A stretch of 64,000 nt of DNA from the NCBI GenBank assembly GCA_036310925.1, contig JAXJQX010000017.1:216-64215 (forward strand), read 5' to 3'. The notes below the pieces were generated by a model. That model ran no database searches. It saw nothing but the letters and a program-made list of their open reading frames with translations, and was not told where the DNA came from. Position 1 is the first letter of the stretch. Every line of letters begins with the position of its first letter. The translations under genes were made by a program, and so were the position numbers. Positions 1 to 64,000 of this stretch are shown in pieces. This stretch comes from Acutalibacteraceae bacterium. GTDB lineage: Bacteria > Bacillota > Clostridia > Oscillospirales > Acutalibacteraceae.

Positions 1-51
1 ATGGTGCACCATTTTTAAAGCACTATGGTGATAAGGTTGCTGTCGAAATTC

Positions 52-127
52 GGCCCGTTGGTCAAGTGGCCTAAGACTCCGGCCTCTCACGCCGGCAACA
101 CGAGTTCGAATCTCGTACGGGTCACCA
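52..127 (+). tRNA. tRNA-Glu (anticodon CUC), CCA encoded
   Basis: Hand-folded cloverleaf: acceptor GGCCCGT/ACGGGTC, anticodon stem CCGGC/GCCGG with loop CTCTCAC, T-arm ACGAG-TTCGAAT-CTCGT, discriminator A plus CCA. Confidence 0.9.
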
Positions 128-199
128 TTTTAATTGAATATTTTGCGTTAAACAGTGCATACTGTTTAATATAGAGTGCCGAAAGGCACAACAAAGAAG

Positions 200-315
200 T
201 TGGTGTTGATTGCGGCGAGGGTCCACCCGTTCCCATACCGAACACGGAAGTTAAGCTCGCTTGCGCCGAAGATACTTGGCGGGAGGCCGCCCGGGAAAAT
301 AGGTAGATGCCAACA
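200..315 (+). rRNA. rrf: 5S ribosomal RNA
   Basis: Conserved 5S core CCACCCGTTCCCATACCGAACACGGAAGTTAAGC ... GCGCCGAAGATACTTGG ... GGGAAAATAGGT; the 5' TTGGTG and 3' GCCAA ends pair; ~116 nt. End positions are approximate. Confidence 0.88.
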
Positions 316-320
316 TTTTT

Positions 321-396
321 GCCCTAATAGCTCAGTCGGTAGAGCATGCGGCTGTTAACCGCAGTGTCACAGGTTCGAGTCCTGTTTGGGGCGCCA
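321..396 (+). tRNA. tRNA-Asn (anticodon GUU), CCA encoded
   Basis: Acceptor GCCCTAA/TTGGGGC, D-arm GCTC-AGTCGGTA-GAGC, anticodon loop CTGTTAA, T-arm ACAGG-TTCGAGT-CCTGT, then G plus CCA. Confidence 0.92.
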
Positions 397-402
397 AAAA
401 AT

Positions 403-435
403 AAAGGAACTGTTTCGACAGTTCCTTTATTTTTA
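403..435 (+). terminator. Rho-independent terminator of the tRNA/5S cluster
   Basis: Perfect 11-bp stem AAAGGAACTGT / ACAGTTCCTTT with loop TTCG, followed by ATTTTTAT. Confidence 0.85.
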
Positions 436-603
436 TCCAATCCGAAGGATTGGTATGATAGTTTTCTTTTGCTGAAATCGCCCTTTTTCAGTGGTTTCTA
501 ACCGTCCCCCGTCCCATTTGTGACCGTCGCGCATAGGATAGAGCGGTTCAAACGGAATCCGGCCCGTCCCCTTGGATCCTAATCAATATTAAGAGAACCG
601 AGA

Positions 604-1566
604 TTATATATTTTCATTTTCCGTCACAACTTTAAAGAAGTCTATCACGCCGCCAATGCCTGAAGATTTATCGTTCTTTTCGCCAAGCACGGTAATTTCA
701 AGACTGTGTTCTTTTTTATCTAATCCGAAATTTGAATAAAGGCACAAGCTGTCAAATGTGTTTTCCGAATAAGTATCGATTACTTTTTCAAGCGTACCAT
801 CAATATATACCGCAAATTTTCCGTTCACAGGAGAAATTCCTCCGTGTATACTGATTCCGGTTCCGTCAAAAGTTACGGATAAGGAAGACTGCTCCTCTCT
901 GCTTTCAAGTGCAGAGCCGTTATGAAAATAAGAATGAGGTTTATATATATTCCAAGTTCCTGTCTTAACGGAGTCGGAGGTGTCGATTCCATAGGTTTTA
1001 GTTTTACTCGGATTGTTTTTCTTGGGTTCAAGCAGATAACCTTCAAGCAAATCAGCTATCTGTTCGGGACTCATTTTTTCAACAAGATATGCACGTGCCC
1101 CGTCCTTCTCATTTTCCGTAAAATAATTATATCCGTCAACGATTTTCACATCTCCGCGTTTTGCCGTCCAATAATCGCCGAGTCCCTCTACTGCATACAG
1201 CGCAGAAGTTAAATCCCAACTGCACATTTGCGGGTGATAACCTCCGCGAAGGGGGCTGTCCTCCTCGGTTTCGTTAAGTCGGTTTCCCGTTCTGATTTTT
1301 TCGCCGATTTCGAATCCCGAGAACATTATCGGGGTTGGCCAATTATCGATAACATACTGCGCAGCAGGAGCATCCATTTCAACGTTAAATTCCTTTCCTT
1401 CGGGAAATTTACCGGCCATACTCGACACTAATTTCACCTTTTTGGCAACAAGCTCCACACCTGATAAAGGACTGTGCCTATCGGGCTTGGATTTAAGCAA
1501 ATCGCAAAGATTGCTTAACATACCTGTTGCAAGAATTGTCACGCTGTTATCAGGCTGAGCTGACAA
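604..1566 (-). pseudogene. 5'-truncated nucleoside-hydrolase-like (IUNH-fold) gene with an extra C-terminal beta-sandwich-like domain
   Basis: Aligns by eye to the middle and C-terminal part of the intact paralog at 50412-51293 (SVTILATGMLSNL.. vs SIEIIEIGYLQVI..). It lacks the N-terminal DxDxxxDD site, has only a TTG start, and has an in-frame stop 8 codons upstream. Confidence 0.7.
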
Positions 1567-1605
1567 AACCGCTTGAAATAAGGCTTTTTAGCACATGAGC
1601 CAAGC

Positions 1606-1750
1606 GGACGGTTCTATCGTCTCTTTATTGTTAACACTTTACGATTGATGTGTTATAGCAAATTAGGGTGGTTATTATGCTAAGGCAAGCTCGTGGAAAA
1701 AGCGAAATGGGAGCCAAGAGAACCGTCCCCTCGTCTCCCCTCGTCTCCTG
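1606..1750. repeat. Member of the GGACGGTTCT-core repeat family, present as an inverted pair
   Basis: GCGGACGGTTCTATCGTCTC at 1606-1625 and GAGAACCGTCCCCTCGTCTCCCCTCGTCTCC at 1718-1748. The 10-mer cores are reverse complements, both are preceded by GAGCCAAG, and CCTCGTCTCC occurs twice in tandem. Confidence 0.8.
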
Positions 1751-1756
1751 CAATTT

Positions 1757-2470
1757 TCATATGTCTTTCTCCTCTGCCTTTATAACTCCGCTTATATCAT
1801 CTGCAGAGCAAAGATTGTGATAATAAACCTTATTCATTTTATCGCTTGTGCACAGCATAAAGGATTGCTTTGAGTGCGCTAACATTTTAAGTCTTACCGA
1901 ATTTTCGGGCTGCGAAATATCGGTCAGCCTGCCGTCTTCGGATATACCTCTGCAAGCAAAAAAGCAAAAGTCCGCGTTGTAGTGTTCAATAGTCCTGTGG
2001 GCTTCCTCGCCCACAAAGGCAAGGCAGGAATTTATAACCTCGCCGCCCGTGCCTATGCAGCTAATATTATTTTCGCTTAAAGCCGTGAGCGCCTTAATTC
2101 CGTTTGTTATAACAATAATATCTCTTTTTTCGGCTAAAAACGGAATCATAAAATAGGCGCTGGTTGAAGCATCAAGAAAAATTACGCTTTCATCGGTTAT
2201 CAGCTCTGCCGCCATTCGCGCGATTTTAATTTTTTCGTCGCTTTTTTCAAGCTCTCTTATTAAAAACGGAATTTTAATTTCATTAAGCGCGTTTTCGTTA
2301 AGCACCGCGCCGCCGTGAGTGCGTCGCAGCAGCCTTTGCTTTTCAAGACTGCATAAATCGCGCCTGATGGACGGCTCGCTTGAATAGAGTCTTTGGGCTA
2401 AATCCTTTACCGTGACCGATTTTTCCTTAATTGCAATCTCAAGTATTCTTTTTTCTCTTTCTTTGTTCAT
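1757..2470 (-). CDS. DeoR/GlpR-family transcriptional regulator
   Basis: N-terminal wHTH (SVTVKDLAQRLYSSEPSIRRDL) plus a DeoR C-terminal sugar-binding domain. Start moved to the ATG preceded by GGAG (MNKEREK). Confidence 0.88.
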   Translation of the reverse strand: MNKEREKRILEIAIKEKSVTVKDLAQRLYSSEPSIRRDLCSLEKQRLLRRTHGGAVLNENALNEIKIPFLIRELEKSDEKIKIARMAAELITDESVIFLDASTSAYFMIPFLAEKRDIIVITNGIKALTALSENNISCIGTGGEVINSCLAFVGEEAHRTIEHYNADFCFFACRGISEDGRLTDISQPENSVRLKMLAHSKQSFMLCTSDKMNKVYYHNLCSADDISGVIKAEEKDI

Positions 2471-2595
2471 ATGCAGCTCCAAATGCTCAATATTTTGAGC
2501 GTTTTATCATTTTTTGCGGCGGCTATTGATTATTTGATTTTATAAGTATATTATATTGATATAATTTCATTTGTCAATAAAAAGAGGTATCAGTT

Positions 2596-4161
2596 ATGAA
2601 ATTTCAGGCGCACAGAGGGGTAGGAACTGAATTCCCCGAAAATACTATGCCGGCATTTATTGCCGCCGCCGCGCAGGGGTATGATTATATAGAGCTTGAC
2701 CCCGCCTTTACGGCAGACGGAAAATGTGTGATTATGCACGATAAAAGTATTAACCGAACCTGCCGAGATAAAAAAGGCACGGCGATAAAAAATGAAATTA
2801 TGATAGCCGATATATCATACGAACAGGCATTACAGTATGACGCGGGTATAGCCAAAGCATATAAATTCAGAGGAACCCAAATACCGCTTTTGGCGGAGGC
2901 TTTGAAATTTGCAAAAAACACCGGATTAACAGTGAAGCTTGACAATACAATTCAGTGTTTTTCCGATATTCAAACCGATATATTTTTTGATACGGTTGAA
3001 AAATCAGGCGCGCACGTCGGCTTTACAAGCACGGATACGGAATATATTAAAAAAGTTGTTGCACGTTTTCCGAATGTAGAAATTCATTACGACGGTTACG
3101 TAGATGAGAACAAGCTTATCGAATTACGGGAAATTTTAAAGGATAACGAGCTGTATATATGGCTGCCCGTACCGTCGCCTGCTACCGATTGGGTAAATGT
3201 GCCGAGAGCTGACGGCAGCTTATGTAAAACCGTTAAAAAATACGGAAAATTAGGTCTTTGGATAATTTCAGATACCGACTGGCTTGAAACGGCAAAGAAA
3301 TTCGGGGCGGATATTATTGAAACTCCCGGTCAGATAAAACCCGAAAATAAGGGAAACAGTATTTTCGATTGCCACACACATACGCATTTTTCACACGATT
3401 CCGAATGTGATCCGTATGACAGCTTAAAGGCGGCAAAGGAAAAGGAAATTGCGGGGTTTGCGATTACCGACCACTGCGATATTGAATACTGCAAGCTTCA
3501 GGACGTAAAAACACCTATAAAGAGGTCAGCCGATTGCGCGCAAGAAATGGGCGGCAGTGTGCTTGCGGGGGTTGAAATAGGCGAAAGCATATTGCATAAA
3601 AAAGACGCCGAAGAGGTGATTTCGGGCAGCGATTTTGATATTGTGTTAGGCTCGGTTCACGCTGTGAGGTATAGGAATTATACACAGCCGTATTCCGGGA
3701 TAGATTTTTCTTTTCTTTCGCAAAACGAAATAAACGAATATATTTCCGCATATTTTGACGATATGCTTGAAATGATAAAAACGACAGATTTTGACGTGCT
3801 TTCGCACCTTACCTGCCCTTTAAGATACATAAGCGGAAAATACGGGATAGCGGTTGATCTGAAAAAATTTGCCGATAAAACGGATATAATACTGAAAGAG
3901 ATAATAAACCGAGGTCTTGCTCTGGAAATAAATACCTCTTGCCTTGATACAAATTACAACGCCCTTATTCCGGATATACCGATAATAGAGCGGTACAAGG
4001 AACTCGGCGGCTATCTTTTAACCTTGGGGTCGGACGCGCACACATCAGAGCGCATAGCGCACGGCTTTGATTATGCCTTAAGCGAGCTTTCAAGGCTCGG
4101 CTTTAAAAATATTTATTATTACAAAAACCGAAAACCCATACCGCAGGAGATAAAATTATGA
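2596..4161 (+). CDS. Fusion protein: glycerophosphodiester phosphodiesterase (GDPD) domain plus PHP-family (histidinol-phosphatase-like) phosphoesterase domain
   Basis: N-terminus QAHRGVGTEFPENT..YIELD..VIMHD matches GDPD. C-terminus CHTHTHFSHDS..ITDHCD..GSVH..LSHL..LEINTS..GSDAH matches PHP. Good RBS AAGAGG. Confidence 0.85.
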   Translation: MKFQAHRGVGTEFPENTMPAFIAAAAQGYDYIELDPAFTADGKCVIMHDKSINRTCRDKKGTAIKNEIMIADISYEQALQYDAGIAKAYKFRGTQIPLLAEALKFAKNTGLTVKLDNTIQCFSDIQTDIFFDTVEKSGAHVGFTSTDTEYIKKVVARFPNVEIHYDGYVDENKLIELREILKDNELYIWLPVPSPATDWVNVPRADGSLCKTVKKYGKLGLWIISDTDWLETAKKFGADIIETPGQIKPENKGNSIFDCHTHTHFSHDSECDPYDSLKAAKEKEIAGFAITDHCDIEYCKLQDVKTPIKRSADCAQEMGGSVLAGVEIGESILHKKDAEEVISGSDFDIVLGSVHAVRYRNYTQPYSGIDFSFLSQNEINEYISAYFDDMLEMIKTTDFDVLSHLTCPLRYISGKYGIAVDLKKFADKTDIILKEIINRGLALEINTSCLDTNYNALIPDIPIIERYKELGGYLLTLGSDAHTSERIAHGFDYALSELSRLGFKNIYYYKNRKPIPQEIKL

Positions 4162-5084
4162 AATATGATATTACGGCTTTAGGCGAAATACTTATAGATT
4201 TTACGCCGTCGGGGTCGGACGCGGCAGGCGACCTTATTTTTGCGCGAAAGGCGGGCGGCGCACCCGTTAATCTGCTGGCGACCGTTTCAAAATTCGGCGG
4301 GAAAACAGCGTTTATAGGCAAGGTCGGGGACGATATGTTCGGCAGCTTTCTGCGCGAAACGCTTAAAAACGCGGGTGTTTCTGACGAGGGACTTATAACC
4401 GACGAGCTTCACAACACCACCCTTGCTTTTGTGGCGCTTAACAGTGAGGGCGACCGTGACTTCAGCTTTTACCGCAATTTCGGCGCCGATGTCTTTCTTG
4501 AAAAAGAGAATATAAAGGCGGATATTATAAAAAATTCGCGGATATTCCATTTCGGTTCCTTATCGCTCACCTCCGAACCTGCGCGAAGCACAACCGAATA
4601 CGCGCTTGATATTGCAAAAAAGGCGGGCTGTACTATAACCTACGACCCGAATTACAGAGAGCCGCTGTGGGAAGACAAAGCAACCGCAATAAAGATGATG
4701 AAATTACACCTTGATAAGGTGGATATTCTTAAAATTGCAAAGGATGAGCTTTTAATGCTGTTCGGCGGAAGTGAGGAAAGCGCGGTAAAGGCGGTATTTT
4801 CTTACGGAGTTAAAATAATTCTTGTGACCGACGGCGCAAAGGGCGCGGAGCTTTATATGGAAAACGCGCATATAGCTCTGCCTGCAGAAAAGGTAAACAC
4901 TATGGATACCACAGGCGCGGGGGATATATTCTTCGGAACATTTTTAAGCGAATGGATAAATAATAAAAGCACTGCCTACAATATCACGCCCGAAACGGCG
5001 GAAAAATATCTTAAAAAAGCAATTTATGTTGCAGGCAAAAGCACCGAAAAACACGGCGCAATCGCCGCATTAAAGGAGATATGA
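4158..5084 (+). CDS. PfkB-family carbohydrate kinase (fructokinase-like)
   Basis: GEILIDF..GGAPVN N-terminal motif and DTTGAGDIFFG C-terminal PfkB signature. ATGA overlap with the upstream gene. Confidence 0.88.
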   Translation: MKYDITALGEILIDFTPSGSDAAGDLIFARKAGGAPVNLLATVSKFGGKTAFIGKVGDDMFGSFLRETLKNAGVSDEGLITDELHNTTLAFVALNSEGDRDFSFYRNFGADVFLEKENIKADIIKNSRIFHFGSLSLTSEPARSTTEYALDIAKKAGCTITYDPNYREPLWEDKATAIKMMKLHLDKVDILKIAKDELLMLFGGSEESAVKAVFSYGVKIILVTDGAKGAELYMENAHIALPAEKVNTMDTTGAGDIFFGTFLSEWINNKSTAYNITPETAEKYLKKAIYVAGKSTEKHGAIAALKEI

Positions 5085-5088
5085 CAAA

Positions 5089-6108
5089 ATGAAAGCAGCG
5101 GTATTTTACGGAAAAAACGATTTAAGAGTTGAGGAAAGGAATATACCTGAAATCGGCAGAAACGATGTTTTGGTGCGCGTACATGCCTGCGGAATATGCG
5201 GAACGGACGTGCACATATTCTGCGGTGATGAGGGCGCTGCACCCACCCCCGAAAACACGGTTTTGGGTCACGAATTTGCGGGCGAGGTAGTAAAGGTAGG
5301 CACAGATGTAAAGTCGGTTGCTGCGGGCGACAAGGTGTGCGTAGACCCCAATAAGCTTTGCGGCAGCTGTGATTTTTGTCGCAGGGGAATAGGGCATTTC
5401 TGCACCGATATAACAGGTATCGGCACAACGGTAGACGGCGGTTTTGCGGAATACTGCGCCGTACCCGCTTCACAGGTTTATAAGGTGGCGGAAAGCCTTT
5501 CCTTTGAGCAGGCGGCTATGACCGAGCCGGTTTCCTGCTGTCTGCATGGAATAGAGCTTTGTAACATAAAGTGCGGCGATACTGTTACGGTCATAGGCTG
5601 CGGAATGATAGGGCTTATAATGCTGCAACTGGCAAGGCTTTCGGGCGCTGCAAATATTATAGCGATTGAGCCTATAAAGGAAAAGAGGGAACAGGCTTTA
5701 AAGCTTGGTGCGGACATAGCGCTTGACCCTAAAGCAGATAATATTACCGATGCTCTTAAGAAACAGGGCTTAGAGCAGGTGGATGTTGTAATAGAGTGCG
5801 TGGGCAGACCCGAAACAATTGAACAGGCAATAGCCCTTGCAGGCAAGTATTCAACCGTTATGATGTTCGGGCTTACAAAGCCCGACGCCGAGATAAGCGT
5901 AAAGCCGTTTGAAATATTCAAAAAGGAAATAACCTTAAAATCGTCCTACATAAACCCATATACATTTCCTGCGGCAATTAAGCTTATTGAAAGCGGAAAG
6001 CTTGACGTATCATCAATGATTTACAAAACAGAGCCGCTTACAGAATTGCCGAGTATTTTGGCGGACGGCAAACGGCGCGGCGCGGGCAAATATATTATAA
6101 CTATGTGA
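5089..6108 (+). CDS. Zinc-dependent medium-chain dehydrogenase (sorbitol / L-threonine dehydrogenase-like)
   Basis: CGICGTDVH and GHEFAGEV catalytic-Zn motifs, structural-Zn Cys cluster C..CGSCDFC, Rossmann motif GCGMIG. Confidence 0.9.
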   Translation: MKAAVFYGKNDLRVEERNIPEIGRNDVLVRVHACGICGTDVHIFCGDEGAAPTPENTVLGHEFAGEVVKVGTDVKSVAAGDKVCVDPNKLCGSCDFCRRGIGHFCTDITGIGTTVDGGFAEYCAVPASQVYKVAESLSFEQAAMTEPVSCCLHGIELCNIKCGDTVTVIGCGMIGLIMLQLARLSGAANIIAIEPIKEKREQALKLGADIALDPKADNITDALKKQGLEQVDVVIECVGRPETIEQAIALAGKYSTVMMFGLTKPDAEISVKPFEIFKKEITLKSSYINPYTFPAAIKLIESGKLDVSSMIYKTEPLTELPSILADGKRRGAGKYIITM

Positions 6109-6118
6109 GGAATGTTAA

Positions 6119-6793
6119 ATGGAACTTAAGGGTAAAACAATAAATTTTCTCGGCGACAGCATAACCGAGGGCGTAGGCGTTTCGGATATACAAAATAATA
6201 GATACGATAACCGTTTAAAAGCAATGCTTGAATTAAAGAAGGTAAATAACTACGGCATCGGAGGCACCAGAATAGCGCATCAAAGCGTTCCGAGCGAAAA
6301 GCCGCGGTATGATCTGTGCTTTTGCGGCAGAGCATACAATATGGAAAGAAACGCGGATATAATAGTTGTTTACGGCGGCGTTAACGATTATATACATGGC
6401 GACGCATATTTCGGAAAGCTTACGGATAAAACGCCCGCAACGTTTTGCGGCGGAGTGGATTTTCTTATGCGGCTGCTAAAAAGCGAATACGGAGGAGCAA
6501 AAATTGTTTTTATGACGCCCGCGCATATGCAACATAATGACCTTTATGACACTAAGGCGTCCGAAAGACCGATGAAGAAATCCGACGCAAAGCCGTTATA
6601 TGAGTATGTGAAGGTAATAATCGAAAAAGGAAAGGAATATGATATTCCGGTTTTGAATTTATATGATAACCTTGGTATAGACCCGAACGACGAAGCGCAA
6701 AAAAGCGAATATACGGCGGACGGACTTCATTTTAACGATAAGGGACACGGCGTGTTGGCTTTGCGGCTGGCAGAATTTTTGAAAGCATTATAA
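6119..6793 (+). CDS. SGNH/GDSL-family hydrolase
   Basis: Block I GDSITEG, block II GGTR, block III GGVNDY, block V DGLHFNDKGH. Confidence 0.88.
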   Translation: MELKGKTINFLGDSITEGVGVSDIQNNRYDNRLKAMLELKKVNNYGIGGTRIAHQSVPSEKPRYDLCFCGRAYNMERNADIIVVYGGVNDYIHGDAYFGKLTDKTPATFCGGVDFLMRLLKSEYGGAKIVFMTPAHMQHNDLYDTKASERPMKKSDAKPLYEYVKVIIEKGKEYDIPVLNLYDNLGIDPNDEAQKSEYTADGLHFNDKGHGVLALRLAEFLKAL

Positions 6794-6800
6794 TCTTAGT

Positions 6801-7457
6801 GTGGTGGAAGGATTGAATATTGTTGAAGTATTGCTGCGTTCATTAGCGGCGGTGGTAATAGGAACTCTTATAGGCAGCGAGCGTATGCGCCACGGCAGAG
6901 CGGCAGGTATGCGAACGCATATTTTAGTCTGCCTCGGCTCTTGTATGACGAGTATGACAAGTATATACGTTGCAAATATGCTTTGCAATAACGGCGATGT
7001 TTTCAGAATACCGGCACAGGTAGTATCGGGCATAGGCTTTTTGGGTGCGGGAATGATAATTCTTAAAAACAATAATGTTATAACCGGGCTTACCACCGCG
7101 GCGGGAGTGTGGGCTACCGCCACAATAGGCGTGGCACTCGGTTACGGCTTTTATACAGGCGCAGTCATTGTAACGCTGTTGTTTCTCGGCACAATAATAC
7201 TGTTTGCAAAATTTGAAAGAAAAAGAAAAAGCGCCGAGGTTATATATATTGAAATAGACGATTTATATAAGGTCAACGCGGTTTTATCAAGGCTGCGCGA
7301 GGTAATCCCCGAAAGCTTTACATACCAGATTTTCGCCCCGAAATCCGAGAAAAACGGGAATATAGGTATGAATATTGTAATAGATAAGCGTATTGATGTT
7401 GACATTTCATCGCTTTGCAATATTGAAAATGTGGCGTATGCAATTGAGGATAATTAA
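6801..7457 (+). CDS. MgtC/SapB-family membrane protein
   Basis: N-terminus LLRSLAAVVIGTLIGSERMRHGRAAGMRTH is typical of MgtC. Hydrophobic N-terminal half plus an ACT-like C-terminal domain. GTG start. Confidence 0.85.
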   Translation: MVEGLNIVEVLLRSLAAVVIGTLIGSERMRHGRAAGMRTHILVCLGSCMTSMTSIYVANMLCNNGDVFRIPAQVVSGIGFLGAGMIILKNNNVITGLTTAAGVWATATIGVALGYGFYTGAVIVTLLFLGTIILFAKFERKRKSAEVIYIEIDDLYKVNAVLSRLREVIPESFTYQIFAPKSEKNGNIGMNIVIDKRIDVDISSLCNIENVAYAIEDN

Positions 7458-7483
7458 ACGGTTATAACGCAATTAAAATTATA

Positions 7484-7545
7484 GGGGAGACGAGGGGACG
7501 GTTCTGTGTCTTGTGCCGTCTGCCTTTGTGCCTTTTTCCCTGTGC
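7484..7545. repeat. Member of the GGGGACGGTTCTGTGTCTT repeat family
   Basis: GGGGAGACGAGGGGACGGTTCTGTGTCTTGTGCCGTCTGCC... shares a 19-nt identical core with 8254-8272 and is the reverse complement of the 1718-1748 copy. Confidence 0.8.
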
Positions 7546-7560
7546 TTCGTTTATAAGGTT

Positions 7561-7602
7561 AAAAAACGGATTATGGCTCCCTTTAACGGGGGAGCCATAA
7601 TC
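7561..7602 (-). terminator. Rho-independent terminator downstream of the XRE gene
   Basis: On the minus strand: GATTATGGCTCCCCCGTTAAAGGGAGCCATAATC followed by CGTTTTTT. Confidence 0.75.
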
Positions 7603-7613
7603 ATACTCTAAAT

Positions 7614-7820
7614 TTATTTATTTGTAATTCCTAAAATGTAATCTGCGGAAACTTTGTAGTATTTGCAAAGTTCAATTATTTTGTGTGCGGGAATTTCGGT
7701 TTCACCGCTTTCCCACCTTCGGTACTGGGTAGTATATGTATTTAAGACTTGTGCTATTTCGGCTTGGGTTTTGTCGTTATCTTCCCGCAAATCACGTATT
7801 CTTCGGTAACAGTATTTCAT
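7614..7820 (-). CDS. XRE-family (Cro/CI-like) helix-turn-helix regulator, 68 aa
   Basis: RIRDLREDNDKTQAEIAQVL..YRRWESGETEIPAHKIIELCKYYKVSADYILG is a canonical HTH_3 sequence. RBS GAGGTG sits 8 nt upstream. Confidence 0.88.
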   Translation of the reverse strand: MKYCYRRIRDLREDNDKTQAEIAQVLNTYTTQYRRWESGETEIPAHKIIELCKYYKVSADYILGITNK

Positions 7821-7854
7821 AAAATAAACACCTCGGTGTTTATTTTACCGCAAA

Positions 7855-7896
7855 ACACAAAAATGTGTTGACAATAACACAAATTTGTGTTATAAA
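7855..7896 (+). promoter_or_regulatory. Operator-like palindromes overlapping a plus-strand sigma-70-type promoter
   Basis: Palindromes ACACAAAAATGTGT (7855-7868) and AACACAAATTTGTGTT (7876-7891). TTGACA (7868-7873), 17-nt spacer, TATAAA (7891-7896). Confidence 0.6.
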
Positions 7897-7931
7897 CATA
7901 TTAAACCAAGCATAACTACGTTTGTTGCCAC

Positions 7932-7965
7932 AAAAAAATACGGTGCATTTCGCACCGTATTTTTT
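7932..7965. terminator. Bidirectional hairpin terminator
   Basis: A-run, then ATACGGTGC-ATTTC-GCACCGTAT, then T-run. It can work on both strands. Confidence 0.7.
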
Positions 7966-8250
7966 ATGCTGTTTTAAGTTTGTTTAAAACCTTTATTATA
8001 GGAACAATAAGCACGCCTAAGCACAAATTGGAAAAACCGTGAACCATATCAAAGGGTAAACCCGCAACTATCCAGGCAACAGTACCCTTGAAATCAAGTC
8101 CGAAAAGCAATGCCTGTGCGGGGGCGTATATTGTGCCGTATAAAAAACCGTGGAGACCGCATACCGCAAGGTAAACAAACGGGGCAATTTTGGGGTTCAA
8201 ATTTTTCGGAATTAGCATTACCGCACCCCAAAGCGCCGCCCAAATAAAAG
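7964..8250 (-). pseudogene. 3' fragment of an ECF S-component gene, duplicated from the gene at 12059-12565
   Basis: About 287 nt align by eye at roughly nine bases in ten with 12059-12345, starting exactly at the stop codon. The N-terminal ~75 codons are missing and the frame runs into the repeat at 8251. Confidence 0.85.
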
Positions 8251-8290
8251 ATGGGGGACGGTTCTGTGTCTTTCCCTGTCTTTCCATTCC
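8251..8290. repeat. Member of the GGGGACGGTTCTGTGTCTT repeat family, at the truncation breakpoint
   Basis: TGGGGGACGGTTCTGTGTCTTTCCCTGTCTTTCC begins exactly where homology to 12059-12345 ends. Confidence 0.8.
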
Positions 8291-8307
8291 TGACGGGGCA
8301 ACTTGTT

Positions 8308-8820
8308 TTATTCGCCGGGAGCGATATAGCCACGCTCTTTGAGTGCATTTTCAATTCCATCAATAATTTCTTCGGATTCTGCTCGAATAGTGTGGTAATG
8401 ATATCCGCCCGTAATATTCATAAGTTCCGAAGATTTTCCGGTTCTTACTCCCTCGATAAACTGTTTGACTTGAAGGCACGAGAAAATATTAAGTTTTGCT
8501 TCCACCTTACCATACACTTTATGCCATACAAAAACGTCCACAACAGTACCGCCGAGTTCAACAATTAAGGATAATTCATCCTCGGTTTGCTCTGTGGTAT
8601 GATGCAGTTTCAACACTCGCTCCTTTAAAGGCGATTTTTGCATAATGTATCCACTGTGTGTTGAAAGGATATCGTAACCCGAACCTTTTAGCACGGTTAT
8701 ATCTTGAACAATAATCTGTCGTGATACGCCAAAGCGTTCCGAGAGAGTGCCGCCGGAAACAGCATCTTGTTCAGACAGAAGAAGGTTAACAATAGCATTT
8801 CTTCTTTCGGCTGCCTTCAT
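8308..8820 (-). CDS. niaR: NiaR (YrxA-type) transcriptional repressor of NAD biosynthesis
   Basis: N-terminal HTH (RRNAIVNLL..GGTLSERFGVSRQIIVQDI) plus a 3H domain (SGY..H..H). Last gene of the nad operon. Confidence 0.85.
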   Translation of the reverse strand: MKAAERRNAIVNLLLSEQDAVSGGTLSERFGVSRQIIVQDITVLKGSGYDILSTHSGYIMQKSPLKERVLKLHHTTEQTEDELSLIVELGGTVVDVFVWHKVYGKVEAKLNIFSCLQVKQFIEGVRTGKSSELMNITGGYHYHTIRAESEEIIDGIENALKERGYIAPGE

Positions 8821-8834
8821 GAAGTCACCTCTTT

Positions 8835-9686
8835 TTATATAGCGTGAAGATTTTTCAGGGAAAGATCAAGAATCGGAGAAGAGTGGGTTAAAGCACCGCT
8901 TGAAATATAGTTTACACCAATATCTACTAATTTTGCAACATTTTCCTTTGTTACGTTACCGCTGCACTCGGTTTCAGCTCTGCCGGAGGTCAAGCTAACG
9001 GCTTGCTTCATATCCTCAACACTCATATTGTCAAGCATAATGATATCCGCCCCTGCTTCAAGAGCCTCCTTGAGCATATCAAGGTTTTCAACTTCCACTT
9101 CAATCTTACGAACAAAAGGAGCGTATTCTTTAGCCATTAAAACGGCTTGCTTAACACCGCCTGCTGCACCGATGTGGTTATCCTTTAAAAGAATACCGTC
9201 GCTTAGGTTATAGCGGTGATTGTAACCGCCGCCGACCTTAACGGCATACTTTTCAAAAATACGCATACCGGGTGTGGTCTTACGGGTATCAAGAAGCTTT
9301 GTTTTACTGCCCTTAAGAAGATCGGCAATCTTGCGGGTATAGGTTGCAATACCGCTCATACGTTGCAGAAAGTTGAGCGCTGTTCTTTCACCGGAAAGCA
9401 GCACACGAATATCACCCCGAACAGTAGCGAGTTTTTGTCCTTTTTTTACCTCATCGCCATCCTTGCAAGTAAAGGTTACTTCGGTTTTTTGGTCAAGAAG
9501 TTCAAACACTCTCTTGAAAACATCAAGACCTGCAATAATACCGTCTTGCTTGCAAATTAGTTCAACCTCACCAAGTTTATACTCTCTAATAACAGAATTA
9601 GTGGTGATATCCTCGCCGGTGATATCCTCTTGTAACGCCTGCATAATCAAATTATCTGCATTTAATTTCATCGAAATATTATTCAT
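8835..9686 (-). CDS. nadC: Nicotinate-nucleotide pyrophosphorylase (quinolinate phosphoribosyltransferase)
   Basis: ALQEDITGEDITT, LLSGERTALNFLQRMSGIAT, KTTPG.R, MLDN motifs. Confidence 0.92.
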   Translation of the reverse strand: MNNISMKLNADNLIMQALQEDITGEDITTNSVIREYKLGEVELICKQDGIIAGLDVFKRVFELLDQKTEVTFTCKDGDEVKKGQKLATVRGDIRVLLSGERTALNFLQRMSGIATYTRKIADLLKGSKTKLLDTRKTTPGMRIFEKYAVKVGGGYNHRYNLSDGILLKDNHIGAAGGVKQAVLMAKEYAPFVRKIEVEVENLDMLKEALEAGADIIMLDNMSVEDMKQAVSLTSGRAETECSGNVTKENVAKLVDIGVNYISSGALTHSSPILDLSLKNLHAI

Positions 9687-10965
9687 GACTGTTTTTCTCC
9701 TTTTGGATAGCGTCTAAAATTGTTTTCTTATATTTTTCTGCATATCCCTCATATTGATAAGGGTCTACGGTAACCTCATCGTGTTGGTGAGATTCAGAAT
9801 AATTATCTACAATATGATTTGCGGCTCTTTTTGCAAAAACAAGACTTTCAAGCAACGAATTACTTGCCAAACGATTTCTGCCGTGAACGCCGTTACAAGC
9901 CGTTTCACCGGCTGCATACAAACGTCCCATTGATGTTCTGCTGTATCTGTCAACATCAATACCGCCCATAAAATAGTGTTGTGAGGGAACAACCGGAATG
10001 GGCTCCTTGGTTGCATCGTATCCTTCTTCAAGACAACGCTGATAAATATTCGGGAAATGACTTTTTATCTCGCCGGCGGGAATCGGTGCCATTGAAAGCC
10101 ATACGTGCTTACTGCCTTCTTTTTTCATCTCTGCCAAGATAGCATTAGCGACAATATCCCGTGGCAAAAGTTCATTAACAAATCGTTCCCCCTTGGAATT
10201 GAGCAATATCGCACCCTCACCGCGGACAGATTCGGAAATCAAGAATTCTCTGCCCTCATTTTCGGTATAAAGTGTTGTTGGATGAATCTGAATATAATCA
10301 ATGTGCTGTAGTTTAATATCGTGTTTCAACGCAAGGGCTATTGCATCACCGGTTAAATGTTTGTAGTTAGTTGAGTGTTCAAATATACCGCCGATACCGC
10401 CCGTTGCAAGAACGGTATAGTCTGCTTGAATAGCGGAATAAACACCGTTTTCATCGTGTCCTATTATACCGTAACACTCATTGTTTTTGCAAATGAGATC
10501 AACCATCGTATAATTTTCAATGATGGTTATATTCTCTCTGCTTCTTGCGGTTTCGAGCAGATGAGAGGTGATTTCCTTGCCTGTTTCATCCTCGTGAAAA
10601 AGAATGCGAGGATTAGTATGCGCACCTTCACGTGTGTATGTAAATTTCTCACCATTCATTTCAAAACGAACGCCGAAAGAAACGAGATCGGAAATAACCT
10701 CTCCGGAGGAGTGAATCATAATATGAACGGAATCGGGATTATTTTCGTAATGACCTGCCTTCATTGTATCCTCAAAGAAAGCATCATAGTCCTTTTCGTC
10801 ACGAAGAACACAGATACCGCCTTGCGCTAAATAGGAGTCACTTCTTCGTGCTTTGTCTTTAGTTACTACAATAATGTTTTTATCTTTAGGAAGATTCAAA
10901 GCGCAGTAAAGTCCTGCCACACCGCTTCCTACAATTATTATATCGGTTTTAATATTATTTGCCAA
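9679..10965 (-). CDS. nadB: L-aspartate oxidase (short clostridial type)
   Basis: DIIIVGSGVAGL FAD motif, YLAQGGI, HPT, RLYAAGE..G.HGRNRLASNSLLE. Overlaps nadC and nadA. Confidence 0.92.
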   Translation of the reverse strand: MANNIKTDIIIVGSGVAGLYCALNLPKDKNIIVVTKDKARRSDSYLAQGGICVLRDEKDYDAFFEDTMKAGHYENNPDSVHIMIHSSGEVISDLVSFGVRFEMNGEKFTYTREGAHTNPRILFHEDETGKEITSHLLETARSRENITIIENYTMVDLICKNNECYGIIGHDENGVYSAIQADYTVLATGGIGGIFEHSTNYKHLTGDAIALALKHDIKLQHIDYIQIHPTTLYTENEGREFLISESVRGEGAILLNSKGERFVNELLPRDIVANAILAEMKKEGSKHVWLSMAPIPAGEIKSHFPNIYQRCLEEGYDATKEPIPVVPSQHYFMGGIDVDRYSRTSMGRLYAAGETACNGVHGRNRLASNSLLESLVFAKRAANHIVDNYSESHQHDEVTVDPYQYEGYAEKYKKTILDAIQKEKNSHE

Positions 10966-11854
10966 GTTCTAACATCCTTTCCAACGGTCTTAAAGCGCCT
11001 TCACGAATGCTTTTATCTACAGTTATCTCTTTGTCTTCGTTTTCTAAAACCGATAATACCGCTTCCGGTGTATTGAGTTTCATATCTACACAGCAAGGAT
11101 GCGGATTAGGATAATAAAAGCGCTTGTCGGGATTATCGGTCGCAAGTTTATAATCTACACCGTCTTCGGTGCAGATTATGAATTCTTTACAGTCACTTCT
11201 TGTTGCAAAATTAATGATTTCGGCGGTACTGCCTACAAAGTCGGATAGTTCGACCACTTCTTTTTCACATTCCGGATGCGTTAAAACAAGTGCTGCCGGA
11301 TGATTATTCTTTTCGGTCAAAACCTGTGTTACCGTAATATTTGCGTGAATCGGGCAACAACCGTCATTTAGAATGATGTTCTTTTCGGGAACCTGCTTTG
11401 CAATAAAACTGCCGAGATTTTTATCGGGAATAAAGAAGATGTTTTTGTTCGGCAAAGATTTTACAATTTTAACCGCATTGGAGGAAGTTACGCAAACATC
11501 ACTTTTGCATTTCAATTCTGCGGTAGAGTTAATGTAGCACACAACAGCAAGGTCATCGTACCTACTACGCATTTCTTCAACAATCCCGTCTGCAACCATA
11601 TGAGCCATTGGGCAATCTGCAGTAGGATTTGGCATTAAAACCTTTTTGTCGGGATTGAGAATCTTTGCGCTCTCTCCCATAAAGGCAACACCGCAGAAAA
11701 CGATAATATCTGCATCGCTTTGTTTGGCAATCTTTGCAAGATAGAATGAATCGCCTACATAGTCAGCTATTTCCTGCACCTCGGCAGGGGCATAATAATG
11801 AGCGAGAATAACTGCGTTCTTGGCTTTTTTTAATTGTCCGATTCGATTTTTCAT
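10955..11854 (-). CDS. nadA: Quinolinate synthase
   Basis: ILAHYY, DYVGDS, conserved Cys residues (FCGV, MADC, CCP/CC.DM), THPEC. Confidence 0.92.
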   Translation of the reverse strand: MKNRIGQLKKAKNAVILAHYYAPAEVQEIADYVGDSFYLAKIAKQSDADIIVFCGVAFMGESAKILNPDKKVLMPNPTADCPMAHMVADGIVEEMRSRYDDLAVVCYINSTAELKCKSDVCVTSSNAVKIVKSLPNKNIFFIPDKNLGSFIAKQVPEKNIILNDGCCPIHANITVTQVLTEKNNHPAALVLTHPECEKEVVELSDFVGSTAEIINFATRSDCKEFIICTEDGVDYKLATDNPDKRFYYPNPHPCCVDMKLNTPEAVLSVLENEDKEITVDKSIREGALRPLERMLELGK

Positions 11855-11898
11855 TGTCTTTTACCTCATCATACGAACGTTATTGTTTATTGCATTAG

Positions 11899-11927
11899 AT
11901 TATAACACTTGTCTTTACATCTGTCAA
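11899..11927 (-). promoter_or_regulatory. nad operon promoter with a candidate NiaR operator in the spacer
   Basis: Minus strand: TTGACA (11927-11922), 17 nt, TATAAT (11904-11899). The spacer carries two ACAnnTGT units (plus strand ACACTTGT 11905-11912, ACATCTGT 11917-11924). Confidence 0.7.
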
Positions 11928-11990
11928 CTTATGTGTAAACCTTTTGGGGTAGAAGTTTACAACTTACGGTGTCGATTCTATGTGAAAATT

Positions 11991-12030
11991 ACACAAAAAG
12001 AGCTTGAAATCATCGATTCCAAGCTCTTTG
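11991..12030 (-). terminator. Rho-independent terminator after the ECF S-component gene
   Basis: Minus strand: AAAGAGCTTGGAATC-GAT-GATTTCAAGCTCTTT followed by TTGTGT. Confidence 0.75.
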
Positions 12031-12058
12031 CAAAAATGTTTTCTTTCTTACTGATTTT

Positions 12059-12565
12059 TTATAAGGTTTTAAGTTTGTTTAAAACCTTTATTATAGGAAC
12101 AATAAGCACGCCTAAAATTAAATTGCTGAATCCGTGAACCATATCAAAGGGTAAACCCGCAACTATCCAGGCGATTATACCCTTGAAATCAAGTCCGAAA
12201 AGCAATGCCTGTGCCGGGGCGTATATTGTGCCGTATAAAAAACCGTGAAGCGAGCATACCGCAATGTAAACAAACGGGGCAATTTTGGGGTTAATGTTTT
12301 TCGGTATTAGCATTACCGCCCCCCAAAGCACCGCCCAAATATACAAATACGGCAGCCACCAAACCGAAAAGCCCGAAAAAAGACCGACTAAAAACACAAA
12401 TATGTAAATAGAGTAGAGTGCCTTTTTTCGGAAAACTACGGTAAATGCCACCGTAAAAACGGCAAGCAGGTGCATATTCGGTAAAAATTCCATAACATAT
12501 TTTGAAATGCACATTAAAGTGCCCAGCATACCGAAAACCGCAAGTTCTTTAACCGAAAGTTTCAT
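12059..12565 (-). CDS. ECF-transporter S component (CbrT-like; candidate cobalamin/corrinoid specificity)
   Basis: 168 aa, about 6 TM segments, small-S-component architecture. Overlaps the stop of a DUF4430 lipoprotein gene, and the pair sits behind a cobalamin riboswitch. Confidence 0.8.
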   Translation of the reverse strand: MKLSVKELAVFGMLGTLMCISKYVMEFLPNMHLLAVFTVAFTVVFRKKALYSIYIFVFLVGLFSGFSVWWLPYLYIWAVLWGAVMLIPKNINPKIAPFVYIAVCSLHGFLYGTIYAPAQALLFGLDFKGIIAWIVAGLPFDMVHGFSNLILGVLIVPIIKVLNKLKTL

Positions 12566-13023
12566 TACTTTTCGGGTTTAAAACTGTAGACTGAATTTTC
12601 GTTTATTTCGGTTTGGTCTACACCCTTTTCAGCATACTTGCCGTCAACGTAAAATGCCCAATATGTGCCGTCCTTGTCGAAATCCAAAGTAATGCCGTTT
12701 ACGGTTTTAACGTAAAGTCCGTAACTGCCTTCTTCACCGGCAATAATGTTATGCTCTGCCAATGCTTCGCCTACTGTGGTTTTATCGGTCTTAACCGAAA
12801 ATGCGGTTTCATTACCGTTCAAATCCACAGCTACAAAGGAAAGTTTGGCTTTGCCGTTGCCGATTTCTTTAACATCGGTTTGGGTTACGCCCGAAATTTC
12901 GCTTTCTTCATTATCTGCCGTTTTTGTGTTATCGTTACAACCGATTGTAAACAATGCCATAGCCGCAATAAGCAACATACAAAGGATAAACGACAACATC
13001 TTTTTAATGTTTGTCTTTTTCAT
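12565..13023 (-). CDS. DUF4430-domain lipoprotein (transcobalamin-like corrinoid-binding candidate)
   Basis: Signal peptide plus lipobox LFTIGC. The domain core SFVAVDLNGNE..TVGEAL..G.YV..VNG....GTYWAFYVDG resembles DUF4430. Start moved to the ATG behind AAGGAGAA. Confidence 0.8.
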   Translation of the reverse strand: MKKTNIKKMLSFILCMLLIAAMALFTIGCNDNTKTADNEESEISGVTQTDVKEIGNGKAKLSFVAVDLNGNETAFSVKTDKTTVGEALAEHNIIAGEEGSYGLYVKTVNGITLDFDKDGTYWAFYVDGKYAEKGVDQTEINENSVYSFKPEK

Positions 13024-13094
13024 AATTTGTATTCTCCTTTTAAAATTTTTCGGCTTAAAAACCGGCGTTCGCAGTTTATAAGTCAAGCCGTATT

Positions 13095-13255
13095 ATCAAT
13101 GCGGATATTTCGACTGCGGTAGGTTATTTTCCGCCTTCTCGGAAAAACCAATGGCCTGTCCCCGATTTGCGGCATCGGGCAAGGAAAATAACGTTTTTGT
13201 ACCTCACGGCGACGGGCTCGTACAGGAATTGCACCTGTTTCCCCGCAAAGATAAA
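13095..13255 (-). promoter_or_regulatory. Cobalamin (B12) riboswitch
   Basis: Minus strand reads GGGGAAACAGGTGCAATTCCTGTACGAGCCCGTCGCCGTGA ... GGCCATTGGTTTTTCCGAGAAGGCGG ... AACCTACCGC. This matches the GGGAA-GGTG-AA-CC-CCCGC core and the GCCACTG...GGGAAGGC element of RF00174 from memory. Confidence 0.7.
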
Positions 13256-13283
13256 GATATTATACCACAAACTTAAGTTAAAT

Positions 13284-13964
13284 TCAAACTAAAACATAAA
13301 AGAAAACGCTGACCGCCTGTAAAACGGAACCGATAAGCACAAAAAGGTGGAAAACCGAGTGGATATACTTATAATTGTATTTACCCGCAATGCCGTAAAA
13401 TACAGCGCCTATTGTGTAGGAAATACCGCCTAAAAGCAACCAAATAAAGCCGGCAAGCGAAATTGCCTTTACGGTTTGCTTTGCAATAAAAATTATGCAC
13501 CAACCCACCGCAATATAGCATATATTTGAAAAAACCGAATATTTTTTAAGGTCAACGGCATTTAGCGTTACTCCCAATGCCGTCATACCCCAAACAAACC
13601 CAAAAAGTACCCAACCGAGAGCGGTGTTGTACTCCCTTAAAGAACAAAGTGCCAAGGGGGTGTAAGTGCCGGCTATCAGCACAAAAATCGCACAGTGATC
13701 CATAACCTGAAAAACCTTTTTGGCGGTAGGGGGAACAAGACCGTGATATATGCTTGACATTGTGTATAAAATTATCATAGAAAAGCCGTAAATAAATGCG
13801 CTTACAACCTGATAAGCATCGTGATTTAAAAATGCCCTTACAATGCAAAGGGAGGCAATGGCAATACCCAAACCGCCCCCTACAATGTGCGAAACCATAT
13901 TAAAAATTTCCTCGCCCTTTGTGTAAGGCGGTAAAATGCGGTCCTTTAATTTAGTGCGTTTCAT
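13284..13964 (-). CDS. Hemolysin-III / PAQR-family membrane protein
   Basis: 7 TM segments; motifs EEIFN..SH, SS.YH, MDH..IF..IAGTYTP, HLFVL. Start moved to the ATG behind GGAGCA. Confidence 0.88.
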   Translation of the reverse strand: MKRTKLKDRILPPYTKGEEIFNMVSHIVGGGLGIAIASLCIVRAFLNHDAYQVVSAFIYGFSMIILYTMSSIYHGLVPPTAKKVFQVMDHCAIFVLIAGTYTPLALCSLREYNTALGWVLFGFVWGMTALGVTLNAVDLKKYSVFSNICYIAVGWCIIFIAKQTVKAISLAGFIWLLLGGISYTIGAVFYGIAGKYNYKYIHSVFHLFVLIGSVLQAVSVFFYVLV

Positions 13965-14215
13965 ATATGCTCCTTTTTTGTCGAATTTTGGCAAAATGCT
14001 TTACATAATTTTTTTGCGCATTATTGACTTATTAACAGTTTTTCAACTTATTAACATAGTTATCCACCGAAAATTAGCGGTAAAAGCCCATTTTATAGCC
14101 AATACGGTGCAAAACTGTTAATATTTCGGTGGATAAGTCTAATAACTTTTTGAGTTTAATTGGTTTACATAACTTGTGTTTTATGCAAAATTTCGGTCAT
14201 TTATGCGAACGGAAA

Positions 14216-15430
14216 TTACTGTTTTTGAAGAAGTTTATCCATAATATCCGGTCCGTGTTCTACAAAAATTCCGGTAGCAGCGGCGTTCTTTTCGGTAAAA
14301 GATTCCACTCCGCCGAGTTTCTTCCTACTGTCATAAAGCAAATAAGGAACCGGCTCGCTCGAATGGGTTTTAATGTTAAGGGGTGTGGGGTGGTCGGGCA
14401 TAATCAAAATTCTAAAGTCATCGCCGCAATTTTCTAAATATTCATATACAGTTTTAAAAGCACGGCTTTCAATCAGTTCAATGGCCTTAACCTTGTTTTC
14501 AGGTTCACCACGGTGTCCGCATTCGTCGGGCGCTTCAAAGTGAAGATACACAAGGTCGCAGCCGTTTTTGAATTCTTTAATACCTGCATTTGCCTTGCCT
14601 TCGAAGTTAGTGTCAAGATATCCGGTACTGCCTGTAACTTCGGGGGTTTGCATATCGGCACAAATGCCAATACCTTTAAGCAGATCAACCGCACTTACAA
14701 TAGCGCCCTTAACCCCGTTCTTTTCATAAAAGTTTTCCAAAACGGGTTTTCTGCCTTCGCCCCAAAGCCAGATTGAGTTTGCTTCGTTAAGACCTTTTTT
14801 ACGTCTTTCAAGGTTTACGGGGTGGTCTTTTAAAATACCGTAACTTTTTTTCATAAGTTCTATTAAGGGTTTTGCGTTTTGGTTTTTGCTTAAATATTCC
14901 CCTATAACCTTACCGCTTATATCGTGCGGGGGAACCATATTGCCGAGTTCGGTAGTACCGTTGCTTACAACCAGACAATGGCGGTAACTTACCCCGCCGT
15001 AGAACTTGTAAATATCGCTGCCTAATTTTTCTTGCACCGTTTTAATAATTTCGTGTGCCTCTTTGGTGGAAATATCACCTGCGCAGTAGTCAACCATAGT
15101 TTTGTCTTGGTAATTTTCCTCGTCCGAAAGGGTTACAATGTTGCAACGCAAAGCAACGTCGGTAGCCCTTAAATCAACGCCTATAGATGCGGCTTCAAGC
15201 GGTGAACGTCCTGTATAGCAAACATACGGGTCATACCCCAAAACCGAAAGGTTTGCAACGTCGCTGCCGGGTTTCAATCCGTTGCCTACGGTTCGGCAAA
15301 GACCGACTTCGGCATTTTTTGCAAGCGAGTCAATAAGCGGTTTGTTTGCAAGTTCCATTGGGGTTTTTCCGCCAAGTGCGTCATTTGCGGTATCTGCCAT
15401 ACCGTCGCACAGTAATACTAAATACTTCAT
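14216..15430 (-). CDS. apgM: Cofactor-independent phosphoglycerate mutase, archaeal type
   Basis: MKYLVLLCDGMAD..GKTP...A.KP..D, PGSDVANLS.LGYDP, EAPDECGH, IMPDHPTP. Confidence 0.88.
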   Translation of the reverse strand: MKYLVLLCDGMADTANDALGGKTPMELANKPLIDSLAKNAEVGLCRTVGNGLKPGSDVANLSVLGYDPYVCYTGRSPLEAASIGVDLRATDVALRCNIVTLSDEENYQDKTMVDYCAGDISTKEAHEIIKTVQEKLGSDIYKFYGGVSYRHCLVVSNGTTELGNMVPPHDISGKVIGEYLSKNQNAKPLIELMKKSYGILKDHPVNLERRKKGLNEANSIWLWGEGRKPVLENFYEKNGVKGAIVSAVDLLKGIGICADMQTPEVTGSTGYLDTNFEGKANAGIKEFKNGCDLVYLHFEAPDECGHRGEPENKVKAIELIESRAFKTVYEYLENCGDDFRILIMPDHPTPLNIKTHSSEPVPYLLYDSRKKLGGVESFTEKNAAATGIFVEHGPDIMDKLLQKQ

Positions 15431-15548
15431 AATAAGACCTTCTTTAAATATATTATGCTTATTATAACAATTAAACCGCATATTGTAAAGAAAAAACACT
15501 TTAAATTTTTTCGGGTTTAAGGTATTATATTGTAAGAGGTGGTATTCG

Positions 15549-17606
15549 GTGCAAACAAATACAAAGGGCGAAATTTTATCCCCCGTGGGGTCTTTTGAAA
15601 TGTTAGAAGCCGCCGTAAAAAGCGGGGCAGATGCCGTTTACCTCGGCGCAAAGGACTTTTCGGCAAGAAGAAACGCCCAAAATTTCACAAAAGAAGAAAT
15701 CAAAAAAGCGGTCGAATATTGTCATATTAGGGGTGTTAAAACTTATTTAACCCTTAACATTCTGCTTAAAGACGAAGAATTGGAAAAGGCGTTTTTACTG
15801 GCAAGGGACGCTTACAATATGGGAATAGACGGCATTATTGTGCAGGATTTGGGGTTTGCAAAAATTCTTAAAGATTATCTGCCCGAATTACCTTTGCACG
15901 CATCTACCCAAATGTCGGTTCATTCCAAATCCGCCTTGCCGCTTTTAAAGCAACTTGGGTTTACACAGGTTGTAGTATCCCGTGAAATGTCTAAAAATGA
16001 TTTGGAAGAATTTTGCAGGGAAGCGGAAAAATACAATATAACGGTGGAGGTTTTTGTGCACGGTGCGCTTTGTATGTGCGTTTCGGGGCAATGCCTTTTG
16101 TCGGCGTTTTTGGGTTCACGCAGCGGTAACAGGGGACTTTGTGCGGGACCCTGCCGTTTGCCTTTTAAAGTTAAGGGCGGAACGGGGTATGATTTAAGTT
16201 TAAAAGATTTATCACTTTTGGAATATATAACCGAACTTTACGGTATGGGTGTGCGGTCTTTTAAAATAGAGGGACGAATGAAACGCCCCGAATATGTTGC
16301 CGCCGCAACCTATGCCTGCAAACAGGCACTTTATGAGGGTTCGGTGGAAAAGAATCTTAATGAAACTTTGCAAAATGTATTCTCCCGTTCGGGTTTTACG
16401 AGCGGTTATTACCAAAATAAATTGGGTAAAGAAATGTTTGGTATCAGAACCAAAGAAGACGTAATCTCCGCCGATAAAGCTTTTCCGCTTTTGCACGAAC
16501 TTTACAGAAAAGAGCGGAAAAGCGTAGCGGTAACTATTAAAGCCGAAGTTTTAAAAAATAAACCCATATCGCTTACAATTTCCGACGGCGAAAATGCGGT
16601 TACGGTTACGGGTAATATTCCGCAACCTGCTAAAACTAAAGCGGTAACCAAAGAGGATATAACCGAAAATATTACAAAACTCGGTTCAACCCCTTATTAT
16701 CATACCGACTGTGAAGTTGTACTTGACGGTGGACTTTTTGCGGCAAAAGGCGAACTTAACGAACTAAGGCGAACCGCCTGTGAAATGTTGGACAGTAAAC
16801 GTGCAAAAGTCAACCGCACTCAATCTAACACCGAATTTAAACTAAATAAAACAAAAAGCGGTAAAACCGCAGTACCGCAAATTTATATCAGGGTGGAAAA
16901 CAAAGACCAAATCCCAAGCAGTTTAAAGGGAATTTCGGCGCTTATTGTTCCGCTTGAAAAGGATTTTGAGCCCTTTTTGGGTGTAAAAAACATTGTGGAA
17001 ATTCCCCGTGGTATTGTAAGCGAAAGTTTAATAGAAAATCGGCTTAAAATATATAAGCAAAAGGGCTTTGATACCGCCCTTTGCGGTAATATTGCCGCCG
17101 TAACAATAGCAAAACAAAACGGTTTTGAAGTATTGGCGGACACGGGACTTAATGTTTTGAACAGTTTTTCACTTAAAACTTTAAGCGAACTTAATGTTAA
17201 AAGCGCCGTTTTATCGGCGGAAATTTTGTTGGAGGACGTAAAAGAATTAGATAATGAATTGCCAAAAGGCATAATAAGTTACGGCAATATTCCGCTGATG
17301 CTTTTTAAAAACTGCCCTGTAAAAAACGGTATAACCTGTAAAGAATGTAAACAAAACGGCAGTATTACCGACCGCAAAGGCACTGTTTTTCCCGTGCGCT
17401 GCCGAATGGGTTACAGCGAACTTTTAAATTCGGTTCCCATTTGCCTTTCGGATAAACAGGATTTACTTTCTTGGCTCGATTTTCAAATTCTATATTTCAC
17501 AAAGGAAACAAAGGAACAAACCGAAAAAATAATAGCAGATTACATTTACAAAAATCCCCCCGAAAACAAATATACAAGGGGACTTTATTTCAGGGGAGTT
17601 ATGTAA
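15549..17606 (+). CDS. Peptidase U32 family protein (collagenase-like, long form)
   Basis: ILSPVGSFEMLEAAVKSGADAVYLG..FSAR, ..FKIEGRMKRPEYVA U32 signature. GTG start behind AGAGGTGG. Confidence 0.88.
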   Translation: MQTNTKGEILSPVGSFEMLEAAVKSGADAVYLGAKDFSARRNAQNFTKEEIKKAVEYCHIRGVKTYLTLNILLKDEELEKAFLLARDAYNMGIDGIIVQDLGFAKILKDYLPELPLHASTQMSVHSKSALPLLKQLGFTQVVVSREMSKNDLEEFCREAEKYNITVEVFVHGALCMCVSGQCLLSAFLGSRSGNRGLCAGPCRLPFKVKGGTGYDLSLKDLSLLEYITELYGMGVRSFKIEGRMKRPEYVAAATYACKQALYEGSVEKNLNETLQNVFSRSGFTSGYYQNKLGKEMFGIRTKEDVISADKAFPLLHELYRKERKSVAVTIKAEVLKNKPISLTISDGENAVTVTGNIPQPAKTKAVTKEDITENITKLGSTPYYHTDCEVVLDGGLFAAKGELNELRRTACEMLDSKRAKVNRTQSNTEFKLNKTKSGKTAVPQIYIRVENKDQIPSSLKGISALIVPLEKDFEPFLGVKNIVEIPRGIVSESLIENRLKIYKQKGFDTALCGNIAAVTIAKQNGFEVLADTGLNVLNSFSLKTLSELNVKSAVLSAEILLEDVKELDNELPKGIISYGNIPLMLFKNCPVKNGITCKECKQNGSITDRKGTVFPVRCRMGYSELLNSVPICLSDKQDLLSWLDFQILYFTKETKEQTEKIIADYIYKNPPENKYTRGLYFRGVM

Positions 17607-17649
17607 TATTTCCCAAGAAAAATAGCAAAGATTAACCCGTGTTAAATAA

Positions 17650-17679
17650 TTGACAAATAGGGGTTTATTGCAGTATAAT
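17650..17679 (+). promoter_or_regulatory. rnf operon promoter
   Basis: TTGACA (17650-17655), 18 nt, TATAAT (17674-17679), about 20 nt upstream of the rnfC RBS. Confidence 0.7.
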
Positions 17680-17700
17680 GAATAAAAAAACGAAAGGTAT

Positions 17701-19020
17701 ATGATTATGGCTTTTAAACTAAAAGGTGTACACCTTCCCCATAATAAAAATACGGCTAATATGCCCCCTGTCAGAATGACAGACGTTAAAACCGTAACTT
17801 TGCCTACCGTGATGCACATCGGCGCTCCAGCAGTGCCGGTTGTTAAAAACGGAGATAAGGTTTTTGTAGGCACGCTTGTTGCCGAACAAAACGGTTTTGT
17901 TTCATCTCCCGTTTATTCAAGCGTTTCGGGTACTGTTAAATCGGTTTCGGAAGTTTTGCTTTCAAACGGCAGTAACTCTCCTGCGGTTATAATCGAATCG
18001 GACGGTGAAATGACTTTAGACCCCAATATTAAAGCCCCTAAAATTGAAAGTGCGGCGGATTTAAGCGACGGCTTAAAGCAAAGCGGTATTGTAGGTCTCG
18101 GCGGTGCGGGATTTCCTACTTACGTTAAATTCGGCACGGCGGAAAAACCGCTTAACATAGAATACCTTGTGGTAAACGGTGCGGAGTGTGAACCCTACAT
18201 CACAAGCGATTCGGTTACAATGGTACAAAACACCGAAGATATTAAATTCGCTTTGGAAATGCTTACTAAATACTTTAGTATTAAAAAAGTGATTATAGGT
18301 ATTGAAAAAAACAAACCCGAAGCCATTAAAAGTATGAGAAGCATTAACCTCCAAAATGCGTCGGTAGAGGTTAAGGTTTTACCCGCCGGTTACCCCCAAG
18401 GCGGCGAAAAGGTTTTGGTTTACAATACAACCGGCAGGGTTATTCCAATGGGTAAACTTCCTATTGACGTGGGTTGCGTGGTTTGTAACAGTACCACCGT
18501 TGCTTCAATAGGTAAATATTTAAAAACAGGTATGCCGTTAGTGGAAAAATGCGTAACGGTGGACGGCGGAGCGGTTAAAAACCCTCAAAATGTTATTGTT
18601 CCAATAGGTACTTCGCTAAAGGATGTTTTTGAATTTTGCGGCGGCTTTAAAACCGAACCCAAAAAGGTACTCTACGGCGGACCGATGATGGGTATCAGCG
18701 TTCCCTCGCTCGATATGCCGGTACTTAAAAATACCAATGCGGTTTTGGCGTTTGACGAGAAGGGGGCAACTCCCCCAAAAACCACCGCTTGCATTAAGTG
18801 CGGCGCTTGTATAAACAACTGTCCTTTCGGAATAGATCCCCCTGCCATTGCAAAAGCACTTAAAACAGGCGATTATGCGGCAATGGAAAAAGCGGGAGCG
18901 GAACTTTGTATGGAATGCGGCTGCTGTTCGTTTGTCTGCCCCGCAAAACGGCCTATTGTTCAAAACAATAAACTCGCCAAAGCGGCGCTTAAAGATTATA
19001 AAATGAAGGAGAAAAAATAA
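17701..19020 (+). CDS. rnfC: Rnf electron-transport complex subunit C
   Basis: GLGGAGFPT, NGAECEPY, two 4Fe-4S motifs CIKCGACINNCP and CMECGCCSFVCP. Confidence 0.93.
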   Translation: MIMAFKLKGVHLPHNKNTANMPPVRMTDVKTVTLPTVMHIGAPAVPVVKNGDKVFVGTLVAEQNGFVSSPVYSSVSGTVKSVSEVLLSNGSNSPAVIIESDGEMTLDPNIKAPKIESAADLSDGLKQSGIVGLGGAGFPTYVKFGTAEKPLNIEYLVVNGAECEPYITSDSVTMVQNTEDIKFALEMLTKYFSIKKVIIGIEKNKPEAIKSMRSINLQNASVEVKVLPAGYPQGGEKVLVYNTTGRVIPMGKLPIDVGCVVCNSTTVASIGKYLKTGMPLVEKCVTVDGGAVKNPQNVIVPIGTSLKDVFEFCGGFKTEPKKVLYGGPMMGISVPSLDMPVLKNTNAVLAFDEKGATPPKTTACIKCGACINNCPFGIDPPAIAKALKTGDYAAMEKAGAELCMECGCCSFVCPAKRPIVQNNKLAKAALKDYKMKEKK

Positions 19021-19021
19021 A

Positions 19022-19942
19022 ATGGATTCAAAATTGCGAATTTCGGTTTCTCCCCATATTCACAGCAATATTACCACTCAAAAAATAATGCTTGATGTTG
19101 TAATAGCCCTTTTACCGGCGGCGGTTGCAGGGTGCATTATTTTCGGACTCGGCGCTTTCGCTGTGTTGGCTGTTTGCATCGGCAGTTGTGTTTTGTCGGA
19201 ATTTATTTTCAATCTTATTGTAAAAAAAGACCAAACAATAGGCGATTTAAGTGCCGTTGTAACGGGACTTTTGCTGGGACTTAACCTTCCCGCAAACATT
19301 CCGCTTTGGCAAGCGGGCGTGGGTTCGGTTTTTGCAATAATTATTGTTAAGTGCCTTTTCGGCGGTATCGGTTGCAACCTTGTTAACCCCGCAATTACGG
19401 CACGTGTCTTTATGCTTGTGGCTTTCGGTTCTATGGCAAAAGCCGCATTTCCGGACGCCGTTTCATCGGCAACACCGTTACCCCAAATTTTAGAGGGCAA
19501 TACCCCGTCTCTTATCAACTTGGCTTTAGGTAACATCGGCGGTGCCATCGGCGAAACCTGTAAAATCGCCCTTTTAGTCGGCGGTATTTACTTAATAGCA
19601 CGCAGGGTTATTACCTGGCATATCCCGGTTACATATATTTCGGGCGTGTTTGTTTTAAGTTTATTGTTAGAAAAGTTTGACTTTATGTCGGCTTTGGCAC
19701 TTACCCTTTCGGGCGGACTTATTATCGGTGCTTTCTTTATGGCAACCGACTATGTAACCTCCCCCTCTTCACCAAAGGGTAAAATAATCTTCGGTTTAGG
19801 AGCGGCGGTAATAACCGTGCTTATCCGTTTTTACGGAAATTATCCGGAGGGTGTTTCCTTTGCGATTCTTTTAATGAATATTCTAAACCCGTATATTGAG
19901 CGGCTTTCGGGCAGAAAACTGTTTGGAGGTAGACACAAATGA
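19022..19942 (+). CDS. rnfD: Rnf complex subunit D
   Basis: SPHI...T...M..V, polytopic membrane protein, FFMATDYVTSP and the flavinylation-site region SSATPL. Confidence 0.92.
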   Translation: MDSKLRISVSPHIHSNITTQKIMLDVVIALLPAAVAGCIIFGLGAFAVLAVCIGSCVLSEFIFNLIVKKDQTIGDLSAVVTGLLLGLNLPANIPLWQAGVGSVFAIIIVKCLFGGIGCNLVNPAITARVFMLVAFGSMAKAAFPDAVSSATPLPQILEGNTPSLINLALGNIGGAIGETCKIALLVGGIYLIARRVITWHIPVTYISGVFVLSLLLEKFDFMSALALTLSGGLIIGAFFMATDYVTSPSSPKGKIIFGLGAAVITVLIRFYGNYPEGVSFAILLMNILNPYIERLSGRKLFGGRHK

Positions 19943-21108
19943 AAAAACATATTAAAAGTGTTATCTCTTTAACTGCAATATGTGCGGTGGTATCCTTGCT
20001 TTTGGCGGTTACAAATTATGTGACCGAACCGATAATTAAAAAACAGGAAAGCGATGCGGTGGGAAAAGCGCTCACGGTGGTTTTGCCGAACGGCGAAGAT
20101 TTTCAAAGCGTTGAACTTACCGAATACAAATTGCCCGAAACGGTGATAGAGGCATACAGCGAAAAAAACGGCGGTTATGTTTTTAAAATGACCACCACCG
20201 GTTACGCTTCGGGACTGGTTATTCTTTGCGGTATAGATGCCGAAGGTAAGGTTGCAGGCGCTACCTGTATTGCAAGCAACGAAACCAACAAAGCCGAAAC
20301 CGAATACGGCAAAAATGTGGTAAACGCAACGCTCGACAGTATCGACAAGGTTGATACCGTGGGCGGTTCTACCAAAACCACAACGGCTTACAGAAACGCC
20401 GTTAAGGACGCTTTAAATTCCTTTGTAATTTTAAACGGCGGTTCGGTAGATTTGCGAAGCGAAGAAGAAATTTTGGCGGATAATTTAAAAACCGCTTTAC
20501 CGAGCGCCGACGAATTTACCCCCGTATTTATAACCGAAGATATGGAAGGCATTAAGGATATTTATTCGGCAAATAACGGTGCGGGATTTGTGTTTGTTAC
20601 AGAGGATAAATTCATAGCAACCGACAAAGACGGTAATGTTTTAACCGAAACCGAAGAGGAAATTAAAACTGCTGTATCGGCGGCGGCAGAAAAGCAAATC
20701 GGCGTAACATTAACCGAAATTGATATTGCAAAATATCCTGATATGCCCACAACGGTCCAAAAAGCATACAAAACCTCAACCGGCAACTTTATTTTAGAAC
20801 TCCGTGCAGCCGGCTTCGGCATTAAGGGGGACGAATGGTACGGTCCTTCGGGCGAATACATTAAAATTAAGGTATCGGTTACAAGCGGCGGCAAGATTAT
20901 TGCCTGCAAAACCGTTTCACAAAAAGAAAGCGACGGTATCGGTTCGGCTTGTGAAGAGCCCTCTTTCTACACTCAGTTCAACGGTAAGGAAGAAAGCAAC
21001 TATTCGGAAATTGACGCAATAAGCGGTGCTACAATAACCACAAACGGATATAAAACCGCAATTTCCAAAGTATTTGAAGCGGTTAAGATTTTGAAAGGAG
21101 AGAACTGA
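19939..21108 (+). CDS. rnfG: Rnf complex subunit G, double-length form with two FMN_bind-like modules
   Basis: N-terminal TM anchor. First module ends VGGSTKTTTAY (degenerate). Second ends DAISGATITTNGY (canonical S-G-A-T). 389 aa, against ~200 aa for typical RnfG (from memory). Confidence 0.88.
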   Translation: MKKHIKSVISLTAICAVVSLLLAVTNYVTEPIIKKQESDAVGKALTVVLPNGEDFQSVELTEYKLPETVIEAYSEKNGGYVFKMTTTGYASGLVILCGIDAEGKVAGATCIASNETNKAETEYGKNVVNATLDSIDKVDTVGGSTKTTTAYRNAVKDALNSFVILNGGSVDLRSEEEILADNLKTALPSADEFTPVFITEDMEGIKDIYSANNGAGFVFVTEDKFIATDKDGNVLTETEEEIKTAVSAAAEKQIGVTLTEIDIAKYPDMPTTVQKAYKTSTGNFILELRAAGFGIKGDEWYGPSGEYIKIKVSVTSGGKIIACKTVSQKESDGIGSACEEPSFYTQFNGKEESNYSEIDAISGATITTNGYKTAISKVFEAVKILKGEN

Positions 21109-21110
21109 TT

Positions 21111-21797
21111 ATGACTAAAAACAGTAATATGTCTGTCTTGCTTAAAGGTATTCTCCTTGAAAATCCCGTTTTTGTGCTTATTTTGGGCACCTGCCCGACT
21201 TTGGCTACCACCACAACCCTTATCGGCGCTATCGGTATGGGGCTTGCCGCAACGGCGGTGCTTATATGCTCTAATGCGGTAATATCTTTACTCAGAAAAG
21301 TTATACCCGAAAGTGTAAGAATACCCTGCTACATTGTAATTATTGCGGGTTTTGTAACGGTTGTGCAAATGTTTATTCACGCATATTTACCCACGCTTTA
21401 CGAACTGCTCGGCGTATATTTGGCACTTATAACCGTAAACTGTATAATTTTAGGTCGTGCCGAAATGTTCGCAAGTAAAAATTCTGTCGGCAATTCGGTG
21501 CTGGACGGTATAGGAATGGGACTCGGCTTTACTTTAGCGCTTATTTCCATTGCTTTAATAAGGGAAGTTTTCGGTGCGGGTACATTCTTTGGAATGGAAA
21601 TTCCGGTTTTGGGTAACTTTAAAATTGAATTTTTAACCAAAGCACCCGGCGGATTTTTGGTTTACGGCATTATGATAGCGGCAGTTACCAAAATTACAAA
21701 GGGAAAAGCACCCTATAAAAAGGAATTTTCGTGTGCCGGTTGCCCGTCTGCCTCTTTCTGCGGAAAACAGAACTGCGAAGAAAGGAAGGGAAATTAA
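21111..21797 (+). CDS. rnfE: Rnf complex subunit E with a Cys-rich C-terminal tail
   Basis: NPVFVLILGTCP..LA, ITVNCIILGRAE are typical RnfE/NqrD. The tail is FSCAGCPSASFCGKQNCEE. Confidence 0.92.
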   Translation: MTKNSNMSVLLKGILLENPVFVLILGTCPTLATTTTLIGAIGMGLAATAVLICSNAVISLLRKVIPESVRIPCYIVIIAGFVTVVQMFIHAYLPTLYELLGVYLALITVNCIILGRAEMFASKNSVGNSVLDGIGMGLGFTLALISIALIREVFGAGTFFGMEIPVLGNFKIEFLTKAPGGFLVYGIMIAAVTKITKGKAPYKKEFSCAGCPSASFCGKQNCEERKGN

Positions 21798-22400
21798 ATG
21801 GATTCTTTTAAAAGTTTAGTGGTAATTCTTTTATCTTCGGTACTTGTAAATAACTATGTTTTAAGCCGATTTTTAGGCATTTGTCCTTTCCTTGGCGTTT
21901 CCAAAAAACTCAATTCCGCTACAGGTATGGGTTTTGCGGTTATATTTGTAATGGTAATGGCAACCGCCGTTACCTGGCCTATACAACACTATCTGTTAAC
22001 CCCTAACGGACTTGGCTATATGCAAACCATTGTATTCATTTTGGTTATTGCCGCTTTGGTGCAGTTTACCGAAATGGCACTTAAAAAGTTTGTACCGTCA
22101 CTTCATAAAAGTTTGGGTGTTTATCTGCCGCTTATAACTACAAACTGTGCGGTTTTGGGTGTTACTATTGATAATATTAACGAACATAACTTCAACTTTT
22201 TGCAGTCTGTTGTAAATTCGCTCGGTTGCGGATTGGGATTTTTGCTTGCAATGGTTCTGTTTTCGGGTATGCGTTCTAAAATTGAAGAAAGCGAAATTCC
22301 CGAAAGTTTCAAAGGTCTTCCCGCTACTTTAATTGCGGCATCCTTTGTATCACTTGCATTTTTCGGTTTTGCGGGTATAGTTGATAATTTGTTTGCGTAA
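21798..22400 (+). CDS. rnfA: Rnf complex subunit A
   Basis: NNYVLSRFLGICPFLGVS, YLPLITTNCAVLG are typical RnfA/NqrE. Confidence 0.92.
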   Translation: MDSFKSLVVILLSSVLVNNYVLSRFLGICPFLGVSKKLNSATGMGFAVIFVMVMATAVTWPIQHYLLTPNGLGYMQTIVFILVIAALVQFTEMALKKFVPSLHKSLGVYLPLITTNCAVLGVTIDNINEHNFNFLQSVVNSLGCGLGFLLAMVLFSGMRSKIEESEIPESFKGLPATLIAASFVSLAFFGFAGIVDNLFA

Positions 22401-22413
22401 AGGGGTAAGATAA

Positions 22414-23211
22414 ATGATAGTAAATGTTTTAACCTGCTTTGCGGTTGTAACACTCATAGGTTTAGCCGCCGCAATACTTTTGGCTTTGGCATCCCACTTT
22501 TTAAGCGTAAAGGAAGACGAAACCGTAAAAGCGGTAAGAAATTCTCTTCCCGGTGCTAACTGCGGTGCTTGCGGTTATGCAGGGTGTGACGAATACGCAA
22601 AAGCGGTAGCAAATAAAACCGCCCAAACCAACCTTTGCGTACCCGGCGGTGCTGATGTTTCGTCGGCAGTTTCCCAAATTATGGGGGTAGATTCCAAAGA
22701 CGTAGAAAGCCAGGTTGCTTTTGTTAAATGCAACGGCAACTGCAACGCCACTACCAAAATTGCCGATTATGACGGTGTAAAAACCTGTAAAGCCGCCAAT
22801 ATGCTTTACGGCGGACCTAATTCCTGTAATTACGGTTGTTTGGGTTGCGGTGACTGTGCTAAAGTTTGCCCCGTAAATGCAATTTGTCTTGACGACGGTG
22901 TGGCAAGGGTAAACCGTAATATTTGCATAGGTTGCGGACTTTGCACAAAAGAATGTCCCAAAGGCATTATCAAACTTATCCCCACCGCCGCCAATACCAC
23001 AATTATGTGCAGTAACAGGGATAAAGGTGCAGTATCACGCAAGTTATGCGTAAATTCCTGCATCGGCTGTAAAAAGTGCGAAATCAACTGTCCTCAAAAA
23101 GCGATAACGGTTACCTATAATTTAGCGATTATTGACTATACTAAATGTAACGGTTGCGGACTTTGTGCAGAAAACTGCATTTCTAAATGTATTAAGGTTG
23201 TAAATGGGTAA
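22414..23211 (+). CDS. rnfB: Rnf complex subunit B (polyferredoxin)
   Basis: N-terminal TM segment, LPGANCGACGYAGCDEYA, then several CxxCxxCxxxCP ferredoxin motifs. Confidence 0.92.
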   Translation: MIVNVLTCFAVVTLIGLAAAILLALASHFLSVKEDETVKAVRNSLPGANCGACGYAGCDEYAKAVANKTAQTNLCVPGGADVSSAVSQIMGVDSKDVESQVAFVKCNGNCNATTKIADYDGVKTCKAANMLYGGPNSCNYGCLGCGDCAKVCPVNAICLDDGVARVNRNICIGCGLCTKECPKGIIKLIPTAANTTIMCSNRDKGAVSRKLCVNSCIGCKKCEINCPQKAITVTYNLAIIDYTKCNGCGLCAENCISKCIKVVNG

Positions 23212-23557
23212 AATTTTTTTAAAATACAAAAAAGACGTTATTTTAATAGGCACAATTTTAATTTTGGCGTGTGGGTGCTTTTTGGTAAAAAATTTTACTG
23301 CCGAAAACGGAAACACAGTAAAAATTTTAATTGACGGTAAGGAAAAATACAGTTATAATCTAAGTAAAGACAAAACGCAGAAAATTTTAACGGGGGACAA
23401 CGGTGTTTTTTCAAACACCGTTGTTATTAAAGGCGGTAAAGTGACCGTAAAAACTGCCAACTGCCCCGATAAAATTTGCGTAAAACACAGGGCAATCTCC
23501 AAAAAGGGCGAAACTATTGTCTGTCTTCCGCACAAACTTGTAGTTGTGATAGAATAG
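23204..23557 (+). CDS. NusG domain II-containing small membrane-anchored protein
   Basis: TM anchor plus V.I..DG.....L........G....N.V.I..G.V.V..A.CPDK.CV..G.I...GE.I.CLPH..V. Confidence 0.75.
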   Translation: MGKIFLKYKKDVILIGTILILACGCFLVKNFTAENGNTVKILIDGKEKYSYNLSKDKTQKILTGDNGVFSNTVVIKGGKVTVKTANCPDKICVKHRAISKKGETIVCLPHKLVVVIE

Positions 23558-23570
23558 TGAGTGTTTTAGT

Positions 23571-24068
23571 TTGAAAACCAAAAAACCGATTTATTTAAGC
23601 GTTTTAATATCCTTGTCACTGGTACTTTCTTATGTTGAAATGCTTCTGCCTCCCATTTACCCGGCAATACCGGGTGTTAAAATAGGTCTTGCAAATATTG
23701 TTATAATCTTTTTACTTTATAAATTCTCTTTTAAAGAAGCATTTTTAGTCTCTTTTTTAAGGGTGGTTTTGGTATCGTTGCTTTTCGGCAATGCGGTACT
23801 TTTTGTTTACAGTCTTTGCGGTGCGGTTTTAAGTTTGCTTTTTATGGCACTGCTTAAAAAAACAGGGCGTTTTAGTACTGTAAGCGTCAGCGTTGTGGGC
23901 GGTGTTTCGCACAATTTGGCGCAAATTGCTGTGGCGATTATTTTAATGCAAACTCCCCAAATCGGTTACTATATGACAATACTGGCAATAAGCGGAACAG
24001 TTTCGGGAATTGCGGTGGGAATTGTTTCGGCTTATGTGCTACGGTATACAAAAAAATTAAAAATGTAA
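23571..24068 (+). CDS. Gx transporter family protein (PF07456, the misnamed 'heptaprenyl diphosphate synthase component I' family)
   Basis: 165 aa, ~5 TM segments, E.L.P......PG.K.GLANIV motif. Usual partner of NusG-II proteins. TTG start, weak RBS. Confidence 0.7.
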   Translation: MKTKKPIYLSVLISLSLVLSYVEMLLPPIYPAIPGVKIGLANIVIIFLLYKFSFKEAFLVSFLRVVLVSLLFGNAVLFVYSLCGAVLSLLFMALLKKTGRFSTVSVSVVGGVSHNLAQIAVAIILMQTPQIGYYMTILAISGTVSGIAVGIVSAYVLRYTKKLKM

Positions 24069-24081
24069 GGAGCAAAAACTT

Positions 24082-25065
24082 ATGAAAAAACTTTTTAGCA
24101 TCTTTTTGTGCGCAATAATGGTATTCTCTTTGGCTTCCCTTGCAGGTTGCGGCAAAGCCCAACTTAAATTCGGCGTAGGTACTTACGCTTCCGCAAAATT
24201 AAAAGCAAATGCCGCCGACGGCGAAAACGGCAGTACTAAAGCATCTGTAAACATTGCCGCAGTTTTGCTTGATGCCGACGGTAAGGTTGTTGACTGTAAA
24301 ATCGACTGTGCCGAATATGAATTGGGTTTCACCGCAGAGGGTAAAGCAGTTGCGGTTGAGGGTGAAATTTTAACCAAATACGAAATAGGCGACGATTACG
24401 GTATGAAAAAATACGGTAAAGCCGAAAAGGAATGGTTTGAACAGATTGACGCTTTGGTAGGCGTTATTAAGGGTAAAACTTTAGATGAAGTTAAAGCACT
24501 TGTTGCAACCGAAGGCAAAGGCAGTGACGCTGTTGTAAACGCAGGTTGCACAATCGCCGTTGCAGACTATATTAAAGCAGTTGAACGTGCTATTGAAAAA
24601 GCTAAAGAATCTGAGGCAACCGAAGGCAACACCTTGAAAATCGGTACTGTATCTACCCAATCCACACCTAAAGACGCTACAGACGAAGGCGACGGTACAA
24701 ATGAAATAAACACCTCAATTACCGCAGCAGTACTTGATAAAGACAATAAAGTTGTAGCTGCTTATACAGACGCCGTTCAGGTAAAAGCAACCTTTAACAA
24801 AAAAGGCGAATTCACCGGCAAAGACGGCGAAATCACCGGTAAGAGAGATTTAGGCGAAAATTACGGTATGAAAAAATACGGTAAAGCCGAAAAAGAATGG
24901 TTCGAACAAGCCGACGCATTTGACGCCGCATTAAAAGGCAAAACCGCAGCCGATATTGCAAAACTTGTAACCGCTGACGGTAAGGGAGCAGAAGAACTCC
25001 AAACCGCAGGTTGCACAATCGGTGTTTCGGATATGGTCAAAGCCGCTGAAAAAGCCGCAAAGTAA
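24082..25065 (+). CDS. Lipoprotein with two tandem FMN_bind-like modules (atypical A-G-C-T site)
   Basis: Lipobox LAGCG. Internal duplication (DYGMKKYGKAEKEWFEQ twice; DNA repeats at 24395-24450 and 24859-24915). Each module ends in NAGCTIAV or TAGCTIGV where FMN_bind domains carry SGAT(I/V)(T/S). Confidence 0.6.
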   Translation: MKKLFSIFLCAIMVFSLASLAGCGKAQLKFGVGTYASAKLKANAADGENGSTKASVNIAAVLLDADGKVVDCKIDCAEYELGFTAEGKAVAVEGEILTKYEIGDDYGMKKYGKAEKEWFEQIDALVGVIKGKTLDEVKALVATEGKGSDAVVNAGCTIAVADYIKAVERAIEKAKESEATEGNTLKIGTVSTQSTPKDATDEGDGTNEINTSITAAVLDKDNKVVAAYTDAVQVKATFNKKGEFTGKDGEITGKRDLGENYGMKKYGKAEKEWFEQADAFDAALKGKTAADIAKLVTADGKGAEELQTAGCTIGVSDMVKAAEKAAK

Positions 25066-25084
25066 GATAGTAAATTAAAAAAAT

Positions 25085-25113
25085 GGGGGTGCCGAAAGGT
25101 CCCCCTTTTTTCG
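25085..25113 (+). terminator. Imperfect hairpin plus T-run after the lipoprotein gene
   Basis: GGGGGTGCCGAAAGGTCCCCC followed by TTTTTT. Confidence 0.55.
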
Positions 25114-25128
25114 TATAGAGGTGTATGA

Positions 25129-26175
25129 ATGAAAAACAAATTTTGTTTTTTGTTGGCGTTAATTTTAGTTTTCTGTTTGTTTTTGGGTTGCGAAAAAAGT
25201 TATGAAAAATTTTCGGACTATTCTTTCGATTATTTCGATACCGTTACAACCATAACCGGTTTTGAAAAAGATAAAGCCGATTTTGATAAAAATGTGTCGG
25301 AAATTAAAACTTTGCTCTTAGAATACCATCGGCTCTACGATATATACCGGTCTTATGACGGAATAAACAATCTTTACACGGTAAACAAGGTTGAAAACGG
25401 CACCCACACGCAGGTTAAGGTAGATGAAAGAATAATAGATTTACTGTTGTTTGCCGAGCAAATGTATACTAAAACCAACGGGAAACTTAATATCGGTATG
25501 GGAAGTGTGCTTAAAATTTGGCACAATTATAGGGAAAACGGAATAAGCGAACCCGAAAGTGCACAACTACCCGGTATGGAAATTCTAAAATCTGCCCAAA
25601 CGCATACCGATTTTAACAACATTATAATAGATAAAACCGAAAATACCGTATTTATTAAAGACCCCGAAATGACGGTTGACGTAGGTGGGGTTGCAAAGGG
25701 TTATGCCGTGGAAAAAACAGCCGAGTTTATGAAAAACAAGGGAATGAGCGGTTATGTTTTAAATGTGGGCGGAAATGTAAGAACGGTGGGTACAAGACCC
25801 GACGGTGAAAACTGGAAAGTGGGAATTGAAAACCCAAATACCGAAGACACCGAAAACCCGTATATTGAAAAACTTTCACTCGGTGAAATGTCCTTGGTGA
25901 CAAGCGGTTCTTACCAACGGTTTTATATTGTCAACGGCAAAAATTATCATCATATAATAGACGGTGAAACCTTAATGCCTGCCGAATATTTTATGTCTGT
26001 TTCGGTTTTGTGCAAAGATTCCGCAGTTGCAGACGCACTTTCGACCGCACTTTTTTGTATGGCTTACGAGGACGGCTTAAAACTGCTTGATAACTTCCAA
26101 AATACCGAAGTTATGTGGGTGAAAAAGGACGGAACTAAGTTTTACACCCAAAATTTTCAAAAATACTGCGAATAA
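25129..26175 (+). CDS. apbE: ApbE-family FAD:protein FMN transferase lipoprotein
   Basis: Lipobox FLGCE, FDT...I, DVGGVAKGYAV, NVGGNV, SGSYQRF, HHIIDG.T..P. Confidence 0.9.
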   Translation: MKNKFCFLLALILVFCLFLGCEKSYEKFSDYSFDYFDTVTTITGFEKDKADFDKNVSEIKTLLLEYHRLYDIYRSYDGINNLYTVNKVENGTHTQVKVDERIIDLLLFAEQMYTKTNGKLNIGMGSVLKIWHNYRENGISEPESAQLPGMEILKSAQTHTDFNNIIIDKTENTVFIKDPEMTVDVGGVAKGYAVEKTAEFMKNKGMSGYVLNVGGNVRTVGTRPDGENWKVGIENPNTEDTENPYIEKLSLGEMSLVTSGSYQRFYIVNGKNYHHIIDGETLMPAEYFMSVSVLCKDSAVADALSTALFCMAYEDGLKLLDNFQNTEVMWVKKDGTKFYTQNFQKYCE

Positions 26176-26253
26176 TTGCCTAAATTCAATAAAAAATCTT
26201 GAAAAATTTTGCTTGTTATAGTATTATAAATTAGTTATTAGGAGGAATATACT

Positions 26254-27525
26254 ATGGCGAGTTATAGGCAAATGGCAAAAAATGAACTTGAAACCGAGTT
26301 TAAAAAGGTTCAAAGCGATTACGAAGATTTAAAATCGCTCAATTTGTCACTTGATATGTCCCGCGGCAAACCGGGATTTGAAAATATGGATATGTGCGAA
26401 GAAATGTTTTCTTCGGTTGATGGGGAAAAAGGTTTTAAAGATTCTGCAGGAACAGATGTCCGTAACTACGGCGGTATGGACGGTATTCCCGAAATGAAAA
26501 AACTTTTTGCGGAAATTTTGGAATTAGAACCTTCGCAAATTATCGTAGGGGGAAACTCCTCACTTACTATGATGTTTGATACCGTCGCACAGGGTATGAC
26601 CCACGGTATGGGGGATAAACCGTGGGCAGAATGTAAAAACCGCAAGTTTTTGTGTCCCGTTCCGGGGTATGACCGTCACTTTGCCATTACCGAATATTTC
26701 GGTTTTGAACTTATAAGCGTTCCTATGAATGATGACGGCCCCGATATGGACAAGGTGGAAGAACTTGTAAAAGACCCAAGCGTTAAGGGTATTTGGTGTG
26801 TGCCGAAATATTCCAACCCCCAGGGCTTTACTTACAGCGATGAAACGGTTAAGCGTATGGCAAACCTTAAACCCGCCGCAAAGGATTTTCGCATTTTTTG
26901 GGATAATGCCTATGTGGTTCACGATTTGTACCCGGACGGCGATAAACTTTTAAACATTTACACCGAATGTGAAAAAGCCGGCAATCCCGATTTACCTATT
27001 ATTTTCACTTCAACTTCTAAAATCACCTTCCCCGGTGCCGGCGTAGCAGCCGAAGCGGCGAGTGAAAGGAATATTGCAATTTTAAAAAGCCGTCTTAAAT
27101 ATCAAACCATAGGTCCCGATAAAATCAACCAATTAAGACACGCAAGAATGTTTGCCGACCTTAACGATATTAAGGCGCATATGCAAAAATTGGCGGACAA
27201 TTTACGCCCTAAATTTGAAACCGTAATTTCGGTTATGAAAACCGAACTCGGCGGCAAAGAAATTGCAAACTGGACCGAACCCAAAGGCGGATATTTTATC
27301 AGTCTTGACGTAATGGAAGGTACTGCAAAACGGGTTGAGGCACTTTGCAAACAGGCGGGTATGATTTTAACCACCGTCGGCGCCACACATCCTTACGGAA
27401 ATGACCCGAAAGATACTAACATTCGCATAGCACCCTCTTTCCCATCGGTGGAGGATATTGAAAAAGCGTCTAAACTGCTTTGCACCGCAGTAAAATACGC
27501 CGCACTTGAAGCGTTGCTAAACTAA
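26254..27525 (+). CDS. PLP-dependent aminotransferase (aspartate-aminotransferase-like, class I/II fold)
   Basis: SLDMSRGKPGFE, NYGG.DGIPE.K, CVPKYSNPQG, STSKITFPGAG (PLP-Lys region). Confidence 0.8.
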   Translation: MASYRQMAKNELETEFKKVQSDYEDLKSLNLSLDMSRGKPGFENMDMCEEMFSSVDGEKGFKDSAGTDVRNYGGMDGIPEMKKLFAEILELEPSQIIVGGNSSLTMMFDTVAQGMTHGMGDKPWAECKNRKFLCPVPGYDRHFAITEYFGFELISVPMNDDGPDMDKVEELVKDPSVKGIWCVPKYSNPQGFTYSDETVKRMANLKPAAKDFRIFWDNAYVVHDLYPDGDKLLNIYTECEKAGNPDLPIIFTSTSKITFPGAGVAAEAASERNIAILKSRLKYQTIGPDKINQLRHARMFADLNDIKAHMQKLADNLRPKFETVISVMKTELGGKEIANWTEPKGGYFISLDVMEGTAKRVEALCKQAGMILTTVGATHPYGNDPKDTNIRIAPSFPSVEDIEKASKLLCTAVKYAALEALLN

Positions 27526-27535
27526 TTTTTCATAA

Positions 27536-27564
27536 TTGACTTATGGAAATTAGTTTAGTATAAT
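27536..27564 (+). promoter_or_regulatory. secDF promoter
   Basis: TTGACT (27536-27541), 17 nt, TATAAT (27559-27564). Confidence 0.7.
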
Positions 27565-27598
27565 GTATTAGTAATTACATATATTGGAGGATTTGCCA

Positions 27599-28975
27599 AT
27601 GAAGGCCCAAAGCAAAGGCAAGTTGGTGTTCGTGCTGGTTTTTGTTTTGATTTTAGCGTTAGCATATACCGCTTTTTTCGGAATTGATAACTACTACGGC
27701 GATACCAGAAAGATTTACTTTAAAGGCGCTAACGATATTCGTTGGGGTATTGACATTAAGGGCGGTGTAGAAGCGGTTTTCTCACCCGATAAACAGGATG
27801 TTGAAATTACCGATGCCGATATGGATTCGGCAAAGGCAATTATTGAAACCCGACTTGTAAACAACAACATTACCGACTATGAAGTTTACGCCGACAATAA
27901 CAACAAACAAATTATCGTTCGTTTCCCCTGGGCTGCCGACGAAAGCGATTTTGACGCCGCCGCAGCAGTACAGGAATTAGGCGAAACGGCACTTTTAAAG
28001 TTCTGCCGTAACGAGGATAAGGACGATGTTATTTTAAGCGGTGCGGCTGATATTAAATCCGCACAACCCGGTCTTGACGAGGATAACAACTACGTGGTTT
28101 ACTTAAACTTCACAGATGCGGGTACTGCTAAATTTGCCGAGGCAACCAAAGAAATGCTTAATAAAACCATTTCTATTTGGATGGACGACCAGGAAATTTC
28201 CGCTCCTACCGTAAACAGCGTTATTACTAACGGTAACGCCTACATAAACGGTATGAAAGATGCCGAAGAAGCCAAAGCATTGGCGGATAAGATTAACGCC
28301 GGTTCGCTTCCGTTTGCATTAACGGTTGATGACAGCAAACTTCAAATAGTATCTCCCACTTTAGGCGCAGATGCACTTAAGGTAATGCTTATTGCCGGCT
28401 CGGTTGCTTTTGCACTTATCTGCTTACTTATGATACTTCGCTACCGTCTTAACGGTGTTATTACCTCTATTGCGCTTTTAGGTCAGTTAGCCGGCTCTAT
28501 TGCCTGCATTTCGGGTTATTTTGCCAATGCTAACAGTTTCACCTTAACTATCCCCGGTATTGCCGGTATTATCCTTTCTATCGGTGTGGGTGTTGACTGT
28601 AACGTAATTGCGTCCGAACGTATTCGTGACGAATTTGCAAAGGGTAAAACCATTGACGGTGCTATCCAGTCGGGTTATAAAAACGCTTTAAGCGCTATTA
28701 TTGACGGTAACGTAACCATTGTTATTGTGTCTTTGGTGCTTATGGGTGCATTCGGCACGCCGGACAGTATTATGGCCAAAATTTTCTCACCCTTAATGTC
28801 CCTTTTCGGAACATCAATTACCGGCTCTATTTATTCTTTCGGTTACACACTTTTAATAGGTGTGGTATTCAACCTTATTATGGGCGTTATTGCTTCCCGT
28901 TTAATGTTAAAGGGCGTTTCGCAATTTAAGTTCCTTAGAAAACCCTGGCTTTACGGAGGTAATAAAAATGCGTGA
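27599..28975 (+). CDS. secD: Protein translocase subunit SecD
   Basis: N-terminal TM segment, periplasmic-type domain, C-terminal 5-TM block with GIAG.ILSIG..VD.NV. Start moved to the ATG behind GGAGG. Confidence 0.9.
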   Translation: MKAQSKGKLVFVLVFVLILALAYTAFFGIDNYYGDTRKIYFKGANDIRWGIDIKGGVEAVFSPDKQDVEITDADMDSAKAIIETRLVNNNITDYEVYADNNNKQIIVRFPWAADESDFDAAAAVQELGETALLKFCRNEDKDDVILSGAADIKSAQPGLDEDNNYVVYLNFTDAGTAKFAEATKEMLNKTISIWMDDQEISAPTVNSVITNGNAYINGMKDAEEAKALADKINAGSLPFALTVDDSKLQIVSPTLGADALKVMLIAGSVAFALICLLMILRYRLNGVITSIALLGQLAGSIACISGYFANANSFTLTIPGIAGIILSIGVGVDCNVIASERIRDEFAKGKTIDGAIQSGYKNALSAIIDGNVTIVIVSLVLMGAFGTPDSIMAKIFSPLMSLFGTSITGSIYSFGYTLLIGVVFNLIMGVIASRLMLKGVSQFKFLRKPWLYGGNKNA

Positions 28976-29894
28976 GTTTAAATTAGATTTCAACAAATTA
29001 CTTCCCAAAGTGCTTATCGGTTATCTTACACTTTTCCTTATCGGAACTGTTGTGGCTATCGTGTTCGGTGTTAAACTGGATATCAACTTTTCGGGCGGTA
29101 CTAAAATTGCTTATTCCTACACCGGTGATATAGAGGAAGAAGATATTAAGCCGGTAATAGACGAAAACTTAACCAAAAGTTACACATTAACCAAAAGTAC
29201 CTCTTTAGCGGGGGATACCAAAACTTTTGAAATTGCTCTGTCGGGCAAAAATGCCGCTTCGGCAAAATCACAGGAAAATTTAACCAAAGCGCTCGCCGAA
29301 AAATTTAAGGATCAAAAAATCGAACTTTACAATTCAAACTCGGTAAGTCCTACCATTGCCGGCTCGTTCTTTGCAAAAAGTTTGGTTGCGGTGCTTATTA
29401 CCGCCGTTTTGGTTGTAATTTATGTCGGTTTGCGTTTTAGAAAAATCGGCGGTGTTTCGGCGGCAATTACCGCACTTTGCGCATTGCTGTTTGACGTTTT
29501 GGTTACCTTCTTTGTTTGCGTAATCTTCCGCTTCCAAATTGACGCTAACTATATTGCGGTTGTGCTTACAATATTCGGTTATTCGCTTAACGATACCATA
29601 GTTACCTACGACCGTATCCGTGAAAACGAAAAGTTCAATCCCGATATGGAAATAGGTCAACTTGTTAATATGAGCGTTAATAAGGTTATGATAAGAAATA
29701 TTGTAACCACCGTTACAACAATTCTTGCGGTTGTTACCATTATCGCAGTAGCCGAAATTTACGGTCTTACAAGTCTTCGTACATTTGCAATTCCCATGGC
29801 GTTCGGTCTTTTATCGGGTACGGTTTCGTCCCTGTTTATTGCCTCTCCGCTTTGGGTTGTTTGGAAAAGACATAAGCAAAACAAATCGAAATAA
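28968..29894 (+). CDS. secF: Protein translocase subunit SecF
   Basis: DFSGGT, LGYSLNDTIV.YDRIREN. Overlaps the secD stop. Confidence 0.9.
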   Translation: MREFKLDFNKLLPKVLIGYLTLFLIGTVVAIVFGVKLDINFSGGTKIAYSYTGDIEEEDIKPVIDENLTKSYTLTKSTSLAGDTKTFEIALSGKNAASAKSQENLTKALAEKFKDQKIELYNSNSVSPTIAGSFFAKSLVAVLITAVLVVIYVGLRFRKIGGVSAAITALCALLFDVLVTFFVCVIFRFQIDANYIAVVLTIFGYSLNDTIVTYDRIRENEKFNPDMEIGQLVNMSVNKVMIRNIVTTVTTILAVVTIIAVAEIYGLTSLRTFAIPMAFGLLSGTVSSLFIASPLWVVWKRHKQNKSK

Positions 29895-29906
29895 TTTATT
29901 AAAAAT

Positions 29907-29943
29907 ACCCCCCTTTAGGCAAAGCCCTAAGGGGGTTATTTTG
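29907..29943 (+). terminator. Terminator after secF
   Basis: CCCCCCTTTAGG-CAAAG-CCCTAAGGGGG followed by TTATTTT. Confidence 0.7.
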
Positions 29944-29956
29944 TAGAAAAAGATAT

Positions 29957-31288
29957 TTATTTACGTTCTCTTTTATTATACGGAATGTATTTAACCCTGC
30001 GTTTTTTAAAATGTGCGTAGTTTAGTTTAATGAAAAGAATTATAAACACCAAAACCACTATTGCAATAACGGCGTAAAACAGTTTCATATAAATGCTTGT
30101 AAAGAAATTTTTAACTGCTGTTGCAAATATCAGCAAACCGCTGGCTTTAATGTCACTTCCCGCAACTAAATCCACCGTACCTATAACCTTTTCGGCATAG
30201 GTGATTTCCGCTTTGCCCAAAACATCACCCTTTTTAATGGGTGCTTTTGCGGTTTTTGAATTAAATTTTGTGGTTACCACAACGGTGGAATCATCGGCAT
30301 CGTTTGGCAAAATTGCTTTAAACGGCTCTTTAAAATAGAGGGGAACAAAATCGGTTTCAAGCGAATATTCAAGCGGAATTTCACAAACCGGCTCGTTCGA
30401 CTTTGCAATTTCTTTAAAGGAAAAATTGCTGAATGCCCAACGGTACAATTCACGGCTTTCTTCAAATTCGTGGCGTTTGTTTAGGTCATTGGGGCAGTTC
30501 ATAAGTATACACATATAATTGTATCCGTTAAGCGATGCGGTACTTACAAGGCATCGTCCCGCCGCTTCGGTATAACCGGTTTTAACACCGCCTGCCGGTT
30601 TGTAGTAGTAGTTTGTGGTACGGTCAAGCAAAAAGTTTGTGGTGGAAAGGGTGCGTGTAGTCCCTTTTGAGGTTTGCACCTTGTAACGGTCTTTAGAAGT
30701 TACGGTTTTAAAAATGTCATACTGCAAAGCGTATTTTGTTAAGGTGTAAATGTCCCGCACGGTGGTGTAGGTTTCCTCCTCGTGAAGACCGACGGGGTTG
30801 GAATAGTGTGTGCCTTTAAGTCCCAATTCGTCGGCTTTTTTGTTCATCATATCAACAAAATTATCAACCGAACCACCGAAAATTTCGGCTGCCAAATAGG
30901 TAATATCCCCGTAAGAAGAAACCAGCACCATATAAAGCATATCAAGTTGGGTAAATTCCTCTCCCTCTTCCAAAAGCGAAACGGCAAGTCCCGTGCCAAG
31001 CACCATATCAAGTATATCTTTTGTAATGGTTACTTTAGCATCGGGATTCCATTTGTCGCTTTCTATTATAAGAAGCGCCGTCATAATTTTGGTGATAGAG
31101 GCAGGGTAAACCTTTTTGTCAATATTGTTTTGGTATAAAATTTCTCCCGTATCCAAAGATACAAGCATACCTGCCTTTGCGGTAATTTCAAAACTCGTAA
31201 CCTCGTAAGCCGAGGCGGTAATGGGCGTAAAAACGCAAAAACTTAAAATTAAAACCGCAAAAAATACGGAAAATATTCTTTTTAGCAT
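29957..31288 (-). CDS. D-alanyl-D-alanine carboxypeptidase (peptidase S11, PBP5/DacB-like)
   Basis: Signal peptide, SxxK as PASITKIMT, SSYG/YSN region, KTGYT, C-terminal TM anchor. Confidence 0.9.
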   Translation of the reverse strand: MLKRIFSVFFAVLILSFCVFTPITASAYEVTSFEITAKAGMLVSLDTGEILYQNNIDKKVYPASITKIMTALLIIESDKWNPDAKVTITKDILDMVLGTGLAVSLLEEGEEFTQLDMLYMVLVSSYGDITYLAAEIFGGSVDNFVDMMNKKADELGLKGTHYSNPVGLHEEETYTTVRDIYTLTKYALQYDIFKTVTSKDRYKVQTSKGTTRTLSTTNFLLDRTTNYYYKPAGGVKTGYTEAAGRCLVSTASLNGYNYMCILMNCPNDLNKRHEFEESRELYRWAFSNFSFKEIAKSNEPVCEIPLEYSLETDFVPLYFKEPFKAILPNDADDSTVVVTTKFNSKTAKAPIKKGDVLGKAEITYAEKVIGTVDLVAGSDIKASGLLIFATAVKNFFTSIYMKLFYAVIAIVVLVFIILFIKLNYAHFKKRRVKYIPYNKRERK

Positions 31289-31391
31289 AGAAATCTCCCT
31301 TGAAATGTTGTATAATAGATTTGTTATATAAACATTATATCATATATTTTTCTTTTTAAAAGCATTTTTTCAAAAAAAGGGGGCGGATATT

Positions 31392-32123
31392 TTGGTATAT
31401 GTAACGGGCGATATGCACGGCGAACTTGAACGGCTTTACGATAAAAACTTCAGAAAGTTAAAAAACGGCGATGTACTTATAGTTTGCGGGGATTTCGGTT
31501 ATATCTTTTCGGGCGATAAAACCGAAAAACAGGTTATAGATTACCTTGCAACCAGAAGATTTGTAACCGCATTTGTGGACGGCACGCACGATAATTTGGA
31601 TCGAATAAACCGTGCAAGAACCACCTATTGGCACGGCGGAATGGTTCATAGAATAAAGGGAAATTTAATACACTTAATGCGTGGGCAGATTTTTAAAATA
31701 GACGGCAACAGTTTCTTCACCTTCGGCGGGGGAGAGAGTACCGACAAGGATATGAGACGTGAACAGGGCAACTGGTGGAGTGACGAAGAACCCACCGCAC
31801 TTGAAATGGCAGAGGGTGCAAAAATTCTTGACGAAGCGGGTTGCGACGTGGATTATATTATTACCCACGAACCGCCGTCGCTTGTAAAAAGCGCTATGCT
31901 TTTAAGAAAGGGAAGTGCCGACCGGGTTAATAAACTTAACGGTTATTTGCAAGAAATAGGCAATTCCTGCAAGTTTAAACATTGGTACTTCGGTTCTTTG
32001 CATGAAGACCGACTTATAACTCCGCACCATACCTGCGTTTTCAGAAAAATGCTTGCCATAGAGCCGAAAAAAGACTTTTCGGAAGACGAGGATACATTTG
32101 ATGACGGATTTGTTTTAGATTAG
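31392..32123 (+). CDS. Metallophosphoesterase (calcineurin-like)
   Basis: VTGDMHG, VCGDFG, ..THDN, ITHEPP. TTG start behind AAGGGGG. Confidence 0.8.
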   Translation: MVYVTGDMHGELERLYDKNFRKLKNGDVLIVCGDFGYIFSGDKTEKQVIDYLATRRFVTAFVDGTHDNLDRINRARTTYWHGGMVHRIKGNLIHLMRGQIFKIDGNSFFTFGGGESTDKDMRREQGNWWSDEEPTALEMAEGAKILDEAGCDVDYIITHEPPSLVKSAMLLRKGSADRVNKLNGYLQEIGNSCKFKHWYFGSLHEDRLITPHHTCVFRKMLAIEPKKDFSEDEDTFDDGFVLD

Positions 32124-32175
32124 ACTTGACAAATATGTTATACTTAAAATAAAAATATATCTTCGGAGGACAGTT

Positions 32176-33879
32176 ATGTTAGATACCGAAAGAATTTGTA
32201 TGAACTGTATGAACGAAACTTCGGGCGAACAGGTTTGCCCTGTTTGCGGGTTTGACAGTGCTTCAAAAAATCCAAAAAATTGCCTGCCCATTAAAACCAT
32301 AATCGGCGGACGGTATGTTATAGGTAACGCCAAAGCCGTAAACGGTGAGGGTGTAACCTATATGGGTTATGACACCGTGACAGAGACTGCCGTAACAGTA
32401 AAGGAATATTTTCCGATTGGTATTGCGGTAAGAAATACCGATAATACCGTTTCAATTTCTGCCGGTAAGGAATATCCCTTTAACGAGGAACTTTTGGAAT
32501 TTATTGAAATAAACCAAAAATTGGGCGAACAAAACTTCCCCGCATTAGTTCCCGTTTTGGATGTTTTTGAAGAAAACGGCACGGCGTTTGCGGTTTCGCA
32601 GCATTTTATAAGCATTACTTTAAGGGACTTTTTGTCTCGCAACGGCGGAACCTTAAAATGGGAAAAGGTAAGGGCGTTGTTTTTACCCCTTATTGATACC
32701 GTTAAGGGTATGAACGATTTAGGCATTATTCATAAAGGCATTTCACCCGATACAATACTCGTAGGACGGGACGGACGTATCAGAATTTCCGACTATGCCA
32801 TAAATAAATTACGTGTTGCCAACGCCGATTTTGACACCCAACTGAACGACGGTTTTGCCGCAATAGAGCAATACGGAAAAGAATTTGCACCGGTGGATAA
32901 CAGCACCGATGTTTACGGTTTTTGTGCAACACTTTTTTATGTGTTGATAGGAACAACCGTGCCCAAAGCCACTTTGCGGCTTGAAAACGGTTCAATGTCT
33001 ATTCCTGCAAAATTTGCCGAAGAATTGCCAAGACACGTGCTTTCTGCACTTGCCAACGGTTTGCAGGTAGAGCCCAAGGACCGTACCAAAAATATGGAAA
33101 CCTTTAAAAACGAATTGGTTTACGGCGAAATTTCAGAGGTGACAAAGCCCAAAAAAGCCGCTGAAAAAACAGTGGGCAAACCGAAAAAGACCGAAAAGAA
33201 GAAAAAGTCCGCTTCTAACGCTAAATATGCGGTTATTTCGGCATTGTCTACCGCAGCGGTATTTTTGGTAATTTTCGGCATATTGTCGCTTACCGTGTTT
33301 AAGGATGCCATTTTCGGCACTCCCCAAAAACCAACCGAAAACATCTCCTCCACCGAAGCACCGGTTGTAGACAAAATAGGCACGGTTGATAAAGATGCGG
33401 TACAAACCGCAAAACTTTATTCCGTACCCGATTTAAAGGGTAAAACCTATTCGGAAATTTTGGAAACCGCAGAAGAATACGATAAATTCCAAATTGTTTT
33501 GGCAGATAAAGCATTTTCGGATACATACCCCGTCGGTACTGTTTGTGCCCAGTCTAAAGAGCCGAAAAGTCAGGTTGAAAAGGATACGGTTATTGAAATT
33601 ACTATTAGTTTAGGCGCAAAAGAGGTTGAAATCGCAAGCGTGAAAGGGCTTGACGAACAATCGGCAAAACTTGAACTTTTAAAACAGGGCTTCCTTTATA
33701 ACAACATAGAGGTTAATGAAAAGTATGACGAAGACGCTAAACCCGGTGTGGTTTTGGATCAAGAACCCAAAGCCAAAACAAAGGTTAGCCGTGATGTTAA
33801 GGTGCAAATTTTCATAAATACATACACGGGCGAAGAAAAAACAGATAACACAAGTTCTCTCTCAAAGGAAAATCAGTAA
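32176..33879 (+). CDS. Zinc-ribbon / protein-kinase-like (predicted catalytically dead) / TM / PASTA-repeat protein
   Basis: CMNC..13 residues..CPVC; kinase fold with HKG (32731-32739) in place of HRD and SDY (32788-32796) in place of DFG; Lys-rich linker; one TM segment; two PASTA-like units (VPDLKGKTYSE.., VKGLDEQSAKLEL..). Confidence 0.8.
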   Translation: MLDTERICMNCMNETSGEQVCPVCGFDSASKNPKNCLPIKTIIGGRYVIGNAKAVNGEGVTYMGYDTVTETAVTVKEYFPIGIAVRNTDNTVSISAGKEYPFNEELLEFIEINQKLGEQNFPALVPVLDVFEENGTAFAVSQHFISITLRDFLSRNGGTLKWEKVRALFLPLIDTVKGMNDLGIIHKGISPDTILVGRDGRIRISDYAINKLRVANADFDTQLNDGFAAIEQYGKEFAPVDNSTDVYGFCATLFYVLIGTTVPKATLRLENGSMSIPAKFAEELPRHVLSALANGLQVEPKDRTKNMETFKNELVYGEISEVTKPKKAAEKTVGKPKKTEKKKKSASNAKYAVISALSTAAVFLVIFGILSLTVFKDAIFGTPQKPTENISSTEAPVVDKIGTVDKDAVQTAKLYSVPDLKGKTYSEILETAEEYDKFQIVLADKAFSDTYPVGTVCAQSKEPKSQVEKDTVIEITISLGAKEVEIASVKGLDEQSAKLELLKQGFLYNNIEVNEKYDEDAKPGVVLDQEPKAKTKVSRDVKVQIFINTYTGEEKTDNTSSLSKENQ

Positions 33880-33919
33880 AATTCGTTACGATACAAAAGA
33901 TAGGTAGTAGAAAGAATAG

Positions 33920-33995
33920 AAAAAACAACTCAAATGAGCAAATATGTAAAGTAATTAGACCGAGCATCGGCGCAAATGAGTTGTTTTTTCATTTT
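33920..33995 (+). terminator. Long-loop inverted repeat plus T-run (possible terminator)
   Basis: AAAAAACAACTCA (33920-33932) pairs with TGAGTTGTTTTTT (33977-33989). 44-nt loop, followed by CATTTTT. Confidence 0.4.
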
Positions 33996-34008
33996 TAATT
34001 AAAATATC

Positions 34009-34037
34009 TTGACTTTTAGGACTTATAGGGTTATAAT
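34009..34037 (+). promoter_or_regulatory. Promoter of tRNA-Pro
   Basis: TTGACT (34009-34014), 17 nt, TATAAT (34032-34037), about 100 nt upstream of the tRNA. Confidence 0.7.
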
Positions 34038-34140
34038 TATTAAGCATTTGTTGCGGATTGTGTGTTGTTCAAATAGTAAGCGGAGTAGCAGCGCGAAAAG
34101 ACAGCAGAAAAGAAAGTTAATAACAAATTTAATTTAATAA

Positions 34141-34217
34141 CGAGGTGTGGCTCAGTTTGGTAGAGCGCTGCGTTCGGGACGCAGAGGCCGCAGGTTCAAG
34201 TCCTGTCACCTCGACCA
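34141..34217 (+). tRNA. tRNA-Pro (anticodon CGG), CCA encoded
   Basis: Acceptor CGAGGTG/CACCTCG, D-arm GCTC-AGTTTGGTA-GAGC, anticodon stem CTGCG/CGCAG with loop TTCGGGA, T-arm GCAGG-TTCAAGT-CCTGT, then A plus CCA. Confidence 0.9.
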
Positions 34218-34246
34218 TAATTCCTGTTCAATAGGGAACTGGACGT

Positions 34247-34274
34247 GAAAACCCTTGATTTTTCAAGGGTTTTC
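34247..34274 (+). terminator. Terminator after tRNA-Pro
   Basis: Perfect 12-bp stem GAAAACCCTTGA / TCAAGGGTTTTC with a TTTT loop. Confidence 0.75.
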
Positions 34275-34474
34275 AGCGTTTTATAGAGAAAATTAGAATT
34301 GTTACTTTCAGGGTAATTTTTCATCAATATTTTCGGTATAACCGGACTTGAACCTACAACTAATACCGAAAAAGAATAAAACATCGTATTAAAAACCGAG
34401 ATTTTCTTTACAAAAATTATTTGTAATGGGGATCCGGTTTTTTTCTGTGCCGGAAGCCCCGAAAGGAGCTAAAA

Positions 34475-35371
34475 ATGGAAGAAAAAATCAACAGCGGTGT
34501 TACAAGGATCGGAGAAACTGACATTAGACTGAATTTAATAGACAGTTTCCCAAATCACCCATACCATGTATTTGATGATGAAGACATGACGGAATTGACC
34601 GCCAGCATTGAGGCTAACGGTCTGCTTAATCCCGTAATTGTGCGCAGCAAAGCTGATGGTCGGTATGAATTGATTTCCGGTCACCGCAGAAAAAGGGCAT
34701 ATGAAATTTTAAAAATTAAAATAATTCGAGCTATTATAGTTGATGTAAGTGATGATGAAGCAATCATCATGATGGTAGATAGTAACTGTCAACGTTCAAA
34801 AATACTGCCAAGCGAAAAAGCTTTCTCATATAAAATGAAATTGGAAGCTATTAAAAGGCAGGGAAGGCGCAATGATTTAACTTGTGCTCAACTTGAGCAC
34901 AAGTCGAAAAAGTCCAGGGAAATTGTTGGTGAGCAAATCGGAGAAAGTGCTGCACAAGTTGCACGATATATCCGTTTAACTGAACTTATTCCTGAACTAC
35001 TTGATTTTGTAGATAAAGGCAGGATGAAAATGCAGCCTGCTGTAGAACTCTCTTATTTGGACGAAGAGAGTCAGAGGGACTTGGTTGATATTATAGACGG
35101 TACAGAAGTATTTCCGTCATTTTCACAAACTGTTAGAATGAGAAAAGCATTCAAGGACGGTGAGCTTACATATGAACTTGTGGAAAAGATTATGGCCGAG
35201 GATAAAGCAAATCAAATGCCGAAGTATCGCTTTTCGGTCGAAAGGCTTGGTAAATATATGCCTGCCGATTTAAACGATAAACAGGCAGAGGAATATGTCT
35301 TAAACGCACTTTCTTATTATAAAAAGCATCTTGACCGTAAAGCACGTAAGGAAATTGATAAAAAGCAATAA
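34475..35371 (+). CDS. ParB/Srx-fold N-terminal domain protein (orphan ParB-like, mobile-element type)
   Basis: L..NP.HP..V..D..M.EL..SI...G.L.P..VR....G.YE.ISGHRRKRA (ParB box with GxRR). RBS AAAGGAG. No parA partner nearby. Confidence 0.82.
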   Translation: MEEKINSGVTRIGETDIRLNLIDSFPNHPYHVFDDEDMTELTASIEANGLLNPVIVRSKADGRYELISGHRRKRAYEILKIKIIRAIIVDVSDDEAIIMMVDSNCQRSKILPSEKAFSYKMKLEAIKRQGRRNDLTCAQLEHKSKKSREIVGEQIGESAAQVARYIRLTELIPELLDFVDKGRMKMQPAVELSYLDEESQRDLVDIIDGTEVFPSFSQTVRMRKAFKDGELTYELVEKIMAEDKANQMPKYRFSVERLGKYMPADLNDKQAEEYVLNALSYYKKHLDRKARKEIDKKQ

Positions 35372-35571
35372 TTTAGCAAGCCTTTTGTCCACGCGCAAGA
35401 GGAGGCCCGCTCGCATATGGTAAGCTAACTCAATTTATTCCTCTTTAGTCAGTGCAGGGTAGTCACACACTTCTCGTATTTTTTGCACCTTTTTTCAGTA
35501 GTTTCGCGGTAAATTTTCCGAAATGCCACCTGAAGCATACCAAGGGTTGTCGCAAGTAAATATCAGCCTAT

Positions 35572-36725
35572 TTACCATTCTAAAATAATATATCTTTTAA
35601 CTTTTTTTCCATCTATGAATGCATAAAACCGCTTGCATATTTCCTTCTTCTCGTCTGTAAGCTCAGAACGGTTTTCAATCCCCTTAAAACGCTCGTATGT
35701 GTAATACTCCACGCCGATATCGTTTATCTGTTTTATCATTTCCTTGTCATCAAGCGGTAGCACTATTCCTTGAGGATCTGTAATAAATGTATTACATCCG
35801 GGGAAAGCAAAATGTTCTCCGGTTCCGGGACCGTATGCGTGATAGGGCTTAATTACAACGCCTCTTCTCATAAGCTCTTTAAGCTTATCAAAATATGTTT
35901 TGTAAATATCCGCAGGCAAACAGTTTTCCCGTTTGCATATTCATGTTGCTAATTCGCAAACCTCTCCTAACACACCGAGAGTTCTCATTACCCTTACACA
36001 GGCAAATGCAATATGAGTTGTGCTTACCAATCTGCCACCTAAGAAAAGATTTTTAATATCTTTAGAGTAAAGACATCTGTACGGATCAGGATAATGCTCT
36101 TTTATGCCCCTGTGTATTGCGCAAGAGCAGAAAGGCTCGTCAAATATCGCACGGTTTTTGGGATCGGGATAATGAATGTCTATATCCCATGTAAGCGATG
36201 CAGTTGCATCAGGATACGGGATATGCTTTTCAATATCATTTTCCGTTAAGATGTGCTCGCCCTTTACACGGTAGCTTTCGCGTTTTCCGCCCAAAGGCGA
36301 AACCCAATTAAGCTTGCGATTTTTAAATCGGTCCTTTTCCTTCGAGCGATTTTTTATAAATGACCAGTTGCAGAATATTGTCATTAAGGAATAATCTCTG
36401 ATATATTCTGTTTCAAGAGCCATATTGCGGAATTGTCCTACTTCCCACTCCCAATCGCCTGAGAACACCTTATAGGAATTTTCCTCATTAAATTCAGTTT
36501 CCCAATCAATATCAGGAAAAGACGATTCGCCGTCACACACGTAGGTATTCCAGGTTATCGTCATTCCCATAACCATATTATCGGCTTTATCCGGCGCCAT
36601 CTGTTCGCCAAATTCAGCTTTAGCTTCTCAGCCGTACATAACCTCGGCACCGCCTAAGCGCGAAAGAGTTGCATCGCCGGTGCAATCGGAAAAAAGTCTG
36701 CCCTTATTAAAACAATTTTACTCAT
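35572..36725 (-). pseudogene. Decayed FAD-dependent oxidoreductase (PF12831-like), paralog of 41421-42674
   Basis: ORFs 35941-36600 and 35572-35919 are in the same frame, split by TGA (35941-35943). A second in-frame TGA lies at 36628-36630. The N-terminal dinucleotide-binding ~150 aa is absent; only MSKIVLI.. (ATG 36725, different frame) remains. Confidence 0.8.
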
Positions 36726-36741
36726 ATGTATTTCCTTTGAT

Positions 36742-37597
36742 TTATTTTATAGGTATTCTTATTTCCCAAGAAAAGCCGTCTTTATCCATATCGGCAGGAT
36801 AAACATCCGTAGTCGGTATATCCGTTCTTTTTTCAAGTCCGGCAGACGGAAGCCATTCATACAGGATTTTTGTATACATTAAAGCCACATAAGCATCATC
36901 GGTGCTGCCCAGAGTAAAAACCGCCCATTCGGTTTTCGGCAAAATTACCTCTGTCAGCTCATTACAGGCTTCCTTTTTTGTTTTTGCGCCTATTACGCAT
37001 TTGACAGTGCCGTCCGGCATATTGTCATAAATAGCATAAAGCTTGCCGTCCTCTGAATACCGACAGCACCTCACGGTCAGCACCGTCGGAGTAAAAGCCT
37101 GTCCATACGGCTTCGCAGCAGTCAGAGTCATTCTCATCGGAAATTCCGCAAAAACCGAGAATATGCATATCATCTGTTTTCATTACCTTTATCGGTACGC
37201 TTTCAAGTCCTGTTCTTCTAAGCTCAAATGAGGGCTTGGACAATACTTCAACCGCGATATCGCCTTTTTTGAGTGAAATCGGGGATATACCGTGCATTGC
37301 CTTAAACGCCGTTGTGAAGGCGGACTGATTTGAATAACCGTATTTTTCCGCAATGTCTGAGATGTCTCCCGTTTCGGAGCGGATAATTTCAAATGCCGCA
37401 AGTGAAAGTCGGCGTTTCCTGATATACTCACCGACAGGTATTCCTACCACAAACGAAAAAATCCGTCTGAATTCATAGACCGAAAGACCTGTAATTTGTG
37501 CAAGGGTTTCACAGTTGATTTCTTCGGTTATGTGATCTTCAATATAGTCAATAACGCGATTTACTGATTTTATTCCGTCGAAAATAATAGACCCTCC
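36742..37597 (-). pseudogene. AraC-family regulator with GyrI-like effector domain, frameshifted
   Basis: The HTH half (frame of 37025-37450, extendable to 37597) and the GyrI-like half (36742-37173) overlap in different frames, with the shift near 37069-37089. No ATG/GTG/TTG lies behind the GGAGGG RBS, only ATT. Confidence 0.75.
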
Positions 37598-37677
37598 TTG
37601 AGAAATATATTTTATATTTTACCATACATCTATTACAATTACTTTGTTTTTTTTGCACTTTTTAATTCATAAAGTTT

Positions 37678-38403
37678 TTAATGTATTTGAGATTTTAAAT
37701 ATTGCCTTGGACTTATAGCTTTAATGCATTTGAAAACACGGGAAAAATATGCCAAATTTGAAAATCCGCATTCCTCGGAAAGCCGGCTTACAGATATTTC
37801 TTCACCGTAAATATCAATAAGCTTGCAAGCGTGCTCTACACGGATTATGTTTACAAATTGGGTAGGGGTTTTTCCCGTAGATCCCTTGAATTTGGCACGA
37901 ATATAATCCTCGGCATATCCTGACAGATTAAGCACTGATGTAATGTTAAAGTCAGGGTTCAAAGCATTTGTTGATATATCCTTTATTATCTTGTCGATTG
38001 CAATATCGGTCTGTGATGAAGCTTTAAAGGTTTGCAGTAAAGAAGTAATATAACAGTTTATAAGCGAGTTTAAATATGAGCAGTCGGAAAATTTATTATC
38101 ATATATCAACTTGCCGAGTATTCTGCTGTCAGCAGCGGTTTTTACAGAAACAGGACGGTCAAAAAGCAGGAGGTTTTTAAAATCTCCGCCTATTGAAATA
38201 TTTTTGAAGCCTTTTTCCGAAACGGAACCGTGCATTATATTTTGAGGGACAATAATTGCTGTTCCACTTTCAAACGGTATGTTCTCGGTGTCTGTTCTTA
38301 AATATCCGTTTCCTTCTAAATAAAGCATTATTTCGCAAAATGTATGCTTGTGCATGGGATAGCTTATAACTCCGTCCTGCGTTATACTGATGTGATAATC
38401 CAT
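37678..38403 (-). CDS. AraC-family transcriptional regulator (cupin N-terminal domain)
   Basis: Cupin region HKHTFCEIMLYLEG. C-terminal dual HTH ..LSEECGFSNLAYFSRVFK...ISPRQY. Confidence 0.85.
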   Translation of the reverse strand: MDYHISITQDGVISYPMHKHTFCEIMLYLEGNGYLRTDTENIPFESGTAIIVPQNIMHGSVSEKGFKNISIGGDFKNLLLFDRPVSVKTAADSRILGKLIYDNKFSDCSYLNSLINCYITSLLQTFKASSQTDIAIDKIIKDISTNALNPDFNITSVLNLSGYAEDYIRAKFKGSTGKTPTQFVNIIRVEHACKLIDIYGEEISVSRLSEECGFSNLAYFSRVFKCIKAISPRQYLKSQIH

Positions 38404-38522
38404 ATCTTCACCCCACGAAAATAATATCATAAATCTATCTTTTGTGCAAATATTTCTATATTATATTATAGCATTAAATTGAATAATCGCGTATAATCCT
38501 TATTAAACGGGAGCGTGATTAT

Positions 38523-39611
38523 ATGAAAAAATTTACAGGCTTTGAACACGGTATGGGCATAGGCGGTTGGCTTACGAATTATAAACGGTTTAACTGCCTG
38601 CCAATGGACAGGAGACTCAATTTAACCATAGGTGATTTTGAACATTTCAGAACCTATATTACCGAAAGTGATATTGCTTACATAAAAGAACTCGGTATGG
38701 ATCATATAAGGCTGGGTTTTGACCAGATAGTTGTTGAAGAAAAGCCGACAATATACCGTGAGGAAATACTTAACATCATTAATAATTTCGTGGATTGGTG
38801 CGAAAAATACGGTCTTAATGTTGTGCTTAATCTGCACAAGGCTGTCGGAAATTACTGCGATATAGAGGAAAAGGTTCAATTACTTGACAACGATGAACTC
38901 CAAAACAGATTTATTGCGCTTTGGGAAAAGCTTGAGGATTATTTTTCGGAGCGTAAATCCGTTGCTTTTGAATTGCTTAATGAGGTCAGAAATGTTGACC
39001 CCGAAAAGTGGAACGGGCTTGCCGAAAAAACCGTAACAGCACTAAGACGGAAGAATAAAACGCGTAAAATAATAATAGGCAGCACCTGTTGGAATTCGGT
39101 AAATACCCTTAATAAATTAAAGGTATTTGATGATGAAAATGTTATTTACACCTTTCATACCTACGAGCCTTTCGGCTTTACGCATCAGCAGGGAGTTTTA
39201 CAGGCACCTACGCTTTATTATAACAGGAAAATGCCCTATCCCGGCGATATAGAAATATACCGTGATTATGAAAAAGTGGTATCGGGTAATCAAAATGCAT
39301 ATAAAAATTATACTGTAATGGACAGAAAATATATATTTGACAGCCTAAAACCCGCAATCGATTTTACAAAACAAAATCCTGACAAGATACTTTGGTGCGG
39401 TGAATTCGGCACTATACGCCACTGTAAAACGGAATGGCGCGAAAACTGGATGCGGGATGTTATATCATTTTTAAAACTCAACGGTATACCGTACTGCGTA
39501 TGGAATTATTTAAGCACACCCAACGATGGCAACCGTTTCAGCCTTGTTGATGATGATACAAGAAAGATTCTAAGTCCTAAGTTAGCTGAAATAATCAAAG
39601 GCAACGTATGA
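38523..39611 (+). CDS. Glycoside hydrolase family 5 (cellulase/mannanase-type), no signal peptide
   Basis: GGWL, DHIRL.F, VVLNLHKA, acid/base FELLNEV, FHTYEP, nucleophile CGEFG. Confidence 0.85.
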   Translation: MKKFTGFEHGMGIGGWLTNYKRFNCLPMDRRLNLTIGDFEHFRTYITESDIAYIKELGMDHIRLGFDQIVVEEKPTIYREEILNIINNFVDWCEKYGLNVVLNLHKAVGNYCDIEEKVQLLDNDELQNRFIALWEKLEDYFSERKSVAFELLNEVRNVDPEKWNGLAEKTVTALRRKNKTRKIIIGSTCWNSVNTLNKLKVFDDENVIYTFHTYEPFGFTHQQGVLQAPTLYYNRKMPYPGDIEIYRDYEKVVSGNQNAYKNYTVMDRKYIFDSLKPAIDFTKQNPDKILWCGEFGTIRHCKTEWRENWMRDVISFLKLNGIPYCVWNYLSTPNDGNRFSLVDDDTRKILSPKLAEIIKGNV

Positions 39612-40486
39612 TGAACAGTGTTACAATTTTTCTCTTGATTTCATCTGTTGTCTGCTCAACTGCAAGAGCGGTTTTTTCAAAAAAGCTCGGAGTGTTAAAC
39701 GGCAGTAAATACGGTTTTTATATTACACAAACTGTTTTATTTGCCGTAGCGGCGGCAGCGATATTTATTTTAAACATTAAAAGTATCGGCCGTCCATCGG
39801 TAATATCAGTGATTTTAGCGGTGGCTTACGGTATTTTTACGGTATCTTCACAATGGACTTATACTATAGCGCTTACAAAGGCCCCTGTATCGGTTTGTGC
39901 TATGGTTTATTCGTTTGGATTTATTATTCCGACCGTTTTCGGAACCGCCGTATGGCACGAACAGGTTAATGCATTTAAAATAATCAGCATACTGCTGTGC
40001 ATATGCACTATCATTCTTACATCTGTTAAAAAAGATGATAATTCCAAAAAAATGTACAGGCTGCCGTTTTCGCTTATTGTAGCTATGCTGTCATCAGGCG
40101 GGCTTGGCGTTGTGCAAAAGCTTCAGCAAAAAACCGCCGCCCGCGACGAAACGGGAATGTTTTTGTTTCTCGCTTTTGTGTTAGCGGCTTTTTTGTCATT
40201 AGCGGTTTCCTTTACAAAGCGTGAAAAAGTTGCACAAAAAATTCGTATTGATTCGGCACTTGCATTTTACATATTTATTGTCGGAGTCTCGATGGCTGTA
40301 GCAAACACGGCAAACACTATTCTTGCAGGACTTCTTCCGAGCGCCGTTGTATTCCCAATCGTAAACGTCGGAGTTATACTTGCATCTTTTGAAGTATCTG
40401 TTATAATACTCAGAGAAAGAATAAGCAAAAGCCAAATTGCCGCTTTCGCCTTAGGAATAACGGCAATATTGCTTTTCAATTTATAA
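39608..40486 (+). CDS. DMT-superfamily (EamA-like) 10-TM transporter
   Basis: 292 aa in two roughly 5-TM halves. ATGATG overlaps the GH5 stop. Confidence 0.7.
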   Translation: MMNSVTIFLLISSVVCSTARAVFSKKLGVLNGSKYGFYITQTVLFAVAAAAIFILNIKSIGRPSVISVILAVAYGIFTVSSQWTYTIALTKAPVSVCAMVYSFGFIIPTVFGTAVWHEQVNAFKIISILLCICTIILTSVKKDDNSKKMYRLPFSLIVAMLSSGGLGVVQKLQQKTAARDETGMFLFLAFVLAAFLSLAVSFTKREKVAQKIRIDSALAFYIFIVGVSMAVANTANTILAGLLPSAVVFPIVNVGVILASFEVSVIILRERISKSQIAAFALGITAILLFNL

Positions 40487-40501
40487 AGGAGTTTAAAAAC
40501 T

Positions 40502-41302
40502 ATGATTCAATTTCATGTTTATCCGGGCGGGTTAAAACGAATAGTGACCTTCAGCTTTGACGATGGCTCTCAAAACGATGTTAGGCTTATATCACTTTTT
40601 GATAAGTACAGACTTAAAGCAACATTTCACCTTAACGGAAAAAACTATATAGGAAAAACAGAAGATGAATTAAAAACCGTTTGGGCAATTTATCAAAATC
40701 ATGAAATTGCCTGCCATACGCTTTCGCACGGCTGGCCTTCAAGAATGCCTAACGCTTCGCTTGTTACGGAAATTATGCGGGACAGGGAGATTCTTGAAAA
40801 AATATCCGGCTATCCGGTAACGGGTATGTCATATCCCAGCGGTTCTTATAACAGCAATGTGATTTCGGTGATGAATTCCTGCGGTATTGAATATTCAAGA
40901 ACCGTAAACGCAATAAATGATTTTGATTTGCCCGAGGATTTTTTGGAGTGGAATCCTTCCTGTCACTTTAAAAGCGCTATGCCGCTTGCCGAAAGATTTT
41001 TACGGGATATAGACAGCCAATGGACTAAGCCTCTTTTTTATATTTGGGGTCACAGTCACGAAATAAGAAATGAAGACGACTGGGAAGAGACAGAACAATT
41101 GCTTAAGCTGTTAGCAAATAATAATAAGATATGGTATGCGACGAATATGGAAATATTCGATTATATTTCAGCGCAGAAAATGCTTAAAATCTCTGCCGAT
41201 GAAAGAATTTTTTATAATCCGACCGCAACCGACTTGTGGGTTGAAAAGGACAAAGCTAAAATAATTAAAATCCCGGCAGGGACAAGAATAATTGCCGATT
41301 GA
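40502..41302 (+). CDS. Polysaccharide deacetylase (carbohydrate esterase family 4-like)
   Basis: TFSFDDGS..D, CHTLSHG, YPSG.YN motifs of the NodB homology domain. Confidence 0.82.
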   Translation: MIQFHVYPGGLKRIVTFSFDDGSQNDVRLISLFDKYRLKATFHLNGKNYIGKTEDELKTVWAIYQNHEIACHTLSHGWPSRMPNASLVTEIMRDREILEKISGYPVTGMSYPSGSYNSNVISVMNSCGIEYSRTVNAINDFDLPEDFLEWNPSCHFKSAMPLAERFLRDIDSQWTKPLFYIWGHSHEIRNEDDWEETEQLLKLLANNNKIWYATNMEIFDYISAQKMLKISADERIFYNPTATDLWVEKDKAKIIKIPAGTRIIAD

Positions 41303-41337
41303 GGAAAATTTACCGACGGTTTTGGAAATATTCCCTT

Positions 41338-41368
41338 CATTAAGAACGCCTTTGCGGCGTTCTTAATG
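41338..41368. terminator. Bidirectional terminator between convergent genes
   Basis: Perfect 13-bp stem CATTAAGAACGCC / GGCGTTCTTAATG with loop TTTGC. Confidence 0.75.
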
Positions 41369-41420
41369 CTTCATAGCGGATTTTCTTGGGTATTGTCTGC
41401 AAACACAATATTTACTAAAG

Positions 41421-42674
41421 TTATATTCCTATTATCTTCCGAATATCCTTTGAATCAATCTCCGCAAGGCGGCAAGCTTGCTTTACGGCAAGAGCCGCCG
41501 CAACACCTGCCGCTTCACCGATTCCCACACAAATAGGCATCGCACGGAAATTAGAGTGTGCTATATGCGTACCTGAAATGTTTCTTCCGCAAAGCAACAG
41601 ATTTTCTTTAATTTCGGGTAACAAGCAACGGTAAGGGACGGTATAGCCTTTTTTTTGCTTGAAACCGTGTTGTACTCCCGTTTCATCAAGCCCTGCACCG
41701 GTGATATTATGTACATCAAAATTGAAATGGGCGTCCTTGACAACATAATCGGGGAATACTTTCGCCTCTAATATATCCTGCTCGTTAAGGGTATATTTTC
41801 CTTTAAAGTGACGTGTTTCCCTTACACCGATAAGTGATGCGGAACTGATTATAAAACAATTTTCATAACCGGGGACAAATTTTCTTAAATATTTAACTAT
41901 ATCATCCATTTGCCGACGGCAAGTGATAGTTGCTTTTGTCAAATCGTTGGCATTAGTGCCGTCGATTCCAACAGCATTGGTCATATTGCAGGTAACCACC
42001 CCCGGCAAGGTTGTTCTATAGGTTAATATGTGACCTGCGGGATAAGGTATATGCTGTTTTGCAAGGGCCTGAAGCTCACCCTTCTCGGTTTGATAGGTTG
42101 TTTCAAAGGAAGGAAGAAAAGCTGCGCGGTCACAGTCTACTCCGCCTACCTTAAACATAAGGGTTGCGGGCTGCATTTGATTATCGTTTTCACGCCCTAA
42201 AATAAACTCCGCATCCGCACGGGCGGCAATATCGCCGTCACCGGTAGCGTCTACTGTGATTTTGGCATAAATATCGCTCATACCCGATTTGTTTACAACA
42301 GTAGCGCCCAATACTCTATCTCCGTCACAAATAGCGTCGTAGGCGAAGGTATAAAGCAGTATGCAGACGCCTACTTCATCCAACATCTCAAAATATAAGG
42401 TTTTCAGTTTTTCGGGGTCTATGAGCGTGGGATTATCCGATTTAATTTCGTTTTTCTCTGCGGAGCGACGAAGTATTTCGTGATATAAAGGGCTGCCGCA
42501 GGTTCCCGTCCAGTGGCTCATAAGTCCCGAAGTGGAAATTCCGCCTATATCGCCGCACTGTTCAACCAAGGTTACCTTGGCACCGTTTTTTGCAGCGCTG
42601 TATGCTGCTGCAAATCCTGAAGGTCCGCTGCCTAAAACCAAAACATCCGTGTGTAATTCATTCTTTTTAATCAT
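41421..42674 (-). CDS. FAD-dependent oxidoreductase (PF12831-like)
   Basis: DVLVLGSGPSGFAAAYSAAKNG.KVTLVE, VDATGDGD, RCLLP....NLLLCGRNISGTH.A....R.M. Start moved to the ATG behind GAGGTG. Confidence 0.85.
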   Translation of the reverse strand: MIKKNELHTDVLVLGSGPSGFAAAYSAAKNGAKVTLVEQCGDIGGISTSGLMSHWTGTCGSPLYHEILRRSAEKNEIKSDNPTLIDPEKLKTLYFEMLDEVGVCILLYTFAYDAICDGDRVLGATVVNKSGMSDIYAKITVDATGDGDIAARADAEFILGRENDNQMQPATLMFKVGGVDCDRAAFLPSFETTYQTEKGELQALAKQHIPYPAGHILTYRTTLPGVVTCNMTNAVGIDGTNANDLTKATITCRRQMDDIVKYLRKFVPGYENCFIISSASLIGVRETRHFKGKYTLNEQDILEAKVFPDYVVKDAHFNFDVHNITGAGLDETGVQHGFKQKKGYTVPYRCLLPEIKENLLLCGRNISGTHIAHSNFRAMPICVGIGEAAGVAAALAVKQACRLAEIDSKDIRKIIGI

Positions 42675-42787
42675 ATCAAAACACCTCGATTTCATTTTAC
42701 GGTGTTTATTATCAAATTACATTTATTTTCTTGCAAGAAATATTTACAAACCTGCAAATTTCATATATAATTATATTGGGTGACGGT

Positions 42788-43660
42788 ATGAAAGAGAAAC
42801 TGATTTATGATATTAATCAATATATTACATACTTGAATAACAGCGGATTATTTGTTACCGTACACGGCAAAGGTATCAGCGGACTTTTAGAACACAATAT
42901 ACATAGACACCCGTTTTGCTCTCTTGTTAAAACCGACAGAAATGCGTGGGACAAATGTATACGGTCTCAGCAAAAGGTTTTCAAGCAATACAGACAAGAC
43001 TGTCTGTTCGGCATGTGCCATGCAGGGATGGAAGAATATGTTTTCTTTGTAAATGATAAGACCTTTGTGAGTGTAAGTGGATACGGTGTCAACAAAAATA
43101 AAGCGACAGAACGGATAGGCCGTCTGTCGCAGGAGTTTTTTCTTAATAAATCAGAGTTACTGCGCATATACGAAACTACTCTTAAACATCAAACAGAGGA
43201 TACGGAAGCTTTAAATACCTTGATAAAGCCACTGTGCCATATGCTGAGCTTACTGCAAATATTGCTCACGGACATTCCCGAAACAGAAACAAAAAATGCA
43301 GTGTTTAATTCGCTGTTAGCCTATGTACAGCATAACTTTATGAATGACATTACCATTTGGGATATCGCACATGCTTGCGTTTGCTCGGAATCCACCGTGA
43401 GTCATCTCTTTCGGCAGTATATGGGCAAGTCGGTAAAAAAATATATTGCCGAGCTTCGCATTAATCAGGCAAAGAAGCTGTTAAGCACCAGCGATTTACC
43501 TATAGGCACAGTTGCACAGATGTGCGGCTTTTCAAATATCGGATATTTTCCGACAGCCTTCAAAAAAGCCGTTGGTTTGAGTCCGACGGAATATTGCACT
43601 CAAACGAGAGGTCGGCGACTTGATACAGGCGGCAGTACCAAATTTGCAATTATGAATTAA
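42788..43660 (+). CDS. AraC-family transcriptional regulator (PocR-like sensory N-terminus)
   Basis: HPFCSLVKT...WDKC N-terminal region. C-terminal HTH ..IAHACVCSESTVSHLFRQ..., MCGFSNIGYFPTAFKK..G.SPTEY. Confidence 0.82.
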   Translation: MKEKLIYDINQYITYLNNSGLFVTVHGKGISGLLEHNIHRHPFCSLVKTDRNAWDKCIRSQQKVFKQYRQDCLFGMCHAGMEEYVFFVNDKTFVSVSGYGVNKNKATERIGRLSQEFFLNKSELLRIYETTLKHQTEDTEALNTLIKPLCHMLSLLQILLTDIPETETKNAVFNSLLAYVQHNFMNDITIWDIAHACVCSESTVSHLFRQYMGKSVKKYIAELRINQAKKLLSTSDLPIGTVAQMCGFSNIGYFPTAFKKAVGLSPTEYCTQTRGRRLDTGGSTKFAIMN

Positions 43661-43863
43661 TTAAACCGTGTTTTTTTCCGGTAGTCGACTGCCGATAATC
43701 TGTATAAATGCGGAAGGTTTCATTGAAATCTGTCACCGCAACGGTGCTGAGCCGTTGTACTTTTAAGGAAATAAAGTGTTTATTGAAAACAATGAAAATT
43801 TATTTATCTAAAACAATGAAAATTTTTGTCGCATTACAATTGTTTTAGCTTGTATTATAATTA

Positions 43864-44640
43864 ATGCACAATAATTTTGCAAAAGGCATAAAATTTTCGG
43901 GGGGGGGTATACTGTTGGATACAGTGTATTACGAACAGAAGAATGTAAAGCTTTCTTGCTATAACGTTAAATCTCTGCAAGAGGTTCCTCACTTTCACTC
44001 GGAGCTTGAAATGGCAGTCTGCTTTTCGGGAAAGGTAAATTGCTTTTTAAGCGGACAGAATTTCGATTTCGGGGCAGGGGACGTTGTCCTGGTTTTCCAA
44101 AATCAGGGACATAATTATAAGATGATTGAAAACGGAGAGTTTTTAGTTATCATATTTTATCCCGAGCTTATTCCAAATATGATAAACTATTTTAAAAGCT
44201 GTCTGCCCGAGCGGTTAAAGATTAATATCAATGAATCCGACGAATTAAAGAACGTTCTGTTTTCCCTCAAGGATAATTACATCGAAGAAGTCGATAATTC
44301 GGAATCTCTGCTTATCGGCTATCTTAATCTGGCTATGTTCTTGATGAAACCTCTCATGGGGGCTAAACTGATTGCGAATATCAGCTCGGGCAATTTGAAA
44401 AAAACTGTAATTACTGTATTCATAATTACAGGGATAAAATCACATTAGAAATATTGTCAAAGGAGCTGCATTTAAGCACTCAAAGGATTTCGCATATTTT
44501 CAATCAGAATATGCGGATTACTCACAAAAAACCTCAGACACCGTTGCTAAAATCTCAGAAGATGTCGGTTTTGACAACCTGCGCAGCTTTAACAGAGCTT
44601 TCTATGAAGTAATGCAAATGACCCCCGACGGAATTCCGTG
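43864..44640 (+). pseudogene. Decayed AraC-family regulator (cupin N-terminus; broken HTH region)
   Basis: The cupin half is intact (HFHSELEMAVCFSG). After 44448 the HTH pieces lie in two other frames (ILSKELHLSTQRISHIFNQ.. and ..ISEDVGFDNLRSFNRAFYEVMQMTPD), with about 20 codons missing between them. Confidence 0.75.
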
Positions 44641-44701
44641 ATAAAAATGAGAAAGTTAAAAATGACACCCACGGTATTTTCGTATAGCTTTTTTATAATC
44701 C

Positions 44702-44743
44702 GAAAGCGCTCTTGCTTTTTAGTTTGAGCGCTTTCATTTTTTT
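44702..44743 (+). terminator. Rho-independent terminator
   Basis: GAAAGCGCTC (14-nt loop) GAGCGCTTTC followed by ATTTTTTT. Confidence 0.7.
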
Positions 44744-45030
44744 GGTAATAGGCATATGATACGCGGGGCGGTGTGGGCATCGTCCTGCAAGGGTGCCAAA
44801 ATAACCTGCGCATTGAATTATGGAACGCATAAACCTCAATTCACCTGGTCAAATATCTAACGTCTCTGACATCTAATTTCTTAATTGCAAGCTCCTGCCA
44901 TACGCAACTATGAAAATTTCTCAACAAAAGTTGAATTCGTATATGTATCTTAAATTTCCGTCCGAATTATCCTATATGTGCTGAAAAAAGGCTTAAACAA
45001 GCGGTTTTCTCAAAAAAACGAGCAAAGAGA

Positions 45031-45059
45031 TTGATCTTTTTGTCAAAATATGGTATAAT
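45031..45059 (+). promoter_or_regulatory. Promoter of the transposase fragment
   Basis: TTGATC, 17 nt, extended -10 TGgTATAAT (45051-45059). Confidence 0.6.
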
Positions 45060-45090
45060 TAAGCTATACTTTATAGGGGTGAGTTATAGT

Positions 45091-45753
45091 ATGGCTTTGG
45101 ACAAATCGGTATTGGTGGATATTCCCGAGCACGGAATAGCATACAAGAAGGTGTCCGGAAAAACTTATGTATATTATGTAACGGCTACCTACCGAAATAA
45201 AAAGGGGCAGCCCACCTGCGAACGTTCCTCAATAGGAAGATTGGATGAGGAAACGGGAAAGCTTATCCCTAACCGCAACTATTACGAAATATATTTAAAA
45301 AAGCCTGTCCCGCCAAAGAACGGAATTTTCGAATACGGTGTTTATGATGTGTTTGAACAGATATGCGGAAAGCTGGGACTTAAGAGGCTTTTGAAGAGAT
45401 ACTTCCCCGAAAACTATACCGAAATGCTCACAGCGGCACAGTATATGCTCTCCGAGGGCAATGTTATGTATTACATAAGCGACTATACCGAAACCCATAC
45501 CACCGCGCTAAAGGGTGTTTTGAGTAATGAAAAATGCAGTAAAATGTTCGCCGACTTAAGACAAGAGGATATGCTACTGTTTTTCAGGGAATGGATGAAG
45601 CACAAAAAAACCGACGAGTATGTTGCTTACGACGTCACAAGCGTTTCCTCATACAGTAAAAACATTACCGAGCTTGAATGGGGATATAACCGCGATAAGG
45701 AAAAGCTACCCCAAATAAATATAGGAATATATCACGGGAAATGCTCCTTTTAA
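45091..45753 (+). mobile_element. N-terminal fragment (~220 aa) of an IS4-superfamily (IS1634-like) DDE transposase
   Basis: ..GKTYVYYV.. N-terminal region and the first catalytic-Asp block YVAYDVTSVSSYS..GYNRD. The ORF stops where uxaC homology begins. No inverted repeats identified. Confidence 0.65.
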
Positions 45754-46885
45754 AGAGAAATTCATTAAGTACTGCTCGGCGCTCGAATTTGCGGCAGGGA
45801 ATCCGCTTTACCATTGGTCGCATATGGAGCTGTCGCAGTTTTTCGGTATAGATATGCCTATTAATTCCCGTAATGCCGAGGAAATATGGGATAAAGCCAA
45901 TGCCTTTATTAGGGAAACCGAAATGTCGCCGAGAAAGCTTATAGAACAGTCGAATGTAGAGGTTATCTGCACTACCGATGATATTGTGGACGACCTTTTG
46001 TGGCATAAAAAAATTGCAGAGGAAAAAAGCTTTAAGACCAAGGTTATTCCCTCATTCAGAACAGATAATCTCCTGCTTGTAAGACGGGCGGGATATTCGG
46101 ATTACATAAATAAGCTAAGCGAGGTAAGCGGAGTTAAAATAGATAACCTCGATACCCTTAAAAAGGCGGTTTCAGCAAGGCTTGATTTCTTCTGCAAAAT
46201 GGGTTGCCGCTGTGCGGATATAGGTATGCCTTATTTCCCCGACAGAATTGCGGACGAAACGGAAGCGGATAACACCTTTAAGGCAATATTTACAGGCAAG
46301 GAAATTACCGATAAGGAATATATGGGCTTTATCGGCAATATGTACCTCTTTATAAATTTCCTTTATAAGGAAAAGAACTTAATTTCGCAGTGGCATTTGG
46401 CGGTTGTAAGAAATTCCAATTCCGTTTTGGCGGAGAAATTGGGTGCGGTCTGCGGAGTTGATTGCGTGGGAAACTCCGTAAACGGCAACGACCTTATTAT
46501 GATGCTCGATGCGATAAATAAAGCGTCCGGACTTCCGAAAACCGTGATTTATTCGCTTAATGAGGCAAATATAGCGCAGATAGCGTCTATCGCGGGAGCG
46601 TTTCCGAATGTTAAATGCGGAGCGGCGTGGTGGTTCTGCGACCACAAGCGCGGCATAGAGGACGAAATCAAGGTGATCGCCGAAAACGGTTCTTTGGGTG
46701 AGTTTTACGGTATGCTTACCGATTCGAGGAGCTTTCTCTCCTACGCTCGTCATGATTATTTCAGAAGAATACTGTGCAATCTTATCGGCGACTGGGTTGA
46801 GAACGGCGAATATGATGAAAGCAACACCGAAAGGCTGGTGGCAAAAATCTGCTATTATAATATAAAGGAAGCGATTGGTGACTGA
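45752..46885 (+). pseudogene. uxaC: 5'-truncated glucuronate isomerase
   Basis: Homology starts at ..EKFIKYCSALEFAAGNPLYHWSHMEL, about residue 95 of E. coli UxaC from memory, and runs to the normal C-terminus (GMLTDSRSFLSYARHDYFRRILC). The N-terminal DYHCHL metal-ligand region is absent. Confidence 0.8.
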
Positions 46886-46886
46886 T

Positions 46887-47942
46887 ATGAAAATGTCTTT
46901 CAGATGGTACGGCGAGAGCGACCCGATTTCGCTTGAATACATAAGACAGATACCGAATATGCGCTCGGTGGTGACGGCGGTTTACGATGTAAAGCCGGGG
47001 GAGGTTTGGCCCGAGGAAAGCCTTAAAAAGCTAAAAGAGCAGGCGGAGGAAAACGGCTTAATTTTCGATATTGTTGAGTCTGTCCCCGTGCCCGAGGAAA
47101 TAAAGCTCGGAACAGAGAAAGCGGAGGAATACACAGAGGTTTACTGCGAAAATATCCGCCGCTGTGCTAAGTACGGCGTAAAGTGCATTACATATAACTT
47201 TATGCCCGTCTTTGACTGGACGAGGACACAGCTTGATAAAAAAGGTGCGGACGGCTCGACAAGCCTTGTTATGTATATGGATCAGCTAAAGGGCTTGGAT
47301 CCCTTAAAGGACGATATACATCTGCCGGGCTGGGATTCGAGCTATACCCAAGCGGAGGTAAGAGATTTAATCGGCGCTTATGGGGAGCTCGGCGAAGAGG
47401 GACTGTGGAAAAATCTTGAAAAGTTTTTAAATAAGATTATTCCTGTTGCCGAGGAGTGCGGAGTTAAGATGGCGATACACCCCGACGACCCGCCGTACTC
47501 AATTTTCGGTATTCCGAGGATTGTAACAAACGAAAAGAATCTTGACAGACTGCTTAATATTGTTGACAGCCCCGCGAACAGCCTTTGCCTCTGTACGGGA
47601 AGTCTCGGGAGCGCGGCGTTTAACGACATTCCGAAAATGGTGCGTAAATACAGCGGGATGGACAGAATAGCCTTTATGCATATCCGTCAGGTAAAGCTTT
47701 TGGAGGACGGCAGCTTTGAGGAATGCGGACATCTGTCTTCGGGCGGCAGTCTTGATATGTATGAGATAGTAAAGGCTCTTGTTGATACAGGCTTTGACGG
47801 TTATGTCCGTCCCGACCACGGCAGAATGATTTGGGGAGAAAGCGGCAAACCGGGTTACGGTCTTTACGACAGAGCATTAGGCGCTGCATATATTAACGGA
47901 CTTTTTGAAGCCTGCGAAAAGGCGGAAAGGGATGATAAGTAA
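46887..47942 (+). CDS. uxuA: Mannonate dehydratase
   Basis: MKMSFRWYGESDPISL.YIRQIP, ITYNFMPVFDWTRT, HPDDPP. Confidence 0.92.
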   Translation: MKMSFRWYGESDPISLEYIRQIPNMRSVVTAVYDVKPGEVWPEESLKKLKEQAEENGLIFDIVESVPVPEEIKLGTEKAEEYTEVYCENIRRCAKYGVKCITYNFMPVFDWTRTQLDKKGADGSTSLVMYMDQLKGLDPLKDDIHLPGWDSSYTQAEVRDLIGAYGELGEEGLWKNLEKFLNKIIPVAEECGVKMAIHPDDPPYSIFGIPRIVTNEKNLDRLLNIVDSPANSLCLCTGSLGSAAFNDIPKMVRKYSGMDRIAFMHIRQVKLLEDGSFEECGHLSSGGSLDMYEIVKALVDTGFDGYVRPDHGRMIWGESGKPGYGLYDRALGAAYINGLFEACEKAERDDK

Positions 47943-48793
47943 TGCAAAAAAATGTCTTGAACACCGATTTAATGGGAAAGGTCGCGGTGGTAACGGGGGC
48001 TGGCGGAGTGCTTTGCTCGGCGTTTTCCAAAACCCTTGCACGTGCGGGAGCAAAGGTAGCCCTGCTTGACCTTAACTATGACGCGGCAAAGCAGTTTGCC
48101 GACGAAATTACCACCGAGGGCGGAATTGCAAAGGCATATAAGTGCAATGTGCTTGACAAAGCCGCTTGCTACGAGGTTGCGGACAAGGTCGAAAAGGATT
48201 TCGGCAAGTGCGATATTTTAGTAAACGGCGCGGGCGGAAACAACCCGAAAGCCACAACTGATAAGGAATATTTTGAATTAGGCGACATTGATGCCGACAC
48301 CAAAAGCTTTTTCGACCTTGAAAGCGACGGCGTGGGCTTTGTATTTAATCTTAATTTCTTAGGTACGCTTATTCCTACTCAGGCGTTTGCGCGCCAGATG
48401 GTCGGCAGAGAGGGCTGTAACATACTTAATATTTCGAGTATGAACGCATACACACCCCTTACCAAAATTCCCGCCTACTCGGGCGCAAAGGCGGCGATTT
48501 CAAACTTTACACAGTGGCTGGCTGTCCATTTCTCAAAGGTGGGTATCCGCGTAAACGCGATAGCACCGGGCTTTTTCTCAACCAAGCAGAATGCAAAACT
48601 GTTATTTAATGAAGACGGCACGCCCACAGCAAGAACAGGAAAAATCTTAGCCGCCACGCCTATGGGCAGATTCGGAGAGGCAAACGAGCTTGAGGGCGGA
48701 CTGCTGTTTCTCCTTAACAACGAGGCGGCGGGCTTTATAACAGGCGTTGTATTGCCGATAGACGGCGGATTTTCAGCATATTCGGGGGTATAA
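47942..48793 (+). CDS. SDR-family oxidoreductase (mannonate/fructuronate-reductase-type context)
   Basis: TGAGGVLC Rossmann motif, NGAGG, catalytic YSGAKAA, PG.F. Confidence 0.85.
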   Translation: MQKNVLNTDLMGKVAVVTGAGGVLCSAFSKTLARAGAKVALLDLNYDAAKQFADEITTEGGIAKAYKCNVLDKAACYEVADKVEKDFGKCDILVNGAGGNNPKATTDKEYFELGDIDADTKSFFDLESDGVGFVFNLNFLGTLIPTQAFARQMVGREGCNILNISSMNAYTPLTKIPAYSGAKAAISNFTQWLAVHFSKVGIRVNAIAPGFFSTKQNAKLLFNEDGTPTARTGKILAATPMGRFGEANELEGGLLFLLNNEAAGFITGVVLPIDGGFSAYSGV

Positions 48794-48796
48794 GAA

Positions 48797-49639
48797 ATGA
48801 ATGAAATTAAAATATATGCATTTGCGGACGAAGCAAGCCCCAATATCGATGAACAAATAACTGCGCTTAAAAGAAACGGACTTGACGGACTTGAAATTCG
48901 TAATGTTGACGGAGTGAATGTTTCAGACATTACACTAGAAAAAGCAAAAGAAGTAAAAACAAAGCTTGATGCAAACGGTCTTATAACTTGGTCAATAGGT
49001 TCTCCTATCGGAAAAATTGATATCGAAAAGGACGATTTCAAAGCGCATTTGGAAAAGTTAAAGCATACCTTGGAAATTGCCGATATTCTTGAAAGTAAGA
49101 ATATCAGAATGTTCTCATTCTATATGCCCGAGGGAAAAGATGTTTTGGACTACAAAAATGAGGTAATCGACCGTTTGGGTCAAATGTGTGAAATTGCAAA
49201 AACACACAATGTTTTCCTTTGCCACGAAAACGAAAAGGGGATATACGGTGATATTCCCGAAAGATGTCTTGAAATTCACAGGGCTCTGCCGGAGCTTAAA
49301 GGAATATTCGACCCCGCAAACTATGTTCAGAGCGGAGCTGATACCTTAAAGGCGTGGGAGTTACTAAAAGACTATATTTACTATATGCATATCAAAGACT
49401 CTAAAACGAACGGCACTGTTGTTCCTGCAGGTATGGGTGATGGTAATGTTGAGAAGGTTGTAAAGAATTTCATAGAAAAAGGCGGAAATTCTTTTACAAT
49501 TGAACCTCATTTGACAGTATTTGAAGGATTTTTTCATCTCGAACGCAGGGGAGAAACAAGTGTCATTACAGAATATGGATATCCGGATAGCAACACCGCT
49601 TTTGACGCGGCGTGCAATGCCTTTAAGGGGCTTTTATAA
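48797..49639 (+). CDS. Xylose-isomerase-like TIM-barrel protein (sugar phosphate isomerase/epimerase family)
   Basis: GLDGLEIR, ..HENE.., H.KD pattern typical of the AP_endonuc_2 fold. Confidence 0.75.
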   Translation: MNEIKIYAFADEASPNIDEQITALKRNGLDGLEIRNVDGVNVSDITLEKAKEVKTKLDANGLITWSIGSPIGKIDIEKDDFKAHLEKLKHTLEIADILESKNIRMFSFYMPEGKDVLDYKNEVIDRLGQMCEIAKTHNVFLCHENEKGIYGDIPERCLEIHRALPELKGIFDPANYVQSGADTLKAWELLKDYIYYMHIKDSKTNGTVVPAGMGDGNVEKVVKNFIEKGGNSFTIEPHLTVFEGFFHLERRGETSVITEYGYPDSNTAFDAACNAFKGLL

Positions 49640-49659
49640 CAGAAAGGAAGTACTTTAAT

Positions 49660-50409
49660 ATGGAAATAGGAGCTCAATTTTATACGTTGCGTGATTTCTG
49701 CAAAGACTTAGACTCCTTCGCGGAAACACTCAAAAAGGTGGCGGATATAGGCTATAGGACCGTACAGATTTCGGGAACATGCGGTTACGAACCTGAATGG
49801 CTAAAAAGCGAGCTTAAAAAGAACGGTCTTAAATGCATTCTTACGCATACGCCTGCGGATAAGCTGCAAAACGACCCCGCAAAGGTCGCGGCAGAGCATG
49901 ATGTGTTCGACTGTAAATACGTAGGGCTTGGCTGGTTCGGCTTTAATGAAGAAAAGGACGGTCAGCACTATGATGATTTTATCCGCATCTATAAGCCTGT
50001 GGCAAAGGCGCTTAAACAAAACGGAAAATACTTTATGTATCACAATCACGATCAGGAATTTAAAATGCATAACGGTAAGCTTATTCTTGAAAGACTTGCT
50101 GAGGATATGATCCCGGACGAAATGGGCTTTACGCTTGACACCTTCTGGGTTCAGGCGGGCGGCGGCGACCCCGCGCAGTGGATAGAAAGGCTTTCGGGCA
50201 GAGTACCGTGTATTCACCTGAAGGATTACGCATACGGCAGAAAAATGGCGGTAATAGGCGAGGGCAACATCAATTTCGACCGCGTTTTTGAAAAGGCGGA
50301 GTCTGCGGGAACAAAGTATATGCTTGTCGAGCAGGACGACTGCAACGGAGAAAATCCCTTTGACTGCTTAAAAAGAAGTTTTGAATATTTGAAATCGAGA
50401 GGGTTTTAA
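49660..50409 (+). CDS. Xylose-isomerase-like TIM-barrel protein (second copy, diverged)
   Basis: GYRTVQISG, YHNHDQEF, D.FW, IHLKD, VEQD motifs. Confidence 0.75.
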   Translation: MEIGAQFYTLRDFCKDLDSFAETLKKVADIGYRTVQISGTCGYEPEWLKSELKKNGLKCILTHTPADKLQNDPAKVAAEHDVFDCKYVGLGWFGFNEEKDGQHYDDFIRIYKPVAKALKQNGKYFMYHNHDQEFKMHNGKLILERLAEDMIPDEMGFTLDTFWVQAGGGDPAQWIERLSGRVPCIHLKDYAYGRKMAVIGEGNINFDRVFEKAESAGTKYMLVEQDDCNGENPFDCLKRSFEYLKSRGF

Positions 50410-50411
50410 TC

Positions 50412-51293
50412 ATGAAAAAAATTATATTGGGTACCGATTGGTGGACTGATTGCGATGACGCAGTAGCAATAAGAATACTTGCACGGACACATAAATCGGG
50501 AAAAATAAAAATTGCGGGAATCGGAATAAATGCTTGTATGGAACATTCCGTAACATCTCTTGAAGGCTTTTTAAATACAGAGGGTATACATGTGCCTATC
50601 GGAATAGATCTTGCCGCGACTGATTTCGGCGGCAATCCACCGTATCAAAAAAATCTTTCCAAATATTCTTCCGTGTATTCCTGCAATCAAGATGCGGAAG
50701 ACGCTGTAAGACTTTACAGACGCATTTTAGCCGATAGTGATGAATCTATCGAAATCATAGAAATAGGATATTTACAGGTTATTGCTAATGTTATTGAAAG
50801 TCAGCCGGATGATATTTCGCAAAAGAGCGGTTATGAGCTTGTTAAAGAGAAAGTTTCAAAAATTTGGGTTATGGCAGGAAAATGGGACGAAGATTTCGGC
50901 AAAGAAAACAATTTCACTAGGAATTCACGTTCAAGAACGGCGGGAAATATTTTTTGCAGTAAATGCCCGGTGTCTGTAACTTTTCTTGGTTGGGAAACAG
51001 GATATGATGTTATAACGGGAGATAATCTTAATAAAAACGATGTTCTTTATAAAGTTTTATGCGATCACGGCTCATCTGCCGGGAGGTCGTCTTGGGATCC
51101 AATGCTTGTTTTGATAGCACTTATCGGGGACGAGACGGCGGCGGGGTATGATTGTGTTTGCGGAACAGCTTCGGTTGACTGTGATACGGGTGCAAACCAT
51201 TTTTTGCCTGATAAAAACGGACCACATAAATATGTGATAAAAAGTAAAGAAAACGAATACTATAAAAAGCTTATAAATCAAATGATTATATAG
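50412..51293 (+). CDS. Nucleoside-hydrolase-like (IUNH-fold) protein, non-canonical
   Basis: N-terminus ILGTDWWTDCDDAVA (DxDxxxDD-like). Paralog of the truncated gene at 604-1566. Confidence 0.75.
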   Translation: MKKIILGTDWWTDCDDAVAIRILARTHKSGKIKIAGIGINACMEHSVTSLEGFLNTEGIHVPIGIDLAATDFGGNPPYQKNLSKYSSVYSCNQDAEDAVRLYRRILADSDESIEIIEIGYLQVIANVIESQPDDISQKSGYELVKEKVSKIWVMAGKWDEDFGKENNFTRNSRSRTAGNIFCSKCPVSVTFLGWETGYDVITGDNLNKNDVLYKVLCDHGSSAGRSSWDPMLVLIALIGDETAAGYDCVCGTASVDCDTGANHFLPDKNGPHKYVIKSKENEYYKKLINQMII

Positions 51294-51310
51294 TTAAGGA
51301 GGAATACAAA

Positions 51311-51865
51311 TTGGAAAAATATATACCTGTAGTAGTGATTAAAGAATTATCCGAAACCGATAAGATATTATCGGCTTTAAAGTCTAACGGCATAAACTGT
51401 GCCGAAATTACCTTTAGAACCGCCTGTGCAAAAGAGGCAATAGAGTATGCAATTAAAAATTACCCCGAAATGTCGATAGGAGCAGGAACGGTTATTAACG
51501 CCGAGCAGTGCAAACAAGCACTTGATTTGGGCTGCGAGTTTATTGTATCCCCGGGACTGTCGGCAGAGGTTGCAAAGCTTTGCAAGGAAAGAAATGTACC
51601 TTATTACCCTGGCTGTGTTACACCTACCGAGATTATGCAGGCACTTGATTTAGGCATTACAACCGTTAAATTCTTCCCCGCAAATGTTTACGGCGGTTTA
51701 AAGGCATTAAAGGCGCTTTCTGCTCCATTCCCACAGGTTAAGTTTATCCCTACAGGCGGGGTTGACCGCAGCAATATTGATGAATTTTTGGCATTTGATA
51801 AAATCGCGGCAATCGGCGGCAGCTTCTTTGTAAAGGAAGCGCTTGAAAAGATGGAGGAAAATTAA
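51311..51865 (+). CDS. eda: 2-dehydro-3-deoxyphosphogluconate (KDPG) / 4-hydroxy-2-oxoglutarate aldolase
   Basis: PVV......D......AL...GI...EITFRT, GAGTV, F.VSPG, G..T..E, VKFFPA (Schiff-base Lys), PTGGV. TTG start. Confidence 0.85.
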   Translation: MEKYIPVVVIKELSETDKILSALKSNGINCAEITFRTACAKEAIEYAIKNYPEMSIGAGTVINAEQCKQALDLGCEFIVSPGLSAEVAKLCKERNVPYYPGCVTPTEIMQALDLGITTVKFFPANVYGGLKALKALSAPFPQVKFIPTGGVDRSNIDEFLAFDKIAAIGGSFFVKEALEKMEEN

Positions 51866-52888
51866 ATGGCTAAGGTAGTTACTTTCGGCGAGTTAATGTT
51901 AAGACTTGCCCCTAACGGATATTACAGATTTTGTCAGAATGACCAGATGCAGGCGACCTTCGGCGGCGGTGAAGCCAACGTTGCGGTTTCGCTTGCTAAT
52001 TACGGTCTTGACAGCGTTTATGTGACAAAGTTGCCTAAACACGCTATCGGTCAAGCGGCGGTGAACAGCCTTAGATATTTCGGGGTTGACACCAGCAAAA
52101 TTGTTCGCGGCGGCGAGAGAGTAGGTATTTACTACCTTGAAAAGGGTGCGTCACAAAGAGGTTCTGTATGCGTTTATGACCGTAAGTATTCGGCTATTCA
52201 GCAGGCACAACCCTCCGATTTTGACTGGGACAGCATTTTTGAGGGCGCGGACTGGTTCCACTTTACGGGAATTACTCCCGCTTTAGGCGAAAACCTTGTA
52301 GAGATATGCAAGCAGGCTTGTATAGCCGCAAAGAAAAAGGGCGTAAAAAATTCCTGCGACTTAAATTACAGAGGAAAGCTTTGGACAAGGGAAGAAGCAA
52401 GAAAGGCTATGACCGAGCTTTGCAAATATGTTGATGTCTGCATTTCTAATGAAGAGGACGCTAAGGACGTTTTCGGCATTGAGGCAGAAAACACTGATAT
52501 TTACGGCGGCAAGCTCGATAAAGAGGGGTACAAGTCGGTAGCAAAGCAGTTAGCCGATAAATTCGGCTTTGAAAAGGTAGCGATTACCCTTAGAAGTTCA
52601 ATTTCCGCGAGTGATAACGACTGGGCAGGTATGCTCTATGACGGCGAGGATTGTTATTTCTCAAAAGAATATCATCTGCATATCGTTGACCGTGTAGGCG
52701 GCGGAGATTCTTTCGGCGGCGGGCTGATTTATTCCTTGCTTACGGGTAAATCTTCTAAGGACGCTATTGAGTTCGCGGTCGCCGCAAGCGCCTTAAAACA
52801 CTCGGTCGAGGGCGACTATAACCGCGTGTCTGTCTCCGAGGTAGAAAAGCTTGCCGGCGGCGACGGCTCGGGCAGGGTACAGAGGTAG
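51866..52888 (+). CDS. kdgK: 2-dehydro-3-deoxygluconokinase
   Basis: VVTFGELMLRL.P, FGGGEANVA, PfkB C-terminal DRVGGGDSFGGGLIY. Confidence 0.9.
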   Translation: MAKVVTFGELMLRLAPNGYYRFCQNDQMQATFGGGEANVAVSLANYGLDSVYVTKLPKHAIGQAAVNSLRYFGVDTSKIVRGGERVGIYYLEKGASQRGSVCVYDRKYSAIQQAQPSDFDWDSIFEGADWFHFTGITPALGENLVEICKQACIAAKKKGVKNSCDLNYRGKLWTREEARKAMTELCKYVDVCISNEEDAKDVFGIEAENTDIYGGKLDKEGYKSVAKQLADKFGFEKVAITLRSSISASDNDWAGMLYDGEDCYFSKEYHLHIVDRVGGGDSFGGGLIYSLLTGKSSKDAIEFAVAASALKHSVEGDYNRVSVSEVEKLAGGDGSGRVQR

Positions 52889-53024
52889 ATATTAAGGTAT
52901 TATTTCTCTAAAATATGTTCGTTCGGGCTAACCGTGTGTCTGTTTGCTTATTTCACTGTATTACATCACAGACATAATAAATTTATGGATTTATTAATTA
53001 ATAAAATAAATGGAGTGTAATCTT

Positions 53025-53810
53025 ATGAACATTGAAGAATATATTCAAAACGAAAACGAAAAGCCGCTTGATAATATTGTGTCTGACGGCGGATTTACCG
53101 CAATTTTCCGCACAATCTCCTGTATAGGCGACAGCCTTTCCTCAGGCGAGTTCGAATCGTTAAAGGCGGACGGCAGTCACGGATTCCACGATATGTTTGA
53201 ATACTCCTGGGGACAGTTTTTGGGCCGTATGTGCGGAAGCCGCGTTTACAACTTTTCCCGCGGCGGTATGACCGCAAAGGAATACTGCGAGAACTTTGCC
53301 GATGCAAACGGCTTCTGGAACCCTAAATACGCCTCTCAATGCTATATAATCTTCCTGGGAGTGAACGATATTATCTGTCAAAGGCAAGAGGTGGGCTCAG
53401 TAAACGATGTCGATTTTTCGGATTATAAGAATAACACGAAAAATTTTGCGGGATATTACGCCCAAATAATACAGCGTTTAAATCAAATTCAGCCCCGCGC
53501 AAAATTTTTCCTTATGACTATGAACAGCAGCGGCGAAAACGATTTGCGCATTAAAGACAAACAGGAGCACGCGGCGCTCCTTTACGATTTTGCCGAAAAA
53601 TTTGATAACACCTATGTACTCGACATGCTTAAATACGCGCCGAAGCACGACGAAAAATACTGCGAAAAATTCGGTCTTCTCGGGCATGCAAACCCTATGG
53701 GCTATCTGCTTACGGCGAAGATGACGGCGTCCTACATAGATTATATAATCCGTCATAATATGGATGATTTTAAAGAGGTCGGCTTTATAGGTACAAGCCT
53801 TCACGGATAG
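53025..53810 (+). CDS. SGNH/GDSL-family hydrolase
   Basis: CIGDSLSSGE, RGGMTA, LGVNDI. Start moved to the ATG behind GGAG. Confidence 0.8.
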   Translation: MNIEEYIQNENEKPLDNIVSDGGFTAIFRTISCIGDSLSSGEFESLKADGSHGFHDMFEYSWGQFLGRMCGSRVYNFSRGGMTAKEYCENFADANGFWNPKYASQCYIIFLGVNDIICQRQEVGSVNDVDFSDYKNNTKNFAGYYAQIIQRLNQIQPRAKFFLMTMNSSGENDLRIKDKQEHAALLYDFAEKFDNTYVLDMLKYAPKHDEKYCEKFGLLGHANPMGYLLTAKMTASYIDYIIRHNMDDFKEVGFIGTSLHG

Positions 53811-53820
53811 AATATGCAAA

Positions 53821-53850
53821 CCGGCCTTTCCTTTAACGGAAAGGCGGTTT
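53821..53850 (+). terminator. Terminator after the SGNH gene
   Basis: CCGGCCTTTCC-TTTAAC-GGAAAGGCGG followed by TTT. Confidence 0.65.
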
Positions 53851-53922
53851 CAGACTATCGAATAGCCCTAAATTTCAAGCGAGATTTAGGGTAAGGATAT
53901 AGTTTAATTAAAGTGCTGTATG

Positions 53923-55106
53923 GGTGGGACCTTTTCCACCTATGCAGAATTTAGAGATACACAAGCCCCACAGAGCAAGAAGCTCCGTGGGGCTTGTGCA
54001 ATAGTGTGCTCGGCACGCATAATAACTTGGCGGTGAAAGTCCGCTACAGGCTTGGCAGTAGGAAATGTTAGCTGAAGACAAGGGCGTCCGTCGTGAGGCG
54101 GAGTCTGAAAGAAGTCGGAGGCAAAACCTCGGTCTGACTAACAGAAACTGCATATAAGGCATACTTGAAACGGACGAGTTTCCACAACAAAACGAAGTCC
54201 AATACTGCCCGAATTTCAAGGTGTAAATGCGGCAGATATATGAGGCTAAGGTGATTACGCTTACCCGAGGAGGTCTTGCAGGCGGAATAATTTCCGTAGT
54301 AACAACGAACTGCAAGAAGTCAGCAGAGGTCATAGTACCGAAAATAATTTTTTCGGGAAGGACCGAACAATCATAAGTTCCGAGTAAGAAACTAAAGGAG
54401 GTCGGTATGATGAAAACAGAATACGCCGGAAACGGCGGCTTCCTGCAAAGGGATAGTGTGGAACACGAAGAGTATGCAGAAGTGTACAGTACCGAAAGTC
54501 GAGAGGTTGACCGAAAGGACGGGGCAGACCTGCTTGAAAAGGTGCTGAGCAGAGATAATCTGAACAAAGCTTACAAGCGGGTAAAAGCCAATAAGGGAGC
54601 AAGCAGAGTTGACGGAATATCCGTCGATGAGGCACTGCCTTGGCTTAAAGAACACAGGAATGAATTACTCGAAAGTATAAGGAACGGCAAATACAAGCCG
54701 TCGCCTGTAAGGAGAGTAGAAATTCCAAAGGATAACGGGGGAGTGAGAAATCTCGGAATACCGACAGTTATAGACCGCATTATCCAACAAGCAATAGCAC
54801 AAGTGCTAATACCAATCTATGAGCCAAAGTTTTCTAACGGAAGCTACGGCTACAGACCGCACAGAAGTGCAAAGGACGCAATACTCAAGGTAAAGGAATA
54901 TGCGGACGAGGGGTACAAATATGCAGTATGCCTTGATTTATCCAAATATTTCGATACACTCAACCACGAACTGCTTATGAATATGCTCCGCGAGGACATC
55001 AAGGATAAGAGACTGATTGATTTAATCAAGAATTATCTTAGAAGCGGAGTAATGGAAAACGGCATAGTAATGAAAACGAAAGAGGGTTCGCCGCAGGGCG
55101 GATTAA
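53923..55106 (+). mobile_element. Group II intron, 5' part only (ribozyme domains I-III/IV plus N-terminal ~230 aa of the reverse transcriptase/maturase)
   Basis: Starts GTGCTG. ~480 nt of structured non-coding sequence (GGCGGTGAAAGTCCGCTACAGGC...). IEP ORF 54407-55111 carries RT blocks 0-4 (RVDGISVDE.., RRVEIPKDNGGVRNLGIPTVIDR, YGYRP.RS, DLSKYFDT, EGSPQGG) and breaks off before the YADD block. Confidence 0.85.
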
Positions 55107-55217
55107 GATAATATTAGTTTAAAGAAGGAAATTCATTATGAGAAGTAAAATCTCAGATAATCGGCAGAAATCGCAATAACTGAAACTCAACTTCTCATAA
55201 CAAACAACTTTCCATAA

Positions 55218-55600
55218 GACGAGATCGGTTATTTGCCTGTTGATGAAGCTGCTGTATTTGGTTTCTTTCAGCTTATTGCCACAAGATATGAATACAGACC
55301 TACCATCCTCACCACCAATCAGCCTTTTTCAAAATGGCCCGATGTTTTCGGCGACACTGTTATTGCCAACGCAATCATTGACAGACTTGTTCACCATTGC
55401 GACATCGTCAAAATTACCGGTCATTCTTACCGTATTAAGGGCAGAAATATCTTCGATGAGACCGATGATTAATTTCTTTCCGTATTTGTACATTTTAAAT
55501 GAGCGTTTTTTGTCATTTTCGCTTGACATTTACAGTCAGGATAAGTGGTGTGAGAGGTCGGCTGGTCAACTAATGGTCAGCCTCCTACTCGATTAATCAT
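55218..55600 (+). mobile_element. IS21-family remnant: C-terminal ~85 codons of the IstB helper ATPase plus the presumed right end
   Basis: DEIGYLPVDEAAVFGFFQLIATRYEYRPTILTTNQPFSKWPDVFGDTVIANAIIDRLVHHCDIVKITGHSYR is a typical IstB C-terminus. TGTCATTTT / TGACATTT repeats lie downstream. No istA present. Confidence 0.8.
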
Positions 55601-55669
55601 ACAATTTTTCAGAGCAAAAGAGGAAATGCTTATTTTGTGCAAATCAGCGTTAAAGCAACCTACGCCGCA

Positions 55670-56452
55670 CTAAGGGTTTGAGCTGTGGTTTTTCTTATAT
55701 TCTGTCGGAGACATTTTAAAATGCTTTTTAAAGCAGTTGTTAAAGCTTCTGATACTTTGAAAACCGCTTTCCATTGCAATATCCACAAGCTTTTTGTCCG
55801 ACTGTTCCATCAGTCCGACTGCTGTTTCGAGTCTGTAAAGTGTTAAAAATTCGGAAAAAGACATCTTAAAAACAGTATGAAAATATCTCGATACATAGTG
55901 ATAATCATATCCTAACAGCTTGCCTATGTTAGAAAGCTTAATGTCCTTTGTGTGATTTTTTTCGATATATTCGGTTATGACGGCTATGTTTTCGTCGATT
56001 TTTTTATTCTTATCGGTCAGCTTAGCCGATTTAATGTATTCGTCGCATACCGCGTAGAGCGCCGCCTTAATAATAAGGCGCGACGGTTCGGGGTTATTAA
56101 TCAGGTTCTCGGTCATAAATCGGGTAACTGACGGACTGCAGTTAAATTTAAAATCTCCCGTTTTGTCCTTGATCATTTTATAAAAGTCGTGCACATAATC
56201 CTCGGAGAAAACGCAAACCCAATAGCTTGTATCCTTTTGAGGCTCATAGGCGTGAATATCGTAAGGAAAGCAAAGCCCGAAATCATCCTGCTTTATCAGA
56301 TATTCGATTCCGTTTGAATAGCATTTAAGGCTTCCGTTTATAACATAAACAAGCTCAAGACTCTTATGAAAATGCTGTTTCCAAATCTCCGTTGTATATA
56401 ATACGGCATTAAAACTATTGTTCAATGAATTATGGGGTTGATGAAAAATCAT
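55670..56452 (-). CDS. AraC-family transcriptional regulator (cupin N-terminus), divergent from the GRE locus
   Basis: HFHKSLELVYVING cupin region. C-terminal HTH ..IGKLLGYDYHYVSRYFH.., IAMESGFQSIRSFNNCFKK....SPTEY. Confidence 0.85.
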   Translation of the reverse strand: MIFHQPHNSLNNSFNAVLYTTEIWKQHFHKSLELVYVINGSLKCYSNGIEYLIKQDDFGLCFPYDIHAYEPQKDTSYWVCVFSEDYVHDFYKMIKDKTGDFKFNCSPSVTRFMTENLINNPEPSRLIIKAALYAVCDEYIKSAKLTDKNKKIDENIAVITEYIEKNHTKDIKLSNIGKLLGYDYHYVSRYFHTVFKMSFSEFLTLYRLETAVGLMEQSDKKLVDIAMESGFQSIRSFNNCFKKHFKMSPTEYKKNHSSNP

Positions 56453-56561
56453 AATAAAACCGCCTTAGATAAAATTATGCCAATATTATACAATATTGTG
56501 CGAGAAAAAGTCAACTGTTTGCCTTATAATTATATCGTACCAATACGAAAGGAATGATATA

Positions 56562-58556
56562 ATGACTTCGACTTTTGAAAAGCTTTATAATTTTATCGTA
56601 AACAAGGAACATCATAAATACCGTCATACGGTAGACTTTAAGCTTTCCGAGGAATATTCGGCAAAGGGTATTTCGCCTATTGAGCGTATGTCCGACCGAT
56701 TTCGCCGTATGTGTGGGGAGGAAAAGGCGGTAATTCTTGAGGGTGAGCAGATAGTGTTTTTGCGCACCGTTTCAAATTTGCCCGATATTTTTACAGAGTC
56801 CGAATGGGCGGAAATTAAAGCAAAGCATTATATTCACGAGCTTGGGTATATGTCTAATCTATGCCCCGACTATTACGACGCCATAAGCAAGGGACTGCTT
56901 GAAAAACGTAAAATCGCCGATGAATACGGAAAAGCGGCGATAGATAACATTATTATGCTTTCGGATAAATATTTAGAGGAGGCCAAAAGACAGGGCAGAG
57001 AGGATTTAGTTGAAATCCTGACCCGCGTTCCGCGCTATCCCGCCCGTAATTTCCGAGAGGCGCTGCAGTTTTTCAGAATTTTGCATTACGCTCTGTGGCT
57101 GGAGGGTAACTACCATAACACGGTAGGTCGGTTTGACAAATATATGTATCCCTATCTTAAAGCCGATATGGAAAAGGGCATATATACAGAGGAAACCGCT
57201 TTGGAATTACTTTGCGACTTTTTCCTTTCCTTTAATAAGGATAGTGACCTTTATGTCGGTGTTCAACAAGGCGACAATGGGCAGAGTATGATGTTAGGCG
57301 GAATAGACGAAAACGGAAACGATGTTTATAATCTGTTGTCGGAATTGTGCCTTAAAGCCTCATACAACAATAAACTTATTGACCCCAAGATTAATCTCCG
57401 TGTTTCAAAGGCTACTCCCGCTGAACGTTATACCGAGGCAACCCAACTTACTAAGGCGGGACTCGGTTTTCCGCAGTATTCTAATGATGACATAGTTATT
57501 CCCGCTTTGGAAGAACTCGGTTATGAGTATAACGATGCCGTAAATTACACGGTAGCGGCTTGTTGGGAATTTATTATTCCGAATGTGGGAGCGGATATCG
57601 CAAATATATCCGCAATGTCTTACCCTAAGGCAGTAGATATTGCATTACATAATAATCTTGAAAAATCCGATTCCTATGATGAATTTTTTATGAGCGTAAA
57701 GGCAGAAATCAAAAAGGAATGTGACAAAATTGCAGATGGCATAAAGGACCTTTGGTTTGTTCCATCGCCGTTTATGAATGTGCTTATGGATTGTGATATT
57801 TATAACGGCGGAAAATATAACAATTTCGGTATTCACGGTACAGGTATTGCTACTGCGGCAGACAGCCTTGCGGTAATAAAGAAATATGTTTTTGAAGAAA
57901 AAACCATAGGAAAGTCAGAGCTTATTAAAGCAGTAGACGAAAACTTTGAAAATACACCGGAGCTGCTTCACAAGCTTCGCTATGAAGCACCGAAGCTTGG
58001 CAATAACGATGATTTTGTCGACGGTATTGCAACAGAGCTTTTAGACAGCTTTGCTGAAGCGTTAGAAGGAAAGACCAACTGTAGGGACGGTATATATCGT
58101 GCGGGAACAGGAAGTGCAATGTATTACCTGTGGCATGCTGACGAAATCGGCGCATCGCCCGACGGCAGACGTGCAAAGGAACCCTTAGGCACAAACTTTT
58201 CGGTATCACTTTTTGCAAATGTAAAAGGTCCGGTATCGGTAATAGCCTCTATGACAAAACAGCATTTTGTAAATGCTATAAACGGCGGACCGCTTACTCT
58301 TGAATTTCATCAAAGCGTATTTGCAGATGATGACGGAATAGAAAAAGTAGGGCTCCTTGTTAAGAATTTTATAGACAGAGGCGGTCACCAATTACAGTTG
58401 AATACAGTGAATCTCGAAAAAATGCTTGACGCACAAAAGCACCCTGAAAACTATAAGCAGTTGGTAGTGCGTATATGGGGCTGGAGCGCTTACTTTGTTG
58501 AACTTGACAAGGAGTACCAAGACCATGTAATAGCAAGACAGGCATATAGCGTATAA
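56562..58556 (+). CDS. Glycyl radical enzyme (PFL-fold), compact 664-aa form, function unassigned
   Basis: ASPDGRRAKEPL, Cys loop TVAACWEF (Cys 57561-57563), GGHQLQLNTVN, glycyl-radical motif LVVRIWGWSAYF (Gly 58479-58481). Start moved to the ATG behind AAAGGAA. Confidence 0.85.
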   Translation: MTSTFEKLYNFIVNKEHHKYRHTVDFKLSEEYSAKGISPIERMSDRFRRMCGEEKAVILEGEQIVFLRTVSNLPDIFTESEWAEIKAKHYIHELGYMSNLCPDYYDAISKGLLEKRKIADEYGKAAIDNIIMLSDKYLEEAKRQGREDLVEILTRVPRYPARNFREALQFFRILHYALWLEGNYHNTVGRFDKYMYPYLKADMEKGIYTEETALELLCDFFLSFNKDSDLYVGVQQGDNGQSMMLGGIDENGNDVYNLLSELCLKASYNNKLIDPKINLRVSKATPAERYTEATQLTKAGLGFPQYSNDDIVIPALEELGYEYNDAVNYTVAACWEFIIPNVGADIANISAMSYPKAVDIALHNNLEKSDSYDEFFMSVKAEIKKECDKIADGIKDLWFVPSPFMNVLMDCDIYNGGKYNNFGIHGTGIATAADSLAVIKKYVFEEKTIGKSELIKAVDENFENTPELLHKLRYEAPKLGNNDDFVDGIATELLDSFAEALEGKTNCRDGIYRAGTGSAMYYLWHADEIGASPDGRRAKEPLGTNFSVSLFANVKGPVSVIASMTKQHFVNAINGGPLTLEFHQSVFADDDGIEKVGLLVKNFIDRGGHQLQLNTVNLEKMLDAQKHPENYKQLVVRIWGWSAYFVELDKEYQDHVIARQAYSV

Positions 58557-58568
58557 AGAGGAGTTATT

Positions 58569-59318
58569 ATGCAGGATTATAAAAATAAAAAAATTTTGTT
58601 TATGGGTGACAGTATAACGGCACTTGGTGTTTGGGTTAAGTATTTCATTGAAATTATGAAACCCGAAAAATATGTAAATATTGCTGTTAGTTCTGCAACA
58701 TGGAAAGATAACGCAAATACAATATATGATGGTAATCCGCTGTTTAACGGTCCTGATGCAAATGTGAATAATAAAGTATGTAATCAGGTTGAAAAATTGT
58801 TGCGAGGCAAAGACAACAAAAATAAAAATTATATATATAATCCCGATTATGAAGATTTTGATATTATAGTCGTTTCAGCCGGAACAAACGACTGTGGAAT
58901 TGAAGAAATAGATAGTATTGAAAAAGAAATATACAGTCAGTTTTTTGATGATAACGGAGATTTGCTTTCGCTTGGTAAGGTTGATTGCAAAACTATGGCA
59001 GGAGCATTGCGTTATACTTATGAACATTTAAGAAGAATGTATCCTAATGCCGTTATTTGCTATTGTTCGCCAATTCAAGGTGCCGAAGATGTAAGACCTT
59101 ATTCGTCAATAAAACTGAAAAGAGATTATATTAGTGCATTTTGCGAACATATTTCCGATGTGAAGTTTATTGACACTTTTAAGTGTGGAATTTGTGGTGC
59201 TTACGAAAAATGGCAGTGTAGCGGACCGAATCTTGCTGACGGACTTCATCCAAACGATAACGGTGCCAAAAAGATTGCTTTGTTTAATGCACAGTCAATA
59301 AAGGAATATTATTTGTAA
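58569..59318 (+). CDS. SGNH/GDSL-family esterase embedded in the GRE locus
   Basis: Block I FMGDSIT, block III SAGTNDC, block V DGLHPNDNG. RBS AGAGGAG. Confidence 0.82.
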   Translation: MQDYKNKKILFMGDSITALGVWVKYFIEIMKPEKYVNIAVSSATWKDNANTIYDGNPLFNGPDANVNNKVCNQVEKLLRGKDNKNKNYIYNPDYEDFDIIVVSAGTNDCGIEEIDSIEKEIYSQFFDDNGDLLSLGKVDCKTMAGALRYTYEHLRRMYPNAVICYCSPIQGAEDVRPYSSIKLKRDYISAFCEHISDVKFIDTFKCGICGAYEKWQCSGPNLADGLHPNDNGAKKIALFNAQSIKEYYL

Positions 59319-59319
59319 T

Positions 59320-60120
59320 ATGATTTACGGAAATATTTTTGATGTCAAGGAAATGGCGGTGCATGACGGCCCCGGAATCAGAACAACCGTGTTCTTTAAG
59401 GGTTGTCCTCTGCGCTGTAAGTGGTGTCATAATCCGGAGGGACTTTCCTCAAAGCCACAACTTATGTACAAGGAAGCAAGATGCGTTAAGTGTGGCAGAT
59501 GTATGACAAAATGCAATCATACAGATTGTCAGCCTTTCGGTAGATGTATTCATATCTGCCCGCAAAACTGTCTTGAAATATCGGGCAAAACGGTTGATGC
59601 AAAGGTATTAGCCGAGGAACTAAAGCAAAGCGCCGAAATATTGGCAGACAGTTTCGGCGGCTTTACCTTTTCGGGCGGCGAACCGCTCTTTCAGTCTGAA
59701 TTTCTTATGGAATTGATTGATGAATTAAAAGATTATCATCTTTGTATAGAAACTTCGGGCTATGCCGAAAAGGCGGTCTTTGAAAGAGTAATCGAAAAAC
59801 TTGATTTTATTATTATGGATATTAAGTTTTCAGACAGTGAACAGCATAAAAAATACACAGGTGTAAGAAACGAAAAGATTTTGGAAAATTTTGCGGCGCT
59901 TAAAAAAAGCGGAAAGCCGTTTTTAATCCGCACGCCGCTGATACCGAATATTACCGATACTGCGGAAAACCTTGACGCCATAAAACAGCTTATAGGAACA
60001 AGCGATTGGGAGCAACTGCCGTACAATAAAATGGCGGGAGCCAAATACAAAATGCTCGGAATGAGCTATGAATTATCTACTCTTAGAAGCGGCAGTGATA
60101 AGCCGGCGTGCCGGTTTTGA
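59320..60120 (+). CDS. Glycyl-radical enzyme activating protein (radical SAM)
   Basis: HDGPGIRTTVFFKGCPLRCKWCHNPE (CxxxCxxC), auxiliary clusters CVKCGRCMTKC and C..ICPQNC, GG.TFSGGEP. Confidence 0.9.
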   Translation: MIYGNIFDVKEMAVHDGPGIRTTVFFKGCPLRCKWCHNPEGLSSKPQLMYKEARCVKCGRCMTKCNHTDCQPFGRCIHICPQNCLEISGKTVDAKVLAEELKQSAEILADSFGGFTFSGGEPLFQSEFLMELIDELKDYHLCIETSGYAEKAVFERVIEKLDFIIMDIKFSDSEQHKKYTGVRNEKILENFAALKKSGKPFLIRTPLIPNITDTAENLDAIKQLIGTSDWEQLPYNKMAGAKYKMLGMSYELSTLRSGSDKPACRF

Positions 60121-60670
60121 GCGTTTTACCCTTATTTCAGAATCCTTTTTTTATTAAATGTTTAACTTTCTTTAAAATGTCCTTTTACTTGTTCATATTA
60201 GCGCCTCCGGAGAGGAGTATACTTCACTCTGGAGGCGCTTTGCCATAATTGTGCATTTTGATTATTTTTGCAATGTTTATGATGAAATTAACAATTTGAT
60301 TGTGCGAATTATTTTGATATAATTAAAACAAAGATAGAAAAGTAGACTGATTGTTTAAAATAGAGGCAGTAATGCTTATTGCTTCTGTCGGCAGGCACTT
60401 CTACTTGGCGTTGCGGTGACCGCCACAAATTTTGGAAAGGACGCTTTGCTCTATTAACGGCTTTTGCCGTGTAAATCAACTCTTTTATGACAAATATGTT
60501 GTAACAAAGGGGGAAGAAAACACAAGTGCTTGTATCCCAAATCTTGCGACAGGTTAGTAGTACTGTTTGTTAAAAAAAGGGGGGAAGAAAATGAAATGTT
60601 AAAATTTTTGGGTTATTGTTTAAACTGAGAACCCTATACCATACAAACCGATAAGAAAGCAAACGGCTTT

Positions 60671-62383
60671 TTGGCGAAGAGCAGGCAATATGTCAAAAAA
60701 TTAAATACTATGCGGCTTGAAATGCTCCGAAAAAAGTTGTTCGGTTTTGTTTTAGTCATAAGCATTTTAATATCCTCGGTTTTTTCGGTAGATATGCTAA
60801 ATACGGCTGCCGCCGCTGAATCCACAGACGGTAAAATGCTGCATATAACTTCTAAAGTAGGTTCGTGGGTCAATCCACTGAGATTATACACGCTCGAAGT
60901 CGGCAAAGAATACAACTTTTCGGTAGATTATTGCGTCAAATCAAACAATTTAGCAACAGAAAATGCAAATGGCAAGGATTTATTTGTCGTCGCAGCCGAC
61001 AGTTATGAAAAATATATTTCTGATACAAGAGGCATCTGTACCTTTGACTATACGCCTCAAAAAAATCAAATATATTTTGGTGTAAAAACAAACTCTAAAG
61101 ACGGCAGTTCCTATCAAGCTTATGCTTGGAACTTTATGGTTACCGATAATGTTACAGGCGAAGTAATTAAACCCACCACAGAGATTACTGGTACGGAAAC
61201 AGCAGAATGGGTTGATTATAACGAATATAAATTCCTTACAGGATATTCATTACAATCAAAAAATACCGGTTCTGCAAGCTGGGAAACTGCAATATTTAAA
61301 GCTACCGGCTTAGCAGGTGGCACCTACAATTTTGAATTTGATTATTACATTGATTACAACGGTGCTTTGGCTACGGGCTACAATGGCGCTCCTACTAACA
61401 TTTTCTTTAAAACACAGGGTTATCAAAGTGCTTCTAACAAAAATGGTGCGCAAACATATATAATCAACACGGGCAAAGGACATCACAAGGGTTCATATAC
61501 AATATCAAGTGACGGTGATTGCTATTTTGAGCTTGCAACAAAAACTAATAGTACAGCCGATGTTACATTGTATCTTTGGAATATTAAATTCACCAACTCG
61601 GATAATCAAGAATTTTCGTGGTCTATATCCGATAAGCATTCAACTTATTTTACAGCAGTAACAGAATTTAATGCCGAAAATACAGGTTACCTTAACCCGA
61701 TGTATAAGTTTGATAACACCGATAACTCTACTTGGAATACCGTAGCAGGTACTTTCAATAATCTTACCGCAGGTGAATATACCTTAAAGTTCGATTATTA
61801 TGTTTCAAAAGCTATCACTTTAGATTCCAACAGCGGAACTAGTAACTGTACCTTCAAAACCAAAGTGGGTAATAATTCATCCTCTAACGATGGAGATGAA
61901 TATATTACCACAACCGGCCGTGTAACCACCTATTCCCGTACTTTCACCACAACCGGAACTACTGCCTACTTTGAGATAGGCGCTAAGAGAAAGACTACAA
62001 ATAACTTCATAGTATATGCTTGGAATATTCGTTTAGAGGATGCTTTCGGTAACGAATACAAGACTTTCTATAGCATAGGTAATTTCGTTACCAAGCAAGA
62101 CTACAATGAGGCGGCTATAATAACTGCCGTTGATTGTCTGCCGGAGGTTTCTGGTGCTAAAATTCTTATTCCTCAAGAAGTAAGCGGCACGCAAAAACTC
62201 AGAATAGATGTAGATTTCAGCAAGCTTAAAAACAGCGTTGATGCAGGAGTAAAAGTCAAGGCATACGGTGTTATAGCAGTTCCTGTTAATAGGACTGATA
62301 TAGATTTAGATTACATATTGTCTGTGGCTACAGAAAAAATATTATTAAAAGAACCGTATCAAACGGCGGCTTGGATAAATTAG
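60671..62383 (+). CDS. Secreted multi-module (CBM-like repeat) protein, N-terminal reading frame
   Basis: Signal-peptide-like LRKKLFGFVLVISILISSVFS. Three ~120-aa repeats ending in the YxWNxxxT/E motif (YAWNFMVTD, YLWNIKFTN, YAWNIRLED). Start uncertain (TTG 60671 or ATG 60710). Stops at TAG 62381. Confidence 0.7.
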   Translation: MAKSRQYVKKLNTMRLEMLRKKLFGFVLVISILISSVFSVDMLNTAAAAESTDGKMLHITSKVGSWVNPLRLYTLEVGKEYNFSVDYCVKSNNLATENANGKDLFVVAADSYEKYISDTRGICTFDYTPQKNQIYFGVKTNSKDGSSYQAYAWNFMVTDNVTGEVIKPTTEITGTETAEWVDYNEYKFLTGYSLQSKNTGSASWETAIFKATGLAGGTYNFEFDYYIDYNGALATGYNGAPTNIFFKTQGYQSASNKNGAQTYIINTGKGHHKGSYTISSDGDCYFELATKTNSTADVTLYLWNIKFTNSDNQEFSWSISDKHSTYFTAVTEFNAENTGYLNPMYKFDNTDNSTWNTVAGTFNNLTAGEYTLKFDYYVSKAITLDSNSGTSNCTFKTKVGNNSSSNDGDEYITTTGRVTTYSRTFTTTGTTAYFEIGAKRKTTNNFIVYAWNIRLEDAFGNEYKTFYSIGNFVTKQDYNEAAIITAVDCLPEVSGAKILIPQEVSGTQKLRIDVDFSKLKNSVDAGVKVKAYGVIAVPVNRTDIDLDYILSVATEKILLKEPYQTAAWIN

Positions 62384-64000
62384 GCACAGTAAAGGTTATT
62401 ATTAACCGTGACAGTACAGCTTACGGTAAACGCTCTGCTGTGACCGCTTTTGTAGAAACCGAAAACGGCATTTATTATTCAAACAACAATAACGGTACTG
62501 CCGTAACAAACGGAATTGCAAGTAAATCGGTTATGGGTGTCATAAAGGCTGTGTTTAATGATACAAACGGTCAGATATATCTCAATAAGGATGCGGCACT
62601 CAGCAAATGCCTTCAGGACGAACAACTGAAAGCCACACTTGGTGAAGAAAACTTTAATAACTACTATATTAACAAAATCTTTTGCGGATATATGGGTTAT
62701 TACGGGTATACTCCAATCACTACAACAAGTGAAGAATACAGTATTGCAAAACTTATAACGGCTTATATGTATTACTACGCCTCAAACGGAGAAGGACCGA
62801 AAATGTTGAAGCTTTCAAGTTATTACTTAGATAGGGAAACTTATACTATACAAACCGATAAGGAAGTAAAGCAGCAGTTTGGCACAGATTATAACGGTGT
62901 TGAAATTAAACCGAACACAACCTATGTGTTTACATTTGAATATTATTCTACTAAAGATATGGTTGAGGCGTCCGCAATACGCAAAACTATTACTGCGCGT
63001 GAGGGTTATCTCGCAGATAGTCACTTGTGGGAAACCTGGTCTGATGCAAAACAGAAGTACCGCCGAGGGATATTATTAGAAGCAGGTCGGGGCTCGTTCA
63101 GTTATGAATTCACCACCGCAGCTGATGAAACTAATTTTGCTTTAGGCTTTGCACAGGGCACATTGGGCCATAGCTATATCTGGAATATAAAGCTTACCGA
63201 AAAGGGTCACGACGAAAACCTGTTTGTAAATCCGGGATTTACAAACAGCTTCAACGGGTGGCAAATACCTACGGCGGTTGGGCAGGCAAAATTGTTAGAG
63301 CCTGACGAAGCTATGCAAGACTTACCCTTAGGCGAGTATTTACCCGATTCGGCAAACGCTTTTTATGATGAAAACACTTGGGAAATAGGAGTAAGCGATA
63401 AAACCGACGCTCCTGTAACCGAAAATACAGCTATTCTTTATAATAAGCAAAACAGTAGCTATGACGATGCTGCCGAAACCAAACGGCAAGAGATAGTAAA
63501 TGCCTCCGATACACTGCTTGATGAATATAATGCACTTAACTATTTTACCTCTCCGAAAAAATCGGAATGCGAGGTGTATTATATTTCACCGAACGGAAAC
63601 GACAGTAACGACGGCACTTCCGAAAGCACCGCTTGGAAAACCACAAATAATTTAGCTGATTTATACACTAAATTTGAAAAGGATGAAATCACAAACGGTA
63701 CTATATTCAAAACTACGGTTAAAAGGCTGTATATACTGTTTGAACGGGGCGGTGTTTACCGCGGTCATTTTGAGCTGAAGTCTAATATCAGCTACGGGGC
63801 ATACGGTACCGGGTATAAGCCAACCTTCTATTCGGGTACGCAAAACTATGCCGACGAATACCTTTGGCATCAAACCTCAGCAGAGAATATTTGGGCAGTT
63901 AATGTCGGCGATGCTTCCGATATTGGAAATGTTATTTTTGATAACGGTAAAAAGTGCGGTATAAAAATATTGGACGGGTACGAATCTCTGCTGCAGGATT
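62299..64000 (+). CDS. Continuation of the same protein in the -1 frame (4th CBM-like repeat plus start of a right-handed beta-helix domain); runs off the window
   Basis: Stop-free frame from 62299 to 64000, not in the ORF track because it has no stop in the window. Contains YIWNIKLTE and VYYISPNGNDSNDGTSESTAWKT, which is typical of the start of pectate-lyase-fold proteins. Confidence 0.7.

Follow-up and report, generated by a model that had tools for sequence, protein, structure and literature searches.

The Locus and Its Radical Enzyme

We begin by considering a compact locus in the window (the whole stretch of 64,000 nucleotides of Acutalibacteraceae DNA that was analysed), in which an unusually short, oxygen-sensitive glycyl radical enzyme (GRE) and its activating partner are encoded in an intact operon. 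The leading reading, to which we give an even chance, is that this enzyme works as a radical eliminase or lyase of the Cys-x-Glu (CxE) type and breaks a C–O bond of a free, neutral, plant-derived sugar. Four open reading frames make up the locus, and their coordinates and spacings agree with those of the preliminary description: an AraC-family regulator (260 aa, 55670..56452, minus strand), the GRE (664 aa, 56562..58556, plus strand), a cytoplasmic SGNH/GDSL hydrolase (249 aa, 58569..59318, plus strand) that follows after 12 nt, and a radical-SAM activase (266 aa, 59320..60120, plus strand) after 1 nt more. The regulator had been called a divergent cupin-AraC protein, and it indeed matches Pfam AraC_binding in its N-terminal cupin/AraC ligand-binding part and HTH_18 at its C-terminus; in about 31 of the 75 evaluable related loci (~40%), an orthologue with 32-86% identity is encoded divergently some 100 nt upstream. 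The 109-nt divergent intergenic region (56453..56561) holds promoter-like hexamers on both strands, which are consensus matches only, and an Rfam search of it returns no riboswitch. A ribosome binding site (AAGGA) precedes the ATG at 56562 and homologues share the same Met, which bears out the start assigned earlier. Downstream, a strong hairpin (about -33 kcal/mol, 60200..60238, plus strand), 80 nt past the activase stop codon and with a weak T-tract, is a possible operon terminator, although a consensus terminator scan made no call there. Where the preliminary description had placed a giant CBM/beta-helix protein as a neighbour, ORF 60671-62383 has no match in Pfam, and a second frame stays open from about 62302 to the end of the window.

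The Pfam profiles named in the preliminary description all match: PF02901 (2e-84, with the alignment beginning only at profile position 229) and PF01228 (2e-19, residues 553-646) in the GRE, and PF04055 in the activase. For the catalytic residues, we use as reference the B12-independent glycerol dehydratase (GD, Clostridium butyricum DhaB1, PDB accession codes: 1R8W, 1R9D). The Cys loop TVAACWEF (57549..57572, plus strand), aligned to GCVEP of GD and GC[VI]E of PflD/YbiW, places Cys334 (thiyl radical) and Glu336 (CxE general base) on GD Cys433 and Glu435, with the clade-specific Trp335 between them, and the glycyl radical loop RIWGWSAYF (58470..58496, plus strand), aligned to RVAGYSAQF, places Gly640 on the GD glycine. 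The proposed Gly and Cys are therefore at the catalytic positions, and the other motifs quoted for this protein are found as well, ASPDGRRAKEPL at residues 531-542 and GGHQLQLNTVN at residues 607-617. The glycyl motif had been read as RVxG[FWY] with Trp at x; the Trp is there, but the Val is also changed, giving R-I-W-G-W, and the Trp is no peculiarity of this protein, since RVWG is the consensus of its whole branch.

The AlphaFold (AF2) model of the GRE (pLDDT 96.2, pTM 0.94) has the GRE barrel fold, and Foldseek aligns it with TM 0.85-0.89 to GD, the GRE 1,2-propanediol dehydratase of Roseburia inulinivorans (PD, PDB accession codes: 5I2A, 5I2G, also 9RCO), CutC, PflD and HypD. The shortness noted earlier is real: 664 aa, against 739-897 aa in all full-length PFL-like GRE catalytic chains among PDB matches with E < 1e-10, a range from which a weaker 687-aa match and the 127-aa GrcA are set aside. 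A database protein from an Acutalibacteraceae MAG is 100% identical, and because the best 120 database relatives have 659-722 aa, the short length is a trait of the clade and not a truncation; it stems mostly from N-terminal deletions.

The activase carries the CX3CX2C motif (Cys29/33/36) and a compact ferredoxin-like insert with eight further Cys (Cys55-Cys84), conserved clade-wide, so that the auxiliary Cys described before are confirmed; it matches Fer4_12 and passes TIGR02494 (267 bits, cutoff 174). It adjoins the GRE in 71 of 80 related loci, with GREs 74-88% identical across species. GRE and activase together form the conserved module and the remainder is accessory; the protein is a genuine GRE of the CxE type, served by its own activase and by an AraC regulator.

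A Distinct Clade with Altered Pocket Residues

Does this protein belong to a characterised GRE clade? Its best sequence matches are GD, PD, PflD and HypD (260-221 bits), at only 21-27% identity to the characterised GREs, and it falls below every NCBIfam GRE cutoff, with TIGR01774 highest (308 bits, cutoff 678) and the HypD model NF043068 second (284 bits, cutoff 1100); it matches no characterised GRE clade, in line with the preliminary description, which could map its suggested route onto no described GRE pathway. Near relatives of 659-664 aa occur in 417 species-level genomes, and the compact clade is widespread in gut and rumen. About 28 representative clusters (50% identity, 650-709 aa) form a distinct clade with a common invariant signature: Asn99, His185, Gly240, Cys-Trp-Glu, Gly517, Glu581 and Trp639-Gly640.

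Several of these residues replace active-site residues of known enzymes. The general-acid His of the eliminases (GD His164, PflD His156) is Asn99, and the pocket tyrosines GD Tyr339 and Tyr640 are Gly240 and Gly517, with position 240 ambiguous for PflD, where two alignments disagree. The equivalent positions in HypD form the active site, as found by mutagenesis (PMC7077986). From the alignment, these replacements imply a larger, polar pocket. With Asn99 in place of the general acid, dehydration of the GD type would be impossible in the textbook way, and another acid, with His185, Asp238 or Glu581 as candidates, must be assumed. The CxE motif itself is common to all C-O, C-N and C-S eliminases and isomerases (reviewed in PMC13450708).

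Gene Neighbourhoods

We turn our attention to the genes around the GRE in 80 related loci. Among the 140 nearest ORFs, the top 25 families contain no microcompartment, aldehyde dehydrogenase or transporter partners, and none occurs at the window locus, in agreement with the preliminary description; for the enzyme's own clade, kinase and PTS families are also missing from these top 25. The neighbours in this clade include SGNH, DUF4867, GH36, GH51, GH78, GH63-like, GH94, CE4, SASA and an MFS transporter, with arabinofuranosidases among the neighbours clade-wide. In a sister clade (63% identity), a LacI regulator is divergent from the order class II aldolase, GRE, activase, aldolase, SftI-like isomerase, FGGY kinase and GH36-like protein, and this set recurs in locus L130. 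Another branch has a sugar-binding regulator divergent from activase, GRE, sugar:H+ porter and aldose 1-epimerase, with or without GH127, GH51, GH43 and GH39. Further relatives have GH125/GH3 with an ABC transporter, a ribose-type ABC transporter with TIM and SIS, or an Fe-alcohol dehydrogenase with NagB- and NagA-like genes. Sugar genes appear in every branch sampled, which supports the carbohydrate context first noted at this locus. The neighbourhoods of the own clade are highly variable (50 of the 80 loci are without any recurrent accessory gene), and the sugar assignment draws on fewer than half of these loci and on relatives that share 45-63% identity, whose specificities may differ.

Weighing the Alternatives

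The preliminary description had suggested that the SGNH enzyme prepares an acylated sugar or oligosaccharide for the GRE by deacylation. Taken as obligatory, this two-step route would make the three genes one functional unit. The SGNH protein matches PF13472 with its catalytic blocks intact (GDS Ser15; GTND Gly105/Asn107; DGLHPN Asp224/His227), and its AF2 model (pLDDT 95.7) has only remote structural neighbours. Its close spacing to both partners favours such a route, as do the recurrence of the same order in 12 other species-level genomes that fall in several distinct regions of the GRE tree, the rank of SGNH/GDSL as the commonest nearest-neighbour family (15 of 140) and the repeated presence nearby of other esterases (DUF4886, SASA, CE4, beta-lactamase fold). 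The gene is missing, however, from 68 of the 80 loci, where the GRE is equally conserved; the same slot holds DUF4867 (present in 7 of the 80 loci) instead, or both genes (locus L018); divergent members of this small SGNH subfamily, at 47-51% identity, occur in unrelated settings (within a prophage/IS66 region, at a surface-polysaccharide locus and beside a PBP); and the fold gives no specificity. Deacylation can thus be no more than an optional branch, the esterase gene is an optional extra, and the obligatory route is unlikely. A little less probable still is a trimmed classical small-diol dehydratase, converting glycerol, 1,2-propanediol, ethylene glycol or a short hydroxy-aldehyde from sugar cleavage to an aldehyde. 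GD and PD are the top sequence and fold matches, the CxE motif is present, the isomerase, kinase and class II aldolases of the sister clade would release lactaldehyde or glycolaldehyde, and the Fe-alcohol dehydrogenase adjoins the GRE in one relative. Against these stand the low identity and the TIGR01774 score far below cutoff, the loss of the His that protonates the leaving hydroxyl in GD and of both pocket tyrosines, and the top 25 neighbour families of the 80 loci, which include no alcohol or aldehyde dehydrogenase, phosphotransacylase or microcompartment shell; a sugar porter and mutarotase beside the GRE would make no sense for a C2/C3 diol.

Two further readings we regard as improbable by a wider measure. 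The substrate could be a non-carbohydrate compound from plant glycoconjugates, for example an amino acid of the hydroxyproline type, derived from arabinosylated extensins, or the aglycone of an osmolyte, such as glycerate or an inositol. In two loci the gene after the porter encodes GH127 beta-L-arabinofuranosidase, which trims Hyp-linked arabinosides, extended loci contain MGH1-like and GH63-like hydrolases for solutes of the glycosyl-glycerate type, and HypD is among the better sequence matches; yet the essential HypD positions are not conserved, NF043068 is far below cutoff, the porter that recurs belongs to the sugar-porter family and has aldose 1-epimerase as its partner, and the regulators are of sugar type (AraC, LacI, GntR-PBP). 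The least probable is an anhydroglycolysis isomerase of the YbiW/PflD type, which would convert a phosphorylated 1,5-anhydro-hexitol by ring opening into a 1-deoxy-ketose phosphate. The shared CxE mechanism and fold, and the aldolases flanking the sister-clade GRE, which recall fsaA beside ybiW, have to be set against the low identity, the NF007437 score (252, cutoff 1109), the replacement of the 'GH' His by Asn, the lack of an adjacent PTS or kinase in the own clade, and the non-phosphorylating MFS and ABC importers that accompany relatives. A free, unphosphorylated anhydro-alditol falls under the free-sugar reading.

Proposed Function

For the free-sugar eliminase or lyase, we infer a substrate class, a reaction type and roles for the accessory genes as follows. 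The operon would be a substrate-inducible catabolic module controlled by the AraC-type sensor, its essential parts being the compact GRE and a radical-SAM activase dedicated to it. The activase would place a radical on Gly640, which would pass to Cys334, and the thiyl radical would take an H atom from the carbinol carbon of the substrate. Glu336 would deprotonate the hydroxyl to give a ketyl radical, the beta C–O leaving group would be expelled (by dehydration or by breakage of an ether/ring C–O bond, following the 1,2-eliminase and isomerase GREs), and an H atom would be given back to the product.

The polysaccharide substrate suggested earlier is not borne out; what is indicated is a free, neutral carbohydrate of monosaccharide size, presumably derived from plant glycans and set free in the cytoplasm. 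Among such sugars, the recurrent partners loosely favour a galacto-configured aldopyranose (for example L-arabinose or D-galactose) or a close derivative, and since the catabolism of these two sugars ordinarily proceeds without radical chemistry, the substrate may be a rarer co-occurring sugar. The SGNH esterase, as an optional helper, may free the sugar of an O-acyl group, opening of a lactone product also being conceivable, and DUF4867, or aldose 1-epimerase in other branches, would supply the correct ring or anomeric form.

Comparison with Known Systems

PflB belongs to the same superfamily, and database sources annotate the GRE under a PflB-type name; this label, 'pyruvate formate lyase', is a misnomer, as the protein has no Cys-Cys pair and scores 90 bits against the TIGR01255 cutoff of 994. 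HypD (trans-4-hydroxy-L-proline dehydratase, PDB accession code: 6VXC) and the PFL2-3 subfamily (TIGR01774) share the architecture of the radical machinery. HypD His160, Asp278 and Phe340 are each individually essential by mutagenesis (PMC7077986), whereas their presumed equivalents here, located via GD numbering, are Asn99, Asn186 and Gly240.

GD and PD are nearest in sequence (260 and 248 bits) and fold (TM 0.87-0.89) and share the 10-stranded barrel, the Cys-x-Glu loop, the C-terminal glycyl loop and an activase with a Cys-rich insert. They differ in identity (only ~24%) and in length (787-843 aa): the present GRE lacks about 65 residues ahead of the first active-site loop, some 31 ahead of the His185 loop and roughly 24 within the second half-barrel. 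Unlike at their loci, the top 25 neighbour families of the own clade include no 1,3-propanediol, aldehyde-processing or microcompartment genes, and the substrates of both enzymes are C3 diols rather than sugars. Among characterised GREs, only YbiW and PflD act on sugars; these C–O lyases (GRE isomerases) of anhydroglycolysis, for 1,5-anhydroglucitol-6-P and 1,5-anhydromannitol-6-P (PDB accession codes: 8ID7, 8ID0, 8YJO), use CxE and ketyl-radical C–O cleavage, match our model with TM 0.85-0.89 and, in E. coli as in the sister clade, have aldolase genes near the GRE. They are longer (765-810 aa, 25-27% identity) and keep the 'GH' histidine, and while they are linked to PTS components or to a sugar phosphatase and fsaA, the clade described here is linked to non-phosphorylating porters, mutarotase-type proteins and glycosidases.

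Results

Gene layout and identity of the enzyme

We consider the operon with its gene families assigned from Pfam and NCBIfam profiles. An AraC-family regulator on the minus strand (55670-56452, 260 aa, AraC_binding and HTH_18) is divergent from three plus-strand genes, namely the glycyl radical enzyme or GRE (56562-58556, 664 aa, PF02901 and PF01228), an SGNH hydrolase (58569-59318, 249 aa, PF13472) and a radical-SAM activase (59320-60120, 266 aa, PF04055 and Fer4_12, passing TIGR02494). The gaps between the plus-strand genes are 12 nt and 1 nt, so that the GRE, the SGNH hydrolase and the activase are almost certainly co-transcribed; the divergent intergenic region between the regulator and the GRE is 109 nt. 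Because an AAGGA ribosome-binding site stands before the ATG at 56562 and homologues use the same start methionine, the longer TTG-initiated ORF from 56496 is not the GRE gene. A strong hairpin (about -33 kcal/mol) is located at 60200-60238, 80 nt 3' of the activase stop codon. The Rfam scan gives no riboswitch near the operon, and no RNA element of any other kind just ahead of the GRE.

The GRE is genuine, and it is not a member of any characterised GRE family. The barrel matches PF02901 (2.3e-84) and the C-terminal glycine-radical domain PF01228 (1.9e-19). Its AlphaFold2 model (pLDDT 96.2, pTM 0.94) superimposes on more than 40 GRE structures in Foldseek with a query-normalised TM of 0.85-0.89, and glycerol dehydratase (GD, B12-independent), 1,2-propanediol dehydratase (PD), CutC, PflD and HypD are near-equal matches at 21-26% identity. 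In the pairwise alignment Cys334 and Glu336 correspond to Cys433 and Glu435 of GD, while Gly640 in RIWGW takes the place of the radical glycine in the RVAGY of GD; Gly640 and Cys334 are invariant in the clade. Every motif quoted in the preliminary description is found in the sequence, its Gly and Cys do lie at catalytic positions, and the profiles PF02901 and PF01228 (GRE) and PF04055 (activase) are all matched. The Trp at the "x" of RVxG, which had been singled out, is present too, but it is the consensus of the whole branch and not peculiar to this enzyme. The Cys loop, C334-W335-E336, has the Cys-x-Glu (CxE) form of the GRE 1,2-eliminase/isomerase class, a motif kept by all GRE eliminases and isomerases (PMC13450708). 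The enzyme is probably catalytically active.

That the enzyme falls outside the characterised families, as had been proposed, is borne out by the NCBIfam equivalogs, all of which score below cutoff: those for HypD, HpsG, HpfG, PflD, CutC, IAD, HPAD and PFL are 4-7-fold under. The broad PFL2-3 subfamily model TIGR01774 is missed as well (308 bits vs a cutoff of 678, with the alignment starting at profile position 229). The protein is 100% identical to an Acutalibacteraceae MAG protein named "pyruvate formate lyase family protein" in the database. This annotation is rejected, with a loop reading A-A-C-W-E and TIGR01255 at 90 bits vs 994; lacking the Cys-Cys pair, the GRE is not a formate-lyase. 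Nor is it an aminoacyl radical (Ala/Ser/Thr) variant, since Gly640 is retained. The June 2026 review of the superfamily (PMC13450708) contains no enzyme matching it, and full-text literature searches gave no earlier account of a GRE that is short, SGNH-linked or DUF4867-linked.

A clade of short enzymes

The protein had been called unusually short, a trait that its whole clade shares. Among database relatives the best 120, all above 82% identity, are 659-722 aa long, nearly all of them 659-664. A close relative is present in 417 species-level genomes (the best 80 are 74-88% identical), mostly MAGs assigned to Acutalibacteraceae, Oscillospiraceae or "Clostridia" from the guts of ruminants and humans. 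Around these, a search of 1.84 billion 50%-identity representatives gives a wider group of GREs of 650-709 aa that align with the whole query at 38-63% identity. Below this tier come ordinary GREs of 720-810 aa, aligned only from residue ~140. The representative clusters P0121 and P0124-P0150 align over residues 1-663, trimmed N-terminus included, and a neighbour-joining tree computed from the core that the representatives share places the short GREs in a single contiguous block. Compared with GD, the window GRE lacks ~65 residues ahead of the first active-site loop, ~31 ahead of the His185 loop and another ~24 within the second half-barrel. The N-terminal helices are the conserved GRE dimer interface (PMC13450708); with this region trimmed, oligomerisation may be different in the short-GRE clade.

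Two representatives, P0128 and P0172, have lost the catalytic Cys, the Glu and the radical Gly (e.g., "AAGSCF" and "VCVRDWRAL") with the remaining fold kept; they could be pseudogenes, or paralogues that are degenerate or non-catalytic.

Active-site signature

The clade has a signature of Asn99, His185, Gly240, Cys334-Trp335-Glu336, Gly517, Glu581 and Trp639-Gly640. The window protein carries all of it, as do about 26 of the 28 representative clusters that are catalytically intact, the exceptions being one substitution each in P0147 (Asp at 581) and P0156 (Gln at 185). Gly240, in a conserved QQGDNGQS, and Gly517, in GTGSAM, align with Tyr339 and Tyr640 of GD, which we take to form its small pocket; against PflD the alignments disagree at position 240, which is therefore ambiguous there. 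Asn99 occupies the position of the "GH" His (His164 in GD, His160 in HypD, His156 in E. coli PflD and His165 in YbiW). In GD this His164 protonates the leaving hydroxyl (PMC13450708), and mutagenesis of HypD has found His160 to be essential, with the equivalent positions building the eliminase active site (PMC7077986). With Asn99, Gly240 and Gly517 at the positions of His164, Tyr339 and Tyr640, the enzyme lacks the residue pattern of a GD/PD-type dehydratase. Assignment to the YbiW/PflD equivalog, the anhydro-hexitol-phosphate C–O lyases, is rejected (NF007437 at 252 bits vs a cutoff of 1109, and the "GH" His replaced by Asn). By alignment, the radical machinery and the CxE base appear to be retained, and the substrate-contacting shell appears to be rebuilt into one that is larger and polar.

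Groups of 664-815 aa adjacent to the clade in the tree (e.g., clusters P0157, P0164, P0168, P0213 and P0232) have Asn99, Cys-Trp-Glu and Trp639-Gly640 in common with the clade. Their residue 185 is Leu (or Tyr), residue 517 is Ser or Ala (in a few Gly) and residue 581 is not Glu. These groups probably represent additional specificities, so far uncharacterised, built on one scaffold.

The activase and the SGNH hydrolase

The activase scores 267 bits against TIGR02494 (cutoff 174). It adjoins the GRE in 71 of the 80 related loci, as tabulated by tblastn, and five of the other nine are cut by contig ends. It has a CX3CX2C motif and a conserved compact insert, whose 8 Cys are enough for two auxiliary clusters. 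The insert differs among short-clade activases: the compact 8-Cys version belongs to the clade of the window, two canonical CxxCxxCxxxC motifs are found in others, and the activases of two distant members (locus L081, 620-1372, and locus L087, 10091-10798) are like PFL-AE in having no Cys-rich ferredoxin-like insert. Even inside a single GRE clade, then, the auxiliary clusters vary.

The SGNH hydrolase has blocks I, III and V with Ser15 (GDS), Gly105/Asn107 (GTND) and Asp224/His227 (DGLHPN), which are invariant or nearly so across 41 homologues. The operon SGNH proteins are one orthologous group (47-88% identity) in which a signal peptide is absent. A model predicted with database homologues of the protein (pLDDT 95.7) has the SGNH fold. 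A specificity cannot be read from this fold, as the matches are remote and mixed (putative lipases, PAF acetylhydrolase, and Axe2, Est24 and CE2 as carbohydrate esterases), and a PDB sequence search with the SGNH protein returns no match.

With 96 clusters among 5.8 billion proteins the subfamily is small, which had made a dedicated partnership with the GRE look promising. However, the settings of members at 47-51% identity are a prophage/IS66 region, a surface-polysaccharide locus and the vicinity of a PBP, and these unrelated contexts indicate that the esterase is not a dedicated GRE partner. The GRE-SGNH-activase triad does recur, but an orthologous SGNH gene lies between GRE and activase in only 12 of the 80 loci, scattered on the GRE tree.

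Conserved neighbours

The neighbourhoods of the 80 related loci are counted from the same tblastn table. A divergent AraC orthologue is found about 100 nt upstream in about 31 of 75 evaluable loci. In the slot between GRE and activase, DUF4867 occurs in seven of the 80 loci, among them L006, L007, L009, L011, L074 and L018 (8001-12900), the last of which carries both DUF4867 and SGNH. In a Pfam census, the 140 nearest ORFs include GDSL/SGNH 15 times, DUF4867 7, melibiase 5 and GH51 4; the remaining recurrent families look like housekeeping neighbours. The preliminary description saw no microcompartment or aldehyde dehydrogenase partner, and the comparison agrees: aldehyde/alcohol dehydrogenase, kinase, aldolase and microcompartment families are all missing from the top 25 of the census, and the Pfam-annotated ORFs of the window between roughly 26 and 62 kb include no aldehyde/alcohol-processing or GRE microcompartment genes.

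A subset of the loci is organised as one long same-strand operon. It starts with an unknown 633-aa protein, a raffinose-synthase-like GH36, DUF4886 and AraC, continues with a melibiase-like GH36 (whose sole NCBIfam match is a weak one to beta-L-arabinopyranosidase), the GRE, in some DUF4867, and the activase, and ends with GH94, GH78, a GH63/MGH-like protein, SASA, a beta-lactamase-fold protein and CE4, or with an MFS transporter. None of these accessory genes is present in 50 of the 80 loci. A single orthologous GH36 partner across subclades is rejected, the GH36-like neighbours being different, barely related subfamilies.

In the window itself, a hexuronate catabolism cluster (45031-53810) contains UxaC, UxuA, an SDR, KDPG aldolase, KDG kinase, two xylose-isomerase-like TIM-barrel proteins (one weakly IolE-like), a 293-aa protein of no assigned family and another cytoplasmic SGNH hydrolase, which shares only 20% identity with that of the operon. 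The UxaC ORF (353 aa) aligns with Pfam only from profile position 106. It may lack its N-terminus, or this part may be split off into the 240-aa ORF just before it, which has no Pfam match. Between this cluster and the GRE locus lies a degenerate group II intron (54087-55111). Its Rfam matches at 54087-54363 cover domains D1-D4 (RF02001 135 bits, RF01998 57 bits), a D5/D6 match is not found by Rfam, and next to it is a truncated reverse-transcriptase ORF of 234 aa, whose RVT_1 match stops at profile position 123 of 205. A functional tie of the GRE to the hexuronate cluster is rejected, because the cluster is not a conserved neighbour (KDG kinase in one of the 80 loci) and the degenerate intron stands between the two.

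On the other side of the operon, a 570-aa ORF from 60671 to 62383 has a signal/TM-like N-terminus and no Pfam match, and a second frame is open from ~62302 to the window end at 64000 (566+ aa); 60671-64000 holds either two adjacent genes or the gene of a single, very large secreted protein that contains a frameshift. Elsewhere in the window are a tRNA, 5S rRNA and tRNA at 52-393 (probably the end of an rRNA operon), a further tRNA at 34141-34214, and a cobalamin riboswitch aptamer (RF00174, minus strand, 13083-13284, 39 bits vs a gathering score of 31.5) upstream of minus-strand genes.

Sugar genes across the wider short clade

The clade is consistently linked to free-sugar import and glycoside trimming. 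In the sister clade P0121 (63% identity), a divergent LacI is followed by a class II ketose-bisphosphate aldolase, the GRE, the activase, a second class II aldolase, an SftI/FucI-like isomerase, an XylB-like FGGY kinase and a GH36-like protein, with GH29 nearby; locus L130 has the same type of isomerase, aldolase, kinase and LacI set together with a sugar ABC transporter. Another branch (L081, L105, L108, L110, L122, L140 and the L113 group) has a divergent sugar-binding GntR/LacI-type regulator and the order activase, GRE, sugar:H+ porter (PF00083) and aldose 1-epimerase; GH127, GH51, GH43 or GH39 often comes next, and some of these arrangements lie within a SusC-type locus. Further arrangements are SGNH, GH125, GH3, GRE, activase, AraC and ABC transporter (P0124); ribose-type ABC transporter, activase, GRE, TIM, YjbQ and SIS, with an AraA-like gene farther on (P0126); Fe-ADH, GRE, activase, a NagB-like protein and an amidohydrolase, with SASA farther on (P0127); and GH36-like, sugar porter, GRE and activase (P0130).

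DUF4867 is a cupin metalloprotein of unassigned function that is associated with aldose/ketose pathways, including that of sulfoquinovose, and has been proposed, as a proposal only, to be a mutarotase or ring isomerase (PMC11968277). For a few DUF4867 neighbourhoods (Dorea longicatena, Clostridium sp. D5) the supplement of that paper lists Pfams of GREs and radical-SAM proteins, on which it does not comment (PMC11968277); a functional link between GRE and DUF4867 appears to be unreported so far. The DUF4867 slot in the clade of the window parallels that of the aldose 1-epimerase in the porter branch. The sulfoquinovose association hints at a sulfonate substrate, a candidate that is rejected by alignment: there is no Arg/Gln at the positions described as sulfonate-binding in IslA/HpsG, and no clade-specific Arg or Lys is seen there.

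Discussion

Proposed chemistry and alternatives

We propose the following scheme. The activase would generate the Gly640 radical, and a Cys334 thiyl radical would then take the carbinol hydrogen atom from the substrate. Glu336 would deprotonate the hydroxyl to give a ketyl radical, which would expel the beta C–O substituent in a dehydration or an ether/ring cleavage, as in the eliminases GD, PD and HypD and the isomerases YbiW/PflD, before the hydrogen atom would return to the product. The first two of these putative steps follow from the conserved residues; the later ones and the substrate class we infer from the CxE motif and the gene context. With Asn99 in place of the usual acid His, either His185, Asp238 or Glu581 must aid the leaving group or no acid is needed.

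A free neutral sugar, which would be a new substrate class for GREs, is the probable substrate. The porter and the mutarotase adjoining the GRE argue for a free, cyclic, unphosphorylated aldose in the porter branch. With low confidence, the recurring GH51, GH127 and GH43 (L-arabinose-releasing), GH36 (alpha-Gal or beta-L-Arap type) and tagatose-type aldolases loosely suggest a galacto-configured sugar. The stronger claim, that the short clade is the first GRE family acting directly on an unphosphorylated cyclic aldose, is speculative and on balance unlikely to be right in full. In one possible form, an anomer-specific radical 1,2-dehydration at C1/C2 of a galacto-configured pyranose (L-arabinose or D-galactose) would yield a 2-deoxy-aldonolactone. 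The anomer would come from the mutarotase or from DUF4867, with the SGNH protein as an optional lactonase or deacetylase.

Other substrates have to be weighed against the free sugar. A trimmed small-diol dehydratase would agree with the nearest relatives and with the Fe-ADH of one locus, but the pocket appears to be rebuilt, aldehyde-processing families are absent from the top 25 of the census and the linkage is to porter and mutarotase; we hold this reading to be rather improbable. The preliminary description proposed a route in which the substrate is deacylated by the esterase and then undergoes radical chemistry. The recurrence of the triad speaks for such a route, yet with the triad in only 15% of loci, and the SGNH protein mostly absent from related loci and not dedicated to the GRE, an obligatory esterase step is unlikely, and the idea survives only as an optional side branch.

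A phosphosugar isomerase of the YbiW/PflD type would share the CxE class, but the GRE of the own clade has neither a PTS nor a kinase next to it among the top census families, its "GH" His is gone and it scores far under the equivalog cutoff, which leaves this reading a very slim chance. Hardly better are the prospects of a non-carbohydrate aglycone, e.g., a Hyp derivative, for which the residues essential in HypD are not conserved. The free neutral sugar is the reading that we retain.

Significance and comparison with known systems

GREs do chemically difficult anaerobic reactions that shape gut metabolism, including the formation of TMA, H2S, p-cresol and propionate. If the substrate is a free sugar, radical chemistry of the "anhydroglycolysis" type would extend beyond the two known phosphosugar isomerases, and an unrecognised step of plant-fibre fermentation would be revealed. 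If it is an unphosphorylated aldose, hundreds of gut and rumen species would have a redox-neutral, ATP-independent radical entry to sugar catabolism. Large, well conserved and consistently found in a sugar context, the clade is a good target, and heterologous testing is straightforward because the system is compact, with two genes (664 + 266 aa) and a defined regulator. The surprise is tempered, since whole GRE clades are already known to be without an assigned function (2026 review, PMC13450708).

Compared with known systems, the locus is not of a new kind: its GRE/activase pair belongs to the CxE mechanistic class. The locus is a distinct, abundant and uncharacterised variant with a compact architecture and an active-site signature of its own. 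Its organisation is a minimal two-gene one without the usual downstream partners, and its signature, as far as the alignments tell, is unlike that of every characterised GRE.
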